A stretch of 64,000 bases of DNA, from contig CAWHCO010000001.1 in assembly GCA_963827865.1 (NCBI GenBank), positions 111,304-175,303 on the forward strand, read 5' to 3'. A program made the position numbers and the translations under genes. Source of the stretch: an uncultured bacterium (GTDB lineage: Bacteria > Actinomycetota > Acidimicrobiia > Spongiisociales > UBA4744). This document shows, piece by piece, positions 1 through 64,000 of this stretch; positions within the stretch are counted from its first letter, which is position 1, and each line of letters opens with the position of its first letter. The notes under the pieces are model-generated. The model was not told the DNA's origin, ran no database searches, and was given only the letters and a program-made list of their open reading frames with translations.

Positions 1-2
1 AG

Positions 3-308
3 ATATTCCCGCAGCTCGAGTCGTACCGGATCACCCACAGCTGGGGCGGGAAGCTCGCTGCGACATTCGATCTGCTGCCCCACATCGGGACGAACGACGG
101 CATCTGGTATGCGATGGGCTACGGCGGCCACGGCGTAGCGCTCGGCACCTACCTCGGCATCGACGTTGCTGGGATGATGACTGGCGAGCTGGCGTCCAGC
201 CCGTTCGCCGAGATCCCCTCTCCAACGCGGTGGTACTACCGGAAACGTCCGTGGTTCTTGCCGTTCGCCGCTTGGGGATACCGAATCCTCGACCGGTTCG
301 GTCGGTGA
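3..308 (+). CDS. FAD-dependent oxidoreductase (DAO/PuuB-like), C-terminal part; gene begins before the window
   Basis: Frame open from base 3: ...SWGGKLAATFDLLPHIG...WYAMGYGGHGVALG, the C-terminal signature of DAO-family/gamma-glutamylputrescine oxidase-like flavoproteins. Confidence 0.8.
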   Translation: MFPQLESYRITHSWGGKLAATFDLLPHIGTNDGIWYAMGYGGHGVALGTYLGIDVAGMMTGELASSPFAEIPSPTRWYYRKRPWFLPFAAWGYRILDRFGR

Positions 309-336
309 ATAGTCTGGGACGAGACGGAGGAGCACG

Positions 337-1824
337 GTGATCACACACTGGATCGGTGGCAAAGCGCACGAGGGACACACCGCGTCCGTGGGAGACGTCT
401 ATGACCCTTCGACCGGACAGGTGGTCGACCGGGTCGCCTTCGCGACGGTCGGTGACGTCGACGATGCAGTGGCAGACGCTCTGGAGGCGTTCGGCGAGTG
501 GCACGACTCCTCGCTGACGGCCAGAGCGCGCATCCTGTTCGCCTATCGGGAACTGCTCTCACACCAGGCAGACGATCTCGCGAGGATGGTCTCCCGGCAA
601 CATGGCAAGACGCTCCCCGACGCCCAGGGCGAGGTGGCACGGGGCTTGGAGGTCGTCGAATTCGCGTGCGGTATTCCACACCTTCTCAAAGGCGACTTCT
701 CGCAGAACGTGTCACGCGGCGTTGACACGTTGACCATCCGCCAGCCGCTCGGCGTTATCGCAGGCATCACCCCGTTCAACTTCCCAGCGATGGTCCCCAT
801 GTGGATGTACCCGATGGCGATCGCCACGGGCAACACGTTCGTGCTGAAACCGTCGGAGAAGGATCCATCGGTCTCGCTGATGCTCGCCGAGCTGTTCACG
901 GAGGCAGGACTGCCGTCGGGTGTGTTCAACGTGGTCCATGGCGACAAGGTGGCGGTGAATCGACTGCTCACCCACCCCGACGTGAGAGCGGTGAGTTTCG
1001 TGGGATCGACACCGATCGCCCGTTACGTTCATCAGACCGCCACCGCTTCCGGAAAGCGCGTCCAGGCGCTGGCGGGTGCCAAGAACCACATGGTCGTCTT
1101 GCCGGACGCCGACATGGATCTCGCTGCCGACGCGGCCGTATCGGCCGGTTTCGGATCGGCAGGCGAGCGCTGCATGGCGATCTCGGTCCTGGTGCTGGTC
1201 GGAGGCACCGCGGACGCTCTCCTGCCCAAGATCGAGGAACGGATCGCTCGCTTGAAAGTAGGTCCGGGGCTGGATCCCGATTCGGACATGGGACCGCTGG
1301 TCACACCCCAGCACCGGGATCGGGTGGTCGGATACATCGACAAGGGGCTCGACGAGGGGGCGACTTTGCTCGCCGACGGCCGGACGATTCAGGTCTCGGG
1401 CCACGAAGAGGGGTTCTTCGTCGGACCCACCCTGTTCGATCACGTGACCACCGACATGACGATCTACCGTGACGAGATCTTCGGGCCGGTGCTGTCGGTC
1501 GTGCGTGTGGAGACGTTCGAGGAGGCGATCCGCCTCGTGAACGACAACCCGTGGGGCAACGGAACCGCCGTGTTCACGAACGACGGTGGTGCCGCCCGGA
1601 CGTTCCAGTCGGAAATCCAGGTCGGCATGGTCGGTGTCAACGTGCCGATTCCTGTCCCGTTGAGCTTCTACTCGTTCGGCGGGTGGAAGGAATCGATCTT
1701 CGGCGACCACGCGATCTATGGACCCGAGGGAATCCACTTCTACACGCGGCCGAAGGTTGTGATCACCCGATGGAGCGACCCGATCCACCGAGGCGTCGAC
1801 CTCGGCTTCCCCCAGAATCAGTAG
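337..1824 (+). CDS. mmsA: CoA-acylating (methyl)malonate-semialdehyde dehydrogenase
   Basis: 495 aa ALDH with ITPFNFPAMVPMWM, AKNH, SAGERCMA catalytic Cys and YSFGGWK; SD GGAGGAG before GTG. Confidence 0.92.
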   Translation: MITHWIGGKAHEGHTASVGDVYDPSTGQVVDRVAFATVGDVDDAVADALEAFGEWHDSSLTARARILFAYRELLSHQADDLARMVSRQHGKTLPDAQGEVARGLEVVEFACGIPHLLKGDFSQNVSRGVDTLTIRQPLGVIAGITPFNFPAMVPMWMYPMAIATGNTFVLKPSEKDPSVSLMLAELFTEAGLPSGVFNVVHGDKVAVNRLLTHPDVRAVSFVGSTPIARYVHQTATASGKRVQALAGAKNHMVVLPDADMDLAADAAVSAGFGSAGERCMAISVLVLVGGTADALLPKIEERIARLKVGPGLDPDSDMGPLVTPQHRDRVVGYIDKGLDEGATLLADGRTIQVSGHEEGFFVGPTLFDHVTTDMTIYRDEIFGPVLSVVRVETFEEAIRLVNDNPWGNGTAVFTNDGGAARTFQSEIQVGMVGVNVPIPVPLSFYSFGGWKESIFGDHAIYGPEGIHFYTRPKVVITRWSDPIHRGVDLGFPQNQ

Positions 1825-1834
1825 GGGAGGGTTT

Positions 1835-1994
1835 CCTCCCCCAGGCGGAGCCCGACGTTGGGGAGGTGGCCGCGAAGGCCGAGGACGGAGGGGGTGGTTC
1901 CCACCAACTGAGCCCGCAAACTACCCCCCTACCCCAGCGGCCGCGCCGGTGCGGTACTTTCCCCCCAACGTCGCCCTTCGGGCTCCTGGGGGGA
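1835..1994. repeat. Imperfect ~160-bp inverted repeat (REP/MITE-like) between convergent genes
   Basis: Left arm CCCCCAGGCGGAGCCCGACGTTGGGGA pairs with right arm TCCCCCCAACGTCG...GGGCTCCTGGGGG. Confidence 0.65.
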
Positions 1995-2017
1995 CCTATG
2001 GGTGAGCGAAGCTCGCC

Positions 2018-3451
2018 CTACGTCTTGATCATCACGTGCTTGGAGACCGTGTAGTCGAGCATCGCCTCCTCGCTGAGGTCCTTGCCGAAGCCCGATTCCT
2101 TGAACCCACCGTGCGGAAACTCCGAGGTGACCGGGAGATGGTCGTTGATCCAGACGGTGCCGAAGTCGAGCGCTGCGGACACCCTCATCGCCCTGCCGAT
2201 GTCCCTGGTCCACACGGACGCGGCAAGCCCATAGGTGACGTCGTTGCTCAGTCGGATCGCCTCCTCCTCCGTGTCGAACGGCAGCACGACGAGCACCGGT
2301 CCGAAGATCTCACTCTGGACGATCTCTGAGTGTTGGTCCGCGTCGGTGATGACCGTCGGCGAGAAGAAGTACCCTCGGTCGAGACCTGCGGGAACGTCAC
2401 CACCAAGTACTACCCGCGCCCCCGCTGCGGCCGCCCGCTGGACGAACCCGCCGACTCGCTCACGGTGGACCTGCGAGATGAGTGGCCCCATGGTCACGTC
2501 CTCGTCGTACGGATCGCCGACCTTCACACCGGCCATCGCCTCGACGATCGCCTCGACCGCTGCGTCGTAGTGGTCGCGTTCGACGTAGACCCGGGTCGCC
2601 GCGGTGCAGTCCTGACCCGAATTGGTGGTGGCCCCTTCGGTGGCGCCGACCGCGAGGGCGTCGAGGTCCGCGTCATCGAACACCAGCAAGGGCGCCTTGC
2701 CTCCGAGTTCGAGGTGGACTCGTTTGAGCGTCTTGGCGGCAGTCTCCATCACCTTTCTGCCTGTTCCCGTCGACCCTGTGAGTGACACCATGCGAACGTC
2801 GGGGTGCTCGACGATCGCCTGCCCGGGAACCGCGCCACCCGTAATGACGTTGAACACCCCATCGGGGAACCCGGCCTCCTTGGACAGCTCGGCGAGCATC
2901 AGCGTGGTGCGAGGCGTGGTCGGCGCCGGTTTGAGCACGATCGTGCATCCTGCGGCCAGCGCCGGTCCGATCTTCCAGACGCCCATGTTCAGTGGGTAGT
3001 TCCACGGGGTGATCTGTCCCACCACACCAACGGGCTCGCGCCGCAGGATCGACGTGTAGCCCTCCATGAAGTCCCCGGCGGCGGTTCCCGCCCAGCTTCG
3101 TGTGGCCCCCGCAAAGAACTTGAGGTTGTCGACGGAGAACGCAACGTCACCTTCGAGACTCATCGAGCGGTACGGTTTGCCGGTGTCCTCGGTTTCTACC
3201 CGTGCGAAATCCTCCGCGTGCTCGTCGAGGAGTTGCGCGAGCCGGTAGATCATCTGGGATCGTTCCCCTGGACTCAACCGTCTCCAGTCGGGAAACGCAC
3301 GCGACGCTGCAGCGACCGCCTTGTCGACGTCGGCGGCGTCTGCCTCGGCAACCTCCTCGGTCCGCTCCCCCGTTGCCGGATTCTCCAGTTGGCTCGTCGC
3401 CCCGTCGGAGGACTTCTCCCAGCGCCCGTCGATCCACATACCCCAGCTCAT
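2018..3451 (-). CDS. Aminobutyraldehyde/aminopropionaldehyde dehydrogenase (PatD/Prr-like)
   Basis: ALDH motifs QITPWNYPL, LELGGKAP, NSGQDC, HGGFKESGFGKD; start moved to ATG 3451 (MSWGMWIDG), which overlaps the upstream stop (TGATG). Confidence 0.85.
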   Translation of the reverse strand: MSWGMWIDGRWEKSSDGATSQLENPATGERTEEVAEADAADVDKAVAAASRAFPDWRRLSPGERSQMIYRLAQLLDEHAEDFARVETEDTGKPYRSMSLEGDVAFSVDNLKFFAGATRSWAGTAAGDFMEGYTSILRREPVGVVGQITPWNYPLNMGVWKIGPALAAGCTIVLKPAPTTPRTTLMLAELSKEAGFPDGVFNVITGGAVPGQAIVEHPDVRMVSLTGSTGTGRKVMETAAKTLKRVHLELGGKAPLLVFDDADLDALAVGATEGATTNSGQDCTAATRVYVERDHYDAAVEAIVEAMAGVKVGDPYDEDVTMGPLISQVHRERVGGFVQRAAAAGARVVLGGDVPAGLDRGYFFSPTVITDADQHSEIVQSEIFGPVLVVLPFDTEEEAIRLSNDVTYGLAASVWTRDIGRAMRVSAALDFGTVWINDHLPVTSEFPHGGFKESGFGKDLSEEAMLDYTVSKHVMIKT

Positions 3452-4707
3452 CAGTCCTCCTTGGCGGTCTCGGCGAGGGCTTCCTCGAAGAGCCCCAGCG
3501 CTTGGTCGATCTGCTCTCTCGTCACGATCAGAGGCGGAATCCATCGAATGACGTTGCCGAAGGGTCCGCAGGTGAGCATCAGCAGCCCCCGCTGCTCGAC
3601 AGCCTTCTGCACCTGCTTGGCACGGGCCGCGTCGGGTTCGCCGTTGGCCGTGAACTCCGTGGCCACCATCAGCCCCTTGCCTCGCACGTCACCGATCGCC
3701 GGATAGCGTCGCTGGAGATCGCCAAGTGCGCTCATGAGGTCAGTTCCGAGGGCGGCGGCGTTCTCGACGAGTCCTTCCTTCTCGATGACGTCGAGAGTCG
3801 CGACGGCCGCCGCGCAGGCGACGGCATTCCCTCCGTAGGTTCCACCTTGGGAGCCGGCCCATGCCCGTTCCATCAGCTCGGTGGAAGCGGCGATCGCGGA
3901 CAGCGGAAACCCGGAGGCCAGCCCCTTGGCGGTGATCAGCACGTCCGGGTGTACGTCGTAGTGCTCGTGACCCCAGAAACGTCCGGTGCGACCGAACCCG
4001 GCCTGGACCTCGTCGATCACGAGCAGGATGCCGTGGCGGTCGCACCGTTCCCGCAGGCCTTCCAGGAAGCCCGGTGTCGCCGGAACGTAACCTCCTTCGC
4101 CAAGGACCGGCTCGACGAAGATGGCTGCGGTCTCTCGTGGTGCCGACTGGGTGGCGAACAGGTAGTCGAGTTCTTGAAGCGCGAACGCCGTGGTCGTCTC
4201 CTCGTCCCAGCCGTACCGGTACGCGTAAGGGAATGGCGCTACGAACACGCCCGCCATGAGCGGCTGAAGGCCGGCCCGGTAGGCGGCTTTGGAGGTGGTC
4301 ATCGACAGGGCGGCCGTGGTGCGTCCGTGGAACGACCCCTGAAACACGATGAGATTCGTCCGTCCGGTCGTCTGTTTGGCGAGCCTGGTCGCGGCCTCGA
4401 CGGCTTCGGTTCCTGCCGACGCGAAGAACAGGGAGTCGAGATCGGAAGGGAGCACGTCTCCCAGGCGTTCCGTCAGTTCGAGGAGTGCAGGGTGCAGAAC
4501 GGTCGTGTACTGGCCGTGAATCAGCTCACCTGCCTGGCGTTGGGCGGCTTCGACGACAGCCGGATGGCAATGACCGGTGTTGGTAACACCGATCCCGGAT
4601 GTGAAGTCCAGGTATCGGCGCCCTTCGGCATCGAACAGGTAGACGCCTTCACCCTTGACAGCGGTCACCCCGGTTGCCTGGGTGAGCAGTGGAGTAAGTC
4701 TTGTCAT
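3451..4707 (-). CDS. Class III PLP aminotransferase (4-aminobutyrate/beta-alanine aminotransferase-like)
   Basis: YLDFTSGIGV, SFHGRT, EPVLGEGG, DEVQAGFGRTG, TAKG (PLP Lys), GTYGGN. Confidence 0.9.
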   Translation of the reverse strand: MTRLTPLLTQATGVTAVKGEGVYLFDAEGRRYLDFTSGIGVTNTGHCHPAVVEAAQRQAGELIHGQYTTVLHPALLELTERLGDVLPSDLDSLFFASAGTEAVEAATRLAKQTTGRTNLIVFQGSFHGRTTAALSMTTSKAAYRAGLQPLMAGVFVAPFPYAYRYGWDEETTTAFALQELDYLFATQSAPRETAAIFVEPVLGEGGYVPATPGFLEGLRERCDRHGILLVIDEVQAGFGRTGRFWGHEHYDVHPDVLITAKGLASGFPLSAIAASTELMERAWAGSQGGTYGGNAVACAAAVATLDVIEKEGLVENAAALGTDLMSALGDLQRRYPAIGDVRGKGLMVATEFTANGEPDAARAKQVQKAVEQRGLLMLTCGPFGNVIRWIPPLIVTREQIDQALGLFEEALAETAKED

Positions 4708-4718
4708 CGTGGTGCCTC

Positions 4719-6134
4719 CTAGCCGAGGTGAACGAAACGGAGCTGGGTCATTTCATGCACCGCGTACGCAGGGCCTTCTCTGGTGTTGCCAGAGTCCTTG
4801 ACGCCGCCGTACGGCTGCTGATCTGCGCGATAGGTGGGGACCTCGTTGATGAGCACTCCGCCGAAGTGAAGCTGCCGAACGGCTTTCAGCGCCTTGCGCA
4901 GGTCCGTGGTGAAGATCCCGGCGTGGAGGCCATAGTCGCCTGTGTCGGCGATATCGAGTGCCTCTTCAAACGTGGAGTAGGAGATCACGGCCACCACGGG
5001 TCCAAACACCTCCTTCGCACAGAGGTCGACCTCGAGCGGGACATTGTCCACGAGCGTCGGCATGAGCAGTCCGTCCGCCAGCACACCACCTGTCACCACG
5101 CTGGCGCCGTCGGCGACTGCCGAGTCGATCCAGTCGAGGACCCGCTGTGTTTCTTCGGGCGAGATCAGTGGACCCACGTCGGTCGTTTCATCGAGAGGGT
5201 CGCCGACAACGAGCGTTCCGATCGCCTCCGCGAGAATGTCGACAAAACGGTCGTGGACCGATTCGTGTACGAGGATCCGTTGGGTCGAGATGCAGCTCTG
5301 GCCGGCATGGGAGAACCCCGCAACCCGCACCTTGGAGGCAACCAGATCCAGATCGGCGTCCGGTTCAACGATCAGCGGCGAGTTCGAGCCCAGTTCCAGC
5401 GAAATCTTCTTCCGCGGTGCCTGTGCCGGGATACGCCAGCCGACGGCAGGGCTCCCCGTGAATGTGACCAGCGCTGGAATCGGGTTGGTGATCAGCGGCT
5501 CACCGACGTCCTTGCCAGAACCTGTCACAACCGACACCCAGTCGGCCGGCATACCGGCTTCGATCAGCAACTCGACGAGCATGATCGACGAGAACGGTGT
5601 CGAGGACGCAGGCTTGAGGACGACGGGACAGCCGGCGGCTATGGCAGGCGCGAGTTTGTGGGCGACGAGATTCAGCGGGAAGTTGAATGGCGTGATGGCG
5701 GCTACCACGCCGATCGGAACGCGCAAGGCGAACGCGAGTCGCCCAAATCCGGACTGGGAAGCGTCCATCGGGATCATCTCGCCGGTGAGCTTCCTGGCCT
5801 CGGCAGCAGCGAAGGTCAGTGTATCGACGCAGCGGGCTGCTTCGCCACGCGCGGTCCGGATCGGCTTGCCGGCCTCGAGTGCGATCGTGTGGCCGAAATC
5901 GTCGATTCGCTCGGAGACGAGCCTTGCGGCCCTCTCGAGGACTTCCGCTCTGCGGTACTGAGGGAAGTCATCTCTGGCCAGCGCCACGGCTGCGGCCTCG
6001 CAGGCGGTCACGACGGTCGCGGCATCGCATGCTGGAACGAGCCCGATCACCTCGTTCGAGTAGGGGTTGGTGACCTCAATGGATCGACCAGTAGTGATTC
6101 GTGTGCCGGCGACACGCACCGGTGTCTGCTCCAT
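4719..6134 (-). CDS. NAD(P)-dependent aldehyde dehydrogenase
   Basis: ITPFNFPLNL, LELGSN, GQSC catalytic Cys, EVFGP, YGGVKDSG. Confidence 0.9.
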   Translation of the reverse strand: MEQTPVRVAGTRITTGRSIEVTNPYSNEVIGLVPACDAATVVTACEAAAVALARDDFPQYRRAEVLERAARLVSERIDDFGHTIALEAGKPIRTARGEAARCVDTLTFAAAEARKLTGEMIPMDASQSGFGRLAFALRVPIGVVAAITPFNFPLNLVAHKLAPAIAAGCPVVLKPASSTPFSSIMLVELLIEAGMPADWVSVVTGSGKDVGEPLITNPIPALVTFTGSPAVGWRIPAQAPRKKISLELGSNSPLIVEPDADLDLVASKVRVAGFSHAGQSCISTQRILVHESVHDRFVDILAEAIGTLVVGDPLDETTDVGPLISPEETQRVLDWIDSAVADGASVVTGGVLADGLLMPTLVDNVPLEVDLCAKEVFGPVVAVISYSTFEEALDIADTGDYGLHAGIFTTDLRKALKAVRQLHFGGVLINEVPTYRADQQPYGGVKDSGNTREGPAYAVHEMTQLRFVHLG

Positions 6135-6283
6135 TCCGCCTCCTTGTCATTCTGAGGATATCCGCCTGGCTTCACCCGCTGCTGGTTCAGAGGCGGCTCA
6201 AGTGCAGAAACGACCAGCCGCCCAACAGATGACCCGTGGTAGTACGAGGAGACGATCGTTGGTCTATCCGAAGGCATGTCGGC

Positions 6284-7177
6284 ATGACGGTGAAGAGGTT
6301 CCGGCAGTTGGGAGTCCTGGCTCTCTCGCTCGCCCTTGCCTCCTGCGGCTCATCCACCGACGATGCCGGCGCAGTGGGTACCACTGTGGCCGGCCAGTCC
6401 GCGAACACGACCGTGGCGCGAACCACGACCACCGCCGCCCGACCGTCGCTCGTCTGTGAGGACCCTCCTCCCACTCAAGTAGCCCTCGGCTCCTCGACGG
6501 ACTCGTCGACCGACGCCGATGTCTGCTTCTACGTCGGGTACGTTCCGCCCGAAGTGGACAGTCTTGCGTTCCAAGTGACCGGCTTGACCGCCGATCTGGA
6601 CCTCTTCGTGGGCTACGGGTTCTTGACGACCCTCCAGTACCCGGGTCTGGGCGAGTACTGGACATCGAAGGAACTCGACACCACTGACGAGAGCATCACC
6701 ATCAACGAACCAGGCCCTGGTCCTTACTTCATCAAGGTGGGACCGGAGAAGGGCCCCGCCTCGTCGCCGTTCACCCTCGCCGTATCCACGACCCCCGAAT
6801 CTGTCGCTCCACTCACCACTGTCACCATCCCGGACCCGGATGTCTGCGCTGCTCCGGCGACTGAGATGCTGATCGGAGATTCGCTCCATTCCGAAGTCGT
6901 GGGCAGGTCGGAGGCACCGACGGCCCGGCAGTACTTCTGTGTGCAGGTCCCGGACGGGGTGGCATCCATCACCGTCGACCTCACCGGTCTCTCCGGCGAC
7001 CTGGATCTGTTCGTTCGCCACGCCAACCTGGCCAAAGTATGGACCGACCGCTCGAGGGGCACTGATACACGGACCGTCACGATCGACGAACCCACTGCCG
7101 GCGCCTACTTCATTGACGTCGCCTCCGCCTATCCGAACGCGTCATCCACATTCATGGTGTCTGTCTCAGGCTCCTAG
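6284..7177 (+). CDS. Lipoprotein with two PPC (pre-peptidase C-terminal)-like beta domains
   Basis: Signal plus lipobox LASC, Thr-rich linker, two repeats of the LTGLxxDLDLFV...PxAGxYFIxV pattern; start taken at ATG 6284. Confidence 0.65.
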   Translation: MTVKRFRQLGVLALSLALASCGSSTDDAGAVGTTVAGQSANTTVARTTTTAARPSLVCEDPPPTQVALGSSTDSSTDADVCFYVGYVPPEVDSLAFQVTGLTADLDLFVGYGFLTTLQYPGLGEYWTSKELDTTDESITINEPGPGPYFIKVGPEKGPASSPFTLAVSTTPESVAPLTTVTIPDPDVCAAPATEMLIGDSLHSEVVGRSEAPTARQYFCVQVPDGVASITVDLTGLSGDLDLFVRHANLAKVWTDRSRGTDTRTVTIDEPTAGAYFIDVASAYPNASSTFMVSVSGS

Positions 7178-7307
7178 TACCCGGTGCAGGATCGACAAGC
7201 ACCCTACAGAACACTGCAGTGACTAGTGCCGACCATTCATGATGAGACCTGCGAGCAACCAACTCATGGCCTAAGCCTCCCAATGAACTACTCGCTACCC
7301 TTGATGC

Positions 7308-8489
7308 ATGAGAGTCGATCCAGCTCTCAGGGCGGCTGCCGCGCTGGCGATCGCGCTCGTAGCTTCGTGTACGCCGTCGACCGTCGAGTCGACAACACTC
7401 CCATCGACGCCGGCATCGACCCCACCCGCGACGACGGCCCCTTCGGAGACGACGGCCCCTCCGGGGACGACGACCACAACCCCCGAGTGTGGTGACCTGA
7501 TCCCTGAATCGATCAAGAACGAGGTCCGTCAGTACGTCGATGCCGAACTGAACATGGGCATCGTCATAGGCGTCGTCAGCCCCTGCGGACAGGACGTCTT
7601 CGCGTACGGCGCGTCGACCCTGGAAGGGGGCAGACCGCTGGATGAGGACACGGTCTTCGAGATCGGCTCGACGGGCAAGTCGTTCACGGGCATCCTCCTC
7701 GCCGACATGGTCCAGCACAACGAGCTGTCGCTTTCGGATCCGATCGAGGAGTACTTGCCCGCCGACGTGACCGTGCCCACGTACGAGGGTCGATCGATCA
7801 CCCTCGTCGATCTTGCTACACACACATCGGGGCTGCCGAACATCCCGGACAACCTCAACCCCGCCGACGAGTTGCGACCTTACGCCGACTACACATTCGA
7901 CCAGATGTACGAGGAGCTCGGCCTCGTGGAGTTGCTGACCCCGCCTGGGTCCGAATACCTGTACTCGAACTTCGGGATGGGTGTACTCGGCCACATCCTC
8001 GAGTTGCGAACCGGTATGAGTTACGAGGAGCTGGTGACCTCCCGCATCACCGACGAGTTGGGCATGCCCGACACGAGGGCCACGCTCACTCCCGACATGG
8101 AGAGCCGTCTCGCGCTCGGCTACCGGGGCAAGGTCGTCTTCCCGTTGTGGGACAACCCGACGCTCGCCGGAGCGGGCGAGCTGCGCAGCACCGTACGCGA
8201 TCTGCTCACCTACCTCGCGGCGAACCTCGGCCTCCAGGAGTCCGATCTCTATGACGCGATGCAACTGACCCACCAGCGGTTCCACCAGGCGAACGACATC
8301 TACGACATCGGTTTCGGCTGGCACATCCGGCATCGAAGCTACGGGGAGGTGGTCGAGGACATTGGAGCGACTGGCGGCTACTACTGCTACGTGGGGTTCC
8401 TCGAGGACAAGCAGGTCGGGGTCGTCGTGCTCACCAACACGTACCACAGCGTCGACCAGATCGGCTTGGACTTGCTTGCCAAGTCGTAG
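7308..8489 (+). CDS. Serine hydrolase, beta-lactamase class C/PBP family, lipoprotein
   Basis: Lipobox VASC; FEIGSTGK (SxxK), LATHTSGL, YSN motif. Confidence 0.88.
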   Translation: MRVDPALRAAAALAIALVASCTPSTVESTTLPSTPASTPPATTAPSETTAPPGTTTTTPECGDLIPESIKNEVRQYVDAELNMGIVIGVVSPCGQDVFAYGASTLEGGRPLDEDTVFEIGSTGKSFTGILLADMVQHNELSLSDPIEEYLPADVTVPTYEGRSITLVDLATHTSGLPNIPDNLNPADELRPYADYTFDQMYEELGLVELLTPPGSEYLYSNFGMGVLGHILELRTGMSYEELVTSRITDELGMPDTRATLTPDMESRLALGYRGKVVFPLWDNPTLAGAGELRSTVRDLLTYLAANLGLQESDLYDAMQLTHQRFHQANDIYDIGFGWHIRHRSYGEVVEDIGATGGYYCYVGFLEDKQVGVVVLTNTYHSVDQIGLDLLAKS

Positions 8490-8496
8490 CTGCGAA

Positions 8497-8616
8497 CTAG
8501 GTGTCTTCCGTCTTGTGCCGGGCCTCGTTTGCAGCGAACGCGATTCGAGTGACCACAACGGCGACGAGGATCGAGATCAGAATCAACAGCCACGGATTGA
8601 TCTTGCGGGACCTCAT
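8497..8616 (-). CDS. 39-aa single-TM small protein (not in ORF track)
   Basis: MRSRKINPWLLILISILVAVVVTRIAFAANEARHKTEDT*, preceded by SD AGGAGGAG. Confidence 0.55.
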   Translation of the reverse strand: MRSRKINPWLLILISILVAVVVTRIAFAANEARHKTEDT

Positions 8617-8662
8617 GCTCTCCTCCTGTCCTCGAAGCTACTCGCTCCAGGGAGAAGTCCGT

Positions 8663-9418
8663 TCAGTGTGGTTCCTGCACCCGCATCGCGGCGAGGGTGA
8701 CCGTCTCGACGAATCCAAGTGACAGTGCGAGGCGGCGCGAACCCATGTTGTCCCAGCTGCAGCGATACAGCGGAAGCCGACCCCGGTCGAAGATGTGCTG
8801 GCAGAGCGCCGTGACGGCGGCGCTCCCCCATCGTTTCCCCCGCAGGTCGGGACGGGTGGCGATCGCAATGTCGGCGAAACCTTCGCCGTACTCGAAGGGC
8901 CGTTCGCTGGCGTAGGCGCCGATCCTGCCCTCGCGATCGACGAGCGCCACGATGAGCGGGTCGAGGTTGTCGAGATCGAGATCGGCCTCATCGGCATCCG
9001 CCGGGCCGACCGTCGCTATTAGGTCGCCGATACGTGCCCGATGGGTGGCATCCTCGCCATCGAGCACCGAGACGCTCGCACCTTCTGGGAGATCGACGGA
9101 ACGTAGCATCGAGGCATCTGCAACGTGGATCCAGCCGCCACCTTCGAACTCGAATCCCTGGGTCTTCGCCCAGCCGGCGAGTTCCGAAGGGCGAAACGAC
9201 TCCGTGGCATCGACCAACGATCGAACGAGGTCAGCAACGGCAGGATCGCAGTAGACGACGGTGTGAACTCCAATCTGATAGGTCGACGCGCGTCTGGTTC
9301 CCTCGCGGTCCTCGACCGGGGCGATCGTCGTACCCGGACCGTCAAAGAGAGTCGCCTCAACGCACCCGTAGCCGGCCAGGCCCGCGCGAAGGTGATGCTC
9401 GATCTCACGGAACCGCAT
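8663..9418 (-). CDS. GNAT family N-acetyltransferase
   Basis: C-terminal IAIATRPDLRGKRWGSAAV and LYRCSWDNMGSRRLALSLGF acetyl-CoA binding motifs. Confidence 0.8.
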   Translation of the reverse strand: MRFREIEHHLRAGLAGYGCVEATLFDGPGTTIAPVEDREGTRRASTYQIGVHTVVYCDPAVADLVRSLVDATESFRPSELAGWAKTQGFEFEGGGWIHVADASMLRSVDLPEGASVSVLDGEDATHRARIGDLIATVGPADADEADLDLDNLDPLIVALVDREGRIGAYASERPFEYGEGFADIAIATRPDLRGKRWGSAAVTALCQHIFDRGRLPLYRCSWDNMGSRRLALSLGFVETVTLAAMRVQEPH

Positions 9419-9447
9419 CCGGCGAGGCTAGCCGCCCCTGCCAATCC

Positions 9448-9500
9448 GCGAACCCAGGGCTCAGGGGATCGGAGAGCGGTTCCCCGAGCCCTGGGTTCGC
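9448..9500. terminator. Long GC-rich hairpin (terminator or REP-like)
   Basis: Perfect 15-bp arms GCGAACCCAGGGCTC (9448-9462) and GAGCCCTGGGTTCGC (9486-9500), between the kinase stop and GNAT start. Confidence 0.55.
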
Positions 9501-9515
9501 AAGAACGTGGCCCGG

Positions 9516-10847
9516 TCAGAGCGCCGCGGGCAGCTCCAGCCGGAAGACACTCCACCCGTCTTCATATGTGTAGACGAGTTCGCCATCCATCAGCCGTGCC
9601 ACCTTGCGGGAGACACTGAGCCCGAGCCCGATCGAGGCTGTCAGCCCGGGTCTCGTGTGAGCACGGCGGTATGGCTCGAAGATCCGTTCCCGCTCTTTCG
9701 GGGGCACGCCGGGACCGTTGTCGGAGACGACGAGCGACACGTAGGTTGGTCCCCCATGGAAGGCGATGCGTATCTCCTCGCCACCGTAGCGGATCGCGTT
9801 CGAGACGAGATTGCGGATGATCTGGCGGACCCGAGCCGGGTCGGCCGTCGCTCGGACGGTTGATCCGACGAGACTGATGCGGTCCCCTCTGGCCTCGCGG
9901 TCGAGCGCCTCGAGGGCCTGTCTTGCCTGCGCCCGAAGGTCCACCGACACGCTGGCCACAGTGAGGACGCCGTTGTCGGCTCTTGCCTCCACCAGCAGGT
10001 CTTCAACGATGTCCGCGAGGTCTGCTCCTTCGTTCGCGATGGTGGCGATCATCTCCTTGCGTTCGCTATCCGTCAGGTGGGAGACGTCACCGTTCAGGAG
10101 CTGCGCATAGCCCACGACAGCGGACAATGGCGTGCGGATTTCATGAGAGACTGAGGCGATCAGCTGATCCTTTGCATCCACGAGATCCTGCAGCCGTTGC
10201 TCTGCGACAACCTGCTCGGTGATGTCGACGACGTGGGTTACCAGCTGTTCAGGATGCTTGCCGGCCAACTCGAGAGGGGCCGAGCTCGCAAGCGCGTACC
10301 TCGTGTGGCCGTCACGGTGCAGGTAGCGAACTCTGGACCGTGACGAGGGAATCTCGCCTGCGAGCATTCGGCGCAATCGGGCCACGCTCGCGTCCCGGTC
10401 ATCGGGATGCAGGATTTCCGTCATGGACTTGGACAGCAACTCTTGTTCGGTGTAGCCGGTCGTGTCGAGGGCCGCTCGATTCACCGCGACAATTCGGCCG
10501 TCTTTCATGGAGACAATGGCGACGCCGATCGCAGCGGACTCGAATGTCTGGTGCCACTTGAACTCGCTGTCCTCGAGTGCACCAAGAGCCTCGTCGCGGG
10601 AACCGATCTCTCTCAGGTACTCGATTCGGCGTAGCCACCCGACCACAGCCATACCCAGCACCAGGAAGAGCGAGATGATTGCTGTTTCGTCGAGCTGCCG
10701 GGACTCGTACGCGAGTGACCACCCGACGAAGCGCTCGAAGAGGTCGAAATGCAGGGAGAGGCCGACTCCGACGGCCACGAACACGAGCAGAATCAGGAAG
10801 TCCCTGACCGCCGGCGAGACACGGTGATTCTTCGTCATCTCGAACAT
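9516..10847 (-). CDS. Membrane PAS-domain sensor histidine kinase (orphan)
   Basis: Two N-terminal TMs, one PAS/PAC, H-box VSHEIRTPL, N-box NLVSNAIRY, G boxes DNGPG and GLGL; start moved to ATG 10847 or 10838. Confidence 0.9.
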   Translation of the reverse strand: MFEMTKNHRVSPAVRDFLILLVFVAVGVGLSLHFDLFERFVGWSLAYESRQLDETAIISLFLVLGMAVVGWLRRIEYLREIGSRDEALGALEDSEFKWHQTFESAAIGVAIVSMKDGRIVAVNRAALDTTGYTEQELLSKSMTEILHPDDRDASVARLRRMLAGEIPSSRSRVRYLHRDGHTRYALASSAPLELAGKHPEQLVTHVVDITEQVVAEQRLQDLVDAKDQLIASVSHEIRTPLSAVVGYAQLLNGDVSHLTDSERKEMIATIANEGADLADIVEDLLVEARADNGVLTVASVSVDLRAQARQALEALDREARGDRISLVGSTVRATADPARVRQIIRNLVSNAIRYGGEEIRIAFHGGPTYVSLVVSDNGPGVPPKERERIFEPYRRAHTRPGLTASIGLGLSVSRKVARLMDGELVYTYEDGWSVFRLELPAAL

Positions 10848-11143
10848 CACTATGACTTGTCGGTATCCAGCCACGAAGACCGGATGACCATTCCCTCGTG
10901 GTCCGGCCTGACTACTCCCCATCGGGTTCACTCGGCCGTAGACAATCCAGGAAGAGCGACCACTCCGGGTGCCTGCCCCGGGCAATGATCAATGCCGCGA
11001 CTCCTCGACTATTTCGATCAGCGCGGCCACGTCGTGACCTAGGACGCGAGCGGGTGGCGCCTGACAGGTCGGTCGCCAATGACACGCGATCTGATCGCGT
11101 CGCTTCCCGACTCGTAGGACACCAGCCCATCACAAGTGGGAGA

Positions 11144-11590
11144 ATGAGCACAATGGGTCTTCCGGTACGCACGCTCGATGGCCTCGAAGGCAAGTGGCAT
11201 CTCGAAGGAGATGTGCTCGGCAAGCCACTCGTTCAGGAGGTGCGAGTCGAGTGGGTCCTCGGGGGCGCATATCTCGAGATGCACTACCTGCCGTCGACGG
11301 TGACACCGTTGACCGAGGAGCCGTACGAGGCCGTCGCCTTCATCGGGTGGGATCTTCAGGGACAAGGGAACTTCGTGATGTTCCTGTTCGACACGTTCGG
11401 CGCCGCGTACTCCTCACCTGGTGTCGGGAGCGCGCTCGACGGGGGTGGTGTCCGTTTCGATTTCGACTACCCACAAGGTGGCTTCGTGACCGATCTGATC
11501 CCTACGGGCGACGGGTGGCGGATCGAGCAGTTCTCTCGGGAGGAGGAACGGCTCGTTCCTTTCGCCGTCAAGCACCTCTCCCGACGCTGA
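11144..11590 (+). CDS. Hypothetical beta-barrel protein (DUF1579-like)
   Basis: LDGLEGKWHLEG...EWVLGGAYLEMH...YEAVAFIGWD pattern; start taken at ATG 11144. Confidence 0.55.
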   Translation: MSTMGLPVRTLDGLEGKWHLEGDVLGKPLVQEVRVEWVLGGAYLEMHYLPSTVTPLTEEPYEAVAFIGWDLQGQGNFVMFLFDTFGAAYSSPGVGSALDGGGVRFDFDYPQGGFVTDLIPTGDGWRIEQFSREEERLVPFAVKHLSRR

Positions 11591-11668
11591 GCCCCCACAT
11601 CCAGGGGTACTCCTGGGCTCGTTCTCACCTCTCAGCAGCCCGGCTCGGGTAGGTTTCGGCGCAACGGA

Positions 11669-12322
11669 ATGGAGGAGGAAACCATGACGACACCGTCAAC
11701 CCCGTATGCAGCTCGGCTCGAGATCGACTACCCGGAGAAGCTCGACCGTTTCACGAGCTTCTTCAGGGTGATTTGGATCATCCCGATCCTCGTCATTCTG
11801 AGTCTGCTGACGGCCACCGGCAACGAGACGGTCGTCAGAGCAGGTGAGCACATCCGACGCAGCGGCCTGGGCATCACCGGCGGTCTGTTCCTCGCGACGA
11901 TGCTGATGATCGTGTTCCGCGTCCGATACCCGAGATGGTGGTTCGACTTCGCGAGGGAGCTGCTCCGCTTCTCCACCCGAGTCGCCGCCTATCTGTTCCT
12001 GCTCACCGACCAGTACCCGTCGACGGTCGACGAGCAGGCCGTGCACCTGGAGTTCGACTATCCGGACGTCGAAAGAGATCTGAATCGATGGCTGCCGCTG
12101 GTCAAGTGGCTCCTGGCGATCCCCCACTACATCGTGCTCGCGATCCTGTGTGCGATCGCCGTCGTCGTGTGGGTCATCGCCTGGTTCACGATCCTGTTCA
12201 CCGGGCGGTACCCCCGGGCGCTGTTCGACTACGTGGTCGGGGTCGGTCGTTGGGGAATGCGTGTTGCCGCCTACGCCAGCCTGCTCGTCACCGACGTGTA
12301 CCCACCATTCAGTCTGCGGTAG
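11669..12322 (+). CDS. DUF4389 membrane protein
   Basis: Two internal repeats ending YPRWWFDF...LLTDQYP and RYPRALFD...LVTDVYPPFSL. Confidence 0.85.
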   Translation: MEEETMTTPSTPYAARLEIDYPEKLDRFTSFFRVIWIIPILVILSLLTATGNETVVRAGEHIRRSGLGITGGLFLATMLMIVFRVRYPRWWFDFARELLRFSTRVAAYLFLLTDQYPSTVDEQAVHLEFDYPDVERDLNRWLPLVKWLLAIPHYIVLAILCAIAVVVWVIAWFTILFTGRYPRALFDYVVGVGRWGMRVAAYASLLVTDVYPPFSLR

Positions 12323-12342
12323 CGCTCGGGAGTCGTCGAGCC

Positions 12343-13314
12343 TCAGAGCGCAAGTTGCGTCCCGATCCCTGCCTCACGTGCCCGTCGCACGAGTTCAGGG
12401 GCGACGGCCATATCGTCGAGGGCCAGCCCAAGGTTGATGGCGATGATCCGCTCGTCGTCCCGCTCACGCCGGGGCCGAGCACCTGCCACGACCTCCCCGA
12501 GGTCGGCGGTGGGTATCGGGGTCGTCTGGAAGTAGCCCTGCTCGCGGTAGTAGGCGAACTGCTCGTGGTCGTCGGTGGTCACCCTGTCGAACTCGGCGAG
12601 GGCCTCGCTTGTCCAGTAGCTGTCGAAGTCCACTGCGCTCGCGAAAGTCCCTGGTCGGACCCATCCCGCGGGGATCGTCGGGTCGGGATCGTGCAGAATC
12701 GGACCGGAGGTGACGACGAGGTCCGAGCCGACGACAGCCTCTCTGGGCGTATCGACGGCGACGATGTCGAGGTCGAGCCGCTCGGCCATCTCCTCGACGA
12801 ACCGATCCCGGGCAGCCGGAAAGATGTCGTAGGCATAGACCTTGCGAAGGTCGAACAGGTGCGCGAGGGCCTCCAGGTTGGTGCGGCCCTGTACCCCGCA
12901 GGCAAGGATCCCTGCAGTCTCGCTGTCGGGACGTGCGAGGTACTTGGCGGCGAGGCCGGTGGCGCCACCGGTTCGAACGGCGGTGATCCACGTGCAGTCC
13001 ATGACGGCCGTCGGCATGCCGGTTTCGGCGTCGTTGAGGATGAGGAGGCCGCTGATGTACGGCAGGCCCCGCGCCTGGTTGGCCGGGTAGCCGCTCACCC
13101 ACTTGATACCGGCCGACTCGAGTGCCGGGATGTAGGCGGGCATCGCATGGATGAAGGCGTCCGGCCGGGTGTGAATGCCGGGCTTGGGTGGCATCTCGAC
13201 CCGTCCCTGACCCTTCTCGATGAACGCTTGCTCGAGGAGGTCGATCACTGCGCCCATATCGAGCCCGACCGACTCGACGTCCGCTCGTGACAGGTACAGC
13301 AGGGACTCGGTCAT
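12343..13314 (-). CDS. Ornithine cyclodeaminase/mu-crystallin family protein
   Basis: MPPKPG, GIKWVSGYP, ITAVRTGGA, ILACGVQG Rossmann fold, GLALDD; start at ATG 13314. Confidence 0.88.
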   Translation of the reverse strand: MTESLLYLSRADVESVGLDMGAVIDLLEQAFIEKGQGRVEMPPKPGIHTRPDAFIHAMPAYIPALESAGIKWVSGYPANQARGLPYISGLLILNDAETGMPTAVMDCTWITAVRTGGATGLAAKYLARPDSETAGILACGVQGRTNLEALAHLFDLRKVYAYDIFPAARDRFVEEMAERLDLDIVAVDTPREAVVGSDLVVTSGPILHDPDPTIPAGWVRPGTFASAVDFDSYWTSEALAEFDRVTTDDHEQFAYYREQGYFQTTPIPTADLGEVVAGARPRRERDDERIIAINLGLALDDMAVAPELVRRAREAGIGTQLAL

Positions 13315-13355
13315 GTTGGCGACTCTACCGGGCGAATCGACCGTGGAGTCCCCGA

Positions 13356-13603
13356 TCACGGCTGCGATCCCTTCAACCCGAGCCCAAACCCGATCCAGGC
13401 GCCGACACAATCTGGGACGCGTGCGAAGGTGGCCATCAGCCCATCACCGGTGGTCTTCACCACGCTGCCACGGTTCGTCACGACCGCTTCGCGGGGATCA
13501 TGTCGTGTTGGGCGAGGGCCGGTCCCATCGTCTCCGGGTGGCGTTCCCAGAGGCGAGTGCTCGCCTCCAGGTCCGTGAACAGAAAGACGAGCAGGGCCGT
13601 CAT
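13356..13603 (-). pseudogene. Truncated class III adenylate/guanylate cyclase fragment (not in ORF track)
   Basis: MTALLVFLFTDLEASTRLWERHPETMGPALAQHDMI-[frameshift ~13490]-REAVVTNRGSVVKTTGDGLMATF: both catalytic Asp motifs (FTD, GDG) present, rest of the domain missing. Confidence 0.8.
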
Positions 13604-13815
13604 GCTAGGTGTGAGGGGTGAATTGTGACCGTCGGTCAGCCGCGTTCACCCGAGAGGAGCAAGCGCCTATCGGACCAGGTGGCGGACGAGCGAGTCGACT
13701 TCCATCGGTTGCACCGCTCGGTCACGTCGATTCGGACTGCGACTGAGGATCATCTGATTCCGGCCTGTAGGCAGCACGAGCCGGTAGTGTCGAAACGCAC
13801 TATTGCGGAGCCCCC

Positions 13816-14673
13816 GTGACCACCACAAGATTCGTCTTCCTCGCAGACACCCAACTCGGGGCATACGCCACGTTCAGCGGTCTGACCGAAGAGGAGGCCG
13901 CAGCGTTCCTGGTTCGCGGTATGCGCGTCTCGAGCGTCCCACGAGTTCATGGGCACGACTGGGATGCGATCAGGTACCGTGCGGCAGTCGATGCTGTCAA
14001 CGCCCTTGAACCGAGCTTCGTCGTGATCGGCGGTGACATGATCGACGATGCTTCGTCCCAAGAGCAACTCGACGAACTCCTCGATATCTCCGCCCAATTC
14101 GATTCCTCGATCCAGGTGCACTGGGCGCCCGGCAATCACGACATCGCTACGGATTCAGTAGCTCCGACGGACGAGAGCATCGATCACTACCGGCAGGTGT
14201 TCGGACCGGACTTCTACTCGTTCGGCGTGAACGGAACCCGATTTATCGTCATGGATACCGCCGTCTTCGACCAGCCAAGGTACGTCCCCGGTCATCTCGA
14301 GGAGCAGTTCGCCTTCCTCGAAGAAGAGCTGAACGGAGCTCGGGGCGCCGACCACATAGTCCTCTTCGGTCATCATCCGCTCTTCGTCGAGCACGCAGAC
14401 GAGCCCGACACCTACTGGAACATCCCTCGAGAGCGGCGAGCGAGGCTGCTCGCAATGATCCATGAGCACGGGGTGGAGATCGCGTTCGCCGGCCACCTCC
14501 ACCGAAACGCCGAAGCTCATGACGGGACCTTCCACATGGTGACATCAGGCCCGGTCGGATATCCGTTGGGTGACGACCCTTCAGGCTTCCGAATCGTGGA
14601 GGTAGGTCCCGACAGCATTACCCACGAGTACCACCCTCTCCAAATGCCCGACCGCCCGATCAAGGAGGACTGA
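13816..14673 (+). CDS. Calcineurin-like metallophosphoesterase (CpdA/CPPED1-like)
   Basis: DTQ, GGDM.D, GNHD, GHH and GHLH metal-binding motifs. Confidence 0.88.
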   Translation: MTTTRFVFLADTQLGAYATFSGLTEEEAAAFLVRGMRVSSVPRVHGHDWDAIRYRAAVDAVNALEPSFVVIGGDMIDDASSQEQLDELLDISAQFDSSIQVHWAPGNHDIATDSVAPTDESIDHYRQVFGPDFYSFGVNGTRFIVMDTAVFDQPRYVPGHLEEQFAFLEEELNGARGADHIVLFGHHPLFVEHADEPDTYWNIPRERRARLLAMIHEHGVEIAFAGHLHRNAEAHDGTFHMVTSGPVGYPLGDDPSGFRIVEVGPDSITHEYHPLQMPDRPIKED

Positions 14674-16314
14674 GTGAAGCCGGTGATCCTGACAGTTGAT
14701 GATGACAGCCTCGTTTTGGAGGCGATCAGGCGGGATCTACGAGCATCCTACGCGGAGGACTATCAGATCGTCTCCGCGGGCTCAGGCTCGGAGGCCCTGG
14801 ACACGCTGACGAGCATCCAGGGGCGCGGAGGAGTTGCTGCGCTGTTTCTGGTCGACCAGCGCATGCCGGAGATGACAGGCACTGAGTTCATCCGACACGC
14901 ACGCGAGCTCTTCCCAGATGCCAAGCGAGTACTGCTCACCGCGTACGCGGACACAGAAGCCGCCATCGACGCGATCAACGTCGTGGGTCTGGATCACTAC
15001 CTGATGAAGCCGTGGGATCCGCCGGAGCAACACCTCTACCCGGTTCTGGACGACCTGTTGGATGACTGGAGAGCCAATGTCCCGGCCCCATTCGACGGCG
15101 TTCGTGTCGCCGGCACCACATGGTCGCCACACACCCACACAATCAAGGACTTCCTCGCCCTCAACCACGTGCCCTATCGCTTCCTCGACATAGAGCGGGA
15201 GCCTGGTGCAGCCGAGATGGTGGAGGCGTCAGGTGGAACGATACCCGTGGTGTACTTCCCGGATGGAACCGTGCTCGTCGACCCCGACAGAAGAATGCTT
15301 GCCGAAAATGTGGGGCTGAAGACGGAAGCGACGAGCCGCTTCTACGACCTGATCATCATCGGCGGAGGACCCGCAGGACTCGCCGCCGCGGTGTACGGAG
15401 CATCGGAAGGACTCCGAACGGTGATGATCGAGCAGCAAGCTCCAGGGGGACAGGCGGGTACAAGCGCCAGGATCGAGAACTACCTCGGGTTCCCGTCGGG
15501 CATCAGCGGTGGCGATCTCGCACGACGGGCGGTTACGCAGGCCACCCGGCTGGGCGCGGAGATCCTCACCGATACAGTGACGAGTCTCGGAGTTGACGGC
15601 TCGGCCAAATCGGTGGGTCTGGAGAGCGGTGTCGAGCTGCAGAGTCACGCCGTCCTTGTCGCCACGGGCATGACCGTGCGGCGCCTCGCCGTGCCCGGAT
15701 ATGAACGGTTCGAAGGAGCCGGCGTCTACTACGGAGCCTCGGTCTCAGAGGCAACGACCTACCAGGGAGGGAGCGTCTTCGTAGTCGGCGGTGGAAACTC
15801 GGCCGGGCAGGCGGCCATGATGTTCTCCAAGTTCGCCGCACGCGTCACACTGATCGTGCGAGGCGAATCGCTGGGAGCGAAGATGTCCCAGTACCTCGTC
15901 GATCAGATCGCCTCACGAGAGAACATCGAGGTGCTCTCCCGCACTCAGGTGGTCGAGGTCCTCGGAGGACAGAAGGTCGAGAGGATCAGACTCAAGACGG
16001 GAACGGACGTCGACGAGCGCGACGCATCGGGGATCTTCATCTTCATCGGCGCAGTGCCCCACTCGGCCTTCCTCGAGGGGGTCGTAGAGCGCAACGATCG
16101 CGGCTTCATCTACACGGGCCCCGACATCTTCCTCCGTGGCAGCAAGCCTGCGACGTGGACGGTCGACCGGGATCCTTTCCTCCTCGAAACCAGCGTGCCG
16201 GGGGTCTTCGCAGCAGGGGATGTCCGCCACGGCGTCGTCCGAAGGGTCGCATCGGCCGTTGGCCAGGGATCGATCTCCGTCTCGATGGTGCACAAGTACC
16301 TTGACACGGTCTGA
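14674..16314 (+). CDS. Receiver-domain/glutaredoxin-like/thioredoxin-reductase-fold flavoprotein fusion
   Basis: REC (VDDD, VDQRMP, LTAY, MKP), Grx-like segment, TrxB fold (GGGPAG, GGGNSA, AAGDVR); no Cys anywhere in 546 aa. Confidence 0.88.
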   Translation: MKPVILTVDDDSLVLEAIRRDLRASYAEDYQIVSAGSGSEALDTLTSIQGRGGVAALFLVDQRMPEMTGTEFIRHARELFPDAKRVLLTAYADTEAAIDAINVVGLDHYLMKPWDPPEQHLYPVLDDLLDDWRANVPAPFDGVRVAGTTWSPHTHTIKDFLALNHVPYRFLDIEREPGAAEMVEASGGTIPVVYFPDGTVLVDPDRRMLAENVGLKTEATSRFYDLIIIGGGPAGLAAAVYGASEGLRTVMIEQQAPGGQAGTSARIENYLGFPSGISGGDLARRAVTQATRLGAEILTDTVTSLGVDGSAKSVGLESGVELQSHAVLVATGMTVRRLAVPGYERFEGAGVYYGASVSEATTYQGGSVFVVGGGNSAGQAAMMFSKFAARVTLIVRGESLGAKMSQYLVDQIASRENIEVLSRTQVVEVLGGQKVERIRLKTGTDVDERDASGIFIFIGAVPHSAFLEGVVERNDRGFIYTGPDIFLRGSKPATWTVDRDPFLLETSVPGVFAAGDVRHGVVRRVASAVGQGSISVSMVHKYLDTV

Positions 16315-17680
16315 GCGCACCGAGGGTCTACGAGCCGTCCCACTCTTCGCGACGCTCGCACAAGAGGACCTCGAGCGTCTCGCATCGGGAGTTGAGCAGA
16401 TAGATCTTCCCGCAGGCTCCCTCCTGTTCGAGGAAGGTGACAAAGGTGATCACGCCTACGTCATCAACGAAGGGGAGATCGACATCGTGAAGATCACCGA
16501 CGATCGCGAGATGTTGATCGCTCGGCGCGGACCTGGGGAGGTGATCGGCGAGATGGCACTGCTCGATGTCGCGCCCCGTATGGCCACTGCCAGAGCATCG
16601 ACAGACGCTTCGCTCCTGGCCATCCCGAAAGAGGATCTCGACGACCTCCTGGCGAGTAGTGCTGCTGCGGCACGGGCACTCTTCACCGGCCTGCTGGCCC
16701 GATGGCGAGAGACCCAAGGGCGGCTTCGACAGTCGGAACGTATGGCCCAGTTGGGAACGCTCACCGCAGGATTGGCTCACGAGTTGAACAACCCGGCCGC
16801 TGCTGTCCAGAGGAGCGCGGGCAGGCTCGGGGAGGCGGTTGAGAGACTGCGCGCTGCACTCGCGGCCACTTCCACGGTTGCAGCCGCACATCCAGACCTC
16901 GAGGAGCGTCTCCACACGGCACCCCAAGGGCGGCAACGACTGAGGCCGCTCGAAAGAGCCGATCTCGAATCGGAAGTCGAACGCGTCTTGACGGCGCGGA
17001 ATGTTCCGAAGCCGTGGGAACTGGCCGAGGGAGTCGCGTCGTCGGGCATGACCGTTGACGCCGTCGAGTCGCTCGTCTCCGACTACGGGGCCGACGCCGC
17101 TGTGGTGTTGGAGGCGCTCGTGGCTACGTCCCTGGTCACCGGGCTGGTCGAACAAGTCCAAGAAGGCGCCTCGAGGATGTCGACGATCGTCGGAGCGCTG
17201 AAGTCCTACTCGTATCTCGACCAAGCGCCGCTCCAAGACGTGGACATCCGCAAGGGAATTGAAGACACCCTCGTCATCCTCGAACACAAGCTCAAAGGCA
17301 TACAGGTAGAACTCGATCTAGAAAACATCCCGGCCATCACGGCTCACGGAAGTGAACTCAACCAGGTGTGGACGAACCTCCTCGACAACGCTGCCGATGC
17401 CGTCTCAGGCAAGCCAGATGCGAAGATCACGGTCCGCGGACGGGTATCGGATGGCGCCGTCGTTGTCGATGTCGAGGACAACGGGGATGGCATCCCTGGG
17501 GACGTACTCCCCCGGGTCTTCGACGCATTCTTCACCACGAAACCTCCAGGATCGGGAACGGGGTTGGGGCTCGACATCAGCTACTCGATCGTGGTGCATC
17601 GACACCGAGGCGAGTTGACGGTCGCATCGCGACCCGGCCGTACGGTCTTCACGGTGACCTTGCCGATGAACGCGCGATGA
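16301..17680 (+). CDS. cNMP-binding-domain sensor histidine kinase
   Basis: N-terminal cNMP domain (LFEEGD, GEVIGEMALL...PRMATARA), H-box LAHELNNP, NLLDNA, FTTKPPGSGTGLGL; probable TTG start 16301 overlapping the upstream gene. Confidence 0.88.
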   Translation: MTRSERTEGLRAVPLFATLAQEDLERLASGVEQIDLPAGSLLFEEGDKGDHAYVINEGEIDIVKITDDREMLIARRGPGEVIGEMALLDVAPRMATARASTDASLLAIPKEDLDDLLASSAAAARALFTGLLARWRETQGRLRQSERMAQLGTLTAGLAHELNNPAAAVQRSAGRLGEAVERLRAALAATSTVAAAHPDLEERLHTAPQGRQRLRPLERADLESEVERVLTARNVPKPWELAEGVASSGMTVDAVESLVSDYGADAAVVLEALVATSLVTGLVEQVQEGASRMSTIVGALKSYSYLDQAPLQDVDIRKGIEDTLVILEHKLKGIQVELDLENIPAITAHGSELNQVWTNLLDNAADAVSGKPDAKITVRGRVSDGAVVVDVEDNGDGIPGDVLPRVFDAFFTTKPPGSGTGLGLDISYSIVVHRHRGELTVASRPGRTVFTVTLPMNAR

Positions 17681-17739
17681 CATCGGCCGGGAGTCCCTGC
17701 GTGCCCGGCGAGGAACCCACCTCCTGAACGAGGGGCCGG

Positions 17740-18498
17740 CTACTCCTGAGCGGAGATCCCATCGTCCGCGATGGTCTGGCCGCCACACGCGACGGTGTGA
17801 AGGAGATCGATGGCTGCGTTGTCGGCCGGGATCGTGAACGTGCCGGTCGTGACGGTGCCGTTGCGAGCTTCGGTGCCGGTCACATTCACCACGGTTGAGG
17901 ACCAGTCCACCGTGCTGTCCGTCTGGTCCGTCACGTTGAGACCGACGAGCCGGCGGACACCGTCGATGGTCGCGCATCCGACGCCGGTGCCGTACTCGGT
18001 GAACCCGAGCGAGAACTCGTATGGGTTGCCCTGGGCATTGATGACATCGGCGATCGCGCAGTTCTCGAAGGCCCAAAGCTGCACCATTCGGCCGTCGTCG
18101 GCGAGGAACAGTGGCGGCGTTGAGTCGTTGACATCGACGACCAGCACCGATCGCATCACCGGGCTTGCGGAGTTCCACGTGCGCCGGGTGCCGCCTCCTG
18201 CAGCGGTAGCCACACCGACGGTCGTGACGCCGGAGGCGCCGGTGAAGACCCAGGCGGTGTCGGGTCGGCCATCGCCGTCCAGGTCGATCACCTGCTTGTC
18301 CGTGGCGCCCGCAGGGATGTCCGCAGAGCCGCCCGTGCAGGCAGACAACGCCACCGGCGAGGTACTTGCGGTAGTCGCGGACCGGAATGTAGTCGATGTC
18401 GTTGTACCGGTGGCCGTGCTGCTACACGATGCGGCAACCAGTGCAACGAGGGCCGGCGCGACGAAGGCGAACCGACGGGAAGGGGATGACGGTCGCAT
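17740..18498 (-). CDS. Hypothetical lipoprotein with DxDGDGxxD calcium-binding-like motif
   Basis: Lipobox AASC, Thr/Ser linker, DLDGDGRPD, paired Cys residues. Confidence 0.6.
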   Translation of the reverse strand: MRPSSPSRRFAFVAPALVALVAASCSSTATGTTTSTTFRSATTASTSPVALSACTGGSADIPAGATDKQVIDLDGDGRPDTAWVFTGASGVTTVGVATAAGGGTRRTWNSASPVMRSVLVVDVNDSTPPLFLADDGRMVQLWAFENCAIADVINAQGNPYEFSLGFTEYGTGVGCATIDGVRRLVGLNVTDQTDSTVDWSSTVVNVTGTEARNGTVTTGTFTIPADNAAIDLLHTVACGGQTIADDGISAQE

Positions 18499-18791
18499 GA
18501 TGAACCTCCGGCTCTTCAACGGCGGGCCGGTCACGGTCCGTCGAGGCCGCAGGCTAGAAACGCGCTGGAGCTACCGGGAATCACCGGACGAGCACACGTG
18601 CAAGCGACCGGCGCATGCAGTCCCCAAGCGCCTCATGGCTTGTAGCTGTGATCTCGTTCGTGTGGGCCCGCACCTCCCTGGGCGATGTCGAGGCGGGACC
18701 AGCACACTCCGGCGATCTCGACAGGGCACCCGAGAAACGGGGCACAGCAGCCGGAATCGAATACCGTTCATCCGACGACAGGAAGCAGGCT

Positions 18792-19541
18792 ATGTGTTTC
18801 GATCATGACTCCAAACCACCGATTCCCGACGGCGGGAGGGCAATCACGGTCGCCGACCTGACCCTGACCGCGCGAGACGGCAACGAGTTCGCCGCGTTCG
18901 AGGCCGCCGGCGACGAGAACTCAAAGGCGGCGGTGGTGGTCCTTCCCGACGTGCGTGGCCTTTTCCAGTTCTACAAGGATCTCGCTTCCCGGTTTGCCCA
19001 GGCCGGTCATGACGCAATCGCGATCGACTACTTCGGCCGCACGGCCGGGCTCGCCAAGAGGACGAATGACTGGGACTTCATGCCCCACGTGAAAGCCACG
19101 ACGTCCGAAGGGATCCGAAATGACGTCGCTGCGGCCGTGTCGAGGGTTCGTTCCGATGATCCCGACCGGCCAGTCTTCACGGTCGGGTTCTGTTTCGGCG
19201 GATCGAACTCGTGGCATCAGGCCGCCAACAGGCTGCGACTCTCAGGGGCGATCGGCTTCTACGGCAACCCGCGACGCGCCAGCGATGTGGTCCCGGCTAT
19301 CGATCGGGTTGGCGACATGGCGTGTCCGGTCATGGCGCTGATGGGGGGCGCCGACCCGAGCATCTCTCAGGAAGTGGTCGACGAGTTCGAGCAGACACTG
19401 AACGCGGCCGGGGTTGTCAACGAGATCGTCACCTATCCGGGAGCCCCCCACTCGTTCTTCGATCGCAAGCACGCTGATTTCGCTGAAGCCTCGGCGGATG
19501 CGTGGCAGAGAGTCTTGTCGTTCATCGGCGAGTACACCTAG
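18792..19541 (+). CDS. Dienelactone hydrolase family protein
   Basis: GFCFGG nucleophile elbow, GGAD, YPGAPHSF; start at ATG 18792. Confidence 0.9.
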   Translation: MCFDHDSKPPIPDGGRAITVADLTLTARDGNEFAAFEAAGDENSKAAVVVLPDVRGLFQFYKDLASRFAQAGHDAIAIDYFGRTAGLAKRTNDWDFMPHVKATTSEGIRNDVAAAVSRVRSDDPDRPVFTVGFCFGGSNSWHQAANRLRLSGAIGFYGNPRRASDVVPAIDRVGDMACPVMALMGGADPSISQEVVDEFEQTLNAAGVVNEIVTYPGAPHSFFDRKHADFAEASADAWQRVLSFIGEYT

Positions 19542-19671
19542 CAAGCCAAGACTCAGGACCGGCGTGTCTGTAGAGCCCGCCATGGCCGGAGGCCCGGACC
19601 GGTGTTTGCGCCCGAGTGAGCCAACGGGCCCCGCGGGCGTTTCCAACGCTAGCCCCGACCGTTTCACACAC

Positions 19672-19965
19672 CGACAGCTTCTGTTCGAAACGGGGCTGCC
19701 GGTTCGCTACTACCTCCCCAAGAAGGACGTGAGAATGGACCTGACGACATCGTCCTCCACCCACTCCGCTTGCCCCTACAAGGGCACGGCCGACTACTGG
19801 TCGATCACGATCGACGAGAACGTTCACGAGGATCTGGTCTGGAGCTACCGGTTGCCAACTCTCGAAAGCGCCAAGATCGCCGGGCTGGTCGGCTTCTGCA
19901 ACGAGAAGGTCGATACGTACGTCGATGGTGTTCTCCAGCCGAGGCCCAAGACCGGGTACTCCTGA
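19672..19965 (+). pseudogene. DUF427 family fragment lacking its N-terminus
   Basis: LLFETGLPVRYYLP, CPYKGTADYW, WSYRLP; no convincing start codon/SD upstream. Confidence 0.7.
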
Positions 19966-20110
19966 ACCGAGTGGGTCCGTGAGCGAAGATCCTCTCAACC
20001 ACGACCGTCCAGTAGTGGCTAGATGGTCCTCGCTCTCGAGTTCAAGTTGGCACGTGCCCAGCGGGCTCCTTCTCTGTCTTCGGTGTCGCGTTGATCGCCG
20101 AGTGGTGTCG

Positions 20111-20353
20111 TCAGGTGCCGGCTCCGACCAGCAGGGATTGCAGTTCAGCGACCTTCGGGACTCGGCCCGCCACTACGACCTTCTCGTCGACGACCAGCGC
20201 CGGGGTCGACATGACGCCGTAGGAAGCGATGTCCCCATAGTCCGTGACCTTCTCGATCTCAGCTTGGAGACCGAGCAGGCTCACTGCTTCGGCGGTTCGC
20301 TTCTCGAGGGCTTGGCAGTTGGCGCACCCGGCGCCGAGCACTTTGATCTTCAT
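20111..20353 (-). CDS. Small redox-active disulfide protein (MTH895-like thioredoxin)
   Basis: MKIKVLGAGCANC (CxxC), YGVMSTPALVVD. Confidence 0.9.
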   Translation of the reverse strand: MKIKVLGAGCANCQALEKRTAEAVSLLGLQAEIEKVTDYGDIASYGVMSTPALVVDEKVVVAGRVPKVAELQSLLVGAGT

Positions 20354-20364
20354 GGGACTCTCCT

Positions 20365-21420
20365 TCATAGAACCAGGTTGAACAGGAAACCGACGGCGAG
20401 GATGCCTACCCCGACCACTCCCACGAACACCGCGAGGAGATGGGGTTTCAGCACTCGCCTCAATAGGACGAGTTCGGGGACCGAGAGGGCGACCACCGAC
20501 ATCATGAAGGCCAGGACCGTGCCGATCGCCAGCCCTTTGGCGTGGAGGGCTTCGACGAGTGGGAGGATCCCGGCGGCGTTCGAGTAGAGGGGGATGCCGA
20601 GGCCCACTGCGACTGGCACGGCGAGGGGGTTGTCTGGCCCTGCGTACCTCACGAAGAACCCTTCCGGGACCCAGCCGTGGATGGCGGCTCCGATTCCGAT
20701 GCCGGCGAGCAGGTAGGGCCAGATCTTGCTGATGATGGTCCGGACTTCCTCTCGTGCGATGGCGAAGCGATCACTCCAGCTAAGCCCCCTGGACGCGTCG
20801 ACCGGCTGGCCTCGAAGCGTCGTCTCGAACACGAACGATTCGATCCAACGTTCGAGATGGAGCCGTCCGATCACCCATCCGGCGACGACGGCCACGACGA
20901 GTCCCGCCGTCACGTAGAGCGCCGCGACCTGCCAGCCGAACAGGCCGTACAAGAGGACGATGGCGACCTCGTTGACCATCGGACTGGCGATCAGGAAGCT
21001 CATCGTGATCCCCAGCGGGACGCCGGCAGCGACGAACCCGATGAAAGCGGGCACGGCACTGCATGAACAGAACGGAGTCACCACGCCGAGACCGGCGGCC
21101 GCCACGTTCCCGACTCCTTCGCGACGTCCACCGAGCAGCGCCCGCGTGCGTTCGACGCTCATGAAGCTGCGCAGGACGGTCACAGCGAAGATGATGCCGG
21201 CCAGCAGCAGCAGGATCTTGGTCGTATCGAAGATGAAGAACTCGAGGGCATCGCCTAGGCGGCTCTCTGGGGTGAACCCGGCCACGTCGTTGACCACCCA
21301 CCGCGACAGCGGACCATTGACCTGGTACGCGAACAACCAGGCAGCCGCTGCGGCCGCGAGCCCGCCCCAGACGTGCCACGGTGACCGCACCGCGGGGCCG
21401 GCGCGCAGGGCGGTGCTCAT
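20365..21420 (-). CDS. arsP: DUF318 permease (ArsP-like organoarsenical exporter)
   Basis: TPFCSCS, FLIASP, GIPLYSNAAG, SVPE motifs; in operon with ArsR; start at ATG 21420. Confidence 0.75.
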   Translation of the reverse strand: MSTALRAGPAVRSPWHVWGGLAAAAAAWLFAYQVNGPLSRWVVNDVAGFTPESRLGDALEFFIFDTTKILLLLAGIIFAVTVLRSFMSVERTRALLGGRREGVGNVAAAGLGVVTPFCSCSAVPAFIGFVAAGVPLGITMSFLIASPMVNEVAIVLLYGLFGWQVAALYVTAGLVVAVVAGWVIGRLHLERWIESFVFETTLRGQPVDASRGLSWSDRFAIAREEVRTIISKIWPYLLAGIGIGAAIHGWVPEGFFVRYAGPDNPLAVPVAVGLGIPLYSNAAGILPLVEALHAKGLAIGTVLAFMMSVVALSVPELVLLRRVLKPHLLAVFVGVVGVGILAVGFLFNLVL

Positions 21421-21427
21421 GGTTGCT

Positions 21428-21721
21428 TCACCCGAGACCGTTTGGAAGGGAGCCTTGCACCAGTCGCGCCGTCTCGTCGGACAGTCGGTAGTCGACCCAC
21501 CGGCCTCGCCTGGAGGCCTCCACCAAACCGGCCTCCCGCAGAACTCGCAGGTGATAGGACAGCAGGTTTGGGGCGATGTCGATGGATACTTGAAGATCAC
21601 AGACGCATCGCTGACAGGACGCGAGCTGGTCGAGGATCTGGAGCCGAATCGGATCCCCCAACGCAGAGAATACGGCTGCCCTGTCTTCAATCGATGTTGA
21701 TTCAAGATCCGTTGAAGTCAT
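21428..21721 (-). CDS. arsR: ArsR/SmtB family repressor
   Basis: FSALGDPIRL, CQRCVCDL metal-binding Cys cluster, LSYHLRVLREAGLV HTH. Confidence 0.85.
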   Translation of the reverse strand: MTSTDLESTSIEDRAAVFSALGDPIRLQILDQLASCQRCVCDLQVSIDIAPNLLSYHLRVLREAGLVEASRRGRWVDYRLSDETARLVQGSLPNGLG

Positions 21722-21733
21722 GTACGCATCATG
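21701..21733 (-). promoter_or_regulatory. Leaderless promoter and ArsR-type operator of the ars operon
   Basis: -10 CATGAT (21733-21728) 6 nt before ATG 21721; palindrome TTCAA-N6-TTGAA (21701-21716) in the first codons. Confidence 0.55.
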
Positions 21734-21859
21734 GCACGGCGCTGCAAGGATCAGTAGAGGCGAAAGTCCCAAGTTGCAGCCGAAAGCCCCTCATCGAGAG
21801 GCCGATCCCCCTGATGAGCATCGGCAGGGAGGCGCTGGATCGCAAGACCCCTCTGAGGC

Positions 21860-22684
21860 CTAGTCCCGGTCAGTCTGTGCCGCCTGATTGGACAGACGGT
21901 ACCCGAGGTCGCTGACGAGCTTGGTGATGAGCGAGGCCCCGTCGGCAGTGGGATGGATCGCATCCGAGGACACGAGACCCGATGCCATGGGATCGTTTGT
22001 GCCGTCAGGCCCGTTGAAGGCGTTGAGGAGGCGCGCCACCGGAATGCCGTGGGAAACGGCAGTGTCCCTGACGAACTGCTGTGCTTTGACCCAGTACGGA
22101 GCCACCTCGTCCAGTGTCCCTCCGGCGGCGAAATCGCCGACGTGCACCAGATAGGCGTCCATGCCTCGGACCAACGTCTCGCTGGGATCGATGAGGCTCA
22201 TCAGCTCGGTGAAGATCGCCTCCGTGTTCGCCTCATACTCGGTGAGGATGTCGCGAAGGCACTGCTGGCCGTCATCACCTCCGCAGTCGGCGGGGTCATA
22301 GCCCCCAACACCGGCCACGGTCTGCCAGGGCACCGCCCACCCGTCGAACGGAACGAGCATCGTCACGACATCCGCCTGAGTCAGATCCTGACGAAACCGC
22401 TCGTTGGTCCGCATCCGTTCGAGCAGGGCCGCGGAGCTGTCGTTCGGGACTGTTCTGTTGGGCAGGTCGACGTCCACGCCAAACTCGGCCTGAAGCCGTT
22501 CCCGGTACTGGTAGATGAACCCCGATTGGGTGTCCGGCGTGAACGTGGCCGAGTTGCCGATGGGTACGTACACCAGAGGTCCCCCACCCACATCCAGGGT
22601 CGAGGAACTGCACGAAACCACTGCGAGCATGAGCGACACGCCGAGCGCAGTTAGCACGGCCTTCGACATGACACGCCTCTGCAT
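21860..22684 (-). CDS. SGNH/GDSL hydrolase family lipoprotein
   Basis: Lipobox VSC, IGNS block I, DAIHP block V; SD GGGAGG. Confidence 0.75.
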   Translation of the reverse strand: MQRRVMSKAVLTALGVSLMLAVVSCSSSTLDVGGGPLVYVPIGNSATFTPDTQSGFIYQYRERLQAEFGVDVDLPNRTVPNDSSAALLERMRTNERFRQDLTQADVVTMLVPFDGWAVPWQTVAGVGGYDPADCGGDDGQQCLRDILTEYEANTEAIFTELMSLIDPSETLVRGMDAYLVHVGDFAAGGTLDEVAPYWVKAQQFVRDTAVSHGIPVARLLNAFNGPDGTNDPMASGLVSSDAIHPTADGASLITKLVSDLGYRLSNQAAQTDRD

Positions 22685-22714
22685 GCGAACCTCCCACGCG
22701 GTGGGTGCCGGTTT

Positions 22715-23710
22715 TCAGGACTGGATAACGACCACGCAGAAGGTGTAGGCGATCCCGCTACCCAACAGCCAGTCGGCAAACAGGGGCGTCGCATTTCCCA
22801 AAACCGCTTCGAAAGCCACCCGATACCGCCCAGGGTCGATGGTCACCGTCTTCGCCACAACTCCACTCCGAGTGCACACGTCCGCCGGGGGTGTCCCGAC
22901 GTACTTCTGGCACGTCGGGCAGGAGTCGAGTACCTCGAGCGTCGGGGTGGGACCTCCCATCGAGAACCTGAGCATCTCTGGTGCTGCGTTGATGATGAGT
23001 ACCTGCGCTGTCCCCGATGGAGCCGTTCCGCTGACGGTGGGTTGGATCGAAGGGTCGGGAGGTGTTCCCACACAGGAAACCCCACCGAGCGCGTCACTCA
23101 GCCGCTTGAGGAACGATGCGATCTGCCCCCGGGTCACCGTCTGATTCGGAGAAAACGTCGTTGCGCTCGTCCCTGTGGTCACACCCACGGCCTTCGCCCA
23201 GGCCACCGCCGACGCATAGAACGCCGAAGGGCCGACGTCACTGAAGCCGGGGTCCGGGCTTCCCGCCGGAACGCCCGCACACCGATGCAGCAGTGTCGTC
23301 ATCTGGCCTCGCGTCAACGGATCCCCTGGGGTGAAGAGATTCGAGGTGGTTCCCGACGTTATGCCGAACAGAAACGCCCACTTCACAGCGTCGTTGTAGA
23401 AATCGCCGGATCCAACATCCGTGAAGCCGTGCCCCGGCGATCCAGTTGGCGAACCCGAATAGCGGAACAGGAAGGTGACCGCCTGCCCCCTCGTCACCGG
23501 CAGGTCTGGACCGAAGAGGCCAGGACCGATCCCTGTTGTGATCCCTCGGCCCACTAGCCACTCGACATCCTGGGCGTAGAACGCGTTGGGATCCACATCG
23601 GTGAAGGACGTCTGGCCATGGGCGGGCGCGCCCCCAAGGGCCACGAAGGCCACCATCACGCAGAACGCCAGGCCCGCGTGTACCCAACCAGAACCTCTGG
23701 ATCTCGACAT
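22715..23710 (-). CDS. Secreted S-layer homology (SLH) domain protein
   Basis: Signal peptide and three SLH repeats (FTDV/FSDV...TRGQ) followed by a Cys-containing C-terminal domain. Confidence 0.85.
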   Translation of the reverse strand: MSRSRGSGWVHAGLAFCVMVAFVALGGAPAHGQTSFTDVDPNAFYAQDVEWLVGRGITTGIGPGLFGPDLPVTRGQAVTFLFRYSGSPTGSPGHGFTDVGSGDFYNDAVKWAFLFGITSGTTSNLFTPGDPLTRGQMTTLLHRCAGVPAGSPDPGFSDVGPSAFYASAVAWAKAVGVTTGTSATTFSPNQTVTRGQIASFLKRLSDALGGVSCVGTPPDPSIQPTVSGTAPSGTAQVLIINAAPEMLRFSMGGPTPTLEVLDSCPTCQKYVGTPPADVCTRSGVVAKTVTIDPGRYRVAFEAVLGNATPLFADWLLGSGIAYTFCVVVIQS

Positions 23711-23933
23711 CAGCCACTCCCCTCTCACTGCCGTGCTCACTACTCAGCCCTATTCAGCAGACTACGCCTCGGGACCGACCCCTTGTCGGGTCGGTCGGCG
23801 CTATCCACGAGTAGGCCGGGACTATCTTGAAGTCACATGAGCGCGGCTGCCAAGACCGTGCCACGAGCATGCACTCGCCCCGCGGCAGGACAAGCGAGGT
23901 TGCACTCCCGAGCTAGAACGGACACGATGACAA

Positions 23934-24914
23934 ATGGCCACACCCAGCCCGACCGACAAGTCGAGGATCGGCAGGACGAACCTCACGGTCGCCAAGATCT
24001 GCTTCGGAACCTCCCCACTAGGGGATATGCCGGGCACCTACGGCTACAGCGTCGGTCCGGAACGTGCAAAGGAGACGATCCGGGCGATCTTCGATGGACC
24101 GTGCAACTTCATCGACACGTCACGAAACTACGGATCCGGCCGCTCAGAGCAGCGCATCGGCGAGGTCATCGCCGAGCGCGGTGGCTTGTCCGATGGCTTC
24201 GTCGTCTCAACCAAGCTCGACCGTGACCCCGAGACCGATCGGTTCGATGCTGCCCGGGCGCGCCGGTCGATCGAGCAGAGCCTCGGCGTGCTCGGCCTTG
24301 ACCGCATCAACCTTCTCCATCTTCACGATCCCGAGTACGCCAGGTCCATGGGACAGGTCAGCGGTCCCAGAGGTTCCATCGCCGAACTCTTCAAAATGAA
24401 GGAGGAGGGGCTGGCCGATGCGGTCGGATTGGCGGCCGGCAATGTCGATGTGATGATGCCGATCTTGCGGGAGTGGGATTTCGACGCGCTGATCACCCAC
24501 AATCGGTTCACCCTCGTCAACCGCAATGCGGAGGCGATGATGGACCTCGCCCACTCGAAAGGGATCGCCGTGCTGAACGCCGCGCCCTACTCTGGCGGCG
24601 TCCTGGCCAAGGGATCGGCGTCCTTCCACCGTTATGTTTATCAGGAAGCATCGGAAGAGATACTCGACCCCATCCGACAGATCGAGGTCGTCTGCGCTCG
24701 CCATGGGGTCCCCACCGGCGCGGCGGCCCTGCAGTTTTCCATGCGCGATCCGCGGGTGACGTCGACGATCTGCGGCGTCAGCAAGCCCGAGCGGATTGCC
24801 GAGACCCTGGAATGGGCTCAATGGCCGATTCCCGACGCAGTGTGGGATGAGCTCCTGGCGCTGCCCTTCTCGGTAGGCGACCCGGAGGCAACCCGGGATT
24901 ACAGCTCTGGCTAG
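23934..24914 (+). CDS. Aldo/keto reductase
   Basis: FIDTSRNYG (catalytic Asp/Tyr), STK, LHDP TIM-barrel motifs. Confidence 0.9.
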   Translation: MATPSPTDKSRIGRTNLTVAKICFGTSPLGDMPGTYGYSVGPERAKETIRAIFDGPCNFIDTSRNYGSGRSEQRIGEVIAERGGLSDGFVVSTKLDRDPETDRFDAARARRSIEQSLGVLGLDRINLLHLHDPEYARSMGQVSGPRGSIAELFKMKEEGLADAVGLAAGNVDVMMPILREWDFDALITHNRFTLVNRNAEAMMDLAHSKGIAVLNAAPYSGGVLAKGSASFHRYVYQEASEEILDPIRQIEVVCARHGVPTGAAALQFSMRDPRVTSTICGVSKPERIAETLEWAQWPIPDAVWDELLALPFSVGDPEATRDYSSG

Positions 24915-24986
24915 ATGGTGCCACTCACGCAGCACCTTGGCACTTCTTCCAGATCCGTGAATGAGTGCGGGCGGACGGAATCGGCG

Positions 24987-25130
24987 CTAGATGACGAAGC
25001 TGGCGAAGCCCAGGGCCAGGCCGAGGGCAACAAGGTTCAAGGCACCGATCTCCACACCCACTGCAGCTAACACGAATACCACTACTGCTGCGGCGAGCAG
25101 GAGCTTGGATACTCCCCATTTCTTGGCCAT
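24987..25130 (-). CDS. 47-aa two-helix membrane microprotein (not in ORF track)
   Basis: MAKKWGVSKLLLAAAVVVFVLAAVGVEIGALNLVALGLALGFASFVI*, SD AGGAGGAG. Confidence 0.65.
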   Translation of the reverse strand: MAKKWGVSKLLLAAAVVVFVLAAVGVEIGALNLVALGLALGFASFVI

Positions 25131-25411
25131 GCTGTCTCCTCCTACGGTTCCGGGCGAAGGCCAGGCTATCCGTCGGAAAGGTGAACTCCAACCGCCGGAG
25201 GTTGCGTCTCACCCGACCTCTTGATTCTCTGGTGACCAGTCCGCGGCGAGGGCATCACAGTGCGCCACCGAAAGCGGCGAGTGTTCCTGGCAGGCAGATC
25301 CGATCACGGTCAACCAGCGCGCCGTAGCGGCCCGGAGCGCGGCGCACGAGCCTTCGATGCCGATCAGGTGATTGGGTCGCGCCGGCCCGGCCCTCTCCGC
25401 GACCCAGCAGG

Positions 25412-25675
25412 TCAGGCCCGCCGGCTCCGAGCGAAGAAACCGTAGATCACCAGCACGACGATCGACCCGACGATTGCAATCAGCCACGTACGAATCTCGA
25501 AGAAACCGCCGAGGCTGATGTCGAAGATGAGGCTGGCCAGCCACCCGCCCAGGAGTGCGCCGACGACGCCGAGGAGCATCGTCATGAAGAAGCCGCCACC
25601 CTGCGCACCGGGTAGGAGCAGTTTCGCGATGGCTCCGGCAATGAGACCGAGGATAAGAAACGCGACAAGACCCAT
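25412..25675 (-). CDS. GlsB/YeaQ/YmgE (transglycosylase-associated) membrane protein
   Basis: LGLIAGAIAKLLLPG...LLGVVGALLGG...VGSIVVL. Confidence 0.88.
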   Translation of the reverse strand: MGLVAFLILGLIAGAIAKLLLPGAQGGGFFMTMLLGVVGALLGGWLASLIFDISLGGFFEIRTWLIAIVGSIVVLVIYGFFARSRRA

Positions 25676-25881
25676 GGCCTTTTCCCTTCTGTCTGCACCC
25701 ACCAGGCGGATGCGTCTGCTCAACCACAAGGTGATCGCCGGCCACAAACGGCGGCTCGTTCGAACACCCATGTCATACCGTATCCTCGGGCCAGTAAGTC
25801 GTGTGGACTCCGAGTTGAGGAACACTCCGATCCTATCCGGTTACCGCGCCGGATCTCGCACAAATCGCCATCTTCGCCGCT

Positions 25882-26168
25882 CTCCAGGCGCTGAAACCGA
25901 CCGACCTGAACCGGCCCTATCGTGATCTGCTCCACAAGGAGAGCGCCGACGGCCAGGGCCTCGCCCCGAAGTCGAAGTGTGCACGTCATGCTGCACGCCG
26001 CCCTGCGCGACCCCGTCCGCTGGGAGATGACCCCTCGGAATCCCGCGCACCTCGCCGAACCACTGAGGACGCCAACGACTCGAGTGATCACGTCGTCACC
26101 TGCCGAGGTGCGTCGATTTCTCGAGTACGTGAAGGATGATCGGATGCGAGCCGTCTGGACGCTCGCTA
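25882..26168 (+). pseudogene. Tyrosine integrase remnant (core-binding region; catalytic domain deleted)
   Basis: LQALKPTDLNRPYRDLL...LAPKS-[frameshift]-VHVMLHAALRDPVRW...RNPA...AEVRRFLEYVKDDRMRAVWTLA, ending just before the first catalytic Arg motif. Confidence 0.75.
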
Positions 26169-26189
26169 GTCCAACGCGAACGCAGCGAC

Positions 26190-26426
26190 CTACAAACCCA
26201 GCTCGTCGAACTCACCCGCAACCCCGCCGGGCTCATCAGCGCCTTGCGCAAGCTCGAACAGAAAGACAGACTCTTCGCCAAGTTCAACCACTCGACGGCG
26301 GCCATGTGCATCGACGACCCGCTTCAACACCACGAGACCTGGTTCCATCGCCTCTTCGACATCCACCCTCCCGTCAACGAACCCATCGCCGTCCTCCAAA
26401 GGATCGAGCGGGGCCAGAGCGTCTAG
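26190..26426 (+). pseudogene. M48 (HtpX-like) peptidase C-terminal remnant
   Basis: VELTRNPAGLISALRKL...AMCIDDP...LFDIHPP; no HExxH and no start. Confidence 0.7.
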
Positions 26427-26479
26427 AGTTCCGGGGACCGGCCGATCGGAAACGCAGGACGAGAAGGGCCTGTTGAACA

Positions 26480-29019
26480 ATGGGCGAAGACGACACGACG
26501 CGCAGCAACGACTCGACAGCCGACCAGTCTGCTGCCGCCGGAGCGGAGCCAGGATCAAAGCCCAATGCCAGACAGGACCTGAAATCCCTCTCCCTCCCGG
26601 AAGTGGAGAAAGCGCTGGGATCGTCGCCGGACGGGCTCAGCCAAGCCGAGGCGCAGAAACGGATGGCCCAGTACGGGCCCAACGAGATCGAAGAGAAGAC
26701 GGTCAATCCGTTCCTGAAGTTCCTCACCTACTTCTGGGGTCCCATCCCTTGGATGATCGAAGTGGCCGTGATCCTTTCCGCGGTTGCCCGGCATTGGCCG
26801 GACTTCTTCATCATCCTCGTGTTGCTTTTCTCCAACTCGGTGGTCGGATTCTGGGAAGAACACCAGGCGGGCAACGCCATTGAAGCCCTCAAGGCGAAAC
26901 TGGCCATCATGGCCAGGGTGAAACGTGACGGGGAGTGGACCACCCAGCAATCGCGTGAACTCGTGCCGGGCGACGTCATCCGTGTGCGTCTGGGCGACAT
27001 CGTACCCGCGGATGCGCGCCTGCTGGCGGGTGACGCGATAGAAGTGGACCAGTCCGCGCTGACAGGAGAGTCGCTACCCGCGACACTCAACGCCGGCGAG
27101 GCGGTGTTTTCGGGGTCGATCATTCGCCAGGGAGAAGTAGACGCATTGGTGTACGCCACCGGGACGAACACCTACTTCGGGAAAACCGCTCAGCTGGTCC
27201 AGGAAGCGCACACCGTCAGCCACTTCCAACGCGCGGTCTTGAAGATCGGCAACTACCTAATCATGCTCGCCGTGGCTTTGGTGGCGGTGATCATCGCCGT
27301 CGCCCTTCTCCGCGGCGACCCCCTTCTCACCACTTTGCAGTTCGCCCTGGTGCTGACGGTGGCAGCGATACCGGTGGCGATGCCCACGGTGCTGTCGGTG
27401 ACCATGGCGGTCGGCGCGCGCCTGCTGGCCAAGAGAGAGGCGATTGTGACCCGACTAGCGTCGATCGAGGAGCTGGCCGGCGTCGACGTGCTGTGTGCGG
27501 ACAAGACCGGCACCCTGACCCAGAACAAGCTGACGCTGGGTGATGCATTCAGCGTGGACGGCATCCGTGCCGATCAGGTCATCTTCTGCGCCGCTCTTGC
27601 CTCGCGGCGGAAGACCAGGACACCATCGATCTGGCCGTGCTGGGAGCTCTGAAAGATGCCAAGGCCCTGGACGGGTACCGGGTGGTCCACTTCCAGCCGT
27701 TCGACCCGGTGCACAAACGCACCGAAGCCACCGTGGAAGCCACCGACGGAAGCCAGTTCAAGGTGACCAAAGGTGCGCCGCAGGTAATCCTGGAATTGTC
27801 GGCCAACGCAGCCCAGGTCAATCCCGCCGTCGAAAACGCGGTCAACGAATTTGCCACGCGCGGCTTTCGCTCATTGGGCGTTGCCAGGGCCGAGGGAGAA
27901 GGCCAATGGCAGTTTCTCGGCGTGCTGCCACTATTCGATCCGCCGCGCGAGCAGGCCAAGGCGACCATCGCGACCGCCCGCGACATGGGGGTAGACGTCA
28001 AGATGGTGACGGGTGATCAATTGGCCATCGCCCGCGAAACGGCCAGGAAACTGGGGCTGGGCACACACATCCTCGATGCCGGTGGCTTCGGCGATACCGA
28101 CCATCACGAGACGCCGCAATTGGCAGAGTCCATCGAGAAGGCTGACGGCTTCGCCCAGGTGTTCCCCGAGCACAAGTTTCACATCGTGGACGTCCTGCAG
28201 CAGCGCGGACATATCGTCGGTATGACAGGGGACGGGGTCAACGACGCCCCTGCACTCAAGAAGGCCGACTGCGGTATCGCCGTTTCGGGGGCAACCGACG
28301 CTGCTCGCGCCGCAGCGTCGATCGTGCTGATGGCGCCCGGCCTGTCGGTGATCATCGACGCGATCCGGGCAAGCCGCAGGACCTTCCAGCGGATGAACAG
28401 CTACGCGGTCTACCGCATCGCCGAGACGCTGCGTGTGCTGTTGTTCATGACGCTGGCGATCCTCGTCTTCAACTTCTATCCGGTGACCGCGGTGATGATC
28501 GTGCTGCTGGCTTTGCTCAACGACGGAGCCATCCTGTCCATCGCCTATGACAACGTTCACTACAAGGATGAGCCTGAGTCATGGAACATGCGCCTTGTGC
28601 TGGGAATCTCCACGGCGCTGGGCGTCATTGGGGTCGTCGCAGCTTTCGGACTGTTCTACCTCGGCGAGCGGGTCTTTCATCTCGATCGGGCGCAAATCCA
28701 GACGCTCATGTACTTGAAGTTGTCGGTGGCCGGTCATCTGACAATCTTTCTCACCCGCACACGCGGCCCGTTCTGGTCCATCCGCCCCGCGTGGATTCTG
28801 TGGCTGGCGGTGCTCGGAACGCAAGCGCTGGCGACTCTGATTGCGGTATATGGACTGTTCATGACACCCCTCGGCTGGGGCTGGGCACTGTTTGTTTGGG
28901 GCTACGCCCTGGCCTGGTTCCTCTTGAATGACCGGATAAAGCTGCTCGCCTACCGGATACTCGACCCTGTCAAGCCTGAGTCGGGCGACACTGTGGCTCG
29001 GGCTTCAGCACAACACTGA
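26480..29019 (+). CDS. P-type H+-exporting ATPase (type IIIA/PMA-like), one frameshift near 27607
   Basis: YGPNEI, DQSALTGES, DKTGTLT phosphorylation site, KGAP, MVTGD, TGDGVNDAPALKKA; adding one base at TCG CGG (G)CG GAA GAC CAG joins ORFs 26480..27652 and 27637..29019. Confidence 0.88.
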
Positions 29020-29086
29020 ACGACCCAAGGCGGAGGACAAGGACCCTTGATTTCCCGCGAAGCGTGGCGCCGAGTCTTCCGGCAGC

Positions 29087-29388
29087 ATCATCGACACCCT
29101 CGATCTGACGAAGGTCCACGAGGGCAGCGACTTTCGCGCGGTAGACGACTTGAACCTCTCGGTCGCGCCAGGGGAGATCTTCGGTCGTAGCGGCTCTGGC
29201 CGCGGCAAAGATGGGCGACCCGCCCTGGCCGCAGACGATCGTGCTCATCAACCCGCTGATCAATGTCAACGAAGGGGGTGCGGGCAGCATTCGCCGATGC
29301 CCCGCACATGCCCCTCTACCCCATCATGCTCATCGGATTCTCCGCGACGTTCCTCTGGATCGGGCTCCGTAGCCGAGTCTTGTCCTAG
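29087..29388 (+). pseudogene. Collapsed ABC transporter remnant (ATPase 5' end joined to permease 3' end)
   Basis: IIDTLDLTKVHEGSDFRAVDDLNLSVAPGEIFG followed within ~100 bp by hydrophobic ...PLYPIMLIGFSATFLWIGLRSRVLS*. Confidence 0.6.
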
Positions 29389-29429
29389 TTGGGCCCGGAC
29401 CGGCGGGCGGTGTCCGTTGAGGTGATCGC

Positions 29430-31760
29430 CTACCCGAGGTCGGAACCGATGATGTCGGGCGCTGTGTCCTCGGACGCAATGCCACCCCGCTTGCTGAACC
29501 AGATGGCGAAGGCGAGCAGCGCCAACGCCACACCGATCACCGTACCGCGAACCTCCCAGCCGTAGCCCCGGATGACGAACGGCGCGACGAGAATCGCCAC
29601 CAGGTTCATCACCTTGATGAGCGGGTTGATCCCGGGCCCGGCGGTGTCCTTCAACGGATCCCCGACCGTGTCCCCTACGATGGCAGCCTTGTGGGCGGGA
29701 CTTCCCTTGCCCCCGTACATGCCGTCTTCGATCTTCTTCTTGGCGTTGTCCCAGATGGCACCCGTGTTGGACATGAACACCGCCATCAGCTGGCCGGTGA
29801 GAATGGCGCCGACGAGGAACCCGCCCAGGGCACCTGCACCGAGCCAGAAACCGACCAGGATCGGGGTGAAGATACCGAGGATCCCCGGCCCGAGGAGTTC
29901 CTTCTGTGCGGCTGTGGTCACGATGTTGACGCAGCGGCTGTAGTCCGGCTTCTCCTTCCACTCCATGATCCCCGGCTTCTCACGGAACTGACGCCGAACC
30001 TCTTCGACCACTTCGTAGGCGCCCCGACCCACAGCCTTCAGCGAGAAGGAACTGAACAGGAACGGAACGGCTCCTCCGATGAGCAGGCCGACGAAGACCT
30101 GGTACACGTTCACCTGGATCCCCACGGCCTCGAGCTTGCTCTCGCCGATGAAGGAGCTGAACAGGGATATGGCAGCCAGCACCGCAGTGGCGATGGCGAG
30201 GCCCTTGGTCAGTGCCTTCGTGGTGTTGCCGATGGCATCAAGCCAGGCCAGGTTGCGGCCCACATCTTCGGGAGCCTCGGTCCGCGACATCTCAAAGATC
30301 CCTTGGGCGTTGTCGGTGATCGGCCCGAACGTGTCCATCGCCAGAATGAAGCCGGTGGTCGTCAGCAGCCCGAGTCCGGCCAGCGCAATGCCGTAGGCGG
30401 CAAGCGCTGCATCACCGCCGAAGAGGAGGCCCGATGCCACGATGGTGATTCCGATAGCCACGATCGCCCACACGGAGCTCTCGAGGCCGGAGCCGAGTCC
30501 GGTGAGGAGCATCGTCGCCGGTCCCGTCCTGGTGGCTGCCGCCGTCTCGCTGGCGGCTGGGTAGTCGGGATGGGTGAATCTCCTGGTGAGCCACAGGTTG
30601 ACCAACGCGAGGCCGATGCCCACGGTGCATGCCGCGGCATACCGGTAGTCGGGACGCCCCATCGTCGGGTCGACGAGATAGAAGTGGGCGATCGCGAAGA
30701 ACCCCACCACCGATGAGAGGGCTGCCACCATGAATCCGGTGCTGATCGGTCGCATCGGATCGCGCAGCGGCTTGTCGCCCACCCGGACGCTGTTGATGCC
30801 CAGGATCGAAGTGAACACTCCGAGGGCACGCACCATCAGTGTGAAGAGCACGAGTTTCAGTGCGAAGCCGGCCGCGTCGGCACCGAAGTGGCTGAGGAAT
30901 TCTGGATCGAGGAGCGCGGCGGCAGCAAGGATGATGGCCGCCACCAGCGTCACCTCGTAGCTCTCAAAGACGTCGGCGGTCATCCCGGCACAGTCCCCGA
31001 CGTTGTCGCCCACATTGTCCGCGATGACCGCCGGGTTGCGAGCGTCGTCCTCGGGAATCCCGGCCTCGACCTTCCCAACCAGATCGGCGCCGACGTCTGC
31101 CGCTTTCGTGTAGATACCCCCACCGATTCGCATGAAAAGGGCGGCCAAGGAGCCCCCAAAACCGAATCCGACGAGCACCTTCATGGCATTGTCGCTGAAC
31201 AACAGGAAGATGACGGTGGCACCAAGCAGGCCGAAGCCGACCGTGAACATCCCGGATACTGCGCCGGCGCGAAAGCCCAGTTCCAGTGAGCTTCCGTAGC
31301 TGGTGAGCGCGGCGTTCGCAGTACGCACGTTGGCCTTCACCGCGAGCCACATCCCGACGTAGCCGGCCCCATAGGATGCCAGCACACCCATGATGAACCC
31401 GAGGGCGATCCCGACGGGGAGTGGAAGCTTGGAGCCCGCCGGAGTCACCGGATAGACGCTGCGGTACGCGAGCCACAGCACCACCGTGACCGCGATCACG
31501 AACCAGATCATCGTGCGGAACTGACGTCGCAAATACGTCATCGCACCATCTTCGATGTCTGCGGCAATCTCGCGCATCTTCTCGGAGCCCGCCGGCTGAC
31601 GCAGTACCTTTCGCACGAGGTAGTAGCCGTAGGCGAGAGCGATCAACGAAGACACGAGCACGCCCACCAGCACCAGCCAGTCGTCCCTGCCAAACGCGGG
31701 GAGCGTGACGTCACCCTCCCCAACGGCGAACGACCTCATCGCGGTCAGGACGCCCACCAC
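29430..31760 (-). CDS. hppA: Membrane-bound H+-translocating pyrophosphatase, K+-independent type
   Basis: DVGADLVGKVE, DNVGDNVGD, GDTVGDPLKD; GNTTKA has Lys at the K+-dependence position. Confidence 0.93.
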   Translation of the reverse strand: MVGVLTAMRSFAVGEGDVTLPAFGRDDWLVLVGVLVSSLIALAYGYYLVRKVLRQPAGSEKMREIAADIEDGAMTYLRRQFRTMIWFVIAVTVVLWLAYRSVYPVTPAGSKLPLPVGIALGFIMGVLASYGAGYVGMWLAVKANVRTANAALTSYGSSLELGFRAGAVSGMFTVGFGLLGATVIFLLFSDNAMKVLVGFGFGGSLAALFMRIGGGIYTKAADVGADLVGKVEAGIPEDDARNPAVIADNVGDNVGDCAGMTADVFESYEVTLVAAIILAAAALLDPEFLSHFGADAAGFALKLVLFTLMVRALGVFTSILGINSVRVGDKPLRDPMRPISTGFMVAALSSVVGFFAIAHFYLVDPTMGRPDYRYAAACTVGIGLALVNLWLTRRFTHPDYPAASETAAATRTGPATMLLTGLGSGLESSVWAIVAIGITIVASGLLFGGDAALAAYGIALAGLGLLTTTGFILAMDTFGPITDNAQGIFEMSRTEAPEDVGRNLAWLDAIGNTTKALTKGLAIATAVLAAISLFSSFIGESKLEAVGIQVNVYQVFVGLLIGGAVPFLFSSFSLKAVGRGAYEVVEEVRRQFREKPGIMEWKEKPDYSRCVNIVTTAAQKELLGPGILGIFTPILVGFWLGAGALGGFLVGAILTGQLMAVFMSNTGAIWDNAKKKIEDGMYGGKGSPAHKAAIVGDTVGDPLKDTAGPGINPLIKVMNLVAILVAPFVIRGYGWEVRGTVIGVALALLAFAIWFSKRGGIASEDTAPDIIGSDLG

Positions 31761-31936
31761 TACGCCTCGGCGCCGAGCCGAACGAGAAGGTCGTTGATCC
31801 TCACCTCGACAGCCTTGAGCTGGTCCTTGTAGGTGGAGACGGTCGCGCTGTAGATCTCCTCGCGTAGCTGTCCGAATCGGCCCTGCAGGATCTCGACCAG
31901 CAGTTCGCGCTCGACGCCACTCAGTTCAAGCTGCAT
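31760..31936 (-). CDS. 58-aa helical protein translationally coupled to hppA (not in ORF track)
   Basis: MQLELSGVERELLVEILQGRFGQLREEIYSATVSTYKDQLKAVEVRINDLLVRLGAEA*; TAG overlaps hppA GTG (TAGTG). Confidence 0.7.
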   Translation of the reverse strand: MQLELSGVERELLVEILQGRFGQLREEIYSATVSTYKDQLKAVEVRINDLLVRLGAEA

Positions 31937-31997
31937 AGATACCCCCGATCAGCCGCGATCGGCTCCCTTCGACTCGAGCGCCGACGCAGCTAGTTGC

Positions 31998-32279
31998 CTA
32001 GAGTTCGGTCAGCAGCTGGAGGAAGTCGTCCCGATCCACGGCGGGCATCGTGTGAGACTTCGCCCCGATCAAGTTGCCGATCTTCGCAGCGACCTTCATC
32101 GCCGCACGATTGTCCGGGCACTCGACGATCGACATGATGTCGTGGTGACCGAGAAGGCCGTAGACCGCAAGGATCTCACAGCCCTCGGCTGCGGCGATCT
32201 GTTGGACCTTGGCGAACCGCTGCGGGCCGCCACCCTCGATCGCTCCCGTGTAGTTGAACAGACTCACGTACTTGGACAC
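31998..32279 (-). CDS. GYD domain protein
   Basis: YVSLFNYT, YGLLGHHDIMSIVECPD. Confidence 0.8.
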   Translation of the reverse strand: MSKYVSLFNYTGAIEGGGPQRFAKVQQIAAAEGCEILAVYGLLGHHDIMSIVECPDNRAAMKVAAKIGNLIGAKSHTMPAVDRDDFLQLLTEL

Positions 32280-32404
32280 TGGGCTCTCCGATCTTCGATC
32301 TCCGCCTCACCATGCCGAGGTCGTGGCACGGCACAGGTACCAGTTTAGGAGCGGGATCCGCACCGCGCTGGGCCGACCTCGATGCTGCAGTGGAATGCAG
32401 CCCA

Positions 32405-32423
32405 GGTGTCGGAGGCGGGACTT
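32405..32423 (-). repeat. tRNA-Leu 3'-end copy (outermost att scar)
   Basis: GGTGTCGGAGGCGGGACTT matches 39918-39936 at 18/19 positions, same orientation. Confidence 0.75.
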
Positions 32424-32712
32424 CGTGTGACAGCAATGACCCCGGATAGCGACTCCGCGACTGGGTTGCAGGCTGATCGACGGGTAATATCTGTAGAGGC
32501 GCGCCGCGGCGAGTAGGCCTGAGTGCGCTGGTTTCCCATGGACCAGCCAGCATTTCTCGCCGCCCAGGGGGCGGGGCTCCCGCGGTGCTCGGGAGGCTGG
32601 TGGGCCAGTAGGTGGTCACCGGGATAGCCGGTACTCGATTCCGGCGGCGGGAGCGAGAGAGCTACGACTGAATGTGACATCATGGGCCGATGCCGGACCA
32701 CTGCCGCCTATC

Positions 32713-33897
32713 GTGACCGAGCCCACTCCCGCCCTAGCCGTCGACCATTCCCTCGACACTGAGGGCCAAACCGGGCGTCTGGCCACTCTCGCTGGCGGGC
32801 ACGCAGTTCACGACACATTCACCGCATTCCTCCCCCCACTCCTGCCCCGGTTCGTCGAGAAGTTTCGCTGTCAAATACCGCTGCCGGTATCTTGTCCACG
32901 TTTCTTCAGATCCCCGGACTTCTCCAACCGGTGATCGGCCATCTCGCTGACCGCACAACCCTGCGATGGATCGTGGTTCTTGGCCCCGGGGTCACGGCGA
33001 CTGCAATGAGCCTGCTCGGGTGGGCTCCCAACTATGCCGTTCTGGCGCTGTTCCTGCTGATAGCGGGGCTGAGCCACGCCGCTTTCCACGCGACTGCTCC
33101 TGTTGCCGTCGGATATCTCTCAGGTCGGCAACTCGGTCGCGGCATGGGATTCTGGATGGTAGGTGGCGAACTGGGCCGCACCCTCGGCCCTCTCATCGTC
33201 GTCAGTGCCCTTGCGCTGATGTCGATGCGATCAATGGCGGTTCTGGCCATAGCCGGAATAGCGACATCGGCCGTGCTGCACCTCCGCCTGAAAGATGTCT
33301 CCTCTGCGGAGCAGGGGCGATGGGGAGCGGATTCACTGGCGGGCCGCCGTCAAGGCAATGCGCGGGATGATGCTGATCCTGGCCGGGCTCATCGTGGTGC
33401 GGAGCATGATGATGATGGCCGTCACCATCTTCCTCCCGATCTTCCTCACCAATGAGGGCACCAGCATCTGGCTGGCTGGAGCGGCGCTCTCAATAGTCGA
33501 GGCGGCCGGGATCGCCGGAGCCTTCGCCGGCGGATGGGTCAGCGACCACATCGGCAGAAGGGCTGTGCTCGTGTTTGGCCATATCGCTGCACCGACCGCG
33601 CTGCTGCTCTTCCTTGCCGCTGATGGCTGGGCACGGATCGCAATGCTTCCCGTCATCGGATTCACTCTGCTGGCGGTCCCACCAGTCTTGATGGCATTGG
33701 TCCAGGAACGATTCCCCGAAACCAGGGCACTCGCCAACGGAGTGTACCTATCGCTCAACTTCGCCATCCGCTCGCTGGCCGCCATCAGTTTTGGTGCGGT
33801 TGGCGATGCATTCGGTCTGTCGACGGCAATGCTGGTGGCTGCCTTCGCGACCTTCGGTGGGCTGCCGCTGATATGGCTGTTGTTCCAGCGTTCGTAG
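32713..33897 (+). CDS. MFS transporter (Fsr-like), frameshifts near 32868 and 33300
   Basis: GHAVHDTFTAFLPPLLP, LQPVIGHLADR, GGELGRTLGP, GWVSDHIGRR spread over three frames. Confidence 0.8.
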
Positions 33898-34041
33898 AAC
33901 CTTCGATTGGTCACGGTGGATGAAGAGTGGCCTCGAATTCTCTTCCGTTTGAGAAGGCTGCAGGTATCAGCGCCACCCGATCGGCCGGGCGGTGCATCCA
34001 GTTCAGCAAGGCAACTCTTCTCCCTACGGTCTTCAGGTCGT

Positions 34042-34761
34042 CTACTTCTCCATGCTCGGTTTCCACACCTTCCACACATTCCCGACGAGATCGGGTCCGG
34101 GTTTCAGAGTGAGATCGCCGGGCATCCAGCCGGCCGGTGTTGCCTCGCTGCCCTCGGACTCCCGCACCAGCTGGTAGGCGTTGATCTGGCGGATCGTCTC
34201 ATCGATGCGCCGCCCGACGGGTGGTGTGAGCACCTCCATCGCCTGGATGACACCGTCGGGATCAATGATGAACCGGCCGCGCATCTCGATGCCCTGGGTT
34301 TCGTCCCATACGCCGTATGCCCGTCCGATGTTGCCGGCCTGATCCGATGCCATGGCGAAGGCTATTCCGCCATCGACCATCTTCGTCAGCTCATGGTCGT
34401 TCCACATCTTGTGGACGAAATGGCTGTCGACACTGACCGAGATGACCTCGACGCCGAGTTCCTGTAGGTCTGCATACCTGTCGGCGACCGCCGACACTTC
34501 GGTTGCTCAAACGAAGGTGAAATCGCCTGGGTAGAAGCACAACAACAGCCATTTCCCGGCATAGTCCGCCAGTTTGACCTGCGTGAAGCCACCCTTGTGA
34601 TAGGCGGGGGCTGTGAAGTCAGGGGCCCGCTGCCCCACGGTTGCGCTCACATCAACCTCCTGTACTGCGTCGTCGGATCGACTCGGCTCAGAGACGTGCG
34701 AGGGCGTTTCGACCCCAACGGTTCCAGTGACCCGGCCACATCCGACTGCCTCATCGACCAT
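34042..34761 (-). CDS. prxU: Selenocysteine-containing peroxiredoxin (AhpC/PrxU type), in-frame TGA at 34509-34507
   Basis: FYPGDFTFV-TGA-ATE places TGA exactly at the peroxidatic Cys of FYPxDFTFVCPTE; frame continues into SVDSHFVH, RGRFIIDPDG; SD before ATG 34761. Confidence 0.92.
34479..34496 (-). promoter_or_regulatory. Bacterial SECIS element
   Basis: 10 nt after the UGA: stem UGUCGGC/GCCGACA with GGUC apical loop, the same loop and similar spacing as E. coli fdhF SECIS. Confidence 0.85.
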
Positions 34762-35154
34762 CGTTATCCTTCTCGGCAGTTGGTCCAAGGATAGCCAATC
34801 ACGGCGAGGCCCCAATTGTGATCTCGATGCACATCCGAGGCGGTGAGTCCCTTGTTGTTGGGAGCGCCCCGGCCGGGATTCCAGGTTCGTTGAGAGATGT
34901 AACTCGCGCACGTGTCGTCACAGTGAAGACGTACCCTTCGCGCGGCAAGTAGCCAGGCGGGAGGTGCGAGCGCTCCGGGCCAGAAGCCGCCCCGCCTTCG
35001 CGTGCCTCAAGGTCTGCGCCCAGGCCGCCGATACATTGGATACGTACAAAAGATACGCTCATGAGAGCGAACGCCTGGTTTTGGCACGGACCCCCCCGGG
35101 AAGTCCGGCCACCGAGGCTTGACGCGACCTCTCCCGAAGACGAAGAGGTCCATC

Positions 35155-35694
35155 ATGCGTAAACCCCGAATCATCTCGCCGGGCCGTGTAGTCGCTGCCT
35201 CGGTTGCTTGCCTCCTTGCCCTCAGCATCGCCGCGCCGGCGTCCGCACAGACGCCAGTGACGCTCACCATCACCGGTGGTGCGCTGCAGATCACCGTCCC
35301 CGTCGCCCCCGTCGTCCTTGGCACCATCGTCAACACGGTGGATGGTGGGACGGTCAGCGGGCAGCTGGGTGTGGTGCAGGTGAGCGACGCCCGCAGCGCA
35401 GCAGCCGGCTCCGGCTGGGTCGCCAGCGCTATCTCCTCCGCCTTCACACCGCCGGCTGGCCCGGCGATCGCTGCCAGTGCCGTCGGCTACGCCGCCGGTA
35501 CCATCACCAAGGTTGGCACGGCCACCTACACCGCGAACGATCCAGGCGACCTCACCGGCGTCAGCCCGGTCGTGACGGCAACGGGAATCACCGGCGACAA
35601 CTCGGCCAGCTGGAACCCGACAATCACCGTCACCGTACCCGGAGGCATGGCAGCCGGTGTGTACTCCGCGACAATCACCCACTCGGTGTCGTAG
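35155..35694 (+). CDS. Secreted WxL-like cell-surface protein
   Basis: Signal peptide (APASA), VSDARSAAAGSGWVAS resembles the WxL-domain VxDxR...GW motif, C-terminal YSATITHS. Confidence 0.6.
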   Translation: MRKPRIISPGRVVAASVACLLALSIAAPASAQTPVTLTITGGALQITVPVAPVVLGTIVNTVDGGTVSGQLGVVQVSDARSAAAGSGWVASAISSAFTPPAGPAIAASAVGYAAGTITKVGTATYTANDPGDLTGVSPVVTATGITGDNSASWNPTITVTVPGGMAAGVYSATITHSVS

Positions 35695-35701
35695 CGCACT
35701 C

Positions 35702-36718
35702 ATGGGCGCATCGCTGCTGTTCGGTCGATGCGGTCGGCAGATCCTCGCCGCGCTCATCCTGATCGTCTTGGTGCACGCTCCGGCACACGCATCGGCCGCG
35801 TCGAACTCCCCGACCGATGATCTCGGCGGTATCGGTGTCCGGCTTCTCGACAAACCTGCTGATGCGGGCGAGGACCCCAGAGCACTGTTGTACATCGTGG
35901 ATCACCTCGCGCCAGGATCGCTGATCAGTCGAAGGATCGAGGTCACCAACACCACCTCTGAATCTGCGGCCGTATCGATGTATGCCGCCGCCGCCGGGAT
36001 CGAAGGTGGCCATTTCGTGGTCGCGGACGGACACACACCGAACGACCTGTCGACCTGGTGCACGGTGCTTCCGGCCATGAAAGATGTACCGGCCGGCGGC
36101 GCTGCCACAGTCACCGTGACGATCAACGTGCCAGCAGATGCCGCCGCGGGGGAACGCTACGGGGTGGTGTGGGCAGAGGTCCGATCTGGCGCCGCGTCGG
36201 GGATCGTTCAAGTCAACCGCGTGGGCATTCGCCTCTACGTTTCGGTGGGAACAGGCGCGCCTCCGGCCGCGAATTTCACGATCGATTCCCTGACGGCCCA
36301 ACGATCGCCTGACGGCTTGCCCACGGTGCTCGCCACTGTGCACAACACCGGCGGACGGGCGCTCGACCTGGCCGGCTCACTCGAGATGCTGAACGGTCCC
36401 GGAGGGCTCTCCGCAGGCCCGTTTCCGGTCACCCCCGGCTTCACCCTCGCCATCGGTTCCAGCGGGCAAGTTACGATCGCGCTCGATGAGCGCGTGCCCG
36501 ACGGCCCGTGGGACGCGACATTGACACTGCACAGTGGACTCCTCGAACGAAGCGCCACGGCGTCCATCATCTTTCCCGAATCCGGCTCGGCGCTACCGGT
36601 TCCTACGACTGCCGTCGAAGAAGCATTCCCGTTCGCCGCCATCGGTCTCGCCGTCGCCCTTGTACTGTGCGGCCTCGTCCTGCTCTTCATGCTCTCGCAA
36701 CGCAGGCGCCACGCCTAG
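35702..36718 (+). CDS. DUF916-like (WxL-interacting) protein with C-terminal TM anchor
   Basis: Signal peptide, YIVDHLAPG...RRIEVTN, VNRVGIRLY, VHNTGGR, TM helix followed by RRRH. Confidence 0.6.
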   Translation: MGASLLFGRCGRQILAALILIVLVHAPAHASAASNSPTDDLGGIGVRLLDKPADAGEDPRALLYIVDHLAPGSLISRRIEVTNTTSESAAVSMYAAAAGIEGGHFVVADGHTPNDLSTWCTVLPAMKDVPAGGAATVTVTINVPADAAAGERYGVVWAEVRSGAASGIVQVNRVGIRLYVSVGTGAPPAANFTIDSLTAQRSPDGLPTVLATVHNTGGRALDLAGSLEMLNGPGGLSAGPFPVTPGFTLAIGSSGQVTIALDERVPDGPWDATLTLHSGLLERSATASIIFPESGSALPVPTTAVEEAFPFAAIGLAVALVLCGLVLLFMLSQRRRHA

Positions 36719-36808
36719 ACGATCTCCATTCATGCCGGATTCGACAGGAGCCGCCAGGTTTCCTGCATCTTCAGTGCGGTATTCGTCGTGAAATGCCAAC
36801 CGCAGGCC

Positions 36809-36833
36809 TGTGACCTGGGGTTGGTGTCGGAGG
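36809..36833 (-). repeat. tRNA-Leu 3'-end copy (att scar) with arm-like motif
   Basis: GGTGTCGGAGG (36823-36833) identical to 39918-39928; preceded on + strand by TGTGACCTGGGGTT. Confidence 0.65.
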
Positions 36834-36867
36834 AGCTCCACTTTGTCCACATCGAGAGATCGGTTCC

Positions 36868-37104
36868 CTATGCCTTGGGGAGCCCCAACCGCGCCGCCCT
36901 TGTCCGCTCCGCTGCCTCACGTTCGTGCCGTGATGGCTGGAGCGCGCTCTCGTCTTCCAGCCGCTCGCGTTGCATCACGTCGTCGTGATCGAGGCGTTCC
37001 TTCGACACCCGTCTGTACATGAGCACCGACGCCGCGGTCACCGCCACGGCTGTCAAAGCGATAATCTCCACGGCGTTCAAACGCTTCTTCTCCTCTGCCC
37101 CCAT
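36868..37104 (-). CDS. Hypothetical single-TM protein
   Basis: 78 aa with hydrophobic stretch IIALTAVAVTAASVLMY and charged tail; no motif recognised. Confidence 0.45.
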   Translation of the reverse strand: MGAEEKKRLNAVEIIALTAVAVTAASVLMYRRVSKERLDHDDVMQRERLEDESALQPSRHEREAAERTRAARLGLPKA

Positions 37105-37300
37105 CGTAGACAACACGTTCGCTCGTGGCCTATGCATCAACGCTGCTGCGTTCGAGTCGTTCGTAGTCGGAGTGTCCGCCAGCCGCTCGATCACCTACGA
37201 CGCTAACGGTCGCACCGGTTGGTTCGTGTTGTCACCGATCAGTCCCGGCTGTCTTGCGACCCAAACCAGTGGAGGCTTGCCGTGCCAGGGACGAGTACGG

Positions 37301-37615
37301 TCAATCCAGCACGACGCCGGTGCCATACGCGAGGATCTCCGACGCGTTCTGCATCACCATCGATGTCGCGAAGCGCATTCCGATGATGGCATTGGCCCCT
37401 TGGCCCTCCGCATCTTCGACCATCCGGGCGAGGGCCTGTTCGCGAGACTCGCCCATCATCTTGGTGTACTCGACGATCTCGCCACCGACCATGTTCCGGA
37501 ACGCCGCCATGATGTCTTTCCCGACGTGTCGCGCACGGATGGTGTTGCCCTTGACGAGGCCGATCGTTCTTGTCACCGTGCGTCCCTCGATCGAATCCGC
37601 TGTTGTGATGATCAT
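37301..37615 (-). CDS. YbjQ/UPF0145 family protein
   Basis: GLVKGNTIRARHVGKDIMA...GANAIIGMRF...AYGTGV. Confidence 0.92.
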   Translation of the reverse strand: MIITTADSIEGRTVTRTIGLVKGNTIRARHVGKDIMAAFRNMVGGEIVEYTKMMGESREQALARMVEDAEGQGANAIIGMRFATSMVMQNASEILAYGTGVVLD

Positions 37616-37827
37616 CGTTGCACCTCCTTGAAGTCGTCATCTCGTGACTCGGATAGCCGATCCTTGACCACCAAGCCGACAAGGATGAGCGCCCCAATGG
37701 CGACCGCGCCCACTGCAACCCTGACCAGGATGGGGATTTGGTCAGAGAGGAAGAAGCCTTTGACGGACCAACCGATGAGAACGAGCGCCCCCGCTCCGAT
37801 CAGGAGATACGCGGCTCTCTGCATCAT
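37612..37827 (-). CDS. Small two-TM membrane protein
   Basis: Two hydrophobic helices; stop overlaps the YbjQ-family start (ATGA). Confidence 0.7.
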   Translation of the reverse strand: MMQRAAYLLIGAGALVLIGWSVKGFFLSDQIPILVRVAVGAVAIGALILVGLVVKDRLSESRDDDFKEVQR

Positions 37828-38107
37828 TGCACCTCACGATCAGTCGGAATCCAAGATCGCCACCCCAACGATACTCGCCCACCCGACGCGTGGGCCGCTG
37901 TCGGCCAACGCTTGCTCGCCACGCTCCTCCATGGAAGCGAGAGCCCGAGTCGCCACCCACATCGTCGTCATGTACGGCCCTGACGACCTTCCCAAACGAA
38001 CGACGCCCACATCCGCCGGCAACACGGTCGGGCCATCTGCAAAGAACTCGGCGTCAAACTCCCCACTACCCCGACGGACGAGTACGCGTAGCCGCGGGCG
38101 CACGTCA

Positions 38108-38145
38108 TGTACCTGAGGTTCGTGTCGGAGGGACGACTTCAACCC
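38108..38145 (-). repeat. tRNA-Leu 3'-end copy (att scar) with arm-like motif
   Basis: GTGTCGGAGGGACGACTTCAACCC (38122-38145) matches 39919-39942 at 21/24; preceded by TGTACCTGAGGTT. Confidence 0.8.
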
Positions 38146-38292
38146 TAAGTACACGCGAACCGTGGGAGGCATGGCTGCTCGCCGCGTGAGGTGATCGTTG
38201 AGGCGCTTCTGGTAATGCCCGGAATGTGTAGAGACTCAACAACAGCCTGCTCAGAGTGCTCTCTCGGCCGTGCAAACCGAACGAACTGCGGT

Positions 38293-38631
38293 TCAGAGTT
38301 CGAGTAGAAAACGAAGGACCCGGCTGATCTCGAAGATCACATGAGGACCGACCTGACCGAGACGGGTGATCAGCCGCTGCTCGGAAACCGACTTGAGGTC
38401 CTCGCATTTCGCATAGCTCACCACGTCAAGACCCGAATCACCGGAATCGATCTCAATGTGGGACGGAAGGCCTCGACGGGTGGTCGTGCAGGGGACGACC
38501 ATGATCACACCGGCTGGACCCTCATTGAGCGCATCTGCCGAAATCACCACGGCCGGGCGACGGCCGGATTGTTCCCGTCCGATCGGCTCCCCGAAGTCAA
38601 CCAGCCAGATCTCACCTCTCCGCGGTGTCAT
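38293..38631 (-). CDS. mazF: PemK/MazF family endoribonuclease toxin
   Basis: RRGEIWLVDF, REQSGRRPAVVIS, VVPCTT, CEDLKSVS. Confidence 0.92.
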   Translation of the reverse strand: MTPRRGEIWLVDFGEPIGREQSGRRPAVVISADALNEGPAGVIMVVPCTTTRRGLPSHIEIDSGDSGLDVVSYAKCEDLKSVSEQRLITRLGQVGPHVIFEISRVLRFLLEL

Positions 38632-38867
38632 CAGGACTGGTCACCGACAGTGCCGTATTCCAGAGCACGCTCAGCTTCTATCTCAGCCCACGCCGACCGA
38701 TCATCGCGGAGTTCCTCGAACCGCTTGCTCATCTCGTCGAAGAAGAGGCGTCGTTCGAGCGCATCGGCTGCCTCGTCTAGCAGTTGGGTCATCGGACGTC
38801 CGGTGGTATCTGCAAGCCTTGCGAACCGATCGCGGGTGCTCTCACTCACTCTGATCGTGGTACTCAT
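38631..38867 (-). CDS. Ribbon-helix-helix antitoxin
   Basis: MSTTIRVSESTRDRF RHH N-terminus, acidic C-terminus, TGATG coupling to the toxin. Confidence 0.82.
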   Translation of the reverse strand: MSTTIRVSESTRDRFARLADTTGRPMTQLLDEAADALERRLFFDEMSKRFEELRDDRSAWAEIEAERALEYGTVGDQS

Positions 38868-38873
38868 AGACTG

Positions 38874-38904
38874 AGCATACTAGATAGTAGACCAATTCGT
38901 CTAC
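38874..38904 (-). promoter_or_regulatory. Leaderless TA promoter with palindromic operator
   Basis: TAGACG-N18-TATGCT, 6 nt before ATG 38867; perfect inverted repeat GTAGAC-N6-GTCTAC (38887-38904) over the -35. Confidence 0.7.
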
Positions 38905-39012
38905 ATCTCCCCCGCCGGATATCTTAGAAGCAGGATGCGACCTCCGCGCAACCCGCCGACTCGACCGGTCTCTACCACCAGTCAAAGGATCACGTGGCGG
39001 CACGAGCACCCA

Positions 39013-39053
39013 TGTGCCTGGGGTTTCTTCGTGTCGGAGGAGCGATCCGAACC
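39013..39053 (-). repeat. tRNA-Leu 3'-end copy (att scar) with arm-like motif
   Basis: GTGTCGGAGGAGCGATCCGAACC (39031-39053) matches 39919-39941 at 18/23; preceded by TGTGCCTGGGGTT. Confidence 0.72.
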
Positions 39054-39133
39054 ATTTCCCCACGGGGCGGGCCTACGGACGAGTTCCTGGTAGCTGCGTG
39101 ATCGTTGACTTGAGCATGCTTGGCCCGACAGGA

Positions 39134-39162
39134 TTGATGCGACACGACGGTGTGTGTATACT
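39134..39162 (+). promoter_or_regulatory. Leaderless sigma-A promoter with operator for vapBC
   Basis: TTGATG-N17-TATACT, 6 nt before ATG 39169; palindrome ACAC-GACG-GTGT (39142-39153) in the spacer. Confidence 0.72.
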
Positions 39163-39168
39163 ATGCGC

Positions 39169-39399
39169 ATGGCGAGAGTCAACGTGTACCTACCCGACGA
39201 GTTGGCCGAGAAAGCAAAGGTGGCCGGGCTGAACGTGTCGAGCCTCACCCAGGAGGCCCTTCGCAGTGCCCTCTCCGCCGGTCGCACCGACGACTGGCTC
39301 GACGACATCTCCCGACTTCGAGCCACCGGCGTTACCCACGACGACGTGATCGAAGTCGTCAACGACGCGAGGGACGAGTTTGACAGCGACCATGCCTGA
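39169..39399 (+). CDS. vapB: CcdA-like RHH antitoxin (VapB)
   Basis: MARVNVYLPDEL...GLNVSSLTQEAL; overlaps PIN toxin. Confidence 0.8.
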   Translation: MARVNVYLPDELAEKAKVAGLNVSSLTQEALRSALSAGRTDDWLDDISRLRATGVTHDDVIEVVNDARDEFDSDHA

Positions 39400-39787
39400 A
39401 CGGGCGATCGTCGACGCCTCAGCGATGGTCGATCTGCTCGTCGGATCACCGCTGGCGAACGAGGTCGCCGATCGTCTTCGAGCGAACGAACTCCACGCCC
39501 CCGCCCACTTCGACGCAGAGGTACTCTCAGCGCTCGGTCGGCTGCATCGGGCCGGCCAACTCACCGCCCGGCAGACTGAAGCGAGGGTCGAACGCCTCGC
39601 CACCTCCCCCATAGAGCGGCACGCCCTTTCGACTCTTCTGGCCGGCGCGTGGAAACGCAGACACAACCTGCGACTCGTCGACGCACTCTACGTCGAGCTG
39701 GCCGCCCAACTCGACATGCTCATCGTCACAACTGACAGCGGAATGGCGGCCGCCACCACAGCAGCCGAGCTGCTCACACGTCCCTAG
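39392..39787 (+). CDS. vapC: PIN-domain toxin (VapC)
   Basis: IVDAS, EVLSAL, LVDALYVELA, TTD acidic PIN residues. Confidence 0.92.
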   Translation: MPERAIVDASAMVDLLVGSPLANEVADRLRANELHAPAHFDAEVLSALGRLHRAGQLTARQTEARVERLATSPIERHALSTLLAGAWKRRHNLRLVDALYVELAAQLDMLIVTTDSGMAAATTAAELLTRP

Positions 39788-39919
39788 AGCTCGCAGCGAA
39801 AGGCCCCTCCACACACTGACCCGACACATGCTGCGGCCATCGAGACAGAAAGGGAATCGAGATCGGTTCTCGCTCGACGGACGAGTCCTCTCCTGCGCTC
39901 AGCTCGTGCAGTCTCGCGG

Positions 39920-40004
39920 TGTCGGAGGGGGGACTTGAACCCCCACGTCCTATTCGGGCACTAGGCCCTCAACCTAGCGCGTCTGCCTATTCCGCCACTC
40001 CGAC
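39920..40004 (-). tRNA. tRNA-Leu: tRNA-Leu, anticodon GAG (CCA not encoded)
   Basis: Acceptor stem GTCGGAG/CTCCGAC, D arm GGCGGAATAGGCAGAC, anticodon arm CTAGG-TTGAGGG-CCTAG, long variable arm, GGTTCAAGTCC T arm. Confidence 0.97.
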
Positions 40005-40029
40005 GTGGGTGGGTGAGTATACCGTCCGG

Positions 40030-40272
40030 CTACCCACCGAAGATGATCGTCAACGCGACGGTCGTCACGGTGAAGATGATGCCGGAAGCCACGGTCATAC
40101 GGTCGAGGTTGCGTTCCACGATCGTCGATCCCGACATCGCCGACGGTCCCATTCCCCCACCGAACATGTCCGACAAACCGCCGCCTCGCCCGGCGTGCAG
40201 CAGGATGAAGACCACGAGCGCGAGCGACACGATCACGTGGATAACGACGATGATGACTGTCAGGACGTGCAT
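40030..40272 (-). CDS. secG: Preprotein translocase subunit SecG
   Basis: ILLHAGRGGGLSDMFGGG...ERNLDRMT; conserved position just upstream of tRNA-Leu. Confidence 0.93.
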   Translation of the reverse strand: MHVLTVIIVVIHVIVSLALVVFILLHAGRGGGLSDMFGGGMGPSAMSGSTIVERNLDRMTVASGIIFTVTTVALTIIFGG

Positions 40273-40422
40273 TGATTCTCCAGATCGGGCGGTAGGATCA
40301 CGCCGCGGCACCCAAGTATGCCGGGATTCCCGCTCCTAGGTCAAGTTCTTGACGGGAGAAAGGTGATGCCTGAACCCGGACAGCCGGAGTGTTCGCCTTC
40401 GGTTTGACGCCGATTCGTCCGT

Positions 40423-41355
40423 CTATCGATTCCCGTCGGCTTCTGGATCGGCAAACGATTCGGGCAGCACCTCCTCTGCCCGCGCTTCCCACACTTCGAG
40501 GGCTTGGGCATCCCATCCGAGGTACGCCACCTGCAGCCTGTACGCCATGTAGAAAGCAGTCACTGCGCTAGCAACTAGGCGTCGGACATAGTCAGCGTTG
40601 ACACCGAGACCCCTGCCTGCGCCATCCTCGCTCGGGACAAAGCGCCTCTCCAGCTCCACTGCGTTCGGGTGTACGTACGCGCTCAGGAATGCGTACATGC
40701 CAGCAGCCATGTCCTCATGCATATCTGAGCGGTTCGCGATGAGGACTGCCGTTTCTTCGGGAGAGAGATACGGCTCCTTCGCGAGAGTCCACTCGCCGGA
40801 CTTCACGTCGTGGGCGAGGGAGATCTCACTGGGCGCGAAGAGGTCGGGAATGTCCTTTCTCAGGATGGTCCGCTTGGCATTCCCAATCTGCCTGCCAACG
40901 TCAGGCGCAAGTGGACTGTAGGCAGACAGGACTTCCCGAAGGCTGTGATAGGTGTCCAGGTAAACACGAGCGATTCGAGCCTTGGGACTGATTCGATTGT
41001 CCAGGATCCACGCCACTCTCATGGCCGTTTCGATAGCGGCTCGAACCACGACCTCACCGGACAAAAAGAAGCCTCCGGCCTCGAACATGAGCCCAAGATT
41101 CCGAAGGTGTTGGCAGACAGCTTCGAGGTAGAGGCCGCACGTCTCGGCTGTGTGTCTGAATGGCTTCTCCCCCCACGGCCCGGCAGGCCCCACGATTCCT
41201 GCAGCGATCTCGGATTGGCATCGAGAACCTGCCTCGCCCGTCCAGGCGACGTCGGGAGTGCTTGTGTGGCAATGGTGTGTTTTGCGAGTGTCAATGAGGA
41301 ACTTGGGTAAGGCTCCTAGCTGTTCCCGGAGTTCGTCCGCCGTAAGCAATATCAA
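40423..41355 (-). CDS. Hypothetical all-helical protein (DUF5677-like)
   Basis: RAAIETAMRVAW and YAFLSAYVHPN patterns; TTG start with SD GGAGGA. Confidence 0.5.
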   Translation of the reverse strand: MILLTADELREQLGALPKFLIDTRKTHHCHTSTPDVAWTGEAGSRCQSEIAAGIVGPAGPWGEKPFRHTAETCGLYLEAVCQHLRNLGLMFEAGGFFLSGEVVVRAAIETAMRVAWILDNRISPKARIARVYLDTYHSLREVLSAYSPLAPDVGRQIGNAKRTILRKDIPDLFAPSEISLAHDVKSGEWTLAKEPYLSPEETAVLIANRSDMHEDMAAGMYAFLSAYVHPNAVELERRFVPSEDGAGRGLGVNADYVRRLVASAVTAFYMAYRLQVAYLGWDAQALEVWEARAEEVLPESFADPEADGNR

Positions 41356-41406
41356 TCCTCCCGACGTCTATGACGTTGAGCCCCCGTGTGCTGAGTGCTT
41401 CCGACC

Positions 41407-42030
41407 CTAAGATCCGACACCCTCTGTGACGACCACGCCGTATCGGGTTGAGTCCAGTTCCTCTTCTACTAGCCGTCTCGTCTTGGCACGCCAGTGAGAT
41501 GATGATGGGTCTGTTCCGGCGGCTTTGGCTTCGCGGTGTCGGCGGTAGGTGTCGAAGTAGTCGCGGTATGACTTGACGGCGAGTTCTGTGTCTGTGTGTT
41601 GTTCGGGGTTGCGGGTTCGGACGCGGTAGGCGGTGGTGTCGGGTTGGTGTCGATTGAACCACCACGGCTGACTCATGGCGACTGTCGGGTTGGGTTCGTA
41701 GGGGGCGACGAGGCTGCGGGGGCTTCCGAGGCCGATCTCGCTTGCGGTGGGGTGGGCGATGGTGAGGAACCCGAAGGGCCGCACCTGCTGGGGGTAGGAC
41801 TTGTTCCGGTTGTAGGCGTCGAAGCTGGCGAGTTCGTGAAAGCTACCGATGGTGAGTTGTCCGATTGCGGGCTGGTCGAACCATTCGGGTTCGGGATGGT
41901 CGAGGCCGAGTTCGACGTGGAGGAGGTGTCCCACAACTGGTCGATCCAGTTTCGTCCGTTGTGTTTGCCGGTTGGGCGTAGGAGGTGGCCGAGGCCGTGT
42001 TCGGACCGAGGGTGCAGGCGATCCGGTTTC
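41407..42030 (-). pseudogene. Fragment of a divergent family-B DNA polymerase-like gene of mobile origin
   Basis: SEHGLGHLLRP...NWIDQLW-[frameshift ~41935]-ELGLDHPEPEWFDQPAIGQLTI...YNRNKSYPQQVRPFGF...VKSYRDYFDTYRRHREAK; family assignment from recall, unverified. Confidence 0.45.
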
Positions 42031-42206
42031 GATCTCTGTCAGGACCTGTGTGCTGTTGGGCTGTGGGGGCCGAAACGGGGCTATGGCTTGACTCGCAGAC
42101 TTCCGTCCAGTGCTCCACGCCGACGAGTGGAGCGGTCCAAATGGAGTTGCTTCGTGTGGGCGGATTGTCTTTGGTCGACTGGGTATTGTGCCGATGACAT
42201 TGGGTG

Positions 42207-44337
42207 ATGGATCAGATCTCCCAACACCATCGGCGACCCCCGTCGAGTGCGGTCAAGGACATAGTCCTGTACCTGGTCTTCGTGGTGGGCGGGGCGTGGT
42301 TGTCTGTTCGTTTTGACCTGTTTGAGGGGTTCACTCATTGGAGTCTTGACCGCGCAACACATGTGCTGGCGATCATCCCAATGTTCATGGTGGCGGGTCT
42401 GGCGGTGTTTGGGTGGCGGCGATGGCGTGAGTCTGTCCGGGAGATCGCCCGCCACGTAGCGACCCTGGAAGAGCTTCGGGTGAGCAACAGCAGAGTTCAG
42501 GCGTTGCAGGCAGCGTCACCGGATCTGATGTTCCGACTAGACCGGGATGGCACCTTCCTCGCCGTCAAAGAATCTGCGGCCCTGCCGATGCCGACCGAGA
42601 CAATTGTCGGAAAGAACCTAGACGAGGTGCTACCACCCGACGTTGCCGAGAAGACGTCGGATGCCGTGAGACAGATCCACGCCGGTAGCAGCAAGGTGAT
42701 ATTCAGCTATGAGTTCCCGGGTCGGGATGGTCCCGAGTCTTGGGAGGCCCGTTGCATCCCGGTGGCCGGCTCCGAAGACGTGCTCGTCATCGCCCACGAT
42801 GTCACCGACTCCAAGACTCAGACGGAAGCCCTGCGGGACCTGCAGGAACGGTTCCGCGCCGCCTTCGAGGATGCTTCGATCGGCATGGCTCTGACATCGG
42901 AAGAGGGCCGGTTCATGTTGACGAACCGGGCGTTGTGCGAGATGTTGGGCTACTCCAAAGAGGAGCTGGCCAGCATGAACTTTGCGGATGTCACGCACCC
43001 TGACGACCGAACCGACAGCGAGGCGAAGAGGCAAGAACTCGCCGTCGGAATGGACCCAACGGTGCATTGGGAGAAGCGATATCTCCACGCCGACGGCCAT
43101 ACCGTGTGGGTCCAGATAAATGTCGCGCCGGTACGAGACTCGGAAGGGAAAATCAGCTATCACCTGTCTCAGGTACAGGACATCACGGATCGTCGGGAAG
43201 CTCAGGCGTCGTTGGCGGCAAGCGAGCAGAGATGGAAGCTGACCTTCGAGGCGGCCCCCACCGGAGTGGGTCTAGTCAATGTCGAGAGATGGCCGGTTCC
43301 TCACGGCCAACCAGGCTGGTTGTGACATGTTGGGGTACAGCGAACAAGAACTGTTGACTATGACTCTAAGGGACCTGACCTTTCCCGATGATCGAGAAGC
43401 GAGCATCGCCCGACTCCGGCAGGTGATCACCGGCGAGATCCCGTCTTCTCACGCCAAGTTGCGCATCCTTCGCAAGGACGGCTCAATAGGGGACGCGCTG
43501 GTGTCCGCCGCTCTGCTGGGACGTCCAGAAGACCGCGCCCTCAACCTGGTCGTCCACTTCGTCGACATCACCGATCAAGTAGCAGCGGAGCAGCGTCTCG
43601 CCGACCTGCTCGCCACCAAAGACGAACTGATCGCCTCGGTCTCCCATGAACTGCGTACCCCTCTTACCGCTGTCGTCGGCTACGCCCAACTACTCAACGA
43701 CGAAGTGTCGGGTCTCTCGCCGGCCGAACGAAGAGAGATGACTGCACTCATCGTCAGCCAAGCGATGGACCTCACCAACATCATCGAAGACCTCCTGGTG
43801 GGAGCCAGAGCCGACGCCGGCACCCTCACCATCGCCCAGGTGCCAGTCGACATCCGCGCCCAAACCGCCCAGGTGCTCGAAACCCTCCACACGGCCGCTC
43901 GGATCAGACTTGCCGGCCCATCGGCACAAGCACTCGCAGATCCGGCCAGAGTCCGCCAGATCATTCGCAACCTCATCACGAATGCACTCCGCTACGGAGG
44001 AGACCTCATCCAGGCCAGCGTGGAAGACACGGCATCGTCGGTTCGGCTCATCGTGTCCGACAACGGCCCGGGCATCCCTCTAGAAGAACAGGACCTCATC
44101 TTCGAGCCATACCACCGCGCCCACAACAGCAAGGGACTCACCGCCTCGGTCGGACTCGGCCTCACCGTATCCCGTAAACTCGCCAAACTCATGGACGGCG
44201 ACCTCACCTACCGGAACGAGAACGGACAAAGCATCTTTCAACTTGACCTACCTAAAGCCGGCCCACAAGCAAGTCTGACCGACCTGTCCCTCTCTCACCA
44301 TCCCGAACTCAATCCCCCCGTGCTCCTCCACACCTAG
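42207..44337 (+). CDS. Membrane sensor histidine kinase with three PAS domains, frameshift near 43288
   Basis: Two TMs, 3 PAS/PAC, VSHELRTPL, NLITNALRY, DNGPG, GLGL across ORFs 42204..43325 and 43279..44337. Confidence 0.85.
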
Positions 44338-44565
44338 CCGAAACCGTACAGAATCCGAACCTTCCAGACGCGACCGCCGGCCGGGCCCGTAGCGCGGTCA
44401 GAACGTCACGGTCTCCCAACCCTCGACTCGCCACCCACGGTGATCATCACGCGCCGGCGTTCCTCCGACACCGACAGAACACCCATCTGAAGCTCTGACC
44501 ATTCGGCGCGAGAGATGTCAGCGAGTTCGCGATGCGTGGAGCCGGCGCCGTCGAAGGCAATCGGG

Positions 44566-44795
44566 GGGCGCTGGGCGCCCGCCCAGCCCGCCCGGCCGGC
44601 GAGGTAGGCGTCTCGCCGAGGGGAACGAACCCCCGGGGTGTGGCTAGGTTTCGGCCAGGCCGTGCCCTCCCCCACCCAGCCCGTCGAGTTCTCGACCCCG
44701 CTCGGAGCAGAGCGGCGGCAGTGACCAGTACCCCAACACCCAGCAGGGTGAGCCCGGCATGCGACAGCCGGGAAAGGTTCGTAGGGCCAACCAGT
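44566..44795. other. Hairpin-dense non-coding segment (candidate structured RNA or IS end)
   Basis: Seven consecutive stems in ~210 nt, e.g. GGCGAG/CTCGCC, GTCGA-GTTC-TCGAC, CCGCTC/GAGCGG, CCCGGC/GCCGGG. Confidence 0.45.
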
Positions 44796-44801
44796 CGGTG
44801 C

Positions 44802-45260
44802 CTATGCCTCCAGGATCTCCTTCAACTTCTCCAAGTCGGAGGCAGCCTGACGTCGCAAGGTTCGTTTCATGAAGAGCATCAGAACCCTCATCAGAAGACT
44901 CGGCTTCACACGCGTATCGATCGTCACACGGTTGCCGGCACCCTCGGCGTCGATGCCATACGATCCATGGCTACCCCTGAACCTGCCGCCGGTGACGTCT
45001 CAACCCATGATGCGCTGCTCATTCCACTCCGATACCGTCCATGGCCAGTCCCCCACGCCCTGCACCAGGTGCAAGCCGGTCGATCCCACACCGTACGGCG
45101 GATCTGAGATCCAGCGCGCACTGGTTACACCGGTGCGCCAACGTGTGTCGTTGGAGACGTCATATAGGAACGTCCAGACATCTTCAGGAGGCCGCGCGAT
45201 CGCTATCGAACTCTGAAAGCTGTTCCATGCCTCGCCGCTCGTCACTTCATCTCCTTCCAT
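44802..45260 (-). pseudogene. SRPBCC/START-fold protein interrupted by in-frame TGA (45002-45000)
   Basis: IAIARPPEDVWTFLYD...RIMG*DVTGG...DLEKLKEILEA; TGA at a position where Trp is plausible. Confidence 0.75.
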
Positions 45261-45436
45261 GAGCACGCTTCATGTCTCGGAGGCAATGACCCTTGGCGAG
45301 TGCATCGCATGAAAGTCGGATGCCATCCCCTGGACGACCCATAGGCCACGGCTCACCAGGCCGACCGGACCATACCAGCGGCACTGCGGTGGCCCAGCTT
45401 TGTGCACAATTCGCAGGAACGGTTTGAATCCTGAGG

Positions 45437-45763
45437 ATGGCTCATGTGATCGTTCAGAACGACCCGGACAACAGCAGGTACACGGCTCACGTCGATGGTG
45501 AGCTTGCAGGTTTCACGGAGTACGAGATGTGGGAGGGAAGACACGTCTTCATCCACACCGAAGTCGACCCGGCCCACGCAGGCAAGGGAGTCGGCCACAC
45601 CCTCGTCGAGGAAGCACTCGACGATGTTCGCGCCCAAGGGGGAACCATCGTTCCACTGTGCCCTTTCGTGGCTGCCTTCGTCCGAAACAACCCCGAGTAT
45701 CGGGATCTCGTCGACCGTGAACTGTGGAAGCAGATCAGGAAAAGGCGGTCCCCCGACGAGTAG
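45437..45763 (+). CDS. Small GNAT family acetyltransferase (YjdJ-like)
   Basis: FIHTEVDPAHAGKGVG, VPLCPFV. Confidence 0.9.
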   Translation: MAHVIVQNDPDNSRYTAHVDGELAGFTEYEMWEGRHVFIHTEVDPAHAGKGVGHTLVEEALDDVRAQGGTIVPLCPFVAAFVRNNPEYRDLVDRELWKQIRKRRSPDE

Positions 45764-45869
45764 AGGCCTCGGCCGGCTGTAGCCACGTCGAACCGCAAGC
45801 CCACAACCCGCGACCGGGAAGCGCCGCGTGTTGCCTGCCCTCGCGAGAAGGCCGAGGGAGGACCAACTC

Positions 45870-46613
45870 CTACCCTGCCTGTTTGGCGACGGCCTCTGCG
45901 GCCTTCTTGGCGGCTTCGGGATCGCCCAGGTAGAAGCTCTCTTCCTTCTCGAGGTCCTCGCCCAAGTGATACACAAGCGGGATCCCCGTCGGGATGTTCA
46001 ACCCAGGAATGTCCTCGTCGGAGATGTGATCCAGTCGCTTCACCAACGCCCTCAAGCTGTTGCCGTGCGCAACCACCAGCACCAGCTTGCCGTCGCGGAC
46101 ATCGGGAACGATCTCGTCGTACCAGTAGGGCATCATCCGTTCAACCACGTCCTTCAGGCACTCGGTGGCGGGCAGCACATCCGGCGCCAGCGACGCGTAG
46201 CGACGGTCGTGGACCGGATGTCGCTCGTCGTCCAGCTCGAGCGCCGGCGGCGGTACGTCGTAGGATCGCCGCCACTCGAACACCTGCTCCTTGCCGTGCC
46301 GTTCGGCCGTCTCTTTCTTGTTGAGCCCCTGCAACGCCCCGTAGTGGCGTTCGTTCAGCCTCCAATGGCGCTTCACCGGCAGCCACGACAATCCCATCTC
46401 GTGGAGCGCGAGATTGGCGGTCTGGATGGCTCGCAGCAGCACTGACGTGTGGACGATATCGAATTCGTATCCCTCCGCCTTCAGCAGCCTCCCCGTGCTG
46501 ATCGCCTCGGCGGTGCCCTTGTCCGACAGTGGCACGTCGGTCCAGCCGGTGAACCGGTTCTCCATGTTCCATGTGCTCTCCCCATGCCGGAGCAGCACCA
46601 GCGTGTAGCTCAT
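45870..46613 (-). CDS. gpmA: 2,3-bisphosphoglycerate-dependent phosphoglycerate mutase
   Basis: [28 protein letters not shown]. Confidence 0.97.
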
Positions 46614-46622
46614 CAGTACCTC

Positions 46623-47390
46623 TCAGATGTAGTAGCGCACAATGGATGCGAACGTGTCGGGATCGAGCGAAGCCCCACCGACCAGTCCCCCGTCGATGTC
46701 TCTCTTGGCCATCAGCGCGGCGATGTTGCCGGGGTTCACCGAGCCCCCATACAGGACTCTCGTTTCGTCGGCGGCGGCACCCCAGCGTTCCCGCAGGATG
46801 CCGCGGATGAACCCGATCATCTCCTGAGCGTCCTCCGGTGACGCGGTGCGACCGGTGCCGATCGCCCAGATCGGCTCGTACGCAACCACCAGACCGGCAA
46901 CCTGCTCGGCCGACAAGCGGGCCAGGCCGGCCGGGAGCTGTCCCCCGACCTTCTCGGACGCGATACCCGCCTCCCGCTCATCGAGTGTCTCCCCCACGCA
47001 CATGATCGGTGTCATGCCGTGTGCGAGAACCGCCTTCACCTTCTTGTTGACCGTCTCGTCAGTCTCGCCGAAGTACTGGCGACGCTCCGAATGGCCGACG
47101 ATCACGAACTTGACGAACAGCTTCTCGAGCATGACGGGCGCCACCTCGCCGGTGAAGGCACCCTTCTCTTCCCAGTAGACGTTCTGGGCCGCGAGCAGGA
47201 TCCTCATGTGGTCGGACTCGATGACCGTCTGCACCGACCGCAACGCCGTGAAGGGCGGGGCGATTCCGACGTCGACCCTGTCGAAGTCCTTCGGATCGAG
47301 CCGGTAGTGCAGTTTCTGTGTCATCTGGATGGCTTCCAGGTGTGTTGCGTTCATCTTCCAGTTGCCGACTATCAGGTTCTTTCGAGCCAT
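46623..47390 (-). CDS. tpiA: Triosephosphate isomerase
   Basis: GNWKMN, GHSERR, AYEPIWAIGTG, YGGSV, GGASL; start ATG 47390 overlaps the pgk stop. Confidence 0.97.
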   Translation of the reverse strand: MARKNLIVGNWKMNATHLEAIQMTQKLHYRLDPKDFDRVDVGIAPPFTALRSVQTVIESDHMRILLAAQNVYWEEKGAFTGEVAPVMLEKLFVKFVIVGHSERRQYFGETDETVNKKVKAVLAHGMTPIMCVGETLDEREAGIASEKVGGQLPAGLARLSAEQVAGLVVAYEPIWAIGTGRTASPEDAQEMIGFIRGILRERWGAAADETRVLYGGSVNPGNIAALMAKRDIDGGLVGGASLDPDTFASIVRYYI

Positions 47391-48568
47391 CACACCCACC
47401 TCTCGAGTACGGCGACGCCGGGCAGCGTCTTTCCTTCCAGCATCTCGAGCCCCGCACCGCCACCCGTGGACAGGTGCGACACCGTGTCTTCGAGTCCGAG
47501 CAGGCGCATCGCTGCGACGGAGTCGCCGCCACCCACAACGCTGAACCCTTTGAAGTCCCCGAGCGAACGCGCCACGTGCTCGGTGCCGGCGCGGAACCGT
47601 TCCCACTCGAACACACCCATCGGACCGTTCCAGAACACGCTCCCAGACCCGTGCATCACCGACGCGAACCGTTCAGCAGTGAGAGGTCCGATGTCGAGGC
47701 CCATCCAGTCGTCCGGAATGTCGTCGACGGGTACCGTCTTCGACTCGGCGTCGGCGGCGAACCGGTCGGCGACGACGATGTCCTCAGGGAGACTGACCTT
47801 GTCTCCGTGGACCGAGGACAGCATCTCTCCGATTTCATCCACCCTGTCCTCTTCGAACAACGACGAGCCGATTTCGAAGCCTTCCGACGCGAGCAGCGTG
47901 AAGCACATGCCACCACCGATGAGCATCATGTCGACCTTTGGCAGCAGGGAGCGAATGACCCCGAGTTTGTCGGACACTTTCGCACCACCGAGGACCACGG
48001 TGAACGGCCGTTCCGGGTCCTCGAGGAGCTTGGACAACGCCTCGACCTCAGCGACGAGCAGTGGTCCGGCGGCCGACTGGACCCGCTCTGCGACCCCAAC
48101 CGTCGACGCATGGGCACGGTGGGCACTGCCGAACGCGTCGAGCACGAACACGTCACAGAGTGCGGCGAGTCCGTCGGCGACCTCGGGGGCGTTCTTCGTC
48201 TCGCCGGCTTCGAACCGGGTGTTTTCCAGTAGAAGCACATCGCCCGGACCGGCCGACGCGACCGCCGCCTCGATCTCCGGTCCGATCACGGCGTCGAGCT
48301 TCCGGACGGGGAAGGCGCCCAGCTCCCTCATCCTTTCTGCGACAGGGTCCATCACCAGACTGGGATCAAGACCCTTCGGACGACCGAGGTGGCTGCACAC
48401 GATCACTGTCGCGCCTGCGTCACGCAACCGGGAGATCGTCGGCAGGCTCTTCTGGATGCGGAAGTCGTCGGTCACCGTGCCGTCGGCGAGGGGTACGTTC
48501 AGATCAGACCGGACGAGCACTCGTCGCCCCGCGACCGCTACATCATCAAGTGTCAGATATCTCGCCAC
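47390..48568 (-). CDS. pgk: Phosphoglycerate kinase
   Basis: RSDLNVP, SHLGRP, LENTRF, GGAKVSDK, WNGPMGVFE, STGGGA; GTG start 48568 with SD GAGGAGG. Confidence 0.97.
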   Translation of the reverse strand: MARYLTLDDVAVAGRRVLVRSDLNVPLADGTVTDDFRIQKSLPTISRLRDAGATVIVCSHLGRPKGLDPSLVMDPVAERMRELGAFPVRKLDAVIGPEIEAAVASAGPGDVLLLENTRFEAGETKNAPEVADGLAALCDVFVLDAFGSAHRAHASTVGVAERVQSAAGPLLVAEVEALSKLLEDPERPFTVVLGGAKVSDKLGVIRSLLPKVDMMLIGGGMCFTLLASEGFEIGSSLFEEDRVDEIGEMLSSVHGDKVSLPEDIVVADRFAADAESKTVPVDDIPDDWMGLDIGPLTAERFASVMHGSGSVFWNGPMGVFEWERFRAGTEHVARSLGDFKGFSVVGGGDSVAAMRLLGLEDTVSHLSTGGGAGLEMLEGKTLPGVAVLERWV

Positions 48569-48578
48569 CGAAACCTCC

Positions 48579-49538
48579 TCAGGCAAGTTCAGCGAGTGTT
48601 GCCCCCAATGCGATCGAATCATGCTGTGGCCACGTCGCACCGGCATCCACCAGGTCCCGCTCGACCAGTCGCCACCCAAGCGCTTCGACCTCGTCGACCG
48701 GATACTCGAGTCGGCGGATCGGGGCCGGAACGTCGAAGGCAGCGCCGTTCGCGACGATAACACCGGTCTTTTCGAGACCCGCGATCCCGGACAGCGCCTG
48801 GACATGACCAGGACCGTCCAGGTCGAACGTCTCGCCATCCTGGGTCGTCAGATTCGCAGCGAACACCAGCTCCGCGTTCGACGACTCGATCGCGTCGACA
48901 ACCCCTGGCACGATCAGCGCCGAAATCACCGACGTGAAGAGGCTCCCAGGACCGAGGATGATCTGGTCGGCGAACCGTATCGCGGCAACGGCATCCACGC
49001 TCGCCGTCTCGCTGTCGGGTTCAACCAGCAGTCGAGTGATCGTGCCGCGGGTCGTTGCGATCGCGACCTGGCCATCTACCCAGTCCCCGTCGATCTCGGC
49101 ACGAAGGTGCAGCGACCTCCCGGCGACCGGGATGACCGTTCCTCGAGCGCCGAGCAGCCTGCCGGCGATCCGGACCGCTGTCGGGAAGTCACCGAACACG
49201 TCCTGCATGGCAGCGAGCATCAGGTTGCCGAGTGAGTGGCCCGCTACGTCGGTCTCCATGAAACGGTATGCGAACAGTTCCCTCCACACCGAAGGTTCCG
49301 GACTCAACGCCATGAGGCACATGCGGATGTCCCCCGGCGGCGGGATCTCCATGGTGCTCGTGAGCCTGCCGGATGATCCGCCGTCGTCTGCCACGGTCAC
49401 GACCGCGGAGATGTCACCTGCGTAGAGCTGAACTGCTTCGAGAACCTGGGCGAGTCCGTGGCCGCCCCCGATCGCCACCACCCGGGGACCGTCCATATCC
49501 AGTCTCAACGGATCGAGGGCGACCTCCGGCAACGTCAT
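48579..49538 (-). CDS. yvcK: YvcK/CuvA (UPF0052) UDP-GlcNAc-binding protein
   Basis: IGGGHGL, VADDGGSSG, PPGDIR, GHSLGN, GPGSLFTS. Confidence 0.92.
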   Translation of the reverse strand: MTLPEVALDPLRLDMDGPRVVAIGGGHGLAQVLEAVQLYAGDISAVVTVADDGGSSGRLTSTMEIPPPGDIRMCLMALSPEPSVWRELFAYRFMETDVAGHSLGNLMLAAMQDVFGDFPTAVRIAGRLLGARGTVIPVAGRSLHLRAEIDGDWVDGQVAIATTRGTITRLLVEPDSETASVDAVAAIRFADQIILGPGSLFTSVISALIVPGVVDAIESSNAELVFAANLTTQDGETFDLDGPGHVQALSGIAGLEKTGVIVANGAAFDVPAPIRRLEYPVDEVEALGWRLVERDLVDAGATWPQHDSIALGATLAELA

Positions 49539-50405
49539 CGGTCGATGTCCCTGTGCCTGACCGTTGCTCGAACGTTGCGCCCGTCGAGCCACTTGGCGAG
49601 CGCCTCGGCGATGGCGACGGATCGGTGTCGCCCGCCGGTGCACCCGATTGCGATGCTCACGTACGACTTGCCCTCGTGCTGGAAGCGGGGCACCAAGAAG
49701 TCGATGAGCCCCTCGATTCGTTGGAGGAACTCTTGTGCGTCGTGATCGTCGAGCACGTACTGGCGCACTTCCGGGCTCTTGCCGGTAAGCGACCGCAGCT
49801 CCGGCACCCAGAACGGGTTGGGAAGGAACCTGACGTCGAGCAGCAGGTCCGCGTCACCGGGCGCGCCGTGCTTGAACCCGAACGACGACACGGCGATACG
49901 CATCGGGCGCTCCTTGCGTGTACCAAGGAACTCCTCTTCCAGACGGCGCCGCAGCTCATGGACGTTGGAGTCGGACGTGTCGATGACGAAGTCGGCGTCT
50001 GCTCGCAGCTCCGCCGAAATCGCGTTCGGCGGAGATCGAGTCGACGAGCGTGTCGCCGGCGACGGGGTGTGGCCGCCGGTTCTCTTCGAAGCGTCTGATC
50101 AGCACCTCGTCGGAGGCGTCGAGAAACAGCAAGGACAGCTCCACACCTTCGCGTTCCACCTGCTCGATCGCGGCCTGGATCGCGTCGACCGGATACCCGC
50201 CCCGGGCGTCGACGACGACTGCGAGGTTGTGAGGTATCGGCAGCTCGACATTGTGGCGAACGACGTCGTCGATCAGCGCCGGTGGAAGATTGTCGACCAC
50301 CAGATAGTCGAGGTCTTCGAGGGCTTTCGCCGCCGTGGATCGACCGGCACCCGACATGCCGGTCACGATCAGTACCTGTGGGCGATCCTGTGGTTCGTCA
50401 GCCAA
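49535..50405 (-). CDS. rapZ: RNase adapter/P-loop protein RapZ (YvcJ), frameshift near 50022
   Basis: TGMSGAGRS, VDNLP, ETRRPH-like ENRRPHP, SFGFKHG, DVRFLPNP, GCTGGRHRSV across two frames. Confidence 0.92.
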
Positions 50406-50870
50406 CCGTGGCCCCCTCCATGTCGAGCATCGCCTGCTTCAAGGCCGACCCACCCCGTAGGAACCTACACCACCTGACGCGGGAACGACCCGGTGGCAGG
50501 GAATGATCGGTGCGAACTTGTTTCGTGCCATTGCCTGACCCACTGCCCGTGCAGCGTTCGGGTTCCCCGCCTCCGTCGCGACTTCGCTGTAGGTCATCAC
50601 CTGACCCACCGGGATCTCGACACCACCTTGTACACACGTGCCAGGAACGGGGTCGTGCCCTGCTCGGCGAGCGCCAAGTTCGGTTTGAGGGCCGTCGGAT
50701 CACCATCGAAGTACCGGGTCAACATGCGTCCCAGTGTCTGAACCTGAGGTCGAGGGTTATAGCTGGTGGGTGTTGCCGTGGTTCACAGCCGGGAGCACGG
50801 TTTCGGTGATCTGTTCCATCTCGAACACGATCCATCCGGTACCGAAACGGGTCTCATAGGGGTACTTCAT
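50398..50870 (-). CDS. ogt: Methylated-DNA--protein-cysteine methyltransferase, three apparent frameshifts (~50780, ~50618, ~50455); not in ORF track
   Basis: Reconstructed ...IPVGQVMTYSEVA...AARAVGQAMARN...IIPCHRVV...YGGGSALKQAML; ATGA overlap with the uvrC stop. Confidence 0.8.
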
Positions 50871-52696
50871 GCCTGCTCCAGCGTGTGTAGTGCAGCATAC
50901 AGGTCCTCCGCGACACGCTGCGGTACCACGGTTGCGAGGGCCTCGACATCGGCGGAACGCATCCTCTTCAGTGACCCGAAGGCCCTGAGGAGTTGCTTCT
51001 TGCGTGTCGGGCCGATTCCGGGCACCTCGTCGAGCGTCGAGTCGATCATCGACTTGCCTCTGAGGGTCCGGTGGTAGGTGATCGCGAACCTGTGGGCCTC
51101 GTCACGGACTCGCTGCAGCAGGTGGAGTGCCGCTTCGTCGCGAGGGATGCGGACAGGGTCGGCGACGCCCGGCAGGTACACCTCCTCCATCTTCTTGGCG
51201 AGCCCGGCTGCCGGAATGTCGAGGTCGAGTTCTCCGAGGACTTTGACGGCGCGGGCGAGCTGTCCCGCTCCCCCGTCGATGAGCACCAGCGACGGCGGGT
51301 AGGAGAACTTCCCACGTTCTTCGACCGGACGATCGCGTTCGGCGAGGTACGCCTCGAAGCGACGCCGGAGCACCTCCTCCATCGACGCGAAGTCGTCCTG
51401 CCCCTCGACGGTCTTCACCTTGAAGCGCCGGTAGGCGGACCGCTTCGGAAGGCCGTCCTCGAGCACGACCATCGATCCCACCGTGTTGGTTCCTTGAATC
51501 GTGGAGATGTCGTATGCCTCGATCCGCAAAGGCGCGTCCGGCAGATCCAGTGCGTCCTGGAGGCTGCGCAGAGCCCTGGCTCTGGCGTTGTGGTCGCTCT
51601 GCCGACGTAGCCGGTGCCGGGCAAACGCGTCCGCCGCGTTCGTGTGGGCCGTCTCCATCAGCCTGCGTTTGGTGCCCCGCTTCGGGACCCTCAACGAGAC
51701 AGTGGCGCTTCGCCGCTCCGACAGCCACGCCTCCCACACCTCCTGGTCGGGTGGCATCTCCTGGACGAGCACCAGTCTCGGGGGTGTTTCGTCCCCGTAC
51801 AGCTCCCGGAGCATCTGTCCGATGAGTTCGGGATTGTCGAGTGGTTCCACCTTGTCGACGATCGTGCCGAGCCGTCCGACAACCCTGCCGCGGCGCACTC
51901 GCAACACCTGGAGTGAAGCTTCGAGGTCGTCCTCATCAACGGCGATCAGATCGAAGTTCTCCGGCCGGTCGGTCACGACCTCTTGCCTGGCGAGTGCCTT
52001 CTCAACGTCCGAGAGCCGGTCCCGGTAGCGTGCGGCGAGTTCATACTCGAGCAATTCGGAGGCCTCGACCATCTGGGTGCGGAGCTTTCGCACGACCTGG
52101 TCGGTGTTGCCGTTGAGGAACCCGGCAAGCCCGTCGACCATCTCGTCGTATGCCTCACGACCGACCGCGCCGATGCATGGCCCCGAGCACTTCTCGATGT
52201 GGAACAGGAGGCATGGCCTGCCCATCGCCTGCTGGCGCCGGAACAGGCCGTCGGAGCAGGTGCGAATCGGGAATGCCTTCAACAACAGGTCGAGGGTTGA
52301 GCGGATGGCGTAGGCGTGAGCGAACGGACCGAAGTACTGCGTGCCTTTGCGGCGGGCACCTCGCATCACCCTGGCTCGTGGCCACTGGCCGCGCCGTGTG
52401 ATCGCCAGGTATGGGTAGGACTTGTCGTCGCGGAGCTTGATGTTGTAACGGGGCCGGTGTTTCTTGATCAGCGAGTACTCGAGCATCACCGCTTCGACCT
52501 CGTTGGCGGTGACGATCCACTCGACCGTTTCGGCCTCGTCGACCTTCCCCGCGCCAGGACCGACCTGATTGAAGTGGTTGACGACCCTCTTGCGCAGCGA
52601 CTTGGCCTTGCCGACATACAGGACTTCCCCGTGCGGGTCCCTGAACAGGTAGGCGCCCGGAAGGTCGGGGATCTCCGATGGCGTGGGGCGCTGCAT
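50867..52696 (-). CDS. uvrC: Excinuclease ABC subunit C
   Basis: GIY-YIG (YVGKAKSLR), YNIKLRDDKSYPY, IEAYDIS, DGGAGQ, RDEAHRFA, HhH. Confidence 0.97.
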   Translation of the reverse strand: MQRPTPSEIPDLPGAYLFRDPHGEVLYVGKAKSLRKRVVNHFNQVGPGAGKVDEAETVEWIVTANEVEAVMLEYSLIKKHRPRYNIKLRDDKSYPYLAITRRGQWPRARVMRGARRKGTQYFGPFAHAYAIRSTLDLLLKAFPIRTCSDGLFRRQQAMGRPCLLFHIEKCSGPCIGAVGREAYDEMVDGLAGFLNGNTDQVVRKLRTQMVEASELLEYELAARYRDRLSDVEKALARQEVVTDRPENFDLIAVDEDDLEASLQVLRVRRGRVVGRLGTIVDKVEPLDNPELIGQMLRELYGDETPPRLVLVQEMPPDQEVWEAWLSERRSATVSLRVPKRGTKRRLMETAHTNAADAFARHRLRRQSDHNARARALRSLQDALDLPDAPLRIEAYDISTIQGTNTVGSMVVLEDGLPKRSAYRRFKVKTVEGQDDFASMEEVLRRRFEAYLAERDRPVEERGKFSYPPSLVLIDGGAGQLARAVKVLGELDLDIPAAGLAKKMEEVYLPGVADPVRIPRDEAALHLLQRVRDEAHRFAITYHRTLRGKSMIDSTLDEVPGIGPTRKKQLLRAFGSLKRMRSADVEALATVVPQRVAEDLYAALHTLEQA

Positions 52697-52940
52697 GTCT
52701 CCATGGTATCGGTGGGGGTATCTACCGCAGCCGGCATCCAGTCAGACCATCGGGATGATCGCTCGGCCGACGACGGAGGCGTCTTCTGCCGGGTCGCCCG
52801 GCAGAAGACGGCGATCACCGAGGCGGCGATGGACACCCGCAGTGGTCTAGTGCTTGATCCACCACGCGGCGAGCAGCATCCCGATTGCGGGGCCTCTGGA
52901 AGCAGATGAGAATGATCGACCCCGCTCGCATTGGGACTGG

Positions 52941-54164
52941 ATGAAGGAACTGACGAGACCACGCGCCTTGTGGATCACTGGCATCAGCGTTTTGAGTGTC
53001 GGTTTCGCTCGCGTCGCTCTGTTTTGGTACGAACTGCTATCAACAGTGTTCAAGGCTCTCCGGACTGGCGACCTGGTGATTCCCCCGGACTTCGGAATCA
53101 TGTTCACCGCCGGCAAGATCGTCTTGCTCGACAGGTGGTCCGACGTCTACGACATCCGGAGATTCGCTGGGATTCACTCGGCCCTAGTAGGAACACCGAT
53201 TGACGCCGGTGGGGCCGCATTTTCGTATCCGCCGCCAACAGGACTCGCACTCTCTCTCATCTCAAGGCTGGACCTTCACGCCGCCGTCGTGGTGTGGCTG
53301 CTCATATCCGTGTTCAGTCTTACGGTAGGAGTTCGAATCGCGACCGGTAAGTGGACGCTCCTCCCCCTCGTGCTACTCACCGTACCCGGGTACCTTGCCC
53401 TGCAACTGGGTCAGAACACGCCGGTCTCGTTGCTGATCCTTGCCCTAGCCGCCGCGGCGATGAAGAAGGGTCGCCCTATGCTCGCCGGTGCCCTCCTCGG
53501 CTTGCTGGTACTCAAGCCGCAGCTCGCCCTCGGATTCATCCTGTGGTGGTTGGCTGCTCCCAGGCTCCGATCTCGAGAAGCTACGGCGGCAGCCGTGACC
53601 GGGGGAGGACTCCTGGTTGCTTCGGCGATTGCTGCACCGCAGGGGTGGCTGGTCTACTTTCGTTCGCTCGGAGAGCTGGTCAACCCGCCTGGCATGATTC
53701 CTGCAGGATCCTTCAGCCTCGCTGACTTCCTCAGGTTCCTGCTGGGCCAAGGGTCGCTCGCGACCGTTCTCACGATCGTCGGCACCGTGGCTCTGGGCAT
53801 CACACTCGTTCTCGCATTCAGGCACCACCGCAGCGATCCCCTACTGGGATTCGCACTCGCTGTAGTGGCGTCGACACTCCTTTCCCCCCACATGGTGTCG
53901 TATGACTGCCTCCTTCTGCTGGTGCCGGGCGCCATTCTCTGGCAACGGCTGCCGGAGCTGAGGCCGGAACTAGCCATCTCCGCGGCCGCTCTCAACACCG
54001 CTGCTCTGATCTCAGCCGAAATCGTTCTGCGGTCTCTTCCTAGCCGGGGTTGGGCCCTATCGCCCGCCTTCCCGGTCCTGCTCGCAGTAGCCACTTGGCT
54101 CATCCTGAGGACACGAAAACTCTCTCCCTTTCGAGCAATCCAAGCGCCTTTACATAACTCGTGA
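52941..54164 (+). CDS. GT87/DUF2029 family integral membrane glycosyltransferase (GT-C)
   Basis: PPDF, FSYPPP, LGQNT, KPQLA, YD motifs with ~10 TMs; start uncertain (52854 or 52941). Confidence 0.82.
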   Translation: MKELTRPRALWITGISVLSVGFARVALFWYELLSTVFKALRTGDLVIPPDFGIMFTAGKIVLLDRWSDVYDIRRFAGIHSALVGTPIDAGGAAFSYPPPTGLALSLISRLDLHAAVVVWLLISVFSLTVGVRIATGKWTLLPLVLLTVPGYLALQLGQNTPVSLLILALAAAAMKKGRPMLAGALLGLLVLKPQLALGFILWWLAAPRLRSREATAAAVTGGGLLVASAIAAPQGWLVYFRSLGELVNPPGMIPAGSFSLADFLRFLLGQGSLATVLTIVGTVALGITLVLAFRHHRSDPLLGFALAVVASTLLSPHMVSYDCLLLLVPGAILWQRLPELRPELAISAAALNTAALISAEIVLRSLPSRGWALSPAFPVLLAVATWLILRTRKLSPFRAIQAPLHNS

Positions 54165-54179
54165 TCGCGATTTCGCGGT

Positions 54180-54854
54180 CTACCGCGTGACCCATCGGGC
54201 GGCGAGCAGGCGGGGTACTTCGTCCTGGCTGACCGTCCCGGACTGTTCTATGGCCCGTTCGATCATGCGCTCGAGTGTCCAGCCTGCATCAGCGGCAATG
54301 TTCAAGAGCTCGGCCAATGGTCGCTGGTAGAACGTGATGTCGGTCTCCCCCGCCGGTTCGATGATCCTTCCGCCGGACAGGTACCGGCCCCACCGCCAGA
54401 ACACCTCACCGTCGTCGGGATCGACGACCGGACCGGACGCGGGTGCAGCGAACACTGGATGATTGATGACGATCGCAAGTACTCCTCCTGGTCGAACGAC
54501 CCGGTGTGCCTCCCTGAACAGGGTCGCCGCATCGTTGAGGTGTTCGATCACGAGTGATGCATAGGCGCCGTCGCACGCCACGTCCCGCAGCCACGACAGC
54601 TCGGGCAACTCGCAGCGCACAACCGGCCCGACCTTGTGGGCGATCGGGAGAAGCGTTTCGTCGAGATCACAGCCGATCACTGAGATACCCATCTCGTCGA
54701 GAGCTCGCATCGTCTGCCCCTCGCCGCAGCCGAGGTCGAGATAGCTCCGTCCGGGTCGAGCGTCGAGGATCTCGACGAGGAGTGGTGTAACCACGCTCGA
54801 GTAGGAAGGATCGCGTTCGAGTTCACTGAGCCACCAGTCGGACGCCCATACCAT
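54180..54854 (-). CDS. Class I SAM-dependent methyltransferase
   Basis: YLDLGCGEG, IGCD, VVRPGG, INHP; start at ATG 54854. Confidence 0.88.
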   Translation of the reverse strand: MVWASDWWLSELERDPSYSSVVTPLLVEILDARPGRSYLDLGCGEGQTMRALDEMGISVIGCDLDETLLPIAHKVGPVVRCELPELSWLRDVACDGAYASLVIEHLNDAATLFREAHRVVRPGGVLAIVINHPVFAAPASGPVVDPDDGEVFWRWGRYLSGGRIIEPAGETDITFYQRPLAELLNIAADAGWTLERMIERAIEQSGTVSQDEVPRLLAARWVTR

Positions 54855-54882
54855 GGGTTCATGCTCGCAGATCGCTGGCAGT

Positions 54883-55140
54883 CTGCGTCGAAGCGGAGCC
54901 GGAGCCGAGCTGGCGATCTTGGCCCTCGTATCGGTCGTTGTCGCGATCACTGCCGTCATGGCTGTCCGAGATCGGCTCCTCTCGTGGCTCGCGGCTCCCT
55001 GGGTCGTGCTCTCTGTGGTGAGTGGGACAAACGTCTGGCAGTTCGGTAACAGCGCCATCCGAGTCTTCGCCCCGCTCTAGACGTTGGCGTGGTCTGCGCT
55101 GGCCCTGCTCGTCGAGTGGCCCCGTGAGAAGCGCATCGCA
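54883..55140 (+). pseudogene. 3' remnant of a fourth paralogue of the 56.5-59.9 kb membrane proteins
   Basis: LLSWLAAPWVVLS...VWQFGNSAIRVFAPL*TLAW aligns to [11 protein letters not shown]...[17 protein letters not shown] with TAG replacing Trp. Confidence 0.7.
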
Positions 55141-55180
55141 GCTCGTAGACACACACCAGGTCGTTGATCGGTGAGCCACC

Positions 55181-56390
55181 GTGGGCAACAATCACTGGAT
55201 GCGCCTGACCACACTGACCGGCTGGCTCGACCGTCTGAGCCCCGTCCGATCCGCGCTGCTGGTCATGGGCCTGCTGGCCGTCGTGTATGTGCCGACGGCA
55301 ACGTGGCATGGCGAGATCAACGTCGACGCTTCTGCGGCCGCCGCGCCCGTGTGGCAACTCGCCGCACACGGCAATGTCTATGTCGAGGATCTTCCTTCTA
55401 ACCCTTGGTATGTCGACGCCGGCGCCCACTTCGTGAGCAACCGTCCTCCTGGAATCTTCCTCTGGGCAGTGCCCTGGTATGCGCTGTTCAGAAACCCGGG
55501 CACCTTCACCGTTTGGCAGTCGACCTTGGCAGCCGTTCTCGCCTCCGTCCTCGCGATGGAGTCCTCCACCTCGTGCTCTCGAGACTGACAACCCTCAGTC
55601 GGGCGTTTTTCGGCACGCTCGTCGTGGGTCTCGGCACCGCTACGTGGGCAGTCTCTGCGGATCAGCTGTGGGCCCACGGCCCTAACGAGATGTTCGTTGC
55701 GCTCGCTGCTCTTGCCCTGGCGTCTGACCGAGCTTTCTGGAGTGGTGTCGCGCTCGGGGGAGGCATCCTGGTTCGGCCACCTGTCGCGTTCCTGGCGGCC
55801 GGTGTCGGAACGGTGAAGAGCTGGTTCGACAGATCACTTAAACCCATGCTCCTCGTTGGAGCCGGTTCGTCGATCGGGCTCGCCGCGTTACTCTGTACAA
55901 CAGGGTCTTGTACTCGCGATGGACCGTCATCGGCGGGTACCCATCCACTTTCGCTGATCGTCTCACAGACCTCTCTCTGGGCAGTTACCTGCAGAACATC
56001 CTCACGGCACTCGTCGACCCCAACAACGGATTCCTGATTTGGAGCCCCTTCCTGCTCGTGCTTGTACCTGGGCTCGTGTCCGGCTGGAAAGCCGCCCCGG
56101 CGTGGGTCAAGAGTCTTGCGATTGGCGCCGTCGTGTACCTGTTGATTCACCTTCGCCTGAACAGAGCGTCGGGCGGAATGCCGTTCGATTACCGCTATCC
56201 GCTCGCGCCACTCGTCGCACTTGCTCCCCTCTTGCTCCTTGCCTACACCACCTGGGTCGAGCCACGACCGTTCATGAAGAGACTTCTCATCGTGGCCATC
56301 CTCGTCTCCTTCCTGGCGCAGGGACTGGTGGCAACAGCTCTCCACTGCGTACCGGGCGCCGCCGGCGAGGCGATTTGCTCGTTTTTCTAG
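55181..56390 (+). CDS. GT-C-type (PMT/ArnT-like) membrane protein, frameshifts near 55559 and 55893
   Basis: INVDA first-loop motif, SNRPPG, DQLWAHGP, LVRPP, DYRYPL and multiple TMs across three frames. Confidence 0.7.
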
Positions 56391-56506
56391 TCGCTGACGC
56401 CCCGTGCTACCCCCCTGGCGAAGCTATCACGCGTGCACGTGGTTGGACTCGGTACGGAGATCTGAGGAAACCCGAGGCTCGTGGGCGGTGCGTGGGACAA
56501 TCCCCC

Positions 56507-57639
56507 ATGCCGTCCGCCCGCCGCATGCCTGCCGTCAAGGTCTGGACCGCCTGGCTGTTTGCCGGGATGGTGGCGAGCCTCTGGCTGCAATGGGCACAGG
56601 CGAGCGCAGTAGGGGGTTGGAGCGGACTGATGGCGACCAGCGCAGAATCTCGCCTGCGCCCGGTGATCGAGCAAGAGCTCGGCACTGTCACGCTGCTGCC
56701 CAGCGGCCACGACGGTCAGTTCTCGTTTGTCATAGCCATCGACCCGTTCAATCGCCAGGGGACGGCAGCCCTGTTCGACGATGCACCATACCGGTACCGG
56801 CGGATCCTGTATCCGTTGCTCGCCGGCGGTGCTGGACTTCTGCCCGGCAAGGTAACGCTGGTAGGCCTGATCCTCCTTGCCGTGTTGGGAATGGGACTCG
56901 CCACCGCCTCGACGGCCGCACTTGCGGGCAGACTCGACATCAGCCGATGGGTGGTCGCAGCGGTTCTCGCGAACCCGGGTGTCTGGCTTGGCGTTCAGCT
57001 GCTGACGTCGGACCCTCTTGCGCTGGGACTGGCCCTCACCGCCTGGTCGTCTGGTGGGACCGTCGCCTCGTGTGGGCTATACTCCTGTTTGGGCTCGCTG
57101 CACTCTCCAAGGATCAGTATCTCCTGGTTGGCCTCTCCGTTGCGGGCTGGTCCTGGTTCTGTGGTCAGCGGCGAGAGGCGTTGCCACTTGCTGTCGGCAC
57201 AGCAGCTCCGCTTGCATTGTGGCTCGCCTGGATCAGTTCCACGATGGGAAACGGAGCAACCGTGCGGGGCAATCTTGCGCTTCTGGGACTACTCGACGCC
57301 TCGCACCTGTGGAGAAACACCGTCCTATCCGACCAGATACTGACCGGCTTCGCCCTCGCCGGTGTGCTTCTTGCCATCGTCCTTCCCTGGAAGGCCGGCT
57401 CCTTGTTTCGCTGGCTCGCATGGCCGTGGGTTCTTCTCTCGCTCGTGTCCTCATCGTGGGTCTGGACCGTCGGCAACAATGCAGCCAGAGTATTCGCCTC
57501 CCTCTGGGTGTTCTCGGCGCTGTCGCTTGGCATCTGGTCTAGGTCGTGGCACACTTCCGAGACGCCTCCCCAACCGAGACAGCGAGCCACGTCACCTTCA
57601 CCACACCACAGGAGGACATCTGACGGCTCGTGGGTCTAG
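56507..57639 (+). CDS. Membrane glycopolymer-modifying protein paralogue 1 (GT-C-like), frameshift near 57040
   Basis: [40 protein letters not shown]. Confidence 0.75.
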
Positions 57640-57709
57640 GTCGAGACGAAGGTCGTCACAAGACGGACATTGGTCCGAGGTGCCCCACCGATACGTGAGA
57701 GAATGCCCC

Positions 57710-58801
57710 ATGTCTGCACCGCGGCGATCGACGAGAATCTTCCTTCTCTGGCTGGTCGTCGGCACTGCCTTCGCCGCAGGCCTACAGGCGAGGCTTGCAG
57801 ACGCGAGCGGCGGCAACTGGACCATCTTGATCGGAGTGAGCCAACACGATTGGCTACGCGCCCCCATCGAGCACGAACTAGGCGCTCTTGCGTTCACGGC
57901 CCCCCAGGGGCACGACGGCCGATACTCGTTTCTGATGGCAGGCGACCCCTTCAACCTGCACGATAGGGCGTCGTCGTTCGACCGGCCTGCGTATCGGTAC
58001 CGTCGCATCTTCTACTCGTTTCTGGCCGGGGGCGGTGGTCTCTTCAACGGCCCGGCTGCGCTGGCGGGTCTCATAGTCCTGGCGGCGCTCGGCATGGGCA
58101 TCTCAACAGCGGCCGTGGCATCGCTGGCCCATAGGCTGGGAGTCTCTCTCCTGGTGGTGCTCGGCATCCTCGCGAATCCCGGTGTTTGGCTGTCAGTTAT
58201 TGCGCTGACTCCGGATGCTCTGGCGTTGGGGCTCGCTCTCTGGGGCGTGCTGCTGTGGTGGGATCGCCGCTACACCTGGGCGGTGGTCGTCCTCGCGCTT
58301 GCCACTCTTACAAAGGAGCACTACTTGCTCTTCGCCTTTTCGCTTGCCGGCTGGGCTTGGTTTCGCCATGAAAGAAAACACGCCGTAGCCCTCGTGCTGG
58401 GCGCGACGGCACCGCTTGCACTTTGGACCGCTTGGCTACTCCGAACGATCGAACACGGGTCCCTCGCCGGAGGCAACCTCGCACTCCTCGGGATCCTGAA
58501 AGCATCACATATCTGGAACACGGTCCCGCCCACCGAACGAACCCTCGCCGTGATCACACTCATCGGCGTGATCTTCGCTGCTGTGCTTCCCATCAGAGCA
58601 GGCTCGCTGCTCCGATGGCTCACATGGCCCTGGGTGGCCCTCGCACTCACCACCTCAGGATGGGTCTGGAACCTCGGCAACAACGCCGCAAGAGTGTTCG
58701 CACCCGTTTGGGTATTCGCGATAATGTCGCTCGCGATGTGGGCCCGGCATAGCCAGACAGCGGAGCCACTTCTCAGACCCGGCGATCCAAAGCCCATCTG
58801 A
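57710..58801 (+). CDS. Membrane glycopolymer-modifying protein paralogue 2 (GT-C-like)
   Basis: [44 protein letters not shown]; resembles the AZOBR_p60025-type family (recall). Confidence 0.78.
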   Translation: MSAPRRSTRIFLLWLVVGTAFAAGLQARLADASGGNWTILIGVSQHDWLRAPIEHELGALAFTAPQGHDGRYSFLMAGDPFNLHDRASSFDRPAYRYRRIFYSFLAGGGGLFNGPAALAGLIVLAALGMGISTAAVASLAHRLGVSLLVVLGILANPGVWLSVIALTPDALALGLALWGVLLWWDRRYTWAVVVLALATLTKEHYLLFAFSLAGWAWFRHERKHAVALVLGATAPLALWTAWLLRTIEHGSLAGGNLALLGILKASHIWNTVPPTERTLAVITLIGVIFAAVLPIRAGSLLRWLTWPWVALALTTSGWVWNLGNNAARVFAPVWVFAIMSLAMWARHSQTAEPLLRPGDPKPI

Positions 58802-58848
58802 CACGAGACGGACTTGGGTCTGAGGCTGCACCGCCGATAGGTGAGAGA

Positions 58849-59934
58849 ATGCGCACCGTGTCACTGTCACATCGGACGACGAGAATCTGGGTGCTCTGGC
58901 TGCTCGTGGGCACTCTTGCCGCGTTTTGGCTTCAGTTGGCCCTGGTGGAAGCCTACGACGGCAACTGGACGAGCCTGATCGGCGTGGGCCGAACGTCCGG
59001 GCTGAGGGTGCCCATCGAGAAAGAACTCGGCACCCTCGCCTACACCGTCCCCCATGGATATGACGGCCGGTATTCATTTCTGATCGCTGTCGACCCCTTC
59101 AACCACCGCGGAATGGCGGCGTTGTTCGATCGGCCCGCATACCGATACCGTCGCATCCTGTACTCGTTTCTGGCCGGGGGCGGTGGTCTCTTCAACGGAC
59201 CGACCGCGCTGGCGGGTCTCGTGATCCTGTCGGCGCTCGGCATCGGGCTCGCAACCGCTGCCGTGGCGGGACTGTCACTTCGACTGGGAGTCGGCCGGTG
59301 GGTGGTCGCCGGCGTACTTGCGAATCCTGGTGTCTGGCTGACGGTGCTCCTGTTGACACCGGATGCTCTGGCGTTGGGGCTTGCTTTGTCAGGCCTGCTG
59401 CTGTGGTGGGATCGCCGCTACACCTGGGCGGTGGTCATCCTTGCTCTCGCCGCCCTGACGAAAGAGCACTACTTGATCGTCGCCTTTTCGCTTGCCGGCT
59501 GGGCTTGGTTTCGCCGTGAACGAAAACACGCCGTAGCCCTCGTCCTGGGCGCGACGGCGCCAATCGCACTCTGGACCGCTTGGCTACTCCGAACGATCGA
59601 ACACGGGTCCCTCGCCGGAGGCAACCTCGCGCTCCTCGGGGTCCTGGAAGCCTCTCGCGTCTGGGGAACCATCCCGCCCACCGAACGAGGTTTCGCCGTG
59701 ATCACACTCATCGGCGTGATCTTCGCCGCCGTGCTTCCCATCAGAGGAGACTCGTTCCTTCGATGGCTCACATGGCCCTGGGTGGCACTGGCACTCGTGA
59801 CATCAGGATGGGTCTGGGACCTCGGCAACAATGCTGCGAGGGTGCTCGCTCCCGTCTGGGTGTTCGCGATCTTGTCGCTCGCGATGTGGATTCGTCGTCG
59901 CCGGACAGCGGTGCCACTTCCTGCACCGGACTAA
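58849..59934 (+). CDS. Membrane glycopolymer-modifying protein paralogue 3 (GT-C-like)
   Basis: [44 protein letters not shown]. Confidence 0.78.
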
Positions 59935-60364
59935 CCGACCTCTGCCCCCTGGAGCACGTCTCGCAGGAACTTGCCTGTGTAGCTCTCGGGGATGGTGATG
60001 ATCATCTCTGGTGGTCCTTCGGCGACGATGGCGCCACCTTCGTCGCCTCCCTCTGGTCCGAGGTCGACGATCCAGTCTGCGGTCTTGATGACGTCCAGGT
60101 TGTGTTCGATGATGACAACCGTGTTGCCACTGTCGACGAGTCGGCCGAGGACACCGAGGAGCTTGCGGATGTCTTCGAAGTGCAGCCCCGTGGTCGGTTC
60201 GTCGAGGATGTAGAAGGTGCGACCGGTCGATCGCCGTCCGAGTTCGGAGGCGAGCTTGACGCGTTGTGCTTCGCCGCCGGAAAGTGTCGGTGCGGGCTGG
60301 CCGAGCTTCAGATAGCCGAGCCCGACGTCGAAGATCGTCTGGAGGATACGGGCGATACTCGGCT
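59931..60364 (-). pseudogene. uvrA: Displaced duplicate of the uvrA 3' end (434 bp, startless)
   Basis: Colinear without indels with 62000-62433, ~40 mismatches by hand count; encodes [12 protein letters not shown]...LDEPTTGLH...EHN; preceded by in-frame TAG. Confidence 0.92.
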
Positions 60365-60469
60365 AGGCACTAGGACCCGTCTACATGCAGGACACGGCGA
60401 ACGGTGTCCTTGAGTCGTCGAGTCCGGAGTCGACACTCGGGGGCCGTTGCTCGTCATGGGGCCTTCCCA

Positions 60470-61612
60470 CTAGCCGACCACCGGCGCGTGGTACGAGCAG
60501 TGGCGCCGCTGGGCAGTGCGGCGGTACCACCAACCGCCCAGCCGTCTCACCCCGGGCACCCCTAGGAACGGGGCTACCAGGTATGCAAGGGGAAGCACTC
60601 CAAGGATCCGGCGCACGGCCTCAAACCCCGAGGAACGCCGACCGGCGTCGATGAGTTGCATCGCTGTATCCGCCTCGAGACGGGTGACGCCCAGCAGTTG
60701 AAGCGCGCCCACATCGCTCGAACGGACCGTCTCGATCACACCGAACACATCCAGGCGTCTGAACCACTTCACCCAGGTAGTGCAGAACGAACACGAGTCA
60801 TCCCAGACGACGGTCCTTTCGTGACCCCCTATGAACAGCGGGTAGAGGACCACCAACTCCATTGCGAAGACGATCAGCTGTACGGTCGGTGCCATGAAGA
60901 GGGCAATCACTCCGTGAAGCGCCACACCGAGGCCGATAGCTGCCGTCCGGGAACGCCGGAACCAAAGCCCGACGGCAATCGCGATCTCCGTACAGACTGC
61001 CCCGGCAGACACCAAGGCGAGCAGATACGGAGTACGGAAACGGTCGGGGAATCCAACCAGCCCTGAACCGAGCTGGCTGGCCAGCACCAGACCGGATAGG
61101 AACGCCTCATTGAGTTTCCAGAGGGCTGCGAAACCGTAGACGATGGAGACCTGTGCCTTGATCAGAAGGACGACTCCTCCTGAGCACACAGCTGCTCCCC
61201 GACCATGCCTGGCGTCCACCGACAGAGCAGCCCCGCTGTCCGCCACGGTGAGAAGGCCCACCAACAGCATCATGAGGTACAGGTGGTTGGAGTATGTCTG
61301 CCGGTCGTAGACGAGTACCAGCATGAGCACCCCTGTCAGGAGGGCGCCGGCGATCCTCGTCCGATACCCCAGCGTGAATGCCGTCGCAGCGGCCACCCAC
61401 AGCACGATGAGCGTCAAGCTGATCGAAGTGCTCGGCTGGAGCCACGAAAGGTACGGCACGCGGAGCAGGTGAGGATCTGCCAACCCAAGCAGAACAGGGG
61501 TACCGTCGAAAGCTCGAATCACGGCAGCCGCGCCGACCCCGATACGTGCCCAACCGACGAGGCGAGCATTCACCGGTGCCGCCCATCTAGCCACCGCAAA
61601 GTACCTCGACAC
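60470..61612 (-). CDS. HTTM-domain (vitamin-K carboxylase/SdpB-like) protein fused to a DCC1-like thiol-disulfide domain
   Basis: YSNHLYL, QVSIVYGFAALWKL, LHGVI HTTM motifs; C-terminal WDDSCSFC (DxxCxxC) DUF393 domain. Confidence 0.82.
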   Translation of the reverse strand: MSRYFAVARWAAPVNARLVGWARIGVGAAAVIRAFDGTPVLLGLADPHLLRVPYLSWLQPSTSISLTLIVLWVAAATAFTLGYRTRIAGALLTGVLMLVLVYDRQTYSNHLYLMMLLVGLLTVADSGAALSVDARHGRGAAVCSGGVVLLIKAQVSIVYGFAALWKLNEAFLSGLVLASQLGSGLVGFPDRFRTPYLLALVSAGAVCTEIAIAVGLWFRRSRTAAIGLGVALHGVIALFMAPTVQLIVFAMELVVLYPLFIGGHERTVVWDDSCSFCTTWVKWFRRLDVFGVIETVRSSDVGALQLLGVTRLEADTAMQLIDAGRRSSGFEAVRRILGVLPLAYLVAPFLGVPGVRRLGGWWYRRTAQRRHCSYHAPVVG

Positions 61613-61896
61613 TCATCGACGTCGACAGCCACCACGCCCTGCATCACCCGACAGAGATGAGCAGGCAACACCTCGGCGTACGGTATCTCAGCACGCGTTC
61701 GAACGACTTCGTCCGTGAGGGGCACCTTGCGTCGGGTGCCGTCCTCGAAAACCACCTCGATGTGCGGCGATGCCGGTGCCGCCGAGTACATCGCCCACGC
61801 GAACGGCGCCGGATGCGGCTGGGTCGCCCACATCACCACGGGGACGGCGAGTTGTACCGCGAGGTACGCAACACCAAGTACGACGCGGAGTTTCAC
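61570..61896 (-). CDS. Small membrane-anchored partner of the HTTM protein (SdpA/DUF5819-like)
   Basis: N-terminal TM then FAWAMYS, similar to the W-x-M-F motif of HTTM partners; overlaps the HTTM start. Confidence 0.5.
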   Translation of the reverse strand: MKLRVVLGVAYLAVQLAVPVVMWATQPHPAPFAWAMYSAAPASPHIEVVFEDGTRRKVPLTDEVVRTRAEIPYAEVLPAHLCRVMQGVVAVDVDECRGTLRWLDGRHR

Positions 61897-61999
61897 GATG
61901 GCATTATCGGCTGCGGCCTCGACATTCCGCGGGCTTTTGCGGCAATCGACAGGACCAGGACCACGAGAGTCGTGGACAAGTCTGAGCCGTCCCGGCGGG

Positions 62000-64000
<2,001 letters not shown>

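Follow-up and report, generated by a model that had tools for sequence, protein, structure and literature searches.

A tandem array of small elements at the 3' end of a tRNA-Leu(GAG) gene and its association with large serine recombinases

In the 64,000-nucleotide stretch of DNA from an uncultured bacterium analysed here (the window), a tRNA-Leu(GAG) gene is followed by a series of short copies of its own 3' end, and the question raised by this locus is which recombinases produced the arrangement and what the modules between the copies are. A preliminary description had attributed it to tyrosine integrases, building an integron-like cassette array by repeated site-specific insertion at one tRNA. 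Repeated insertion is upheld by the presence or absence of whole modules among strains, with breakpoints at the repeated sequence; the recombinases, however, appear to be of another kind. We consider it likely that the locus is an accretion array, in which small elements were successively inserted at the 3' end of tRNA-Leu(GAG) by large serine recombinases (LSRs) of one family.

Copies of the tRNA 3' end and the modules between them

The 10-mer GTGTCGGAGG, which is the acceptor 3' strand of the tRNA in reverse complement, is found at 32406, 36824, 38122, 39031 and 39919, every copy lying on the plus strand; one further match, on the minus strand at 44462, is unrelated. The expectation is 0.48 occurrences per 64 kb, against 5 same-strand copies, and none of 100 shuffles reached 6. 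The search thus confirmed the four same-strand copies reported earlier, and the identities assigned to them (18/23, 21/24, 11/11 and 18/19) were reproduced by a recount, as were the sizes of the modules they delimit: 864, 885, 1288 and 4399 bp. The duplicated stretch does not start at the T-loop, as had been proposed: the identity block common to all scars (the core) is limited to the last 11 nt of the tRNA (39918-39928 on the plus strand, GGTGTCGGAGG), present in four extra same-strand copies within 7.5 kb, and the tRNA-like letters beyond it belong to the coding sequence of an LSR tail and to a half-site. The features of the locus, starting from the tRNA side, are the following.

40033-40311, minus strand: secG, chromosomal flank 5' of the tRNA (Pfam SecG, 1.7e-17)
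39918-40004, minus strand: tRNA-Leu(GAG), the target gene (ARAGORN; Rfam tRNA, 52.7 bits; core search)
39874-39917, plus strand: tRNA-proximal end of module 1, a 'type B' arm, ...CAGCTCGTGCAGTCTCGC (sequence comparison)
39154-39787, plus strand: cargo of module 1, a VapBC-type toxin-antitoxin pair (Pfam)
39380-39787, plus strand: PIN toxin of module 1 (Pfam PIN, 1.4e-12)
39154-39399, plus strand: CcdA/RHH-like antitoxin of module 1 (Pfam CcdA, 1.6e-6)
39134-39162: promoter-like site of the VapBC pair (promoter scan)
39030-39101, plus strand: scar 1, core and 'T2' tail, reading RVGGAIRTISPRGGPTDEFLVAA in the LSR frame and then a TGA stop
38973-39029, plus strand: LSR gene 3' end, decayed, forming the right end of module 2, ...GCACCCATGTGCCTGGGGTTTCTT (weak tblastn match and nucleotide likeness)
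38293-38867, minus strand: cargo of module 2, a MazEF-type pair (Pfam)
38631-38867, minus strand: 78-aa putative antitoxin, upstream partner of the toxin
38293-38631, minus strand: PemK/MazF toxin (Pfam PemK_toxin, 5.7e-25)
38121-38189, plus strand: scar 2, core and 'T1' tail, reading RVGGTTSTLSTREPWEAWLLAA and then a TGA stop (ORF 37827-38189)
38029-38120, plus strand: in-frame relic of an LSR C-terminus, right end of module 3, HYPDGRVRVAAGARHVPEV leading to RVGG (BLASTP, tblastn, phmmer)
36834-37827, minus strand: cargo of module 3, three genes (Pfam; ORFs)
37612-37827, minus strand: 71-aa membrane protein (ORF)
37301-37615, minus strand: YbjQ-family protein (Pfam YbjQ_1, 1.4e-36)
36868-37194, minus strand: 108-aa ORF of no assigned family
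36809-36833, plus strand: scar 3, arm TGTGACCTGGGGTT and core, without a tail on the right (sequence; contig comparison)
32450-36808, mixed strands: module 4, a 4.4-kb composite (Pfam)
35119-35694 and 35657-36718, plus strand: two secreted/surface proteins (Pfam)
34042-34911, minus strand: 1-Cys peroxiredoxin with an in-frame TGA (Pfam)
32892-33897, plus strand: frameshifted MFS transporter (Pfam)
32405-32449, plus strand: scar 4, the outermost, core and decayed 'T4' tail, GVGGGTSCDSNDPG and then TAG (sequence comparison)
32001-32279, minus strand: GYD-domain gene, chromosomal flank beyond the array (Pfam)
29433-31760: H+-pyrophosphatase, chromosomal flank beyond the array (Pfam)

All four modules lack a recombinase gene body, and what remains is cargo, including two pairs with the features of type II toxin-antitoxin systems, i.e. 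adjacent small genes with a PIN or a PemK/MazF toxin domain. The cassettes lie on both strands, with no common orientation. The three inner copies are flanked, as previously noted, by a shared motif: TGTGCCTGGGGTT (39009-39021) lies 9 nt from the copy at 39031-39053, TGTACCTGAGGTT (38108-38120) one base before its copy, while TGTGACCTGGGGTT (36809-36822) abuts the core; the outermost copy indeed lacks it. Genome-wide, the motif CCTG[AG]GGTT occurs 26 times, but is adjacent to a core only in the six copies of two arrays, one in the window and one on a second contig, C2. When the whole 1.96-Mb assembly was searched by nhmmer with a profile built from 171 unique sites, matches were likewise confined to 36796-39944 of the window and to 10.6-19.6 kb of C2; no internal site was detected in module 4.

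Recombinase genes that end on the core

Of the 16 LSR genes or gene fragments in a family of 20 related genomes, at least 13 terminate on the tRNA or on a scar core, and an LSR gene at the end of an element, lying on the core, is also present at six further loci. The LSR of one relative, G016, features Resolvase, Recombinase and Zn_ribbon_recom domains; the LSR P0002 matches PF00239, PF07508 and PF13408, and its homologues begin with MRFAFYGRVSTEDQQ. The enzymes of relatives thus have the make-up of serine integrases: a resolvase catalytic domain at the N-terminus, with the serine motif YxRVSTxxQ, a recombinase domain and a zinc ribbon. Across the core the LSR frame reads ...HVLGV-RVGG, and beside the tRNA the ORF stops at a TGA contributed by the T-loop: in G016, where the gene carries a frameshift at its extreme N-terminus, the ORF terminates 17 nt inside the tRNA. 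Most of 43 database LSRs inspected end in ...VGGGT, several having longer tails. The only companions of the LSR are a SEC-C protein and a conserved 64-aa ORF, which overlaps the LSR start at three loci and is a candidate recombination directionality factor.

Joining the ends of the G016 element yields ATGTACTTGGGGTT-CGTGTCGGAGGACCGACTTC-AACCCCAAGTACAC, with inverted-repeat arms that match at 13 of 14 positions and have the terminal GG of the core at their centre. The symmetry of TGTACTTGGGGTT...AACCCCAAGTACA leads us to infer that this GG is the crossover dinucleotide. An attP quasi-palindrome of about 50 bp fits the G016 joined ends, but the arm types are not strictly paired in all modules.

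Traces of the same gene were found in the window. The region 38029-38138 encodes the last ~37 residues of an LSR: 38064-38138 is identical to the last 25 residues of P0002 at 19 positions (BLASTP, E 1e-8), and the relic is also matched by tblastn (E 5e-7) and phmmer (6.6e-6). The statement that no module carries an integrase is thus correct for complete genes, but not for this remnant. The stretch 38973-39029, which holds the flanking motif, gives a weak match to LSR residues 540-561 (tblastn, E 0.61) and resembles at the nucleotide level the LSR end of L008, GCACCCCATGTACTTGGGGTT; an identical arm is found on C2, L150, L151 and L152. Overall, the right ends of three of the modules (36809-36822, 38029-38120 and 38973-39029) are LSR-end-like and retain between 5 and ~37 residues, modules 2 and 4 having no more than the final few codons; a relic of ~100 residues is carried by C2 (tblastn, E 1e-22). 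No link to any LSR gene was found for the type B arm that adjoins the tRNA; this arm also ends the VapBC module on C2, where a different module, and not the tRNA, comes next. The flanking motif had been regarded as element-derived, and both the LSR gene ends and the relic bear this out: it corresponds to the last codons of the LSR gene.

Since three right ends resemble the end of an LSR gene, the modules appear to be once-autonomous elements that have decayed, and not units born as cassettes. The VapBC, MazEF and YbjQ modules and the 4.4-kb mixed block would all be LSR-deleted derivatives and, being att-flanked, recombinase-less deletion derivatives of an integrase-bearing element, they are CIME-like, or pseudo-SCC-like.

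The ~66 nt conserved beyond the scar cores encode an alternative, 22-residue LSR tail. Evidence for coding comes from the T1 tails: their ORF stops at the same codon in 87 of the 112 unique sites, one Trp is invariant, and the three codon positions have entropies of 0.69, 0.77 and 1.25. Apart from the junction at 36824, which has no tail, every scar in the window has a tail that reads as LSR coding sequence, and the T2 tail of scar 1 resembles that of the database LSR P0112 (...RVGGGTRPITPRAADLGEFLLAA). The outermost tail contains a premature stop; its homologues on L150 and L152, where they stand at the start of other modules, are intact T4 tails of 22 residues. Sequence inspection revealed no element arm on the left side of scar 4. 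As for scar 3, on L152 the same module runs on leftwards without this scar, so that the junction is a secondary site, probably now dead.

These observations suggest the following cycle for the accretion array. In intact elements, which are found in relatives, the LSR gene is directed towards the tRNA, with the attachment site within its last codons. When an element is circular or lies inside an array, the ORF would extend into a 22-codon tail, of type T1 to T4, supplied by the other end of an element; beside the tRNA it ends in ...GGGT, at the TGA of the T-loop. Upon integration, the last ~10 nt of the tRNA would be exchanged for the identical element copy, the displaced 11-mer and tail sequence being pushed outward, and each arrival would repeat the cycle; LSR gene bodies would then have been lost from all four window modules. 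Canonical LSRs recombine attP with attB only, and stacking therefore requires insertion into an attL-like site: this is documented for Ccr-type enzymes, but we know of no such report for the tRNA-Leu(GAG) LSR family.

Module mosaicism and alternative explanations

C2 evidently carries the locus of a second strain that was binned together with the host genome. Modules common to C2, L150, L151 and L152 are 97-99.6% identical; the tRNA-secG region and the downstream flanks are 88-92% identical. The stretch 37282-37932 of module 3 is 97.5% identical to C2, while 34572-34832 of module 4 shows a flank-like divergence (92% identity). Among the contigs, the right end of the MazEF module is followed by three different modules, the switch occurring exactly at the core. 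Module-wise presence or absence, on which the earlier interpretation depended, is therefore found among relatives and co-occurring strains. Homologous recombination or gene conversion is also at work in the array, as shown by the identity of two of the T1 tails on C2, and may explain part of the mosaicism.

Arrays built in this way are present in five genera, and the T1 site was found in other genomes in at least 117 stretches, nearly all from Acidimicrobiia or unclassified Actinomycetota MAGs (one bin is labelled Verrucomicrobiales). In at least 10 relatives a contig ends 0-3.6 kb from tRNA-Leu(GAG), and in two more within 15 kb. The MazEF cargo is found, at 78-82% identity, in seven loci of relatives, and adjoins a T1 site in two genomes. 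An LSR gene ending inside its own insertion site appears to be a common layout across Acidimicrobiales. A genus-level search detected no LSR of any family in the host genome or in four congeners; nothing in the assembly could therefore move the modules now. That LSR-less modules are still moved by an LSR acting in trans, and that they are fixed fossils reshuffled by homologous recombination, seem about equally probable.

Among the rival explanations, the one that survives best, although we regard it as unlikely, is that the LSR-less mini-modules form a dedicated, trans-mobilised cassette system, with half-sites under selection, and are not debris. Modules of 0.7-0.9 kb do retain both half-sites, but no fewer than three of the right ends in the window resemble LSR genes cut back to different extents, which random deletions in formerly autonomous elements would produce; moreover, the 36824 junction lacks the tail side and the outermost tail is interrupted. 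An in-frame LSR ORF or relic is detectable upstream of only 10 of 185 cores, and the same LSR-less module occurs in at least three contexts, at 97-99.6% identity against flanks differing by about 10%; no LSR, however, is available in the genus. Tails beside LSR-less modules still look coding, an appearance of conservation that survivorship bias and conversion between tails can mimic.

That tyrosine integrases built the array, working as an integron-like cassette platform, is very improbable and largely refuted. tRNA 3' ends are classic targets of these enzymes, and two relatives carry one nearby: a 427-aa tyrosine integrase 0.7 kb from a tRNA-Leu copy in G008, and a truncated one beside the tRNA in G012. 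The former, however, has no homologue in the other 19 genomes of the family, no tyrosine-recombinase remnant is present in the window or C2 arrays, and only 3 fragments were found in 117 T1 loci. In contrast, three of the four window right ends, and every tail but that of 36824, can be read as coding for an LSR. An IntI-type gene beside the site and attC-type sites are also missing, and the term integron-like cassette array holds only loosely, in view of the mixed orientations and of the lack of a resident integrase.

Local duplication, a tRNA-derived MITE/REP-like repeat, or an assembly or binning artefact, suggested by the 79% completeness of the host MAG (1.96 Mb) and by the binning of a second strain's locus, is hardly credible at all, since the sites occur in the genome only within the two arrays, the modules between repeats are mutually unrelated, an independent metagenome contig reproduces 35071-39041 at 99.6%, and the architecture recurs across genera.

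Relation to known systems

Chromosomal integrons and CALINs (integrase-less clusters of attC sites) consist of small units, most of them with one or two genes, among which toxin-antitoxin pairs are frequent, and orphan arrays without a recombinase exist; the tRNA-Leu array resembles them in these respects. Integrons, however, rely on an IntI tyrosine recombinase whose gene lies beside attI, on folded, single-stranded attC sites and on a common promoter serving co-oriented cassettes, all of which are missing here. An integron was accordingly rejected as a candidate: no IntI-type gene lies in or beside the array, the site is flanked by secG and the tRNA, boundaries are LSR coding sequence, both strands are used and VapBC has its own promoter-like site. 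An Islander-type tyrosine-integrase tRNA island was rejected as well, the displaced fragment being present but only 11 nt long, with no tyrosine integrase associated.

In archaeal integrases of the SSV1 type, which are tyrosine recombinases, attP lies inside the gene, and integration splits and inactivates it. Here too the attachment site lies within the recombinase ORF and the product is altered by integration, but only the last ~22 codons are swapped and the body of the enzyme is left intact.

The closest known systems appear to be SCC composite islands and the ssrA islands of Dehalococcoides. In SCCmec and other SCC elements, the LSR-family CcrAB direct insertion into a conserved gene at its 3' end, and the gene stays functional; the elements stack in tandem between short repeats, and ccr-less pseudo-SCC members persist. 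LSR insertion, a functional target, tandem stacking and recombinase-less members are thus shared with the tRNA-Leu array. In contrast, SCC targets a protein gene (rlmH/orfX), requires two recombinase subunits, has Staphylococci as hosts, and carries recombinase genes that are internal to the element and do not span the att site.

As described for Dehalococcoides, multiple islands lie in tandem at the ssrA 3' end, each bounded by a 20-bp direct repeat of that end, and a ~540-residue serine recombinase, DsiB, lies at the target-proximal edge; some islands lack the integration module and were proposed to be cis-mobilisable or accreted (McMurdie et al. 2011, PMC3146451). To the extent of that account, which also draws the parallel with SCC, the two systems share a target-edge serine recombinase of ~540 residues, insertion into a single-copy RNA gene at its 3' end, tandem islands, extra conserved sequence beside the repeat and some integrase-less members. 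They differ in the repeat (20 against 11 bp), in the target and crossover (tmRNA, with an inferred T-loop crossover, against tRNA-Leu(GAG) and the T-stem/acceptor junction), in the integration module (six genes, including a second small serine recombinase, against the 64-aa ORF and SEC-C protein beside the LSR) and in size, the elements described here being far smaller (0.7-4 kb). An integrase ORF running through the att site is not among the Dehalococcoides features covered by that account (PMC3146451).

Prochlorococcus tycheposons, 910 of 937 of which use tyrosine recombinases, are likewise tRNA-adjacent islands, with partial tRNAs and degraded integrases, where successive insertions push older elements outward; they are larger, often carry replication genes and have longer partial-tRNA repeats (Hackl et al., bioRxiv 10.1101/2020.12.28.424599).

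A more far-reaching reading, which we hold to be doubtful, is that the att site within the last LSR codons gives rise to two isoforms, and that the many LSR-less modules, with both half-sites and a coding tail retained, are cassettes moved in trans. The circle or an internal position would encode ...RVGG followed by 22 residues, the site beside the tRNA the short ...GGGT form, and the tail swap would help to set the direction or the level of recombination. If this is true, two isoforms together with trans-moved cassettes would represent a serine-recombinase counterpart of the integron across Acidimicrobiales.

Scars and modules behind tRNA-Leu(GAG)

The array lies behind a tRNA-Leu(GAG) gene, and its features, from the tRNA outwards, are the following (window coordinates).

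39918-40004, minus strand: tRNA-Leu(GAG), the single tRNA placed there by ARAGORN and Rfam
Module 1, between the tRNA and the scar at 39031: VapBC, a PIN toxin with a CcdA/RHH-like antitoxin
Module 2, between the scars at 39031 and 38122: MazEF, with a PemK toxin
Module 3, between the scars at 38122 and 36824: YbjQ, a small membrane protein, an unknown ORF and a relic of a large serine recombinase (LSR)
Module 4, between the scars at 36824 and 32405: a probably frameshifted MFS gene, a peroxiredoxin gene with an in-frame TGA and two surface proteins
Flank past the scar at 32405: a GYD-domain gene and an H+-pyrophosphatase gene

Read on the plus strand, the 3' end of the tRNA is GGTGTCGGAGG. 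The 10-mer GTGTCGGAGG, expected 0.48 times per window, has plus-strand copies at 32406, 36824, 38122, 39031 and 39919, all of them thus on the same strand. A recount on the sequence returned the identities to the tRNA end given in the preliminary description (18/23, 21/24, 11/11 and 18/19), and the three motifs said to flank the copies are present as quoted. A site profile built from 171 core sites and run with nhmmer over the whole 1.96-Mb assembly matched only the window array and one more place, contig C2: the motif is therefore not a genome-wide one, independent of the tRNA. The same profile found no extra degenerate scars within module 4.

To the right of the core, sequences fall into a few conserved tail types of about 66 nt (T1, T2, T3 and T4), and to its left into a few arm types. 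A premature stop interrupts the T4 tail of the outermost scar, at 32405; the scar at 36824 has no tail. In the metagenomic contig L152 the module continues leftwards, scarless at the position equivalent to 36824, so that this junction is secondary and probably dead.

Two genes of module 4 deserve mention. The MFS transporter (32892-33897, plus strand) is probably frameshifted, since two overlapping ORFs, 32892-33455 and 33295-33897, together make it up. The 1-Cys peroxiredoxin (34042-34911, minus strand) features its TGA exactly at the expected peroxidatic Cys (FTFV-TGA-ATE), and the gene either encodes a selenoprotein or is a pseudogene.

The recombinase and its attachment site

When all ORFs around T1 sites were clustered, a protein of 563 residues emerged that has an RVSTEDQ motif and, from its Pfam domains Resolvase, Recombinase and Zn_ribbon_recom, is an LSR. 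In the relative G016 this ORF terminates ...GAPHVLGVRVGGGT: with its 3' nucleotides, GCACCCCATGTACTTGGGGTT-CGTGTCGGAGG-GGGGACTTGA, it traverses the core and enters the tRNA, where the T-loop provides the TGA stop. LSR genes or fragments were found in 10 of the 20 family genomes, and at least 13 of 16 end, by their coordinates, on the tRNA or on a scar core. Homologues are numerous in the database (4742 proteins at E <= 1e-20), while a PDB sequence search gave no match at E <= 0.001. No LSR of any family was found in this genus (five genomes), which is weak evidence, because assemblies break at this locus. The reference LSR (L008 17251-17300, G016:C2) has a frameshift at the very start of its N-terminus, with MRFAFYG lying in another frame directly before RVSTEDQQ; P0003 and similar close homologues are intact.

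The motif previously regarded as an element-side arm (TGTGCCTGGGGTT and its variants) corresponds to the H-V-L/P-G-V codons immediately preceding the core. The window ORF 37827-38189 reads HYPDGRVRVAAGARHVPEVRVGGTT, identical at 19 of 25 positions to the last 25 residues of the LSR (E 1e-8); the C2 scar at 1710 retains an LSR relic of about 100 residues (E 1e-22), and the arm at 39031 is a shorter one, with a broken frame. Tails can be read in the same way. In the LSR frame T1 gives xVGGA(T/S)LTQSTRAPWSxELVAA followed by a stop, found at exactly that codon in 87 of 112 unique sites; the Trp never varies, and mean entropy is 0.69 at the first codon position, 0.77 at the second and 1.25 at the third. 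The T2 tail (39030-39101) reads RVGGAIRTISPRGGPTDEFLVAA and then a stop, and T4 reads likewise. Most of 43 database LSRs inspected end ...VGGGT (about 549 aa), and several have longer tails (...EFLLAA, ...AYSVTV). The LSR gene therefore contains the attachment site, and each scar reconstitutes an LSR 3' end from the last codons of one element, the core and the tail of the next. With its ORF running across its own attachment site, the LSR would come in two C-terminal isoforms. For the type-B arm, at the tRNA-proximal junction, no tie to any LSR gene was found.

Other readings of arms and tails were considered. Several arms feature a hairpin and then a T run; the terminator scan of 36700-40100 flagged none at the scars, and the arms are better accounted for as LSR coding sequence, so that a role as terminators only was rejected, the two readings being compatible. 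Nor do the two arm types of a module, left and right, pair strictly as inverted repeats, as modules combine 1/A, 1/B, 2/B and 3/A. T1 is neither a structured RNA nor a pseudo-tRNA, Rfam detecting the real tRNA only, and a CACGCG...CGCGTG hairpin noticed in it by eye was dropped, since the codon-position signal marks the stretch as coding.

Tyrosine integrases, to which the preliminary description attributed the array, were searched for with Pfam PF00589 in the genome and the family, and with tblastn and phmmer on the arrays. Genome matches are one Xer-like gene and weak partial ones on contigs C3 and C4, none near the array; tblastn and phmmer found no remnants in the window and C2 arrays, and only three fragments occur among 117 T1 loci. 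A complete 427-aa tyrosine integrase does lie beside the tRNA-Leu end in G008 (L027, G008:C26, 7876-9159), and a C-terminal fragment in G012 (L014, G012:C59, 4542-5138): within the family, therefore, two recombinase classes use tRNA-Leu(GAG). None of the other 19 family genomes encodes a homologue of the G008 enzyme. These being one-off cases, and the Xer-like genes found otherwise lying far away, tyrosine integrases were rejected as array builders. The process originally proposed, site-specific stacking at a tRNA, was right, but the enzyme is an LSR, and the analogy with integrons holds only loosely.

Module mosaicism and proposed mechanism

Contig C2 (21 kb), binned into this MAG, is the same locus in a related strain. 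Identity to the window is 92.7% over its tRNA-secG segment and 88% over 6.9 kb of downstream genes; its array comprises seven scars and the tRNA. Common cargo is much closer, at 98.0% for the VapBC module, 97.8% for the MazEF module and 97.5% for the YbjQ cargo. In C2 three additional modules separate MazEF from VapBC, and a 0.7-kb HIT-protein module sits between the tRNA and VapBC; all switches between shared and unshared sequence fall at the 11-nt core. Three further contigs, from one metagenome scan, extend the picture. L150 matches window 35071-39041 at 99.6% and, past the core of the MazEF module, goes on into two different modules; its tRNA-secG flank is only 89.5% identical to the window. 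L152 contains modules 3 and 2 at 98.8% next to different neighbours, and L151 is arranged as C2. Across contigs the right end of the MazEF module has three different successors. The module-wise presence and absence anticipated in the preliminary description is thus found, module identity between contigs being far above that of the surrounding chromosome.

The other side of secG (40370-45400) is strain-variable too: one DUF5677 protein and one with a PAS domain are encoded in the window, L150 has no match, and in C2 the place is taken by another 2-kb segment. The C2 segment contains a 525-aa ORF, which by eye we take to be isopropylmalate/citramalate synthase-like.

Autonomous elements can be as short as 3.8 kb, and the one in G016 is made up of a tail, genes for a secreted and a SEC-C protein, a 64-aa ORF and the LSR gene. 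The SEC-C-motif protein is divergently encoded and recurs, as does the ORF, with intact LSRs. This conserved ORF of about 64 aa lies over the LSR start codon (L148 5807-6001, L149 1455-1649, L008 17097-17294), and is a candidate directionality factor. When the G016 ends are joined, inverted arms ATGTACTTGGGGTT and AACCCCAAGTACAC appear with a 20-nt centre, the midpoint of which is the GG ending the core; the joined ends predict crossover at this GG.

Recombination by the LSR would take place between the 11-bp block that ends the tRNA and the junction within the 3' end of the LSR gene itself. The incoming element would bring an identical tRNA terminus, the displaced 11-mer being pushed outward with its tail, and later arrivals would insert at the tRNA likewise, producing internal junctions of the kind observed. 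LSR genes would afterwards decay from the 5' side, while cargo, such as toxin-antitoxin pairs, would persist.

Modules devoid of an LSR may still be moved in trans, as near-identical modules in diverged backgrounds, with breakpoints exactly at the core, would suggest. Against this, two T1 tails of C2, 0.9 kb apart (C2rc 2687-2755 and 3596-3664), are identical over 66 nt, while the tail of the window MazEF module differs from them at 12 of 66 positions; this indicates that gene conversion or homologous exchange between scar tails also reshuffles the array.

Distribution and significance

Within the 20-genome family, core-plus-arm matches were found in 16 genomes, a match to the tRNA query in 19 and a full-length tRNA-Leu(GAG) in 12. 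Contigs of at least 10 relatives stop 0-3.6 kb from the tRNA, several exactly there, and two more within 15 kb, on the side of the downstream DNA; a repeat-rich, strain-variable locus would be expected to break contigs in this way. In species-representative genomes the T1 pattern has at least 117 matching stretches, nearly all in Acidimicrobiia, Acidimicrobiales or unclassified Actinomycetota MAGs, Microthrix and Ilumatobacter bins among them, and one in a bin labelled Verrucomicrobiales. A phage origin was rejected, T1 and T2 patterns having 0 matches in IMG/VR viral contigs. The commonest ORF cluster near T1 sites (16 of 117 loci, L030-L146) is of 350-365 aa, by appearance presumably an IS3/IS481-type transposase; insertion sequences seem to gather in these arrays.

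SCC composite islands are a system of the same kind. Nearest among described systems are the Dehalococcoides ssrA islands, stacked in tandem between 20-bp repeats of the tmRNA 3' end and carrying a serine recombinase similar to CcrB at their edge; some lack an integration module and are there read as accreted or cis-mobilisable elements (PMC3146451). Tycheposons stack at tRNAs alike, but rely almost exclusively on tyrosine recombinases (bioRxiv 10.1101/2020.12.28.424599). Distinctive here are the tRNA-Leu acceptor-end target, the very small size of the elements and an LSR ORF spanning its own attachment site. No account of islands like these in Acidimicrobiia came up in full-text literature searches.

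What looked like an integrase-less, integron-like puzzle becomes a concrete, testable LSR system with a defined 11-bp target at the tRNA-Leu(GAG) end. Serine integrases are sought-after tools for genome engineering, and this very abundant, uncharacterised family would offer an unusual one, with a conserved tRNA-end target, tolerance of stacking and an attachment site within its own ORF. The elements also form a natural decay series, from the 3.8-kb autonomous element to 0.7-kb toxin-antitoxin remnants. To our knowledge, few mobile elements have been described in Acidimicrobiales; the tRNA-Leu locus, which breaks metagenome assemblies (the contigs of most relatives stop at the tRNA), appears to be a main hotspot of strain-level gene-content variation in this order.

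Follow-up and report, generated by a model that had tools for sequence, protein, structure and literature searches.

The window (the whole stretch of 64,000 nucleotides that was analyzed, from an uncultured member of the Acidimicrobiia) carries on its minus strand, at 34761-34042, what we judge with a probability of about 95% to be an intact prxU, a genuine selenocysteine peroxiredoxin gene of the PrxU family. The long form of the coding sequence (34042-34761) starts at an ATG (34761-34759), ends at a TAG (34044-34042) and comprises 239 codons when its in-frame TGA is translated as selenocysteine (Sec85). Standard ORF calling breaks the gene into ORFs of 134 aa (34507-34911) and 151 aa (34042-34497). 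A first interpretation made from the letters of the DNA (hereafter, the sequence-only reading) had proposed that the ORF track splits a single peroxiredoxin gene, and with TGA read as U there is indeed one protein of 239 aa, the coordinates of the proposed gene being those of the long ORF. Nothing sets the gene apart from other members of PrxU, a family that has been catalogued before, and the finding is chiefly an annotation correction, in which these two ORFs are to be merged into one selenoprotein gene at 34042-34761.

Assignment to the PrxU family

The protein translated with TGA as U matched the Pfam family AhpC-TSA at 2.9e-39, with further matches to Redoxin and 1-cysPrx_C, and its long form scored 377 bits against the NCBIfam model NF040737 (peroxi_PrxU), for which the cut-off is 270 bits. 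A short form of the protein, described below, scored 370.8 bits against the same model, and a six-frame search of the genome repeated the NF040737 result for prxU. Since the match of the long form runs over profile positions 2-232 of 233, the curated model already takes in the N-terminal extension of the protein. NF040737 is an equivalog model and is described as a thioredoxin-dependent peroxiredoxin (NCBIfam NF040737). In addition, Prx (TxxU) is listed among the experimentally verified bacterial selenoproteins, with reference to the work of Sohling et al. 2001 on Eubacterium acidaminophilum (PMC13188914; PMC9312934). Based on this listing and on the equivalog score, prxU is, by homology, a straightforward orthologue of a known and curated selenoprotein family.

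The closest solved structures by sequence were those of typical 2-Cys AhpC/Prx1 proteins, with AhpC and Prx2 as the top PDB matches (1WE0 at 9.9e-46). The core of the protein was modelled by AF2 with pLDDT values mostly of 80-98 and a pTM of 0.81, and the block RGRFIIDPDG, which includes R161 and R163, was invariant in the family alignment.

To place the gene among its relatives, an orthologue scan was performed with one genome per GTDB species, and it returned 80 loci at 68-84% identity. These were from Chloroflexota, Acidobacteriota, Methylomirabilota, Gemmatimonadota, Actinomycetota, Pseudomonadota, Thermodesulfobacteriota, Synergistota, Spirochaetota, Calditrichota, Bacteroidota, Planctomycetota and Bacillota. 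The view put forward in the sequence-only reading, that selenocysteine peroxiredoxins are described mainly in anaerobic Firmicutes and Deltaproteobacteria, did not survive this comparison as a picture of the distribution of the family: the closest members were from Chloroflexota, Acidobacteriota, Methylomirabilota, Pseudomonadota and others, and the PrxU family, which also reaches Gemmatimonadota and Synergistota, is far wider than its classical description. The scan loci, together with the copies in the window's own genome (G000) and in its relatives G001, G002 and G005, gave the 83 analysable loci that are referred to below. Among 79 loci whose neighbors were compared, no conserved neighbor that would hint at a dedicated reductant was frequent; the genes encountered beside prxU included those for KatG (7/79), a NifB/X-like protein (7/79) and a MinD-like Fe-S ATPase (6/79). 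The adjacency of KatG in 7 of the 79 loci is consistent with a role of the protein in peroxide defense.

The UGA codon and the hairpin that follows it

The TGA at 34509-34507 (minus strand) lies at the position of the peroxidatic residue in the motif PGDFTFVU, the residues directly before it being ...LLLCFYPGDFTFV and those directly after it ATEVSAVADR. That a TGA stands in place of the peroxidatic Cys (FYPGDFTFV-U-ATE) had been recognized from the sequence at the outset, and the comparative data agree, as the codon at the Sec85 site is TGA in 83/83 analysable orthologous loci from more than 10 phyla. The same TGA, with the same hairpin downstream, is carried by five independent Logan assemblies that derive from five sequencing runs (L112-L116), and their agreement excludes a mistake of assembly as the source of the TGA. 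Near-identical contigs are present in the runs SRR8557488, SRR8556601, SRR9700626 and SRR9700627. Alignment to Cys-containing homologues, a check that bears on the same claim, identified TGC at the Sec85 codon in the close Cys forms, and in relatives with TGC at this codon (L122 and L124-L126) the hairpin has decayed.

The hairpin consists of a 7-bp stem and a GGUC loop and is located at 34496-34479, 10 nt past the TGA, as had been proposed; its stem was found to covary. Read along the minus strand, the 10-nt spacer (34506-34497) is followed by the 5' arm TGTCGGC (34496-34490), the loop GGTC (34489-34486) and the 3' arm GCCGACA (34485-34479). A weak lower stem that is predicted in the window reaches 34468 and is not conserved among the other loci, and in some members of the family the apical loop is AGUU. 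The 42 nt starting from the UGA have a fold energy of -17.2 kcal/mol (z = -3.2), a value that was equalled by one of 200 shuffles, and the fold of a 66-nt context was unexceptional (z = 0.24). Informative evidence on the hairpin is thus confined to the fold of the 42 nt and to the comparison of loci, of which the latter is the stronger argument.

Covariation was computed on the alignment of the 83 orthologous sequences. In the register of the hairpin 93.5% of the stem cells were paired, compared with 28-78% in control registers that were slid along the alignment, and the stem had a covariation score of 0.270 versus 0.085 in shuffles, with 0/500 shuffles reaching the observed score. The pair 24-33, whose two sides are the synonymous wobble positions of a Ser codon and an Ala codon, was GC in 60 sequences, AU in 18, CG in three and UA in two, with no sequence unpaired. 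Similarly, the pair 21-36 was GC in 42 sequences, AU in 17, UA in nine, CG in one and GU in two. Three features by which a bacterial SECIS is recognized were observed here, namely a stem-loop at the appropriate position after the UGA, a loop that contains G and selection on the stem. An Rfam scan of the hairpin returned no match to a bacterial SECIS family, and its sole hit was a chance match of 13 bits to an sRNA family; to our knowledge Rfam holds no general bSECIS model, which makes this null result uninformative.

Judging from the codon, the hairpin and their conservation, the TGA of prxU very probably encodes selenocysteine. Given the anatomy of the locus and what is known of bacterial Sec decoding, SelB in complex with Sec-tRNA(Sec) would bind the hairpin at 34496-34479 during translation, and Sec would then be inserted at the UGA (34509-34507).

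Selenocysteine decoding in the host genome

The genome in which prxU resides is a MAG of 1.96 Mb in 9 contigs that is 79% complete, and it was searched for selA, selB, selD and tRNA-Sec, the genes that the sequence-only reading had named as a check. All four were present: a tRNA-Sec with 76.9 bits on RF01852, which ARAGORN also called as SeC(tca); SelA with 358 bits; a SelB wing domain with 68 bits, adjoining SelA; and SelD with 385 bits. Two of the other genes in the genome appear to make use of the same decoding. The selD frame itself contains a TGA where E. coli SelD has Cys17 (LTGYSHGSG-U-ACK), and an FdhA-like gene has an in-frame TGA as well. With tRNA-Sec, SelA, SelB and SelD complete, the host genome is, by its gene content, Sec-decoding.

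These data also bear on two other ways in which the TGA could be read. If it were a true stop, the locus would have to be explained as two separate small proteins, as a pseudogene or as the product of a faulty assembly, and one could point to the splitting of the gene by standard ORF calling and to the 1-nt indels in a neighboring MFS gene, which indicate that the assembly is not error-free. However, the TGA is common to 83/83 orthologues and to the five independent assemblies, both halves of the gene are under strong purifying selection (68-84% identity across phyla), the hairpin downstream covaries and the Sec machinery is complete. We consider a true stop highly improbable, and the conserved TGA, the covarying hairpin and the Sec machinery effectively refute it. 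Even less credible is a genome-wide reassignment of UGA to Trp or Gly (genetic codes 4 and 25), which might be thought of because many public predictions of homologues print W at the Sec site (FVWATE), others being shortened to 151 aa. The W is an artefact of gene callers trying code 4, as the DNA of the homologous loci that were analyzed reads TGA, and the genome considered here is a G+C-rich genome of the Actinomycetota with a dedicated tRNA-Sec(UCA), SelA and SelB. Furthermore, the codon is that of the catalytic Cys, which Trp or Gly could not replace without loss of activity, and close relatives have TGC there. Selenocysteine is the reading of the TGA that is adopted in what follows.

Two predicted translation starts

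The ATG at 34761 is preceded by the SD-like sequence AAGGA (34771-34767) at a distance of 5 nt, and across the orthologues an SD-like motif was found before the upstream ATG in 73/75 loci, compared with a background of 16%. A second start is nested in the same frame at 34660-34648, where the internal SD GGAGG (34660-34656) is separated by a 5-nt spacer from a GTG (34650-34648), and initiation at this codon would give a short form of 202 aa. The internal start codon is present in 83/83 loci (ATG in 76 and GTG in seven), and an SD-like motif accompanies it in all 83; the motif was a strong SD in 78/83 loci, as opposed to 4.6% at control in-frame positions. The existence of two conserved in-frame pairs of SD and start codon suggests that both isoforms are made, a long one of 239 aa from the ATG at 34761 and a short one of 202 aa from the GTG at 34650; their N-termini would read MVDEAVGCGR and (M/V)SATVGQR, respectively. 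The PrxU of E. acidaminophilum has reportedly been described as an enzyme of 203 aa with the selenocysteine as U47, that is, as the short form, and we take these values to reflect the position of the internal start. In a Clostridiaceae locus (L104), the Sec is likewise U47 when counted from the internal Met.

The N-terminal arm

The stretch that distinguishes the long form begins with an arm whose motif, G7-C8-G9-R10-V11-T12-G13, is encoded at 34743-34723 and was recognized by its conservation across loci. The Cys in the N-terminal extension to which the sequence-only reading had drawn attention (VGCG) is Cys8, which sits in MVDEAVGCGRVTG and has the codon TGT at 34740-34738. The pattern M-x5-8-G-C-A-R-[VP]-T-G-x-V-x-G-E, with an open upstream frame, was found in 78/83 loci, and the canonical motif was missing in 5/83, which include two from Acidimicrobiia (L066 and L073); the locus L104 has a variant. 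Cys8 was invariant in 75/75 long forms, and G7, R10 and G13 were at least 90% conserved. In contrast to the residues, the third codon positions of the arm vary freely (GGN, TGY, GCN, ACN) and its Arg switches between CGN and AGR, and this free synonymous change argues for selection on a protein as opposed to an RNA or DNA element. By these signs, the N-terminal arm is translated. In a six-frame translation of the genome, the arm motif occurred only in prxU and in a partial second copy of prxU.

The 20-25 residues after the arm motif were variable and of low complexity in the 75 long forms, and in the protein of the window this linker spans residues 14-37 (34722-34651), which are non-conserved in the 75-sequence alignment and have low pLDDT. 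The length of the N-terminal extension was 32-41 codons across all loci. In the AF2 monomer, pLDDT was <50 at residues 1-9 and 17-35 of the arm region, and residues 14-15 formed only a weak beta-bridge.

It is improbable, in our estimation, that only the short form matters, in which case the GTG at 34650 would give a 202-aa 1-Sec peroxiredoxin and the stretch upstream would be barely made or non-catalytic. Such a reading would account for the internal ATG or GTG with its SD in 83/83 loci, for a GGAGG without mismatch that precedes the GTG by 5 nt where the upstream ATG has just AAGGA, for the 5/83 loci without the canonical arm motif (L066 and L073 among them, with L104 as a variant) and for the poor modelling of the arm by AF2. 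It would also fit the 203 aa and U47 that are said to characterize the known enzyme, and the U47 obtained from the internal Met of L104. On the other hand, conservation at the level of amino acids with synonymous change and CGN/AGR switches is unexpected of an arm that is untranslated. Cys8 is invariant in 75/75 sequences, the upstream ATG has an SD in 73/75 loci, the frame is free of stops in 78/83 loci and the arm is part of the curated NCBIfam model. The most economical interpretation is that both the long and the short isoform are made.

Candidates for the resolving thiol

The sequence-only reading had noted that the usual C-terminal resolving Cys is missing (EATPAGW). Alignment of this segment with EVCPAKW of the Amphibacillus AhpC (1WE0) confirms the loss and places Thr208 (codon 34140-34138) at the position of the resolving Cys, such that the C-terminal resolving Cys in a VCP motif, contributed by the partner subunit, by which typical 2-Cys enzymes are defined is not a feature of PrxU here. 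A further cysteine, Cys75 (codon 34539-34537), is located in LLC-FYPGDF, 10 residues before the Sec, and was invariant in 75/75 sequences. This cysteine is family-specific, as typical AhpC proteins have a residue other than Cys there (Val in 1WE0).

By homology, Sec85 would attack the hydroperoxide and be converted to a selenenic acid, a thiol would resolve the selenenic acid and thioredoxin would finally reduce the enzyme. With Thr208 where the C-terminal resolving Cys would be, we tentatively favor Cys8, an invariant residue of the flexible arm that only the long isoform has, as the most likely resolving thiol, although we put this assignment at somewhat below even odds. Cys8 is attractive in this role since a Cys on an N-terminal arm would substitute for the one lost from the C-terminal arm; failing that, resolution would fall to Cys75, which is invariant too, or directly to the reductant. 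The Cys-form relatives L124 and L125 have neither the arm nor the C-terminal Cys, which implies that the arm thiol is dispensable for the function of the fold, and a recent Cys convert, L122, keeps the arm. A correlation between Sec and the arm was looked for in four Cys forms, one with the arm and three without it, which is a small sample for such a comparison.

A bolder proposal, which we think rather unlikely at present, is that PrxU is a distinct mechanistic subclass of AhpC/Prx1, characterized by two conserved starts and by a tethered Cys8 whose thiol serves in resolution or as a relay. Were this so, Cys8 would form a selenenylsulfide with Sec85 and so stand in for the Cys lost at the C-terminus, the arm would be missing from the short isoform, and the ratio of long to short isoform could tune the reactivity of the oligomer. 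In the literature that was searched, there was no description of an N-terminal Cys arm resolving mechanism with nested starts in PrxU, and apart from these two features, the Cys arm and the pair of starts, the gene has nothing that this literature does not obviously cover. It is important to note that the conserved arm and the nested second start are properties of the family as a whole, apparently uncharacterized, and not of this locus.

Host lineage and possible acquisition of prxU

Five WhiB genes assign the genome to Actinomycetota. The sequence-only reading had deduced a Sec-using actinomycete, and it was right about the use of Sec and about the phylum; strictly speaking, however, a lineage of Acidimicrobiia is no actinomycete. 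For this class, a preprint on Actinomarina has already described the use of Sec (10.64898/2026.04.03.716425), and among actinobacterial PrxU sequences with a named source the nearest are those from Acidimicrobiales/Acidimicrobiia (L066 and L073). Within the GTDB family of the host, SelA was identified in 18/20 genomes (13/13 of those of high quality) and PrxU in 4/20, and this difference indicates that Sec competence is ancestral in the lineage, with PrxU as an accessory selenoprotein. The prxU of the window, the Sec-containing SelD and a probable Sec-containing FdhA add to the recently recognized Sec use in Acidimicrobiia, and they point to an uncultured lineage with a small genome and a predicted Sec-dependent peroxide defense.

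The gene lies in a variable segment that is bounded by a tRNA-Leu(GAG) gene (39918-40004, minus strand, called by ARAGORN), which is a putative integration target. Repeat searches identified a distal att-like copy of the 3' end of this tRNA gene at 32405-32423 (plus strand), which matches 39918-39936 at 18 of 19 positions, and inner copies at 36823-36833, 38122-38145 and 39031-39054. When at most three mismatches over 24 nt were allowed, the search for the tRNA-Leu 3' end returned only the tRNA itself, the other copies being shorter or more diverged. The sequence-only reading had regarded the segment as an att-bounded module. Its tRNA-Leu 3'-end copies are real. Six ORFs between 32424 and 39917, each 147 aa or longer, were scanned, and no integrase family appeared among them. 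The flanks of prxU are non-syntenic with those in the relatives G001, G002 and G005, and in G005 and G002 the gene is near tRNA-Glu and tRNA-Gln genes. An H+-PPase in the left flank is ~51% identical to the copy in the relatives and is non-orthologous to it, so that comparison of this flank revealed no empty site. The GC content of the prxU segment, 0.60 versus ~0.63 nearby, is unremarkable.

In the PrxU tree, the protein of the window (G000) grouped with that of G005, a member of another genus (support 100/94), and its congeners G001 and G002 grouped with L066 and L073 (support 97/88). AU tests rejected neither a single actinobacterial PrxU clade (p = 0.216) nor a clade of the same genus (p = 0.186). 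The acquisition of prxU with a tRNA-Leu-associated module is plausible but unproven. It is favored by the copies of the tRNA-Leu 3' end, the patchy occurrence of PrxU and the non-syntenic flanks, and the lack of an integrase among the scanned ORFs, the unremarkable GC content and the AU result of p = 0.216 speak against it.

Comparison with known systems

The SECIS of the E. coli fdhF type is an intragenic hairpin with an apical GGUC loop that begins at a distance of ~10-11 nt from the UGA upstream of it. The prxU hairpin is like it in its position, in its GGUC loop and in its location within the CDS. It is unlike the fdhF element in that only the 7-bp apical stem is conserved in the PrxU family, no bulged U was found, some members have an AGUU loop and the lower stem of the window is not conserved elsewhere.

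With the typical 2-Cys enzymes of the AhpC/Prx1 group, such as Amphibacillus xylanus AhpC (1WE0), Salmonella AhpC and human Prx2, the protein shares the fold, the Pro/Thr/Arg of the active site and the xxPAxW context of the C-terminal arm, and its identity to 1WE0 is ~45%, as judged by eye on the alignment. Unlike these enzymes, PrxU has Sec instead of Cys as the peroxidatic residue and Thr208 in place of the resolving Cys of the VCP motif, as well as an extra N-terminal arm with its invariant Cys8 and the invariant Cys75, which is in strand beta3.

The PrxU of Eubacterium (Peptoclostridium) acidaminophilum, reportedly the subject of a study by Sohling et al. in 2001 (Biol Chem 382:979), and the family NF040737 have in common with the protein of the window the AhpC/Prx1-type fold, the PxxxTxxU motif with the UGA at the peroxidatic position, the SECIS hairpin immediately downstream of the UGA and the absence of the C-terminal resolving Cys. 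The protein of the window scores 107 bits above the curated cut-off of that family and matches the full model, including the N-terminal arm. Its host, unlike that of the E. acidaminophilum enzyme, is an uncultured Acidimicrobiia MAG and not a Gram-positive anaerobe, its internal start is a GTG and its gene is in a tRNA-Leu-associated variable segment. Lastly, whereas the enzyme of E. acidaminophilum is reportedly the short form, the prxU of the window and most of the family also encode the Cys-bearing N-terminal arm.

A Sec-to-Cys convert and a second prxU copy

In L122, a Cys-form PrxU relative on a contig from the Logan assembly of ERR7015390, the peroxidatic codon is TGC, the SECIS hairpin has decayed and the N-terminal Cys arm is intact. 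L122 is a PrxU that was recently converted from Sec to Cys, and as a natural control it would be useful for judging the function of the N-terminal arm. Within the window's own genome, a partial second prxU copy lies at the end of contig C2 (21030-21290) and shares 92.3% identity with window positions 34572-34832. This copy spans ~70 nt 5' of the ATG and the entire N-terminal arm, with the rest truncated by the contig end, and is either a paralogue or the allele of another strain that was collapsed into the bin.

Genomic surroundings of prxU

Downstream of the 3' end of tRNA-Leu(GAG) (39918-40004, minus strand), four partial copies of that 3' end were identified in mutually the same orientation (32405-32423, 36823-36833, 38122-38145 and 39031-39054); the segments that they bound are without a recognisable integrase. 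When the window was compared with L112, a public contig 99.1% identical to it, divergence fell exactly around the outermost copy (32289-32587). Convergent with prxU is an MFS_1 transporter gene (32674-33897, plus strand) that is broken into several frames by 1-nt indels, relative to L112, at 32662, 32863 and 33304. The gene is unbroken in L112 (407 aa), and the broken frame likely reflects either indel errors of long-read assembly or a fresh pseudogene. Adjoining the variable segment is an H+-translocating pyrophosphatase (29430-31760, minus strand) that is only ~51% identical to the pyrophosphatase of all other family genomes, same-genus ones included. As the sole copy found in the MAG, it could have a xenologous origin or represent another pyrophosphatase subtype.

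Proximity of prxU to tRNA genes was also observed in related genomes, namely G005, of another genus (L128, contig C7, 8453-8528), and the congener G002 (L129, contig C46, 4154-4328). In G005, prxU is directly 3' of tRNA-Glu(ttc), and in both genomes a tRNA-Glu(ctc)/tRNA-Gln(ctg) pair is ~3.5-4 kb away from it.

Other genes with in-frame TGA codons

A formate-dehydrogenase alpha-like gene of the window's genome (C8:22177-24072; TIGR01591, 670 bits) contains two in-frame TGA codons and probably encodes a Sec-FdhA. An in-frame TGA was also identified in selD (L011, C9:98921-99850), whose product is a selenoprotein itself, the TGA aligning with Cys17 of E. coli SelD (LTGYSHGSG-U-ACKLSPDEL).
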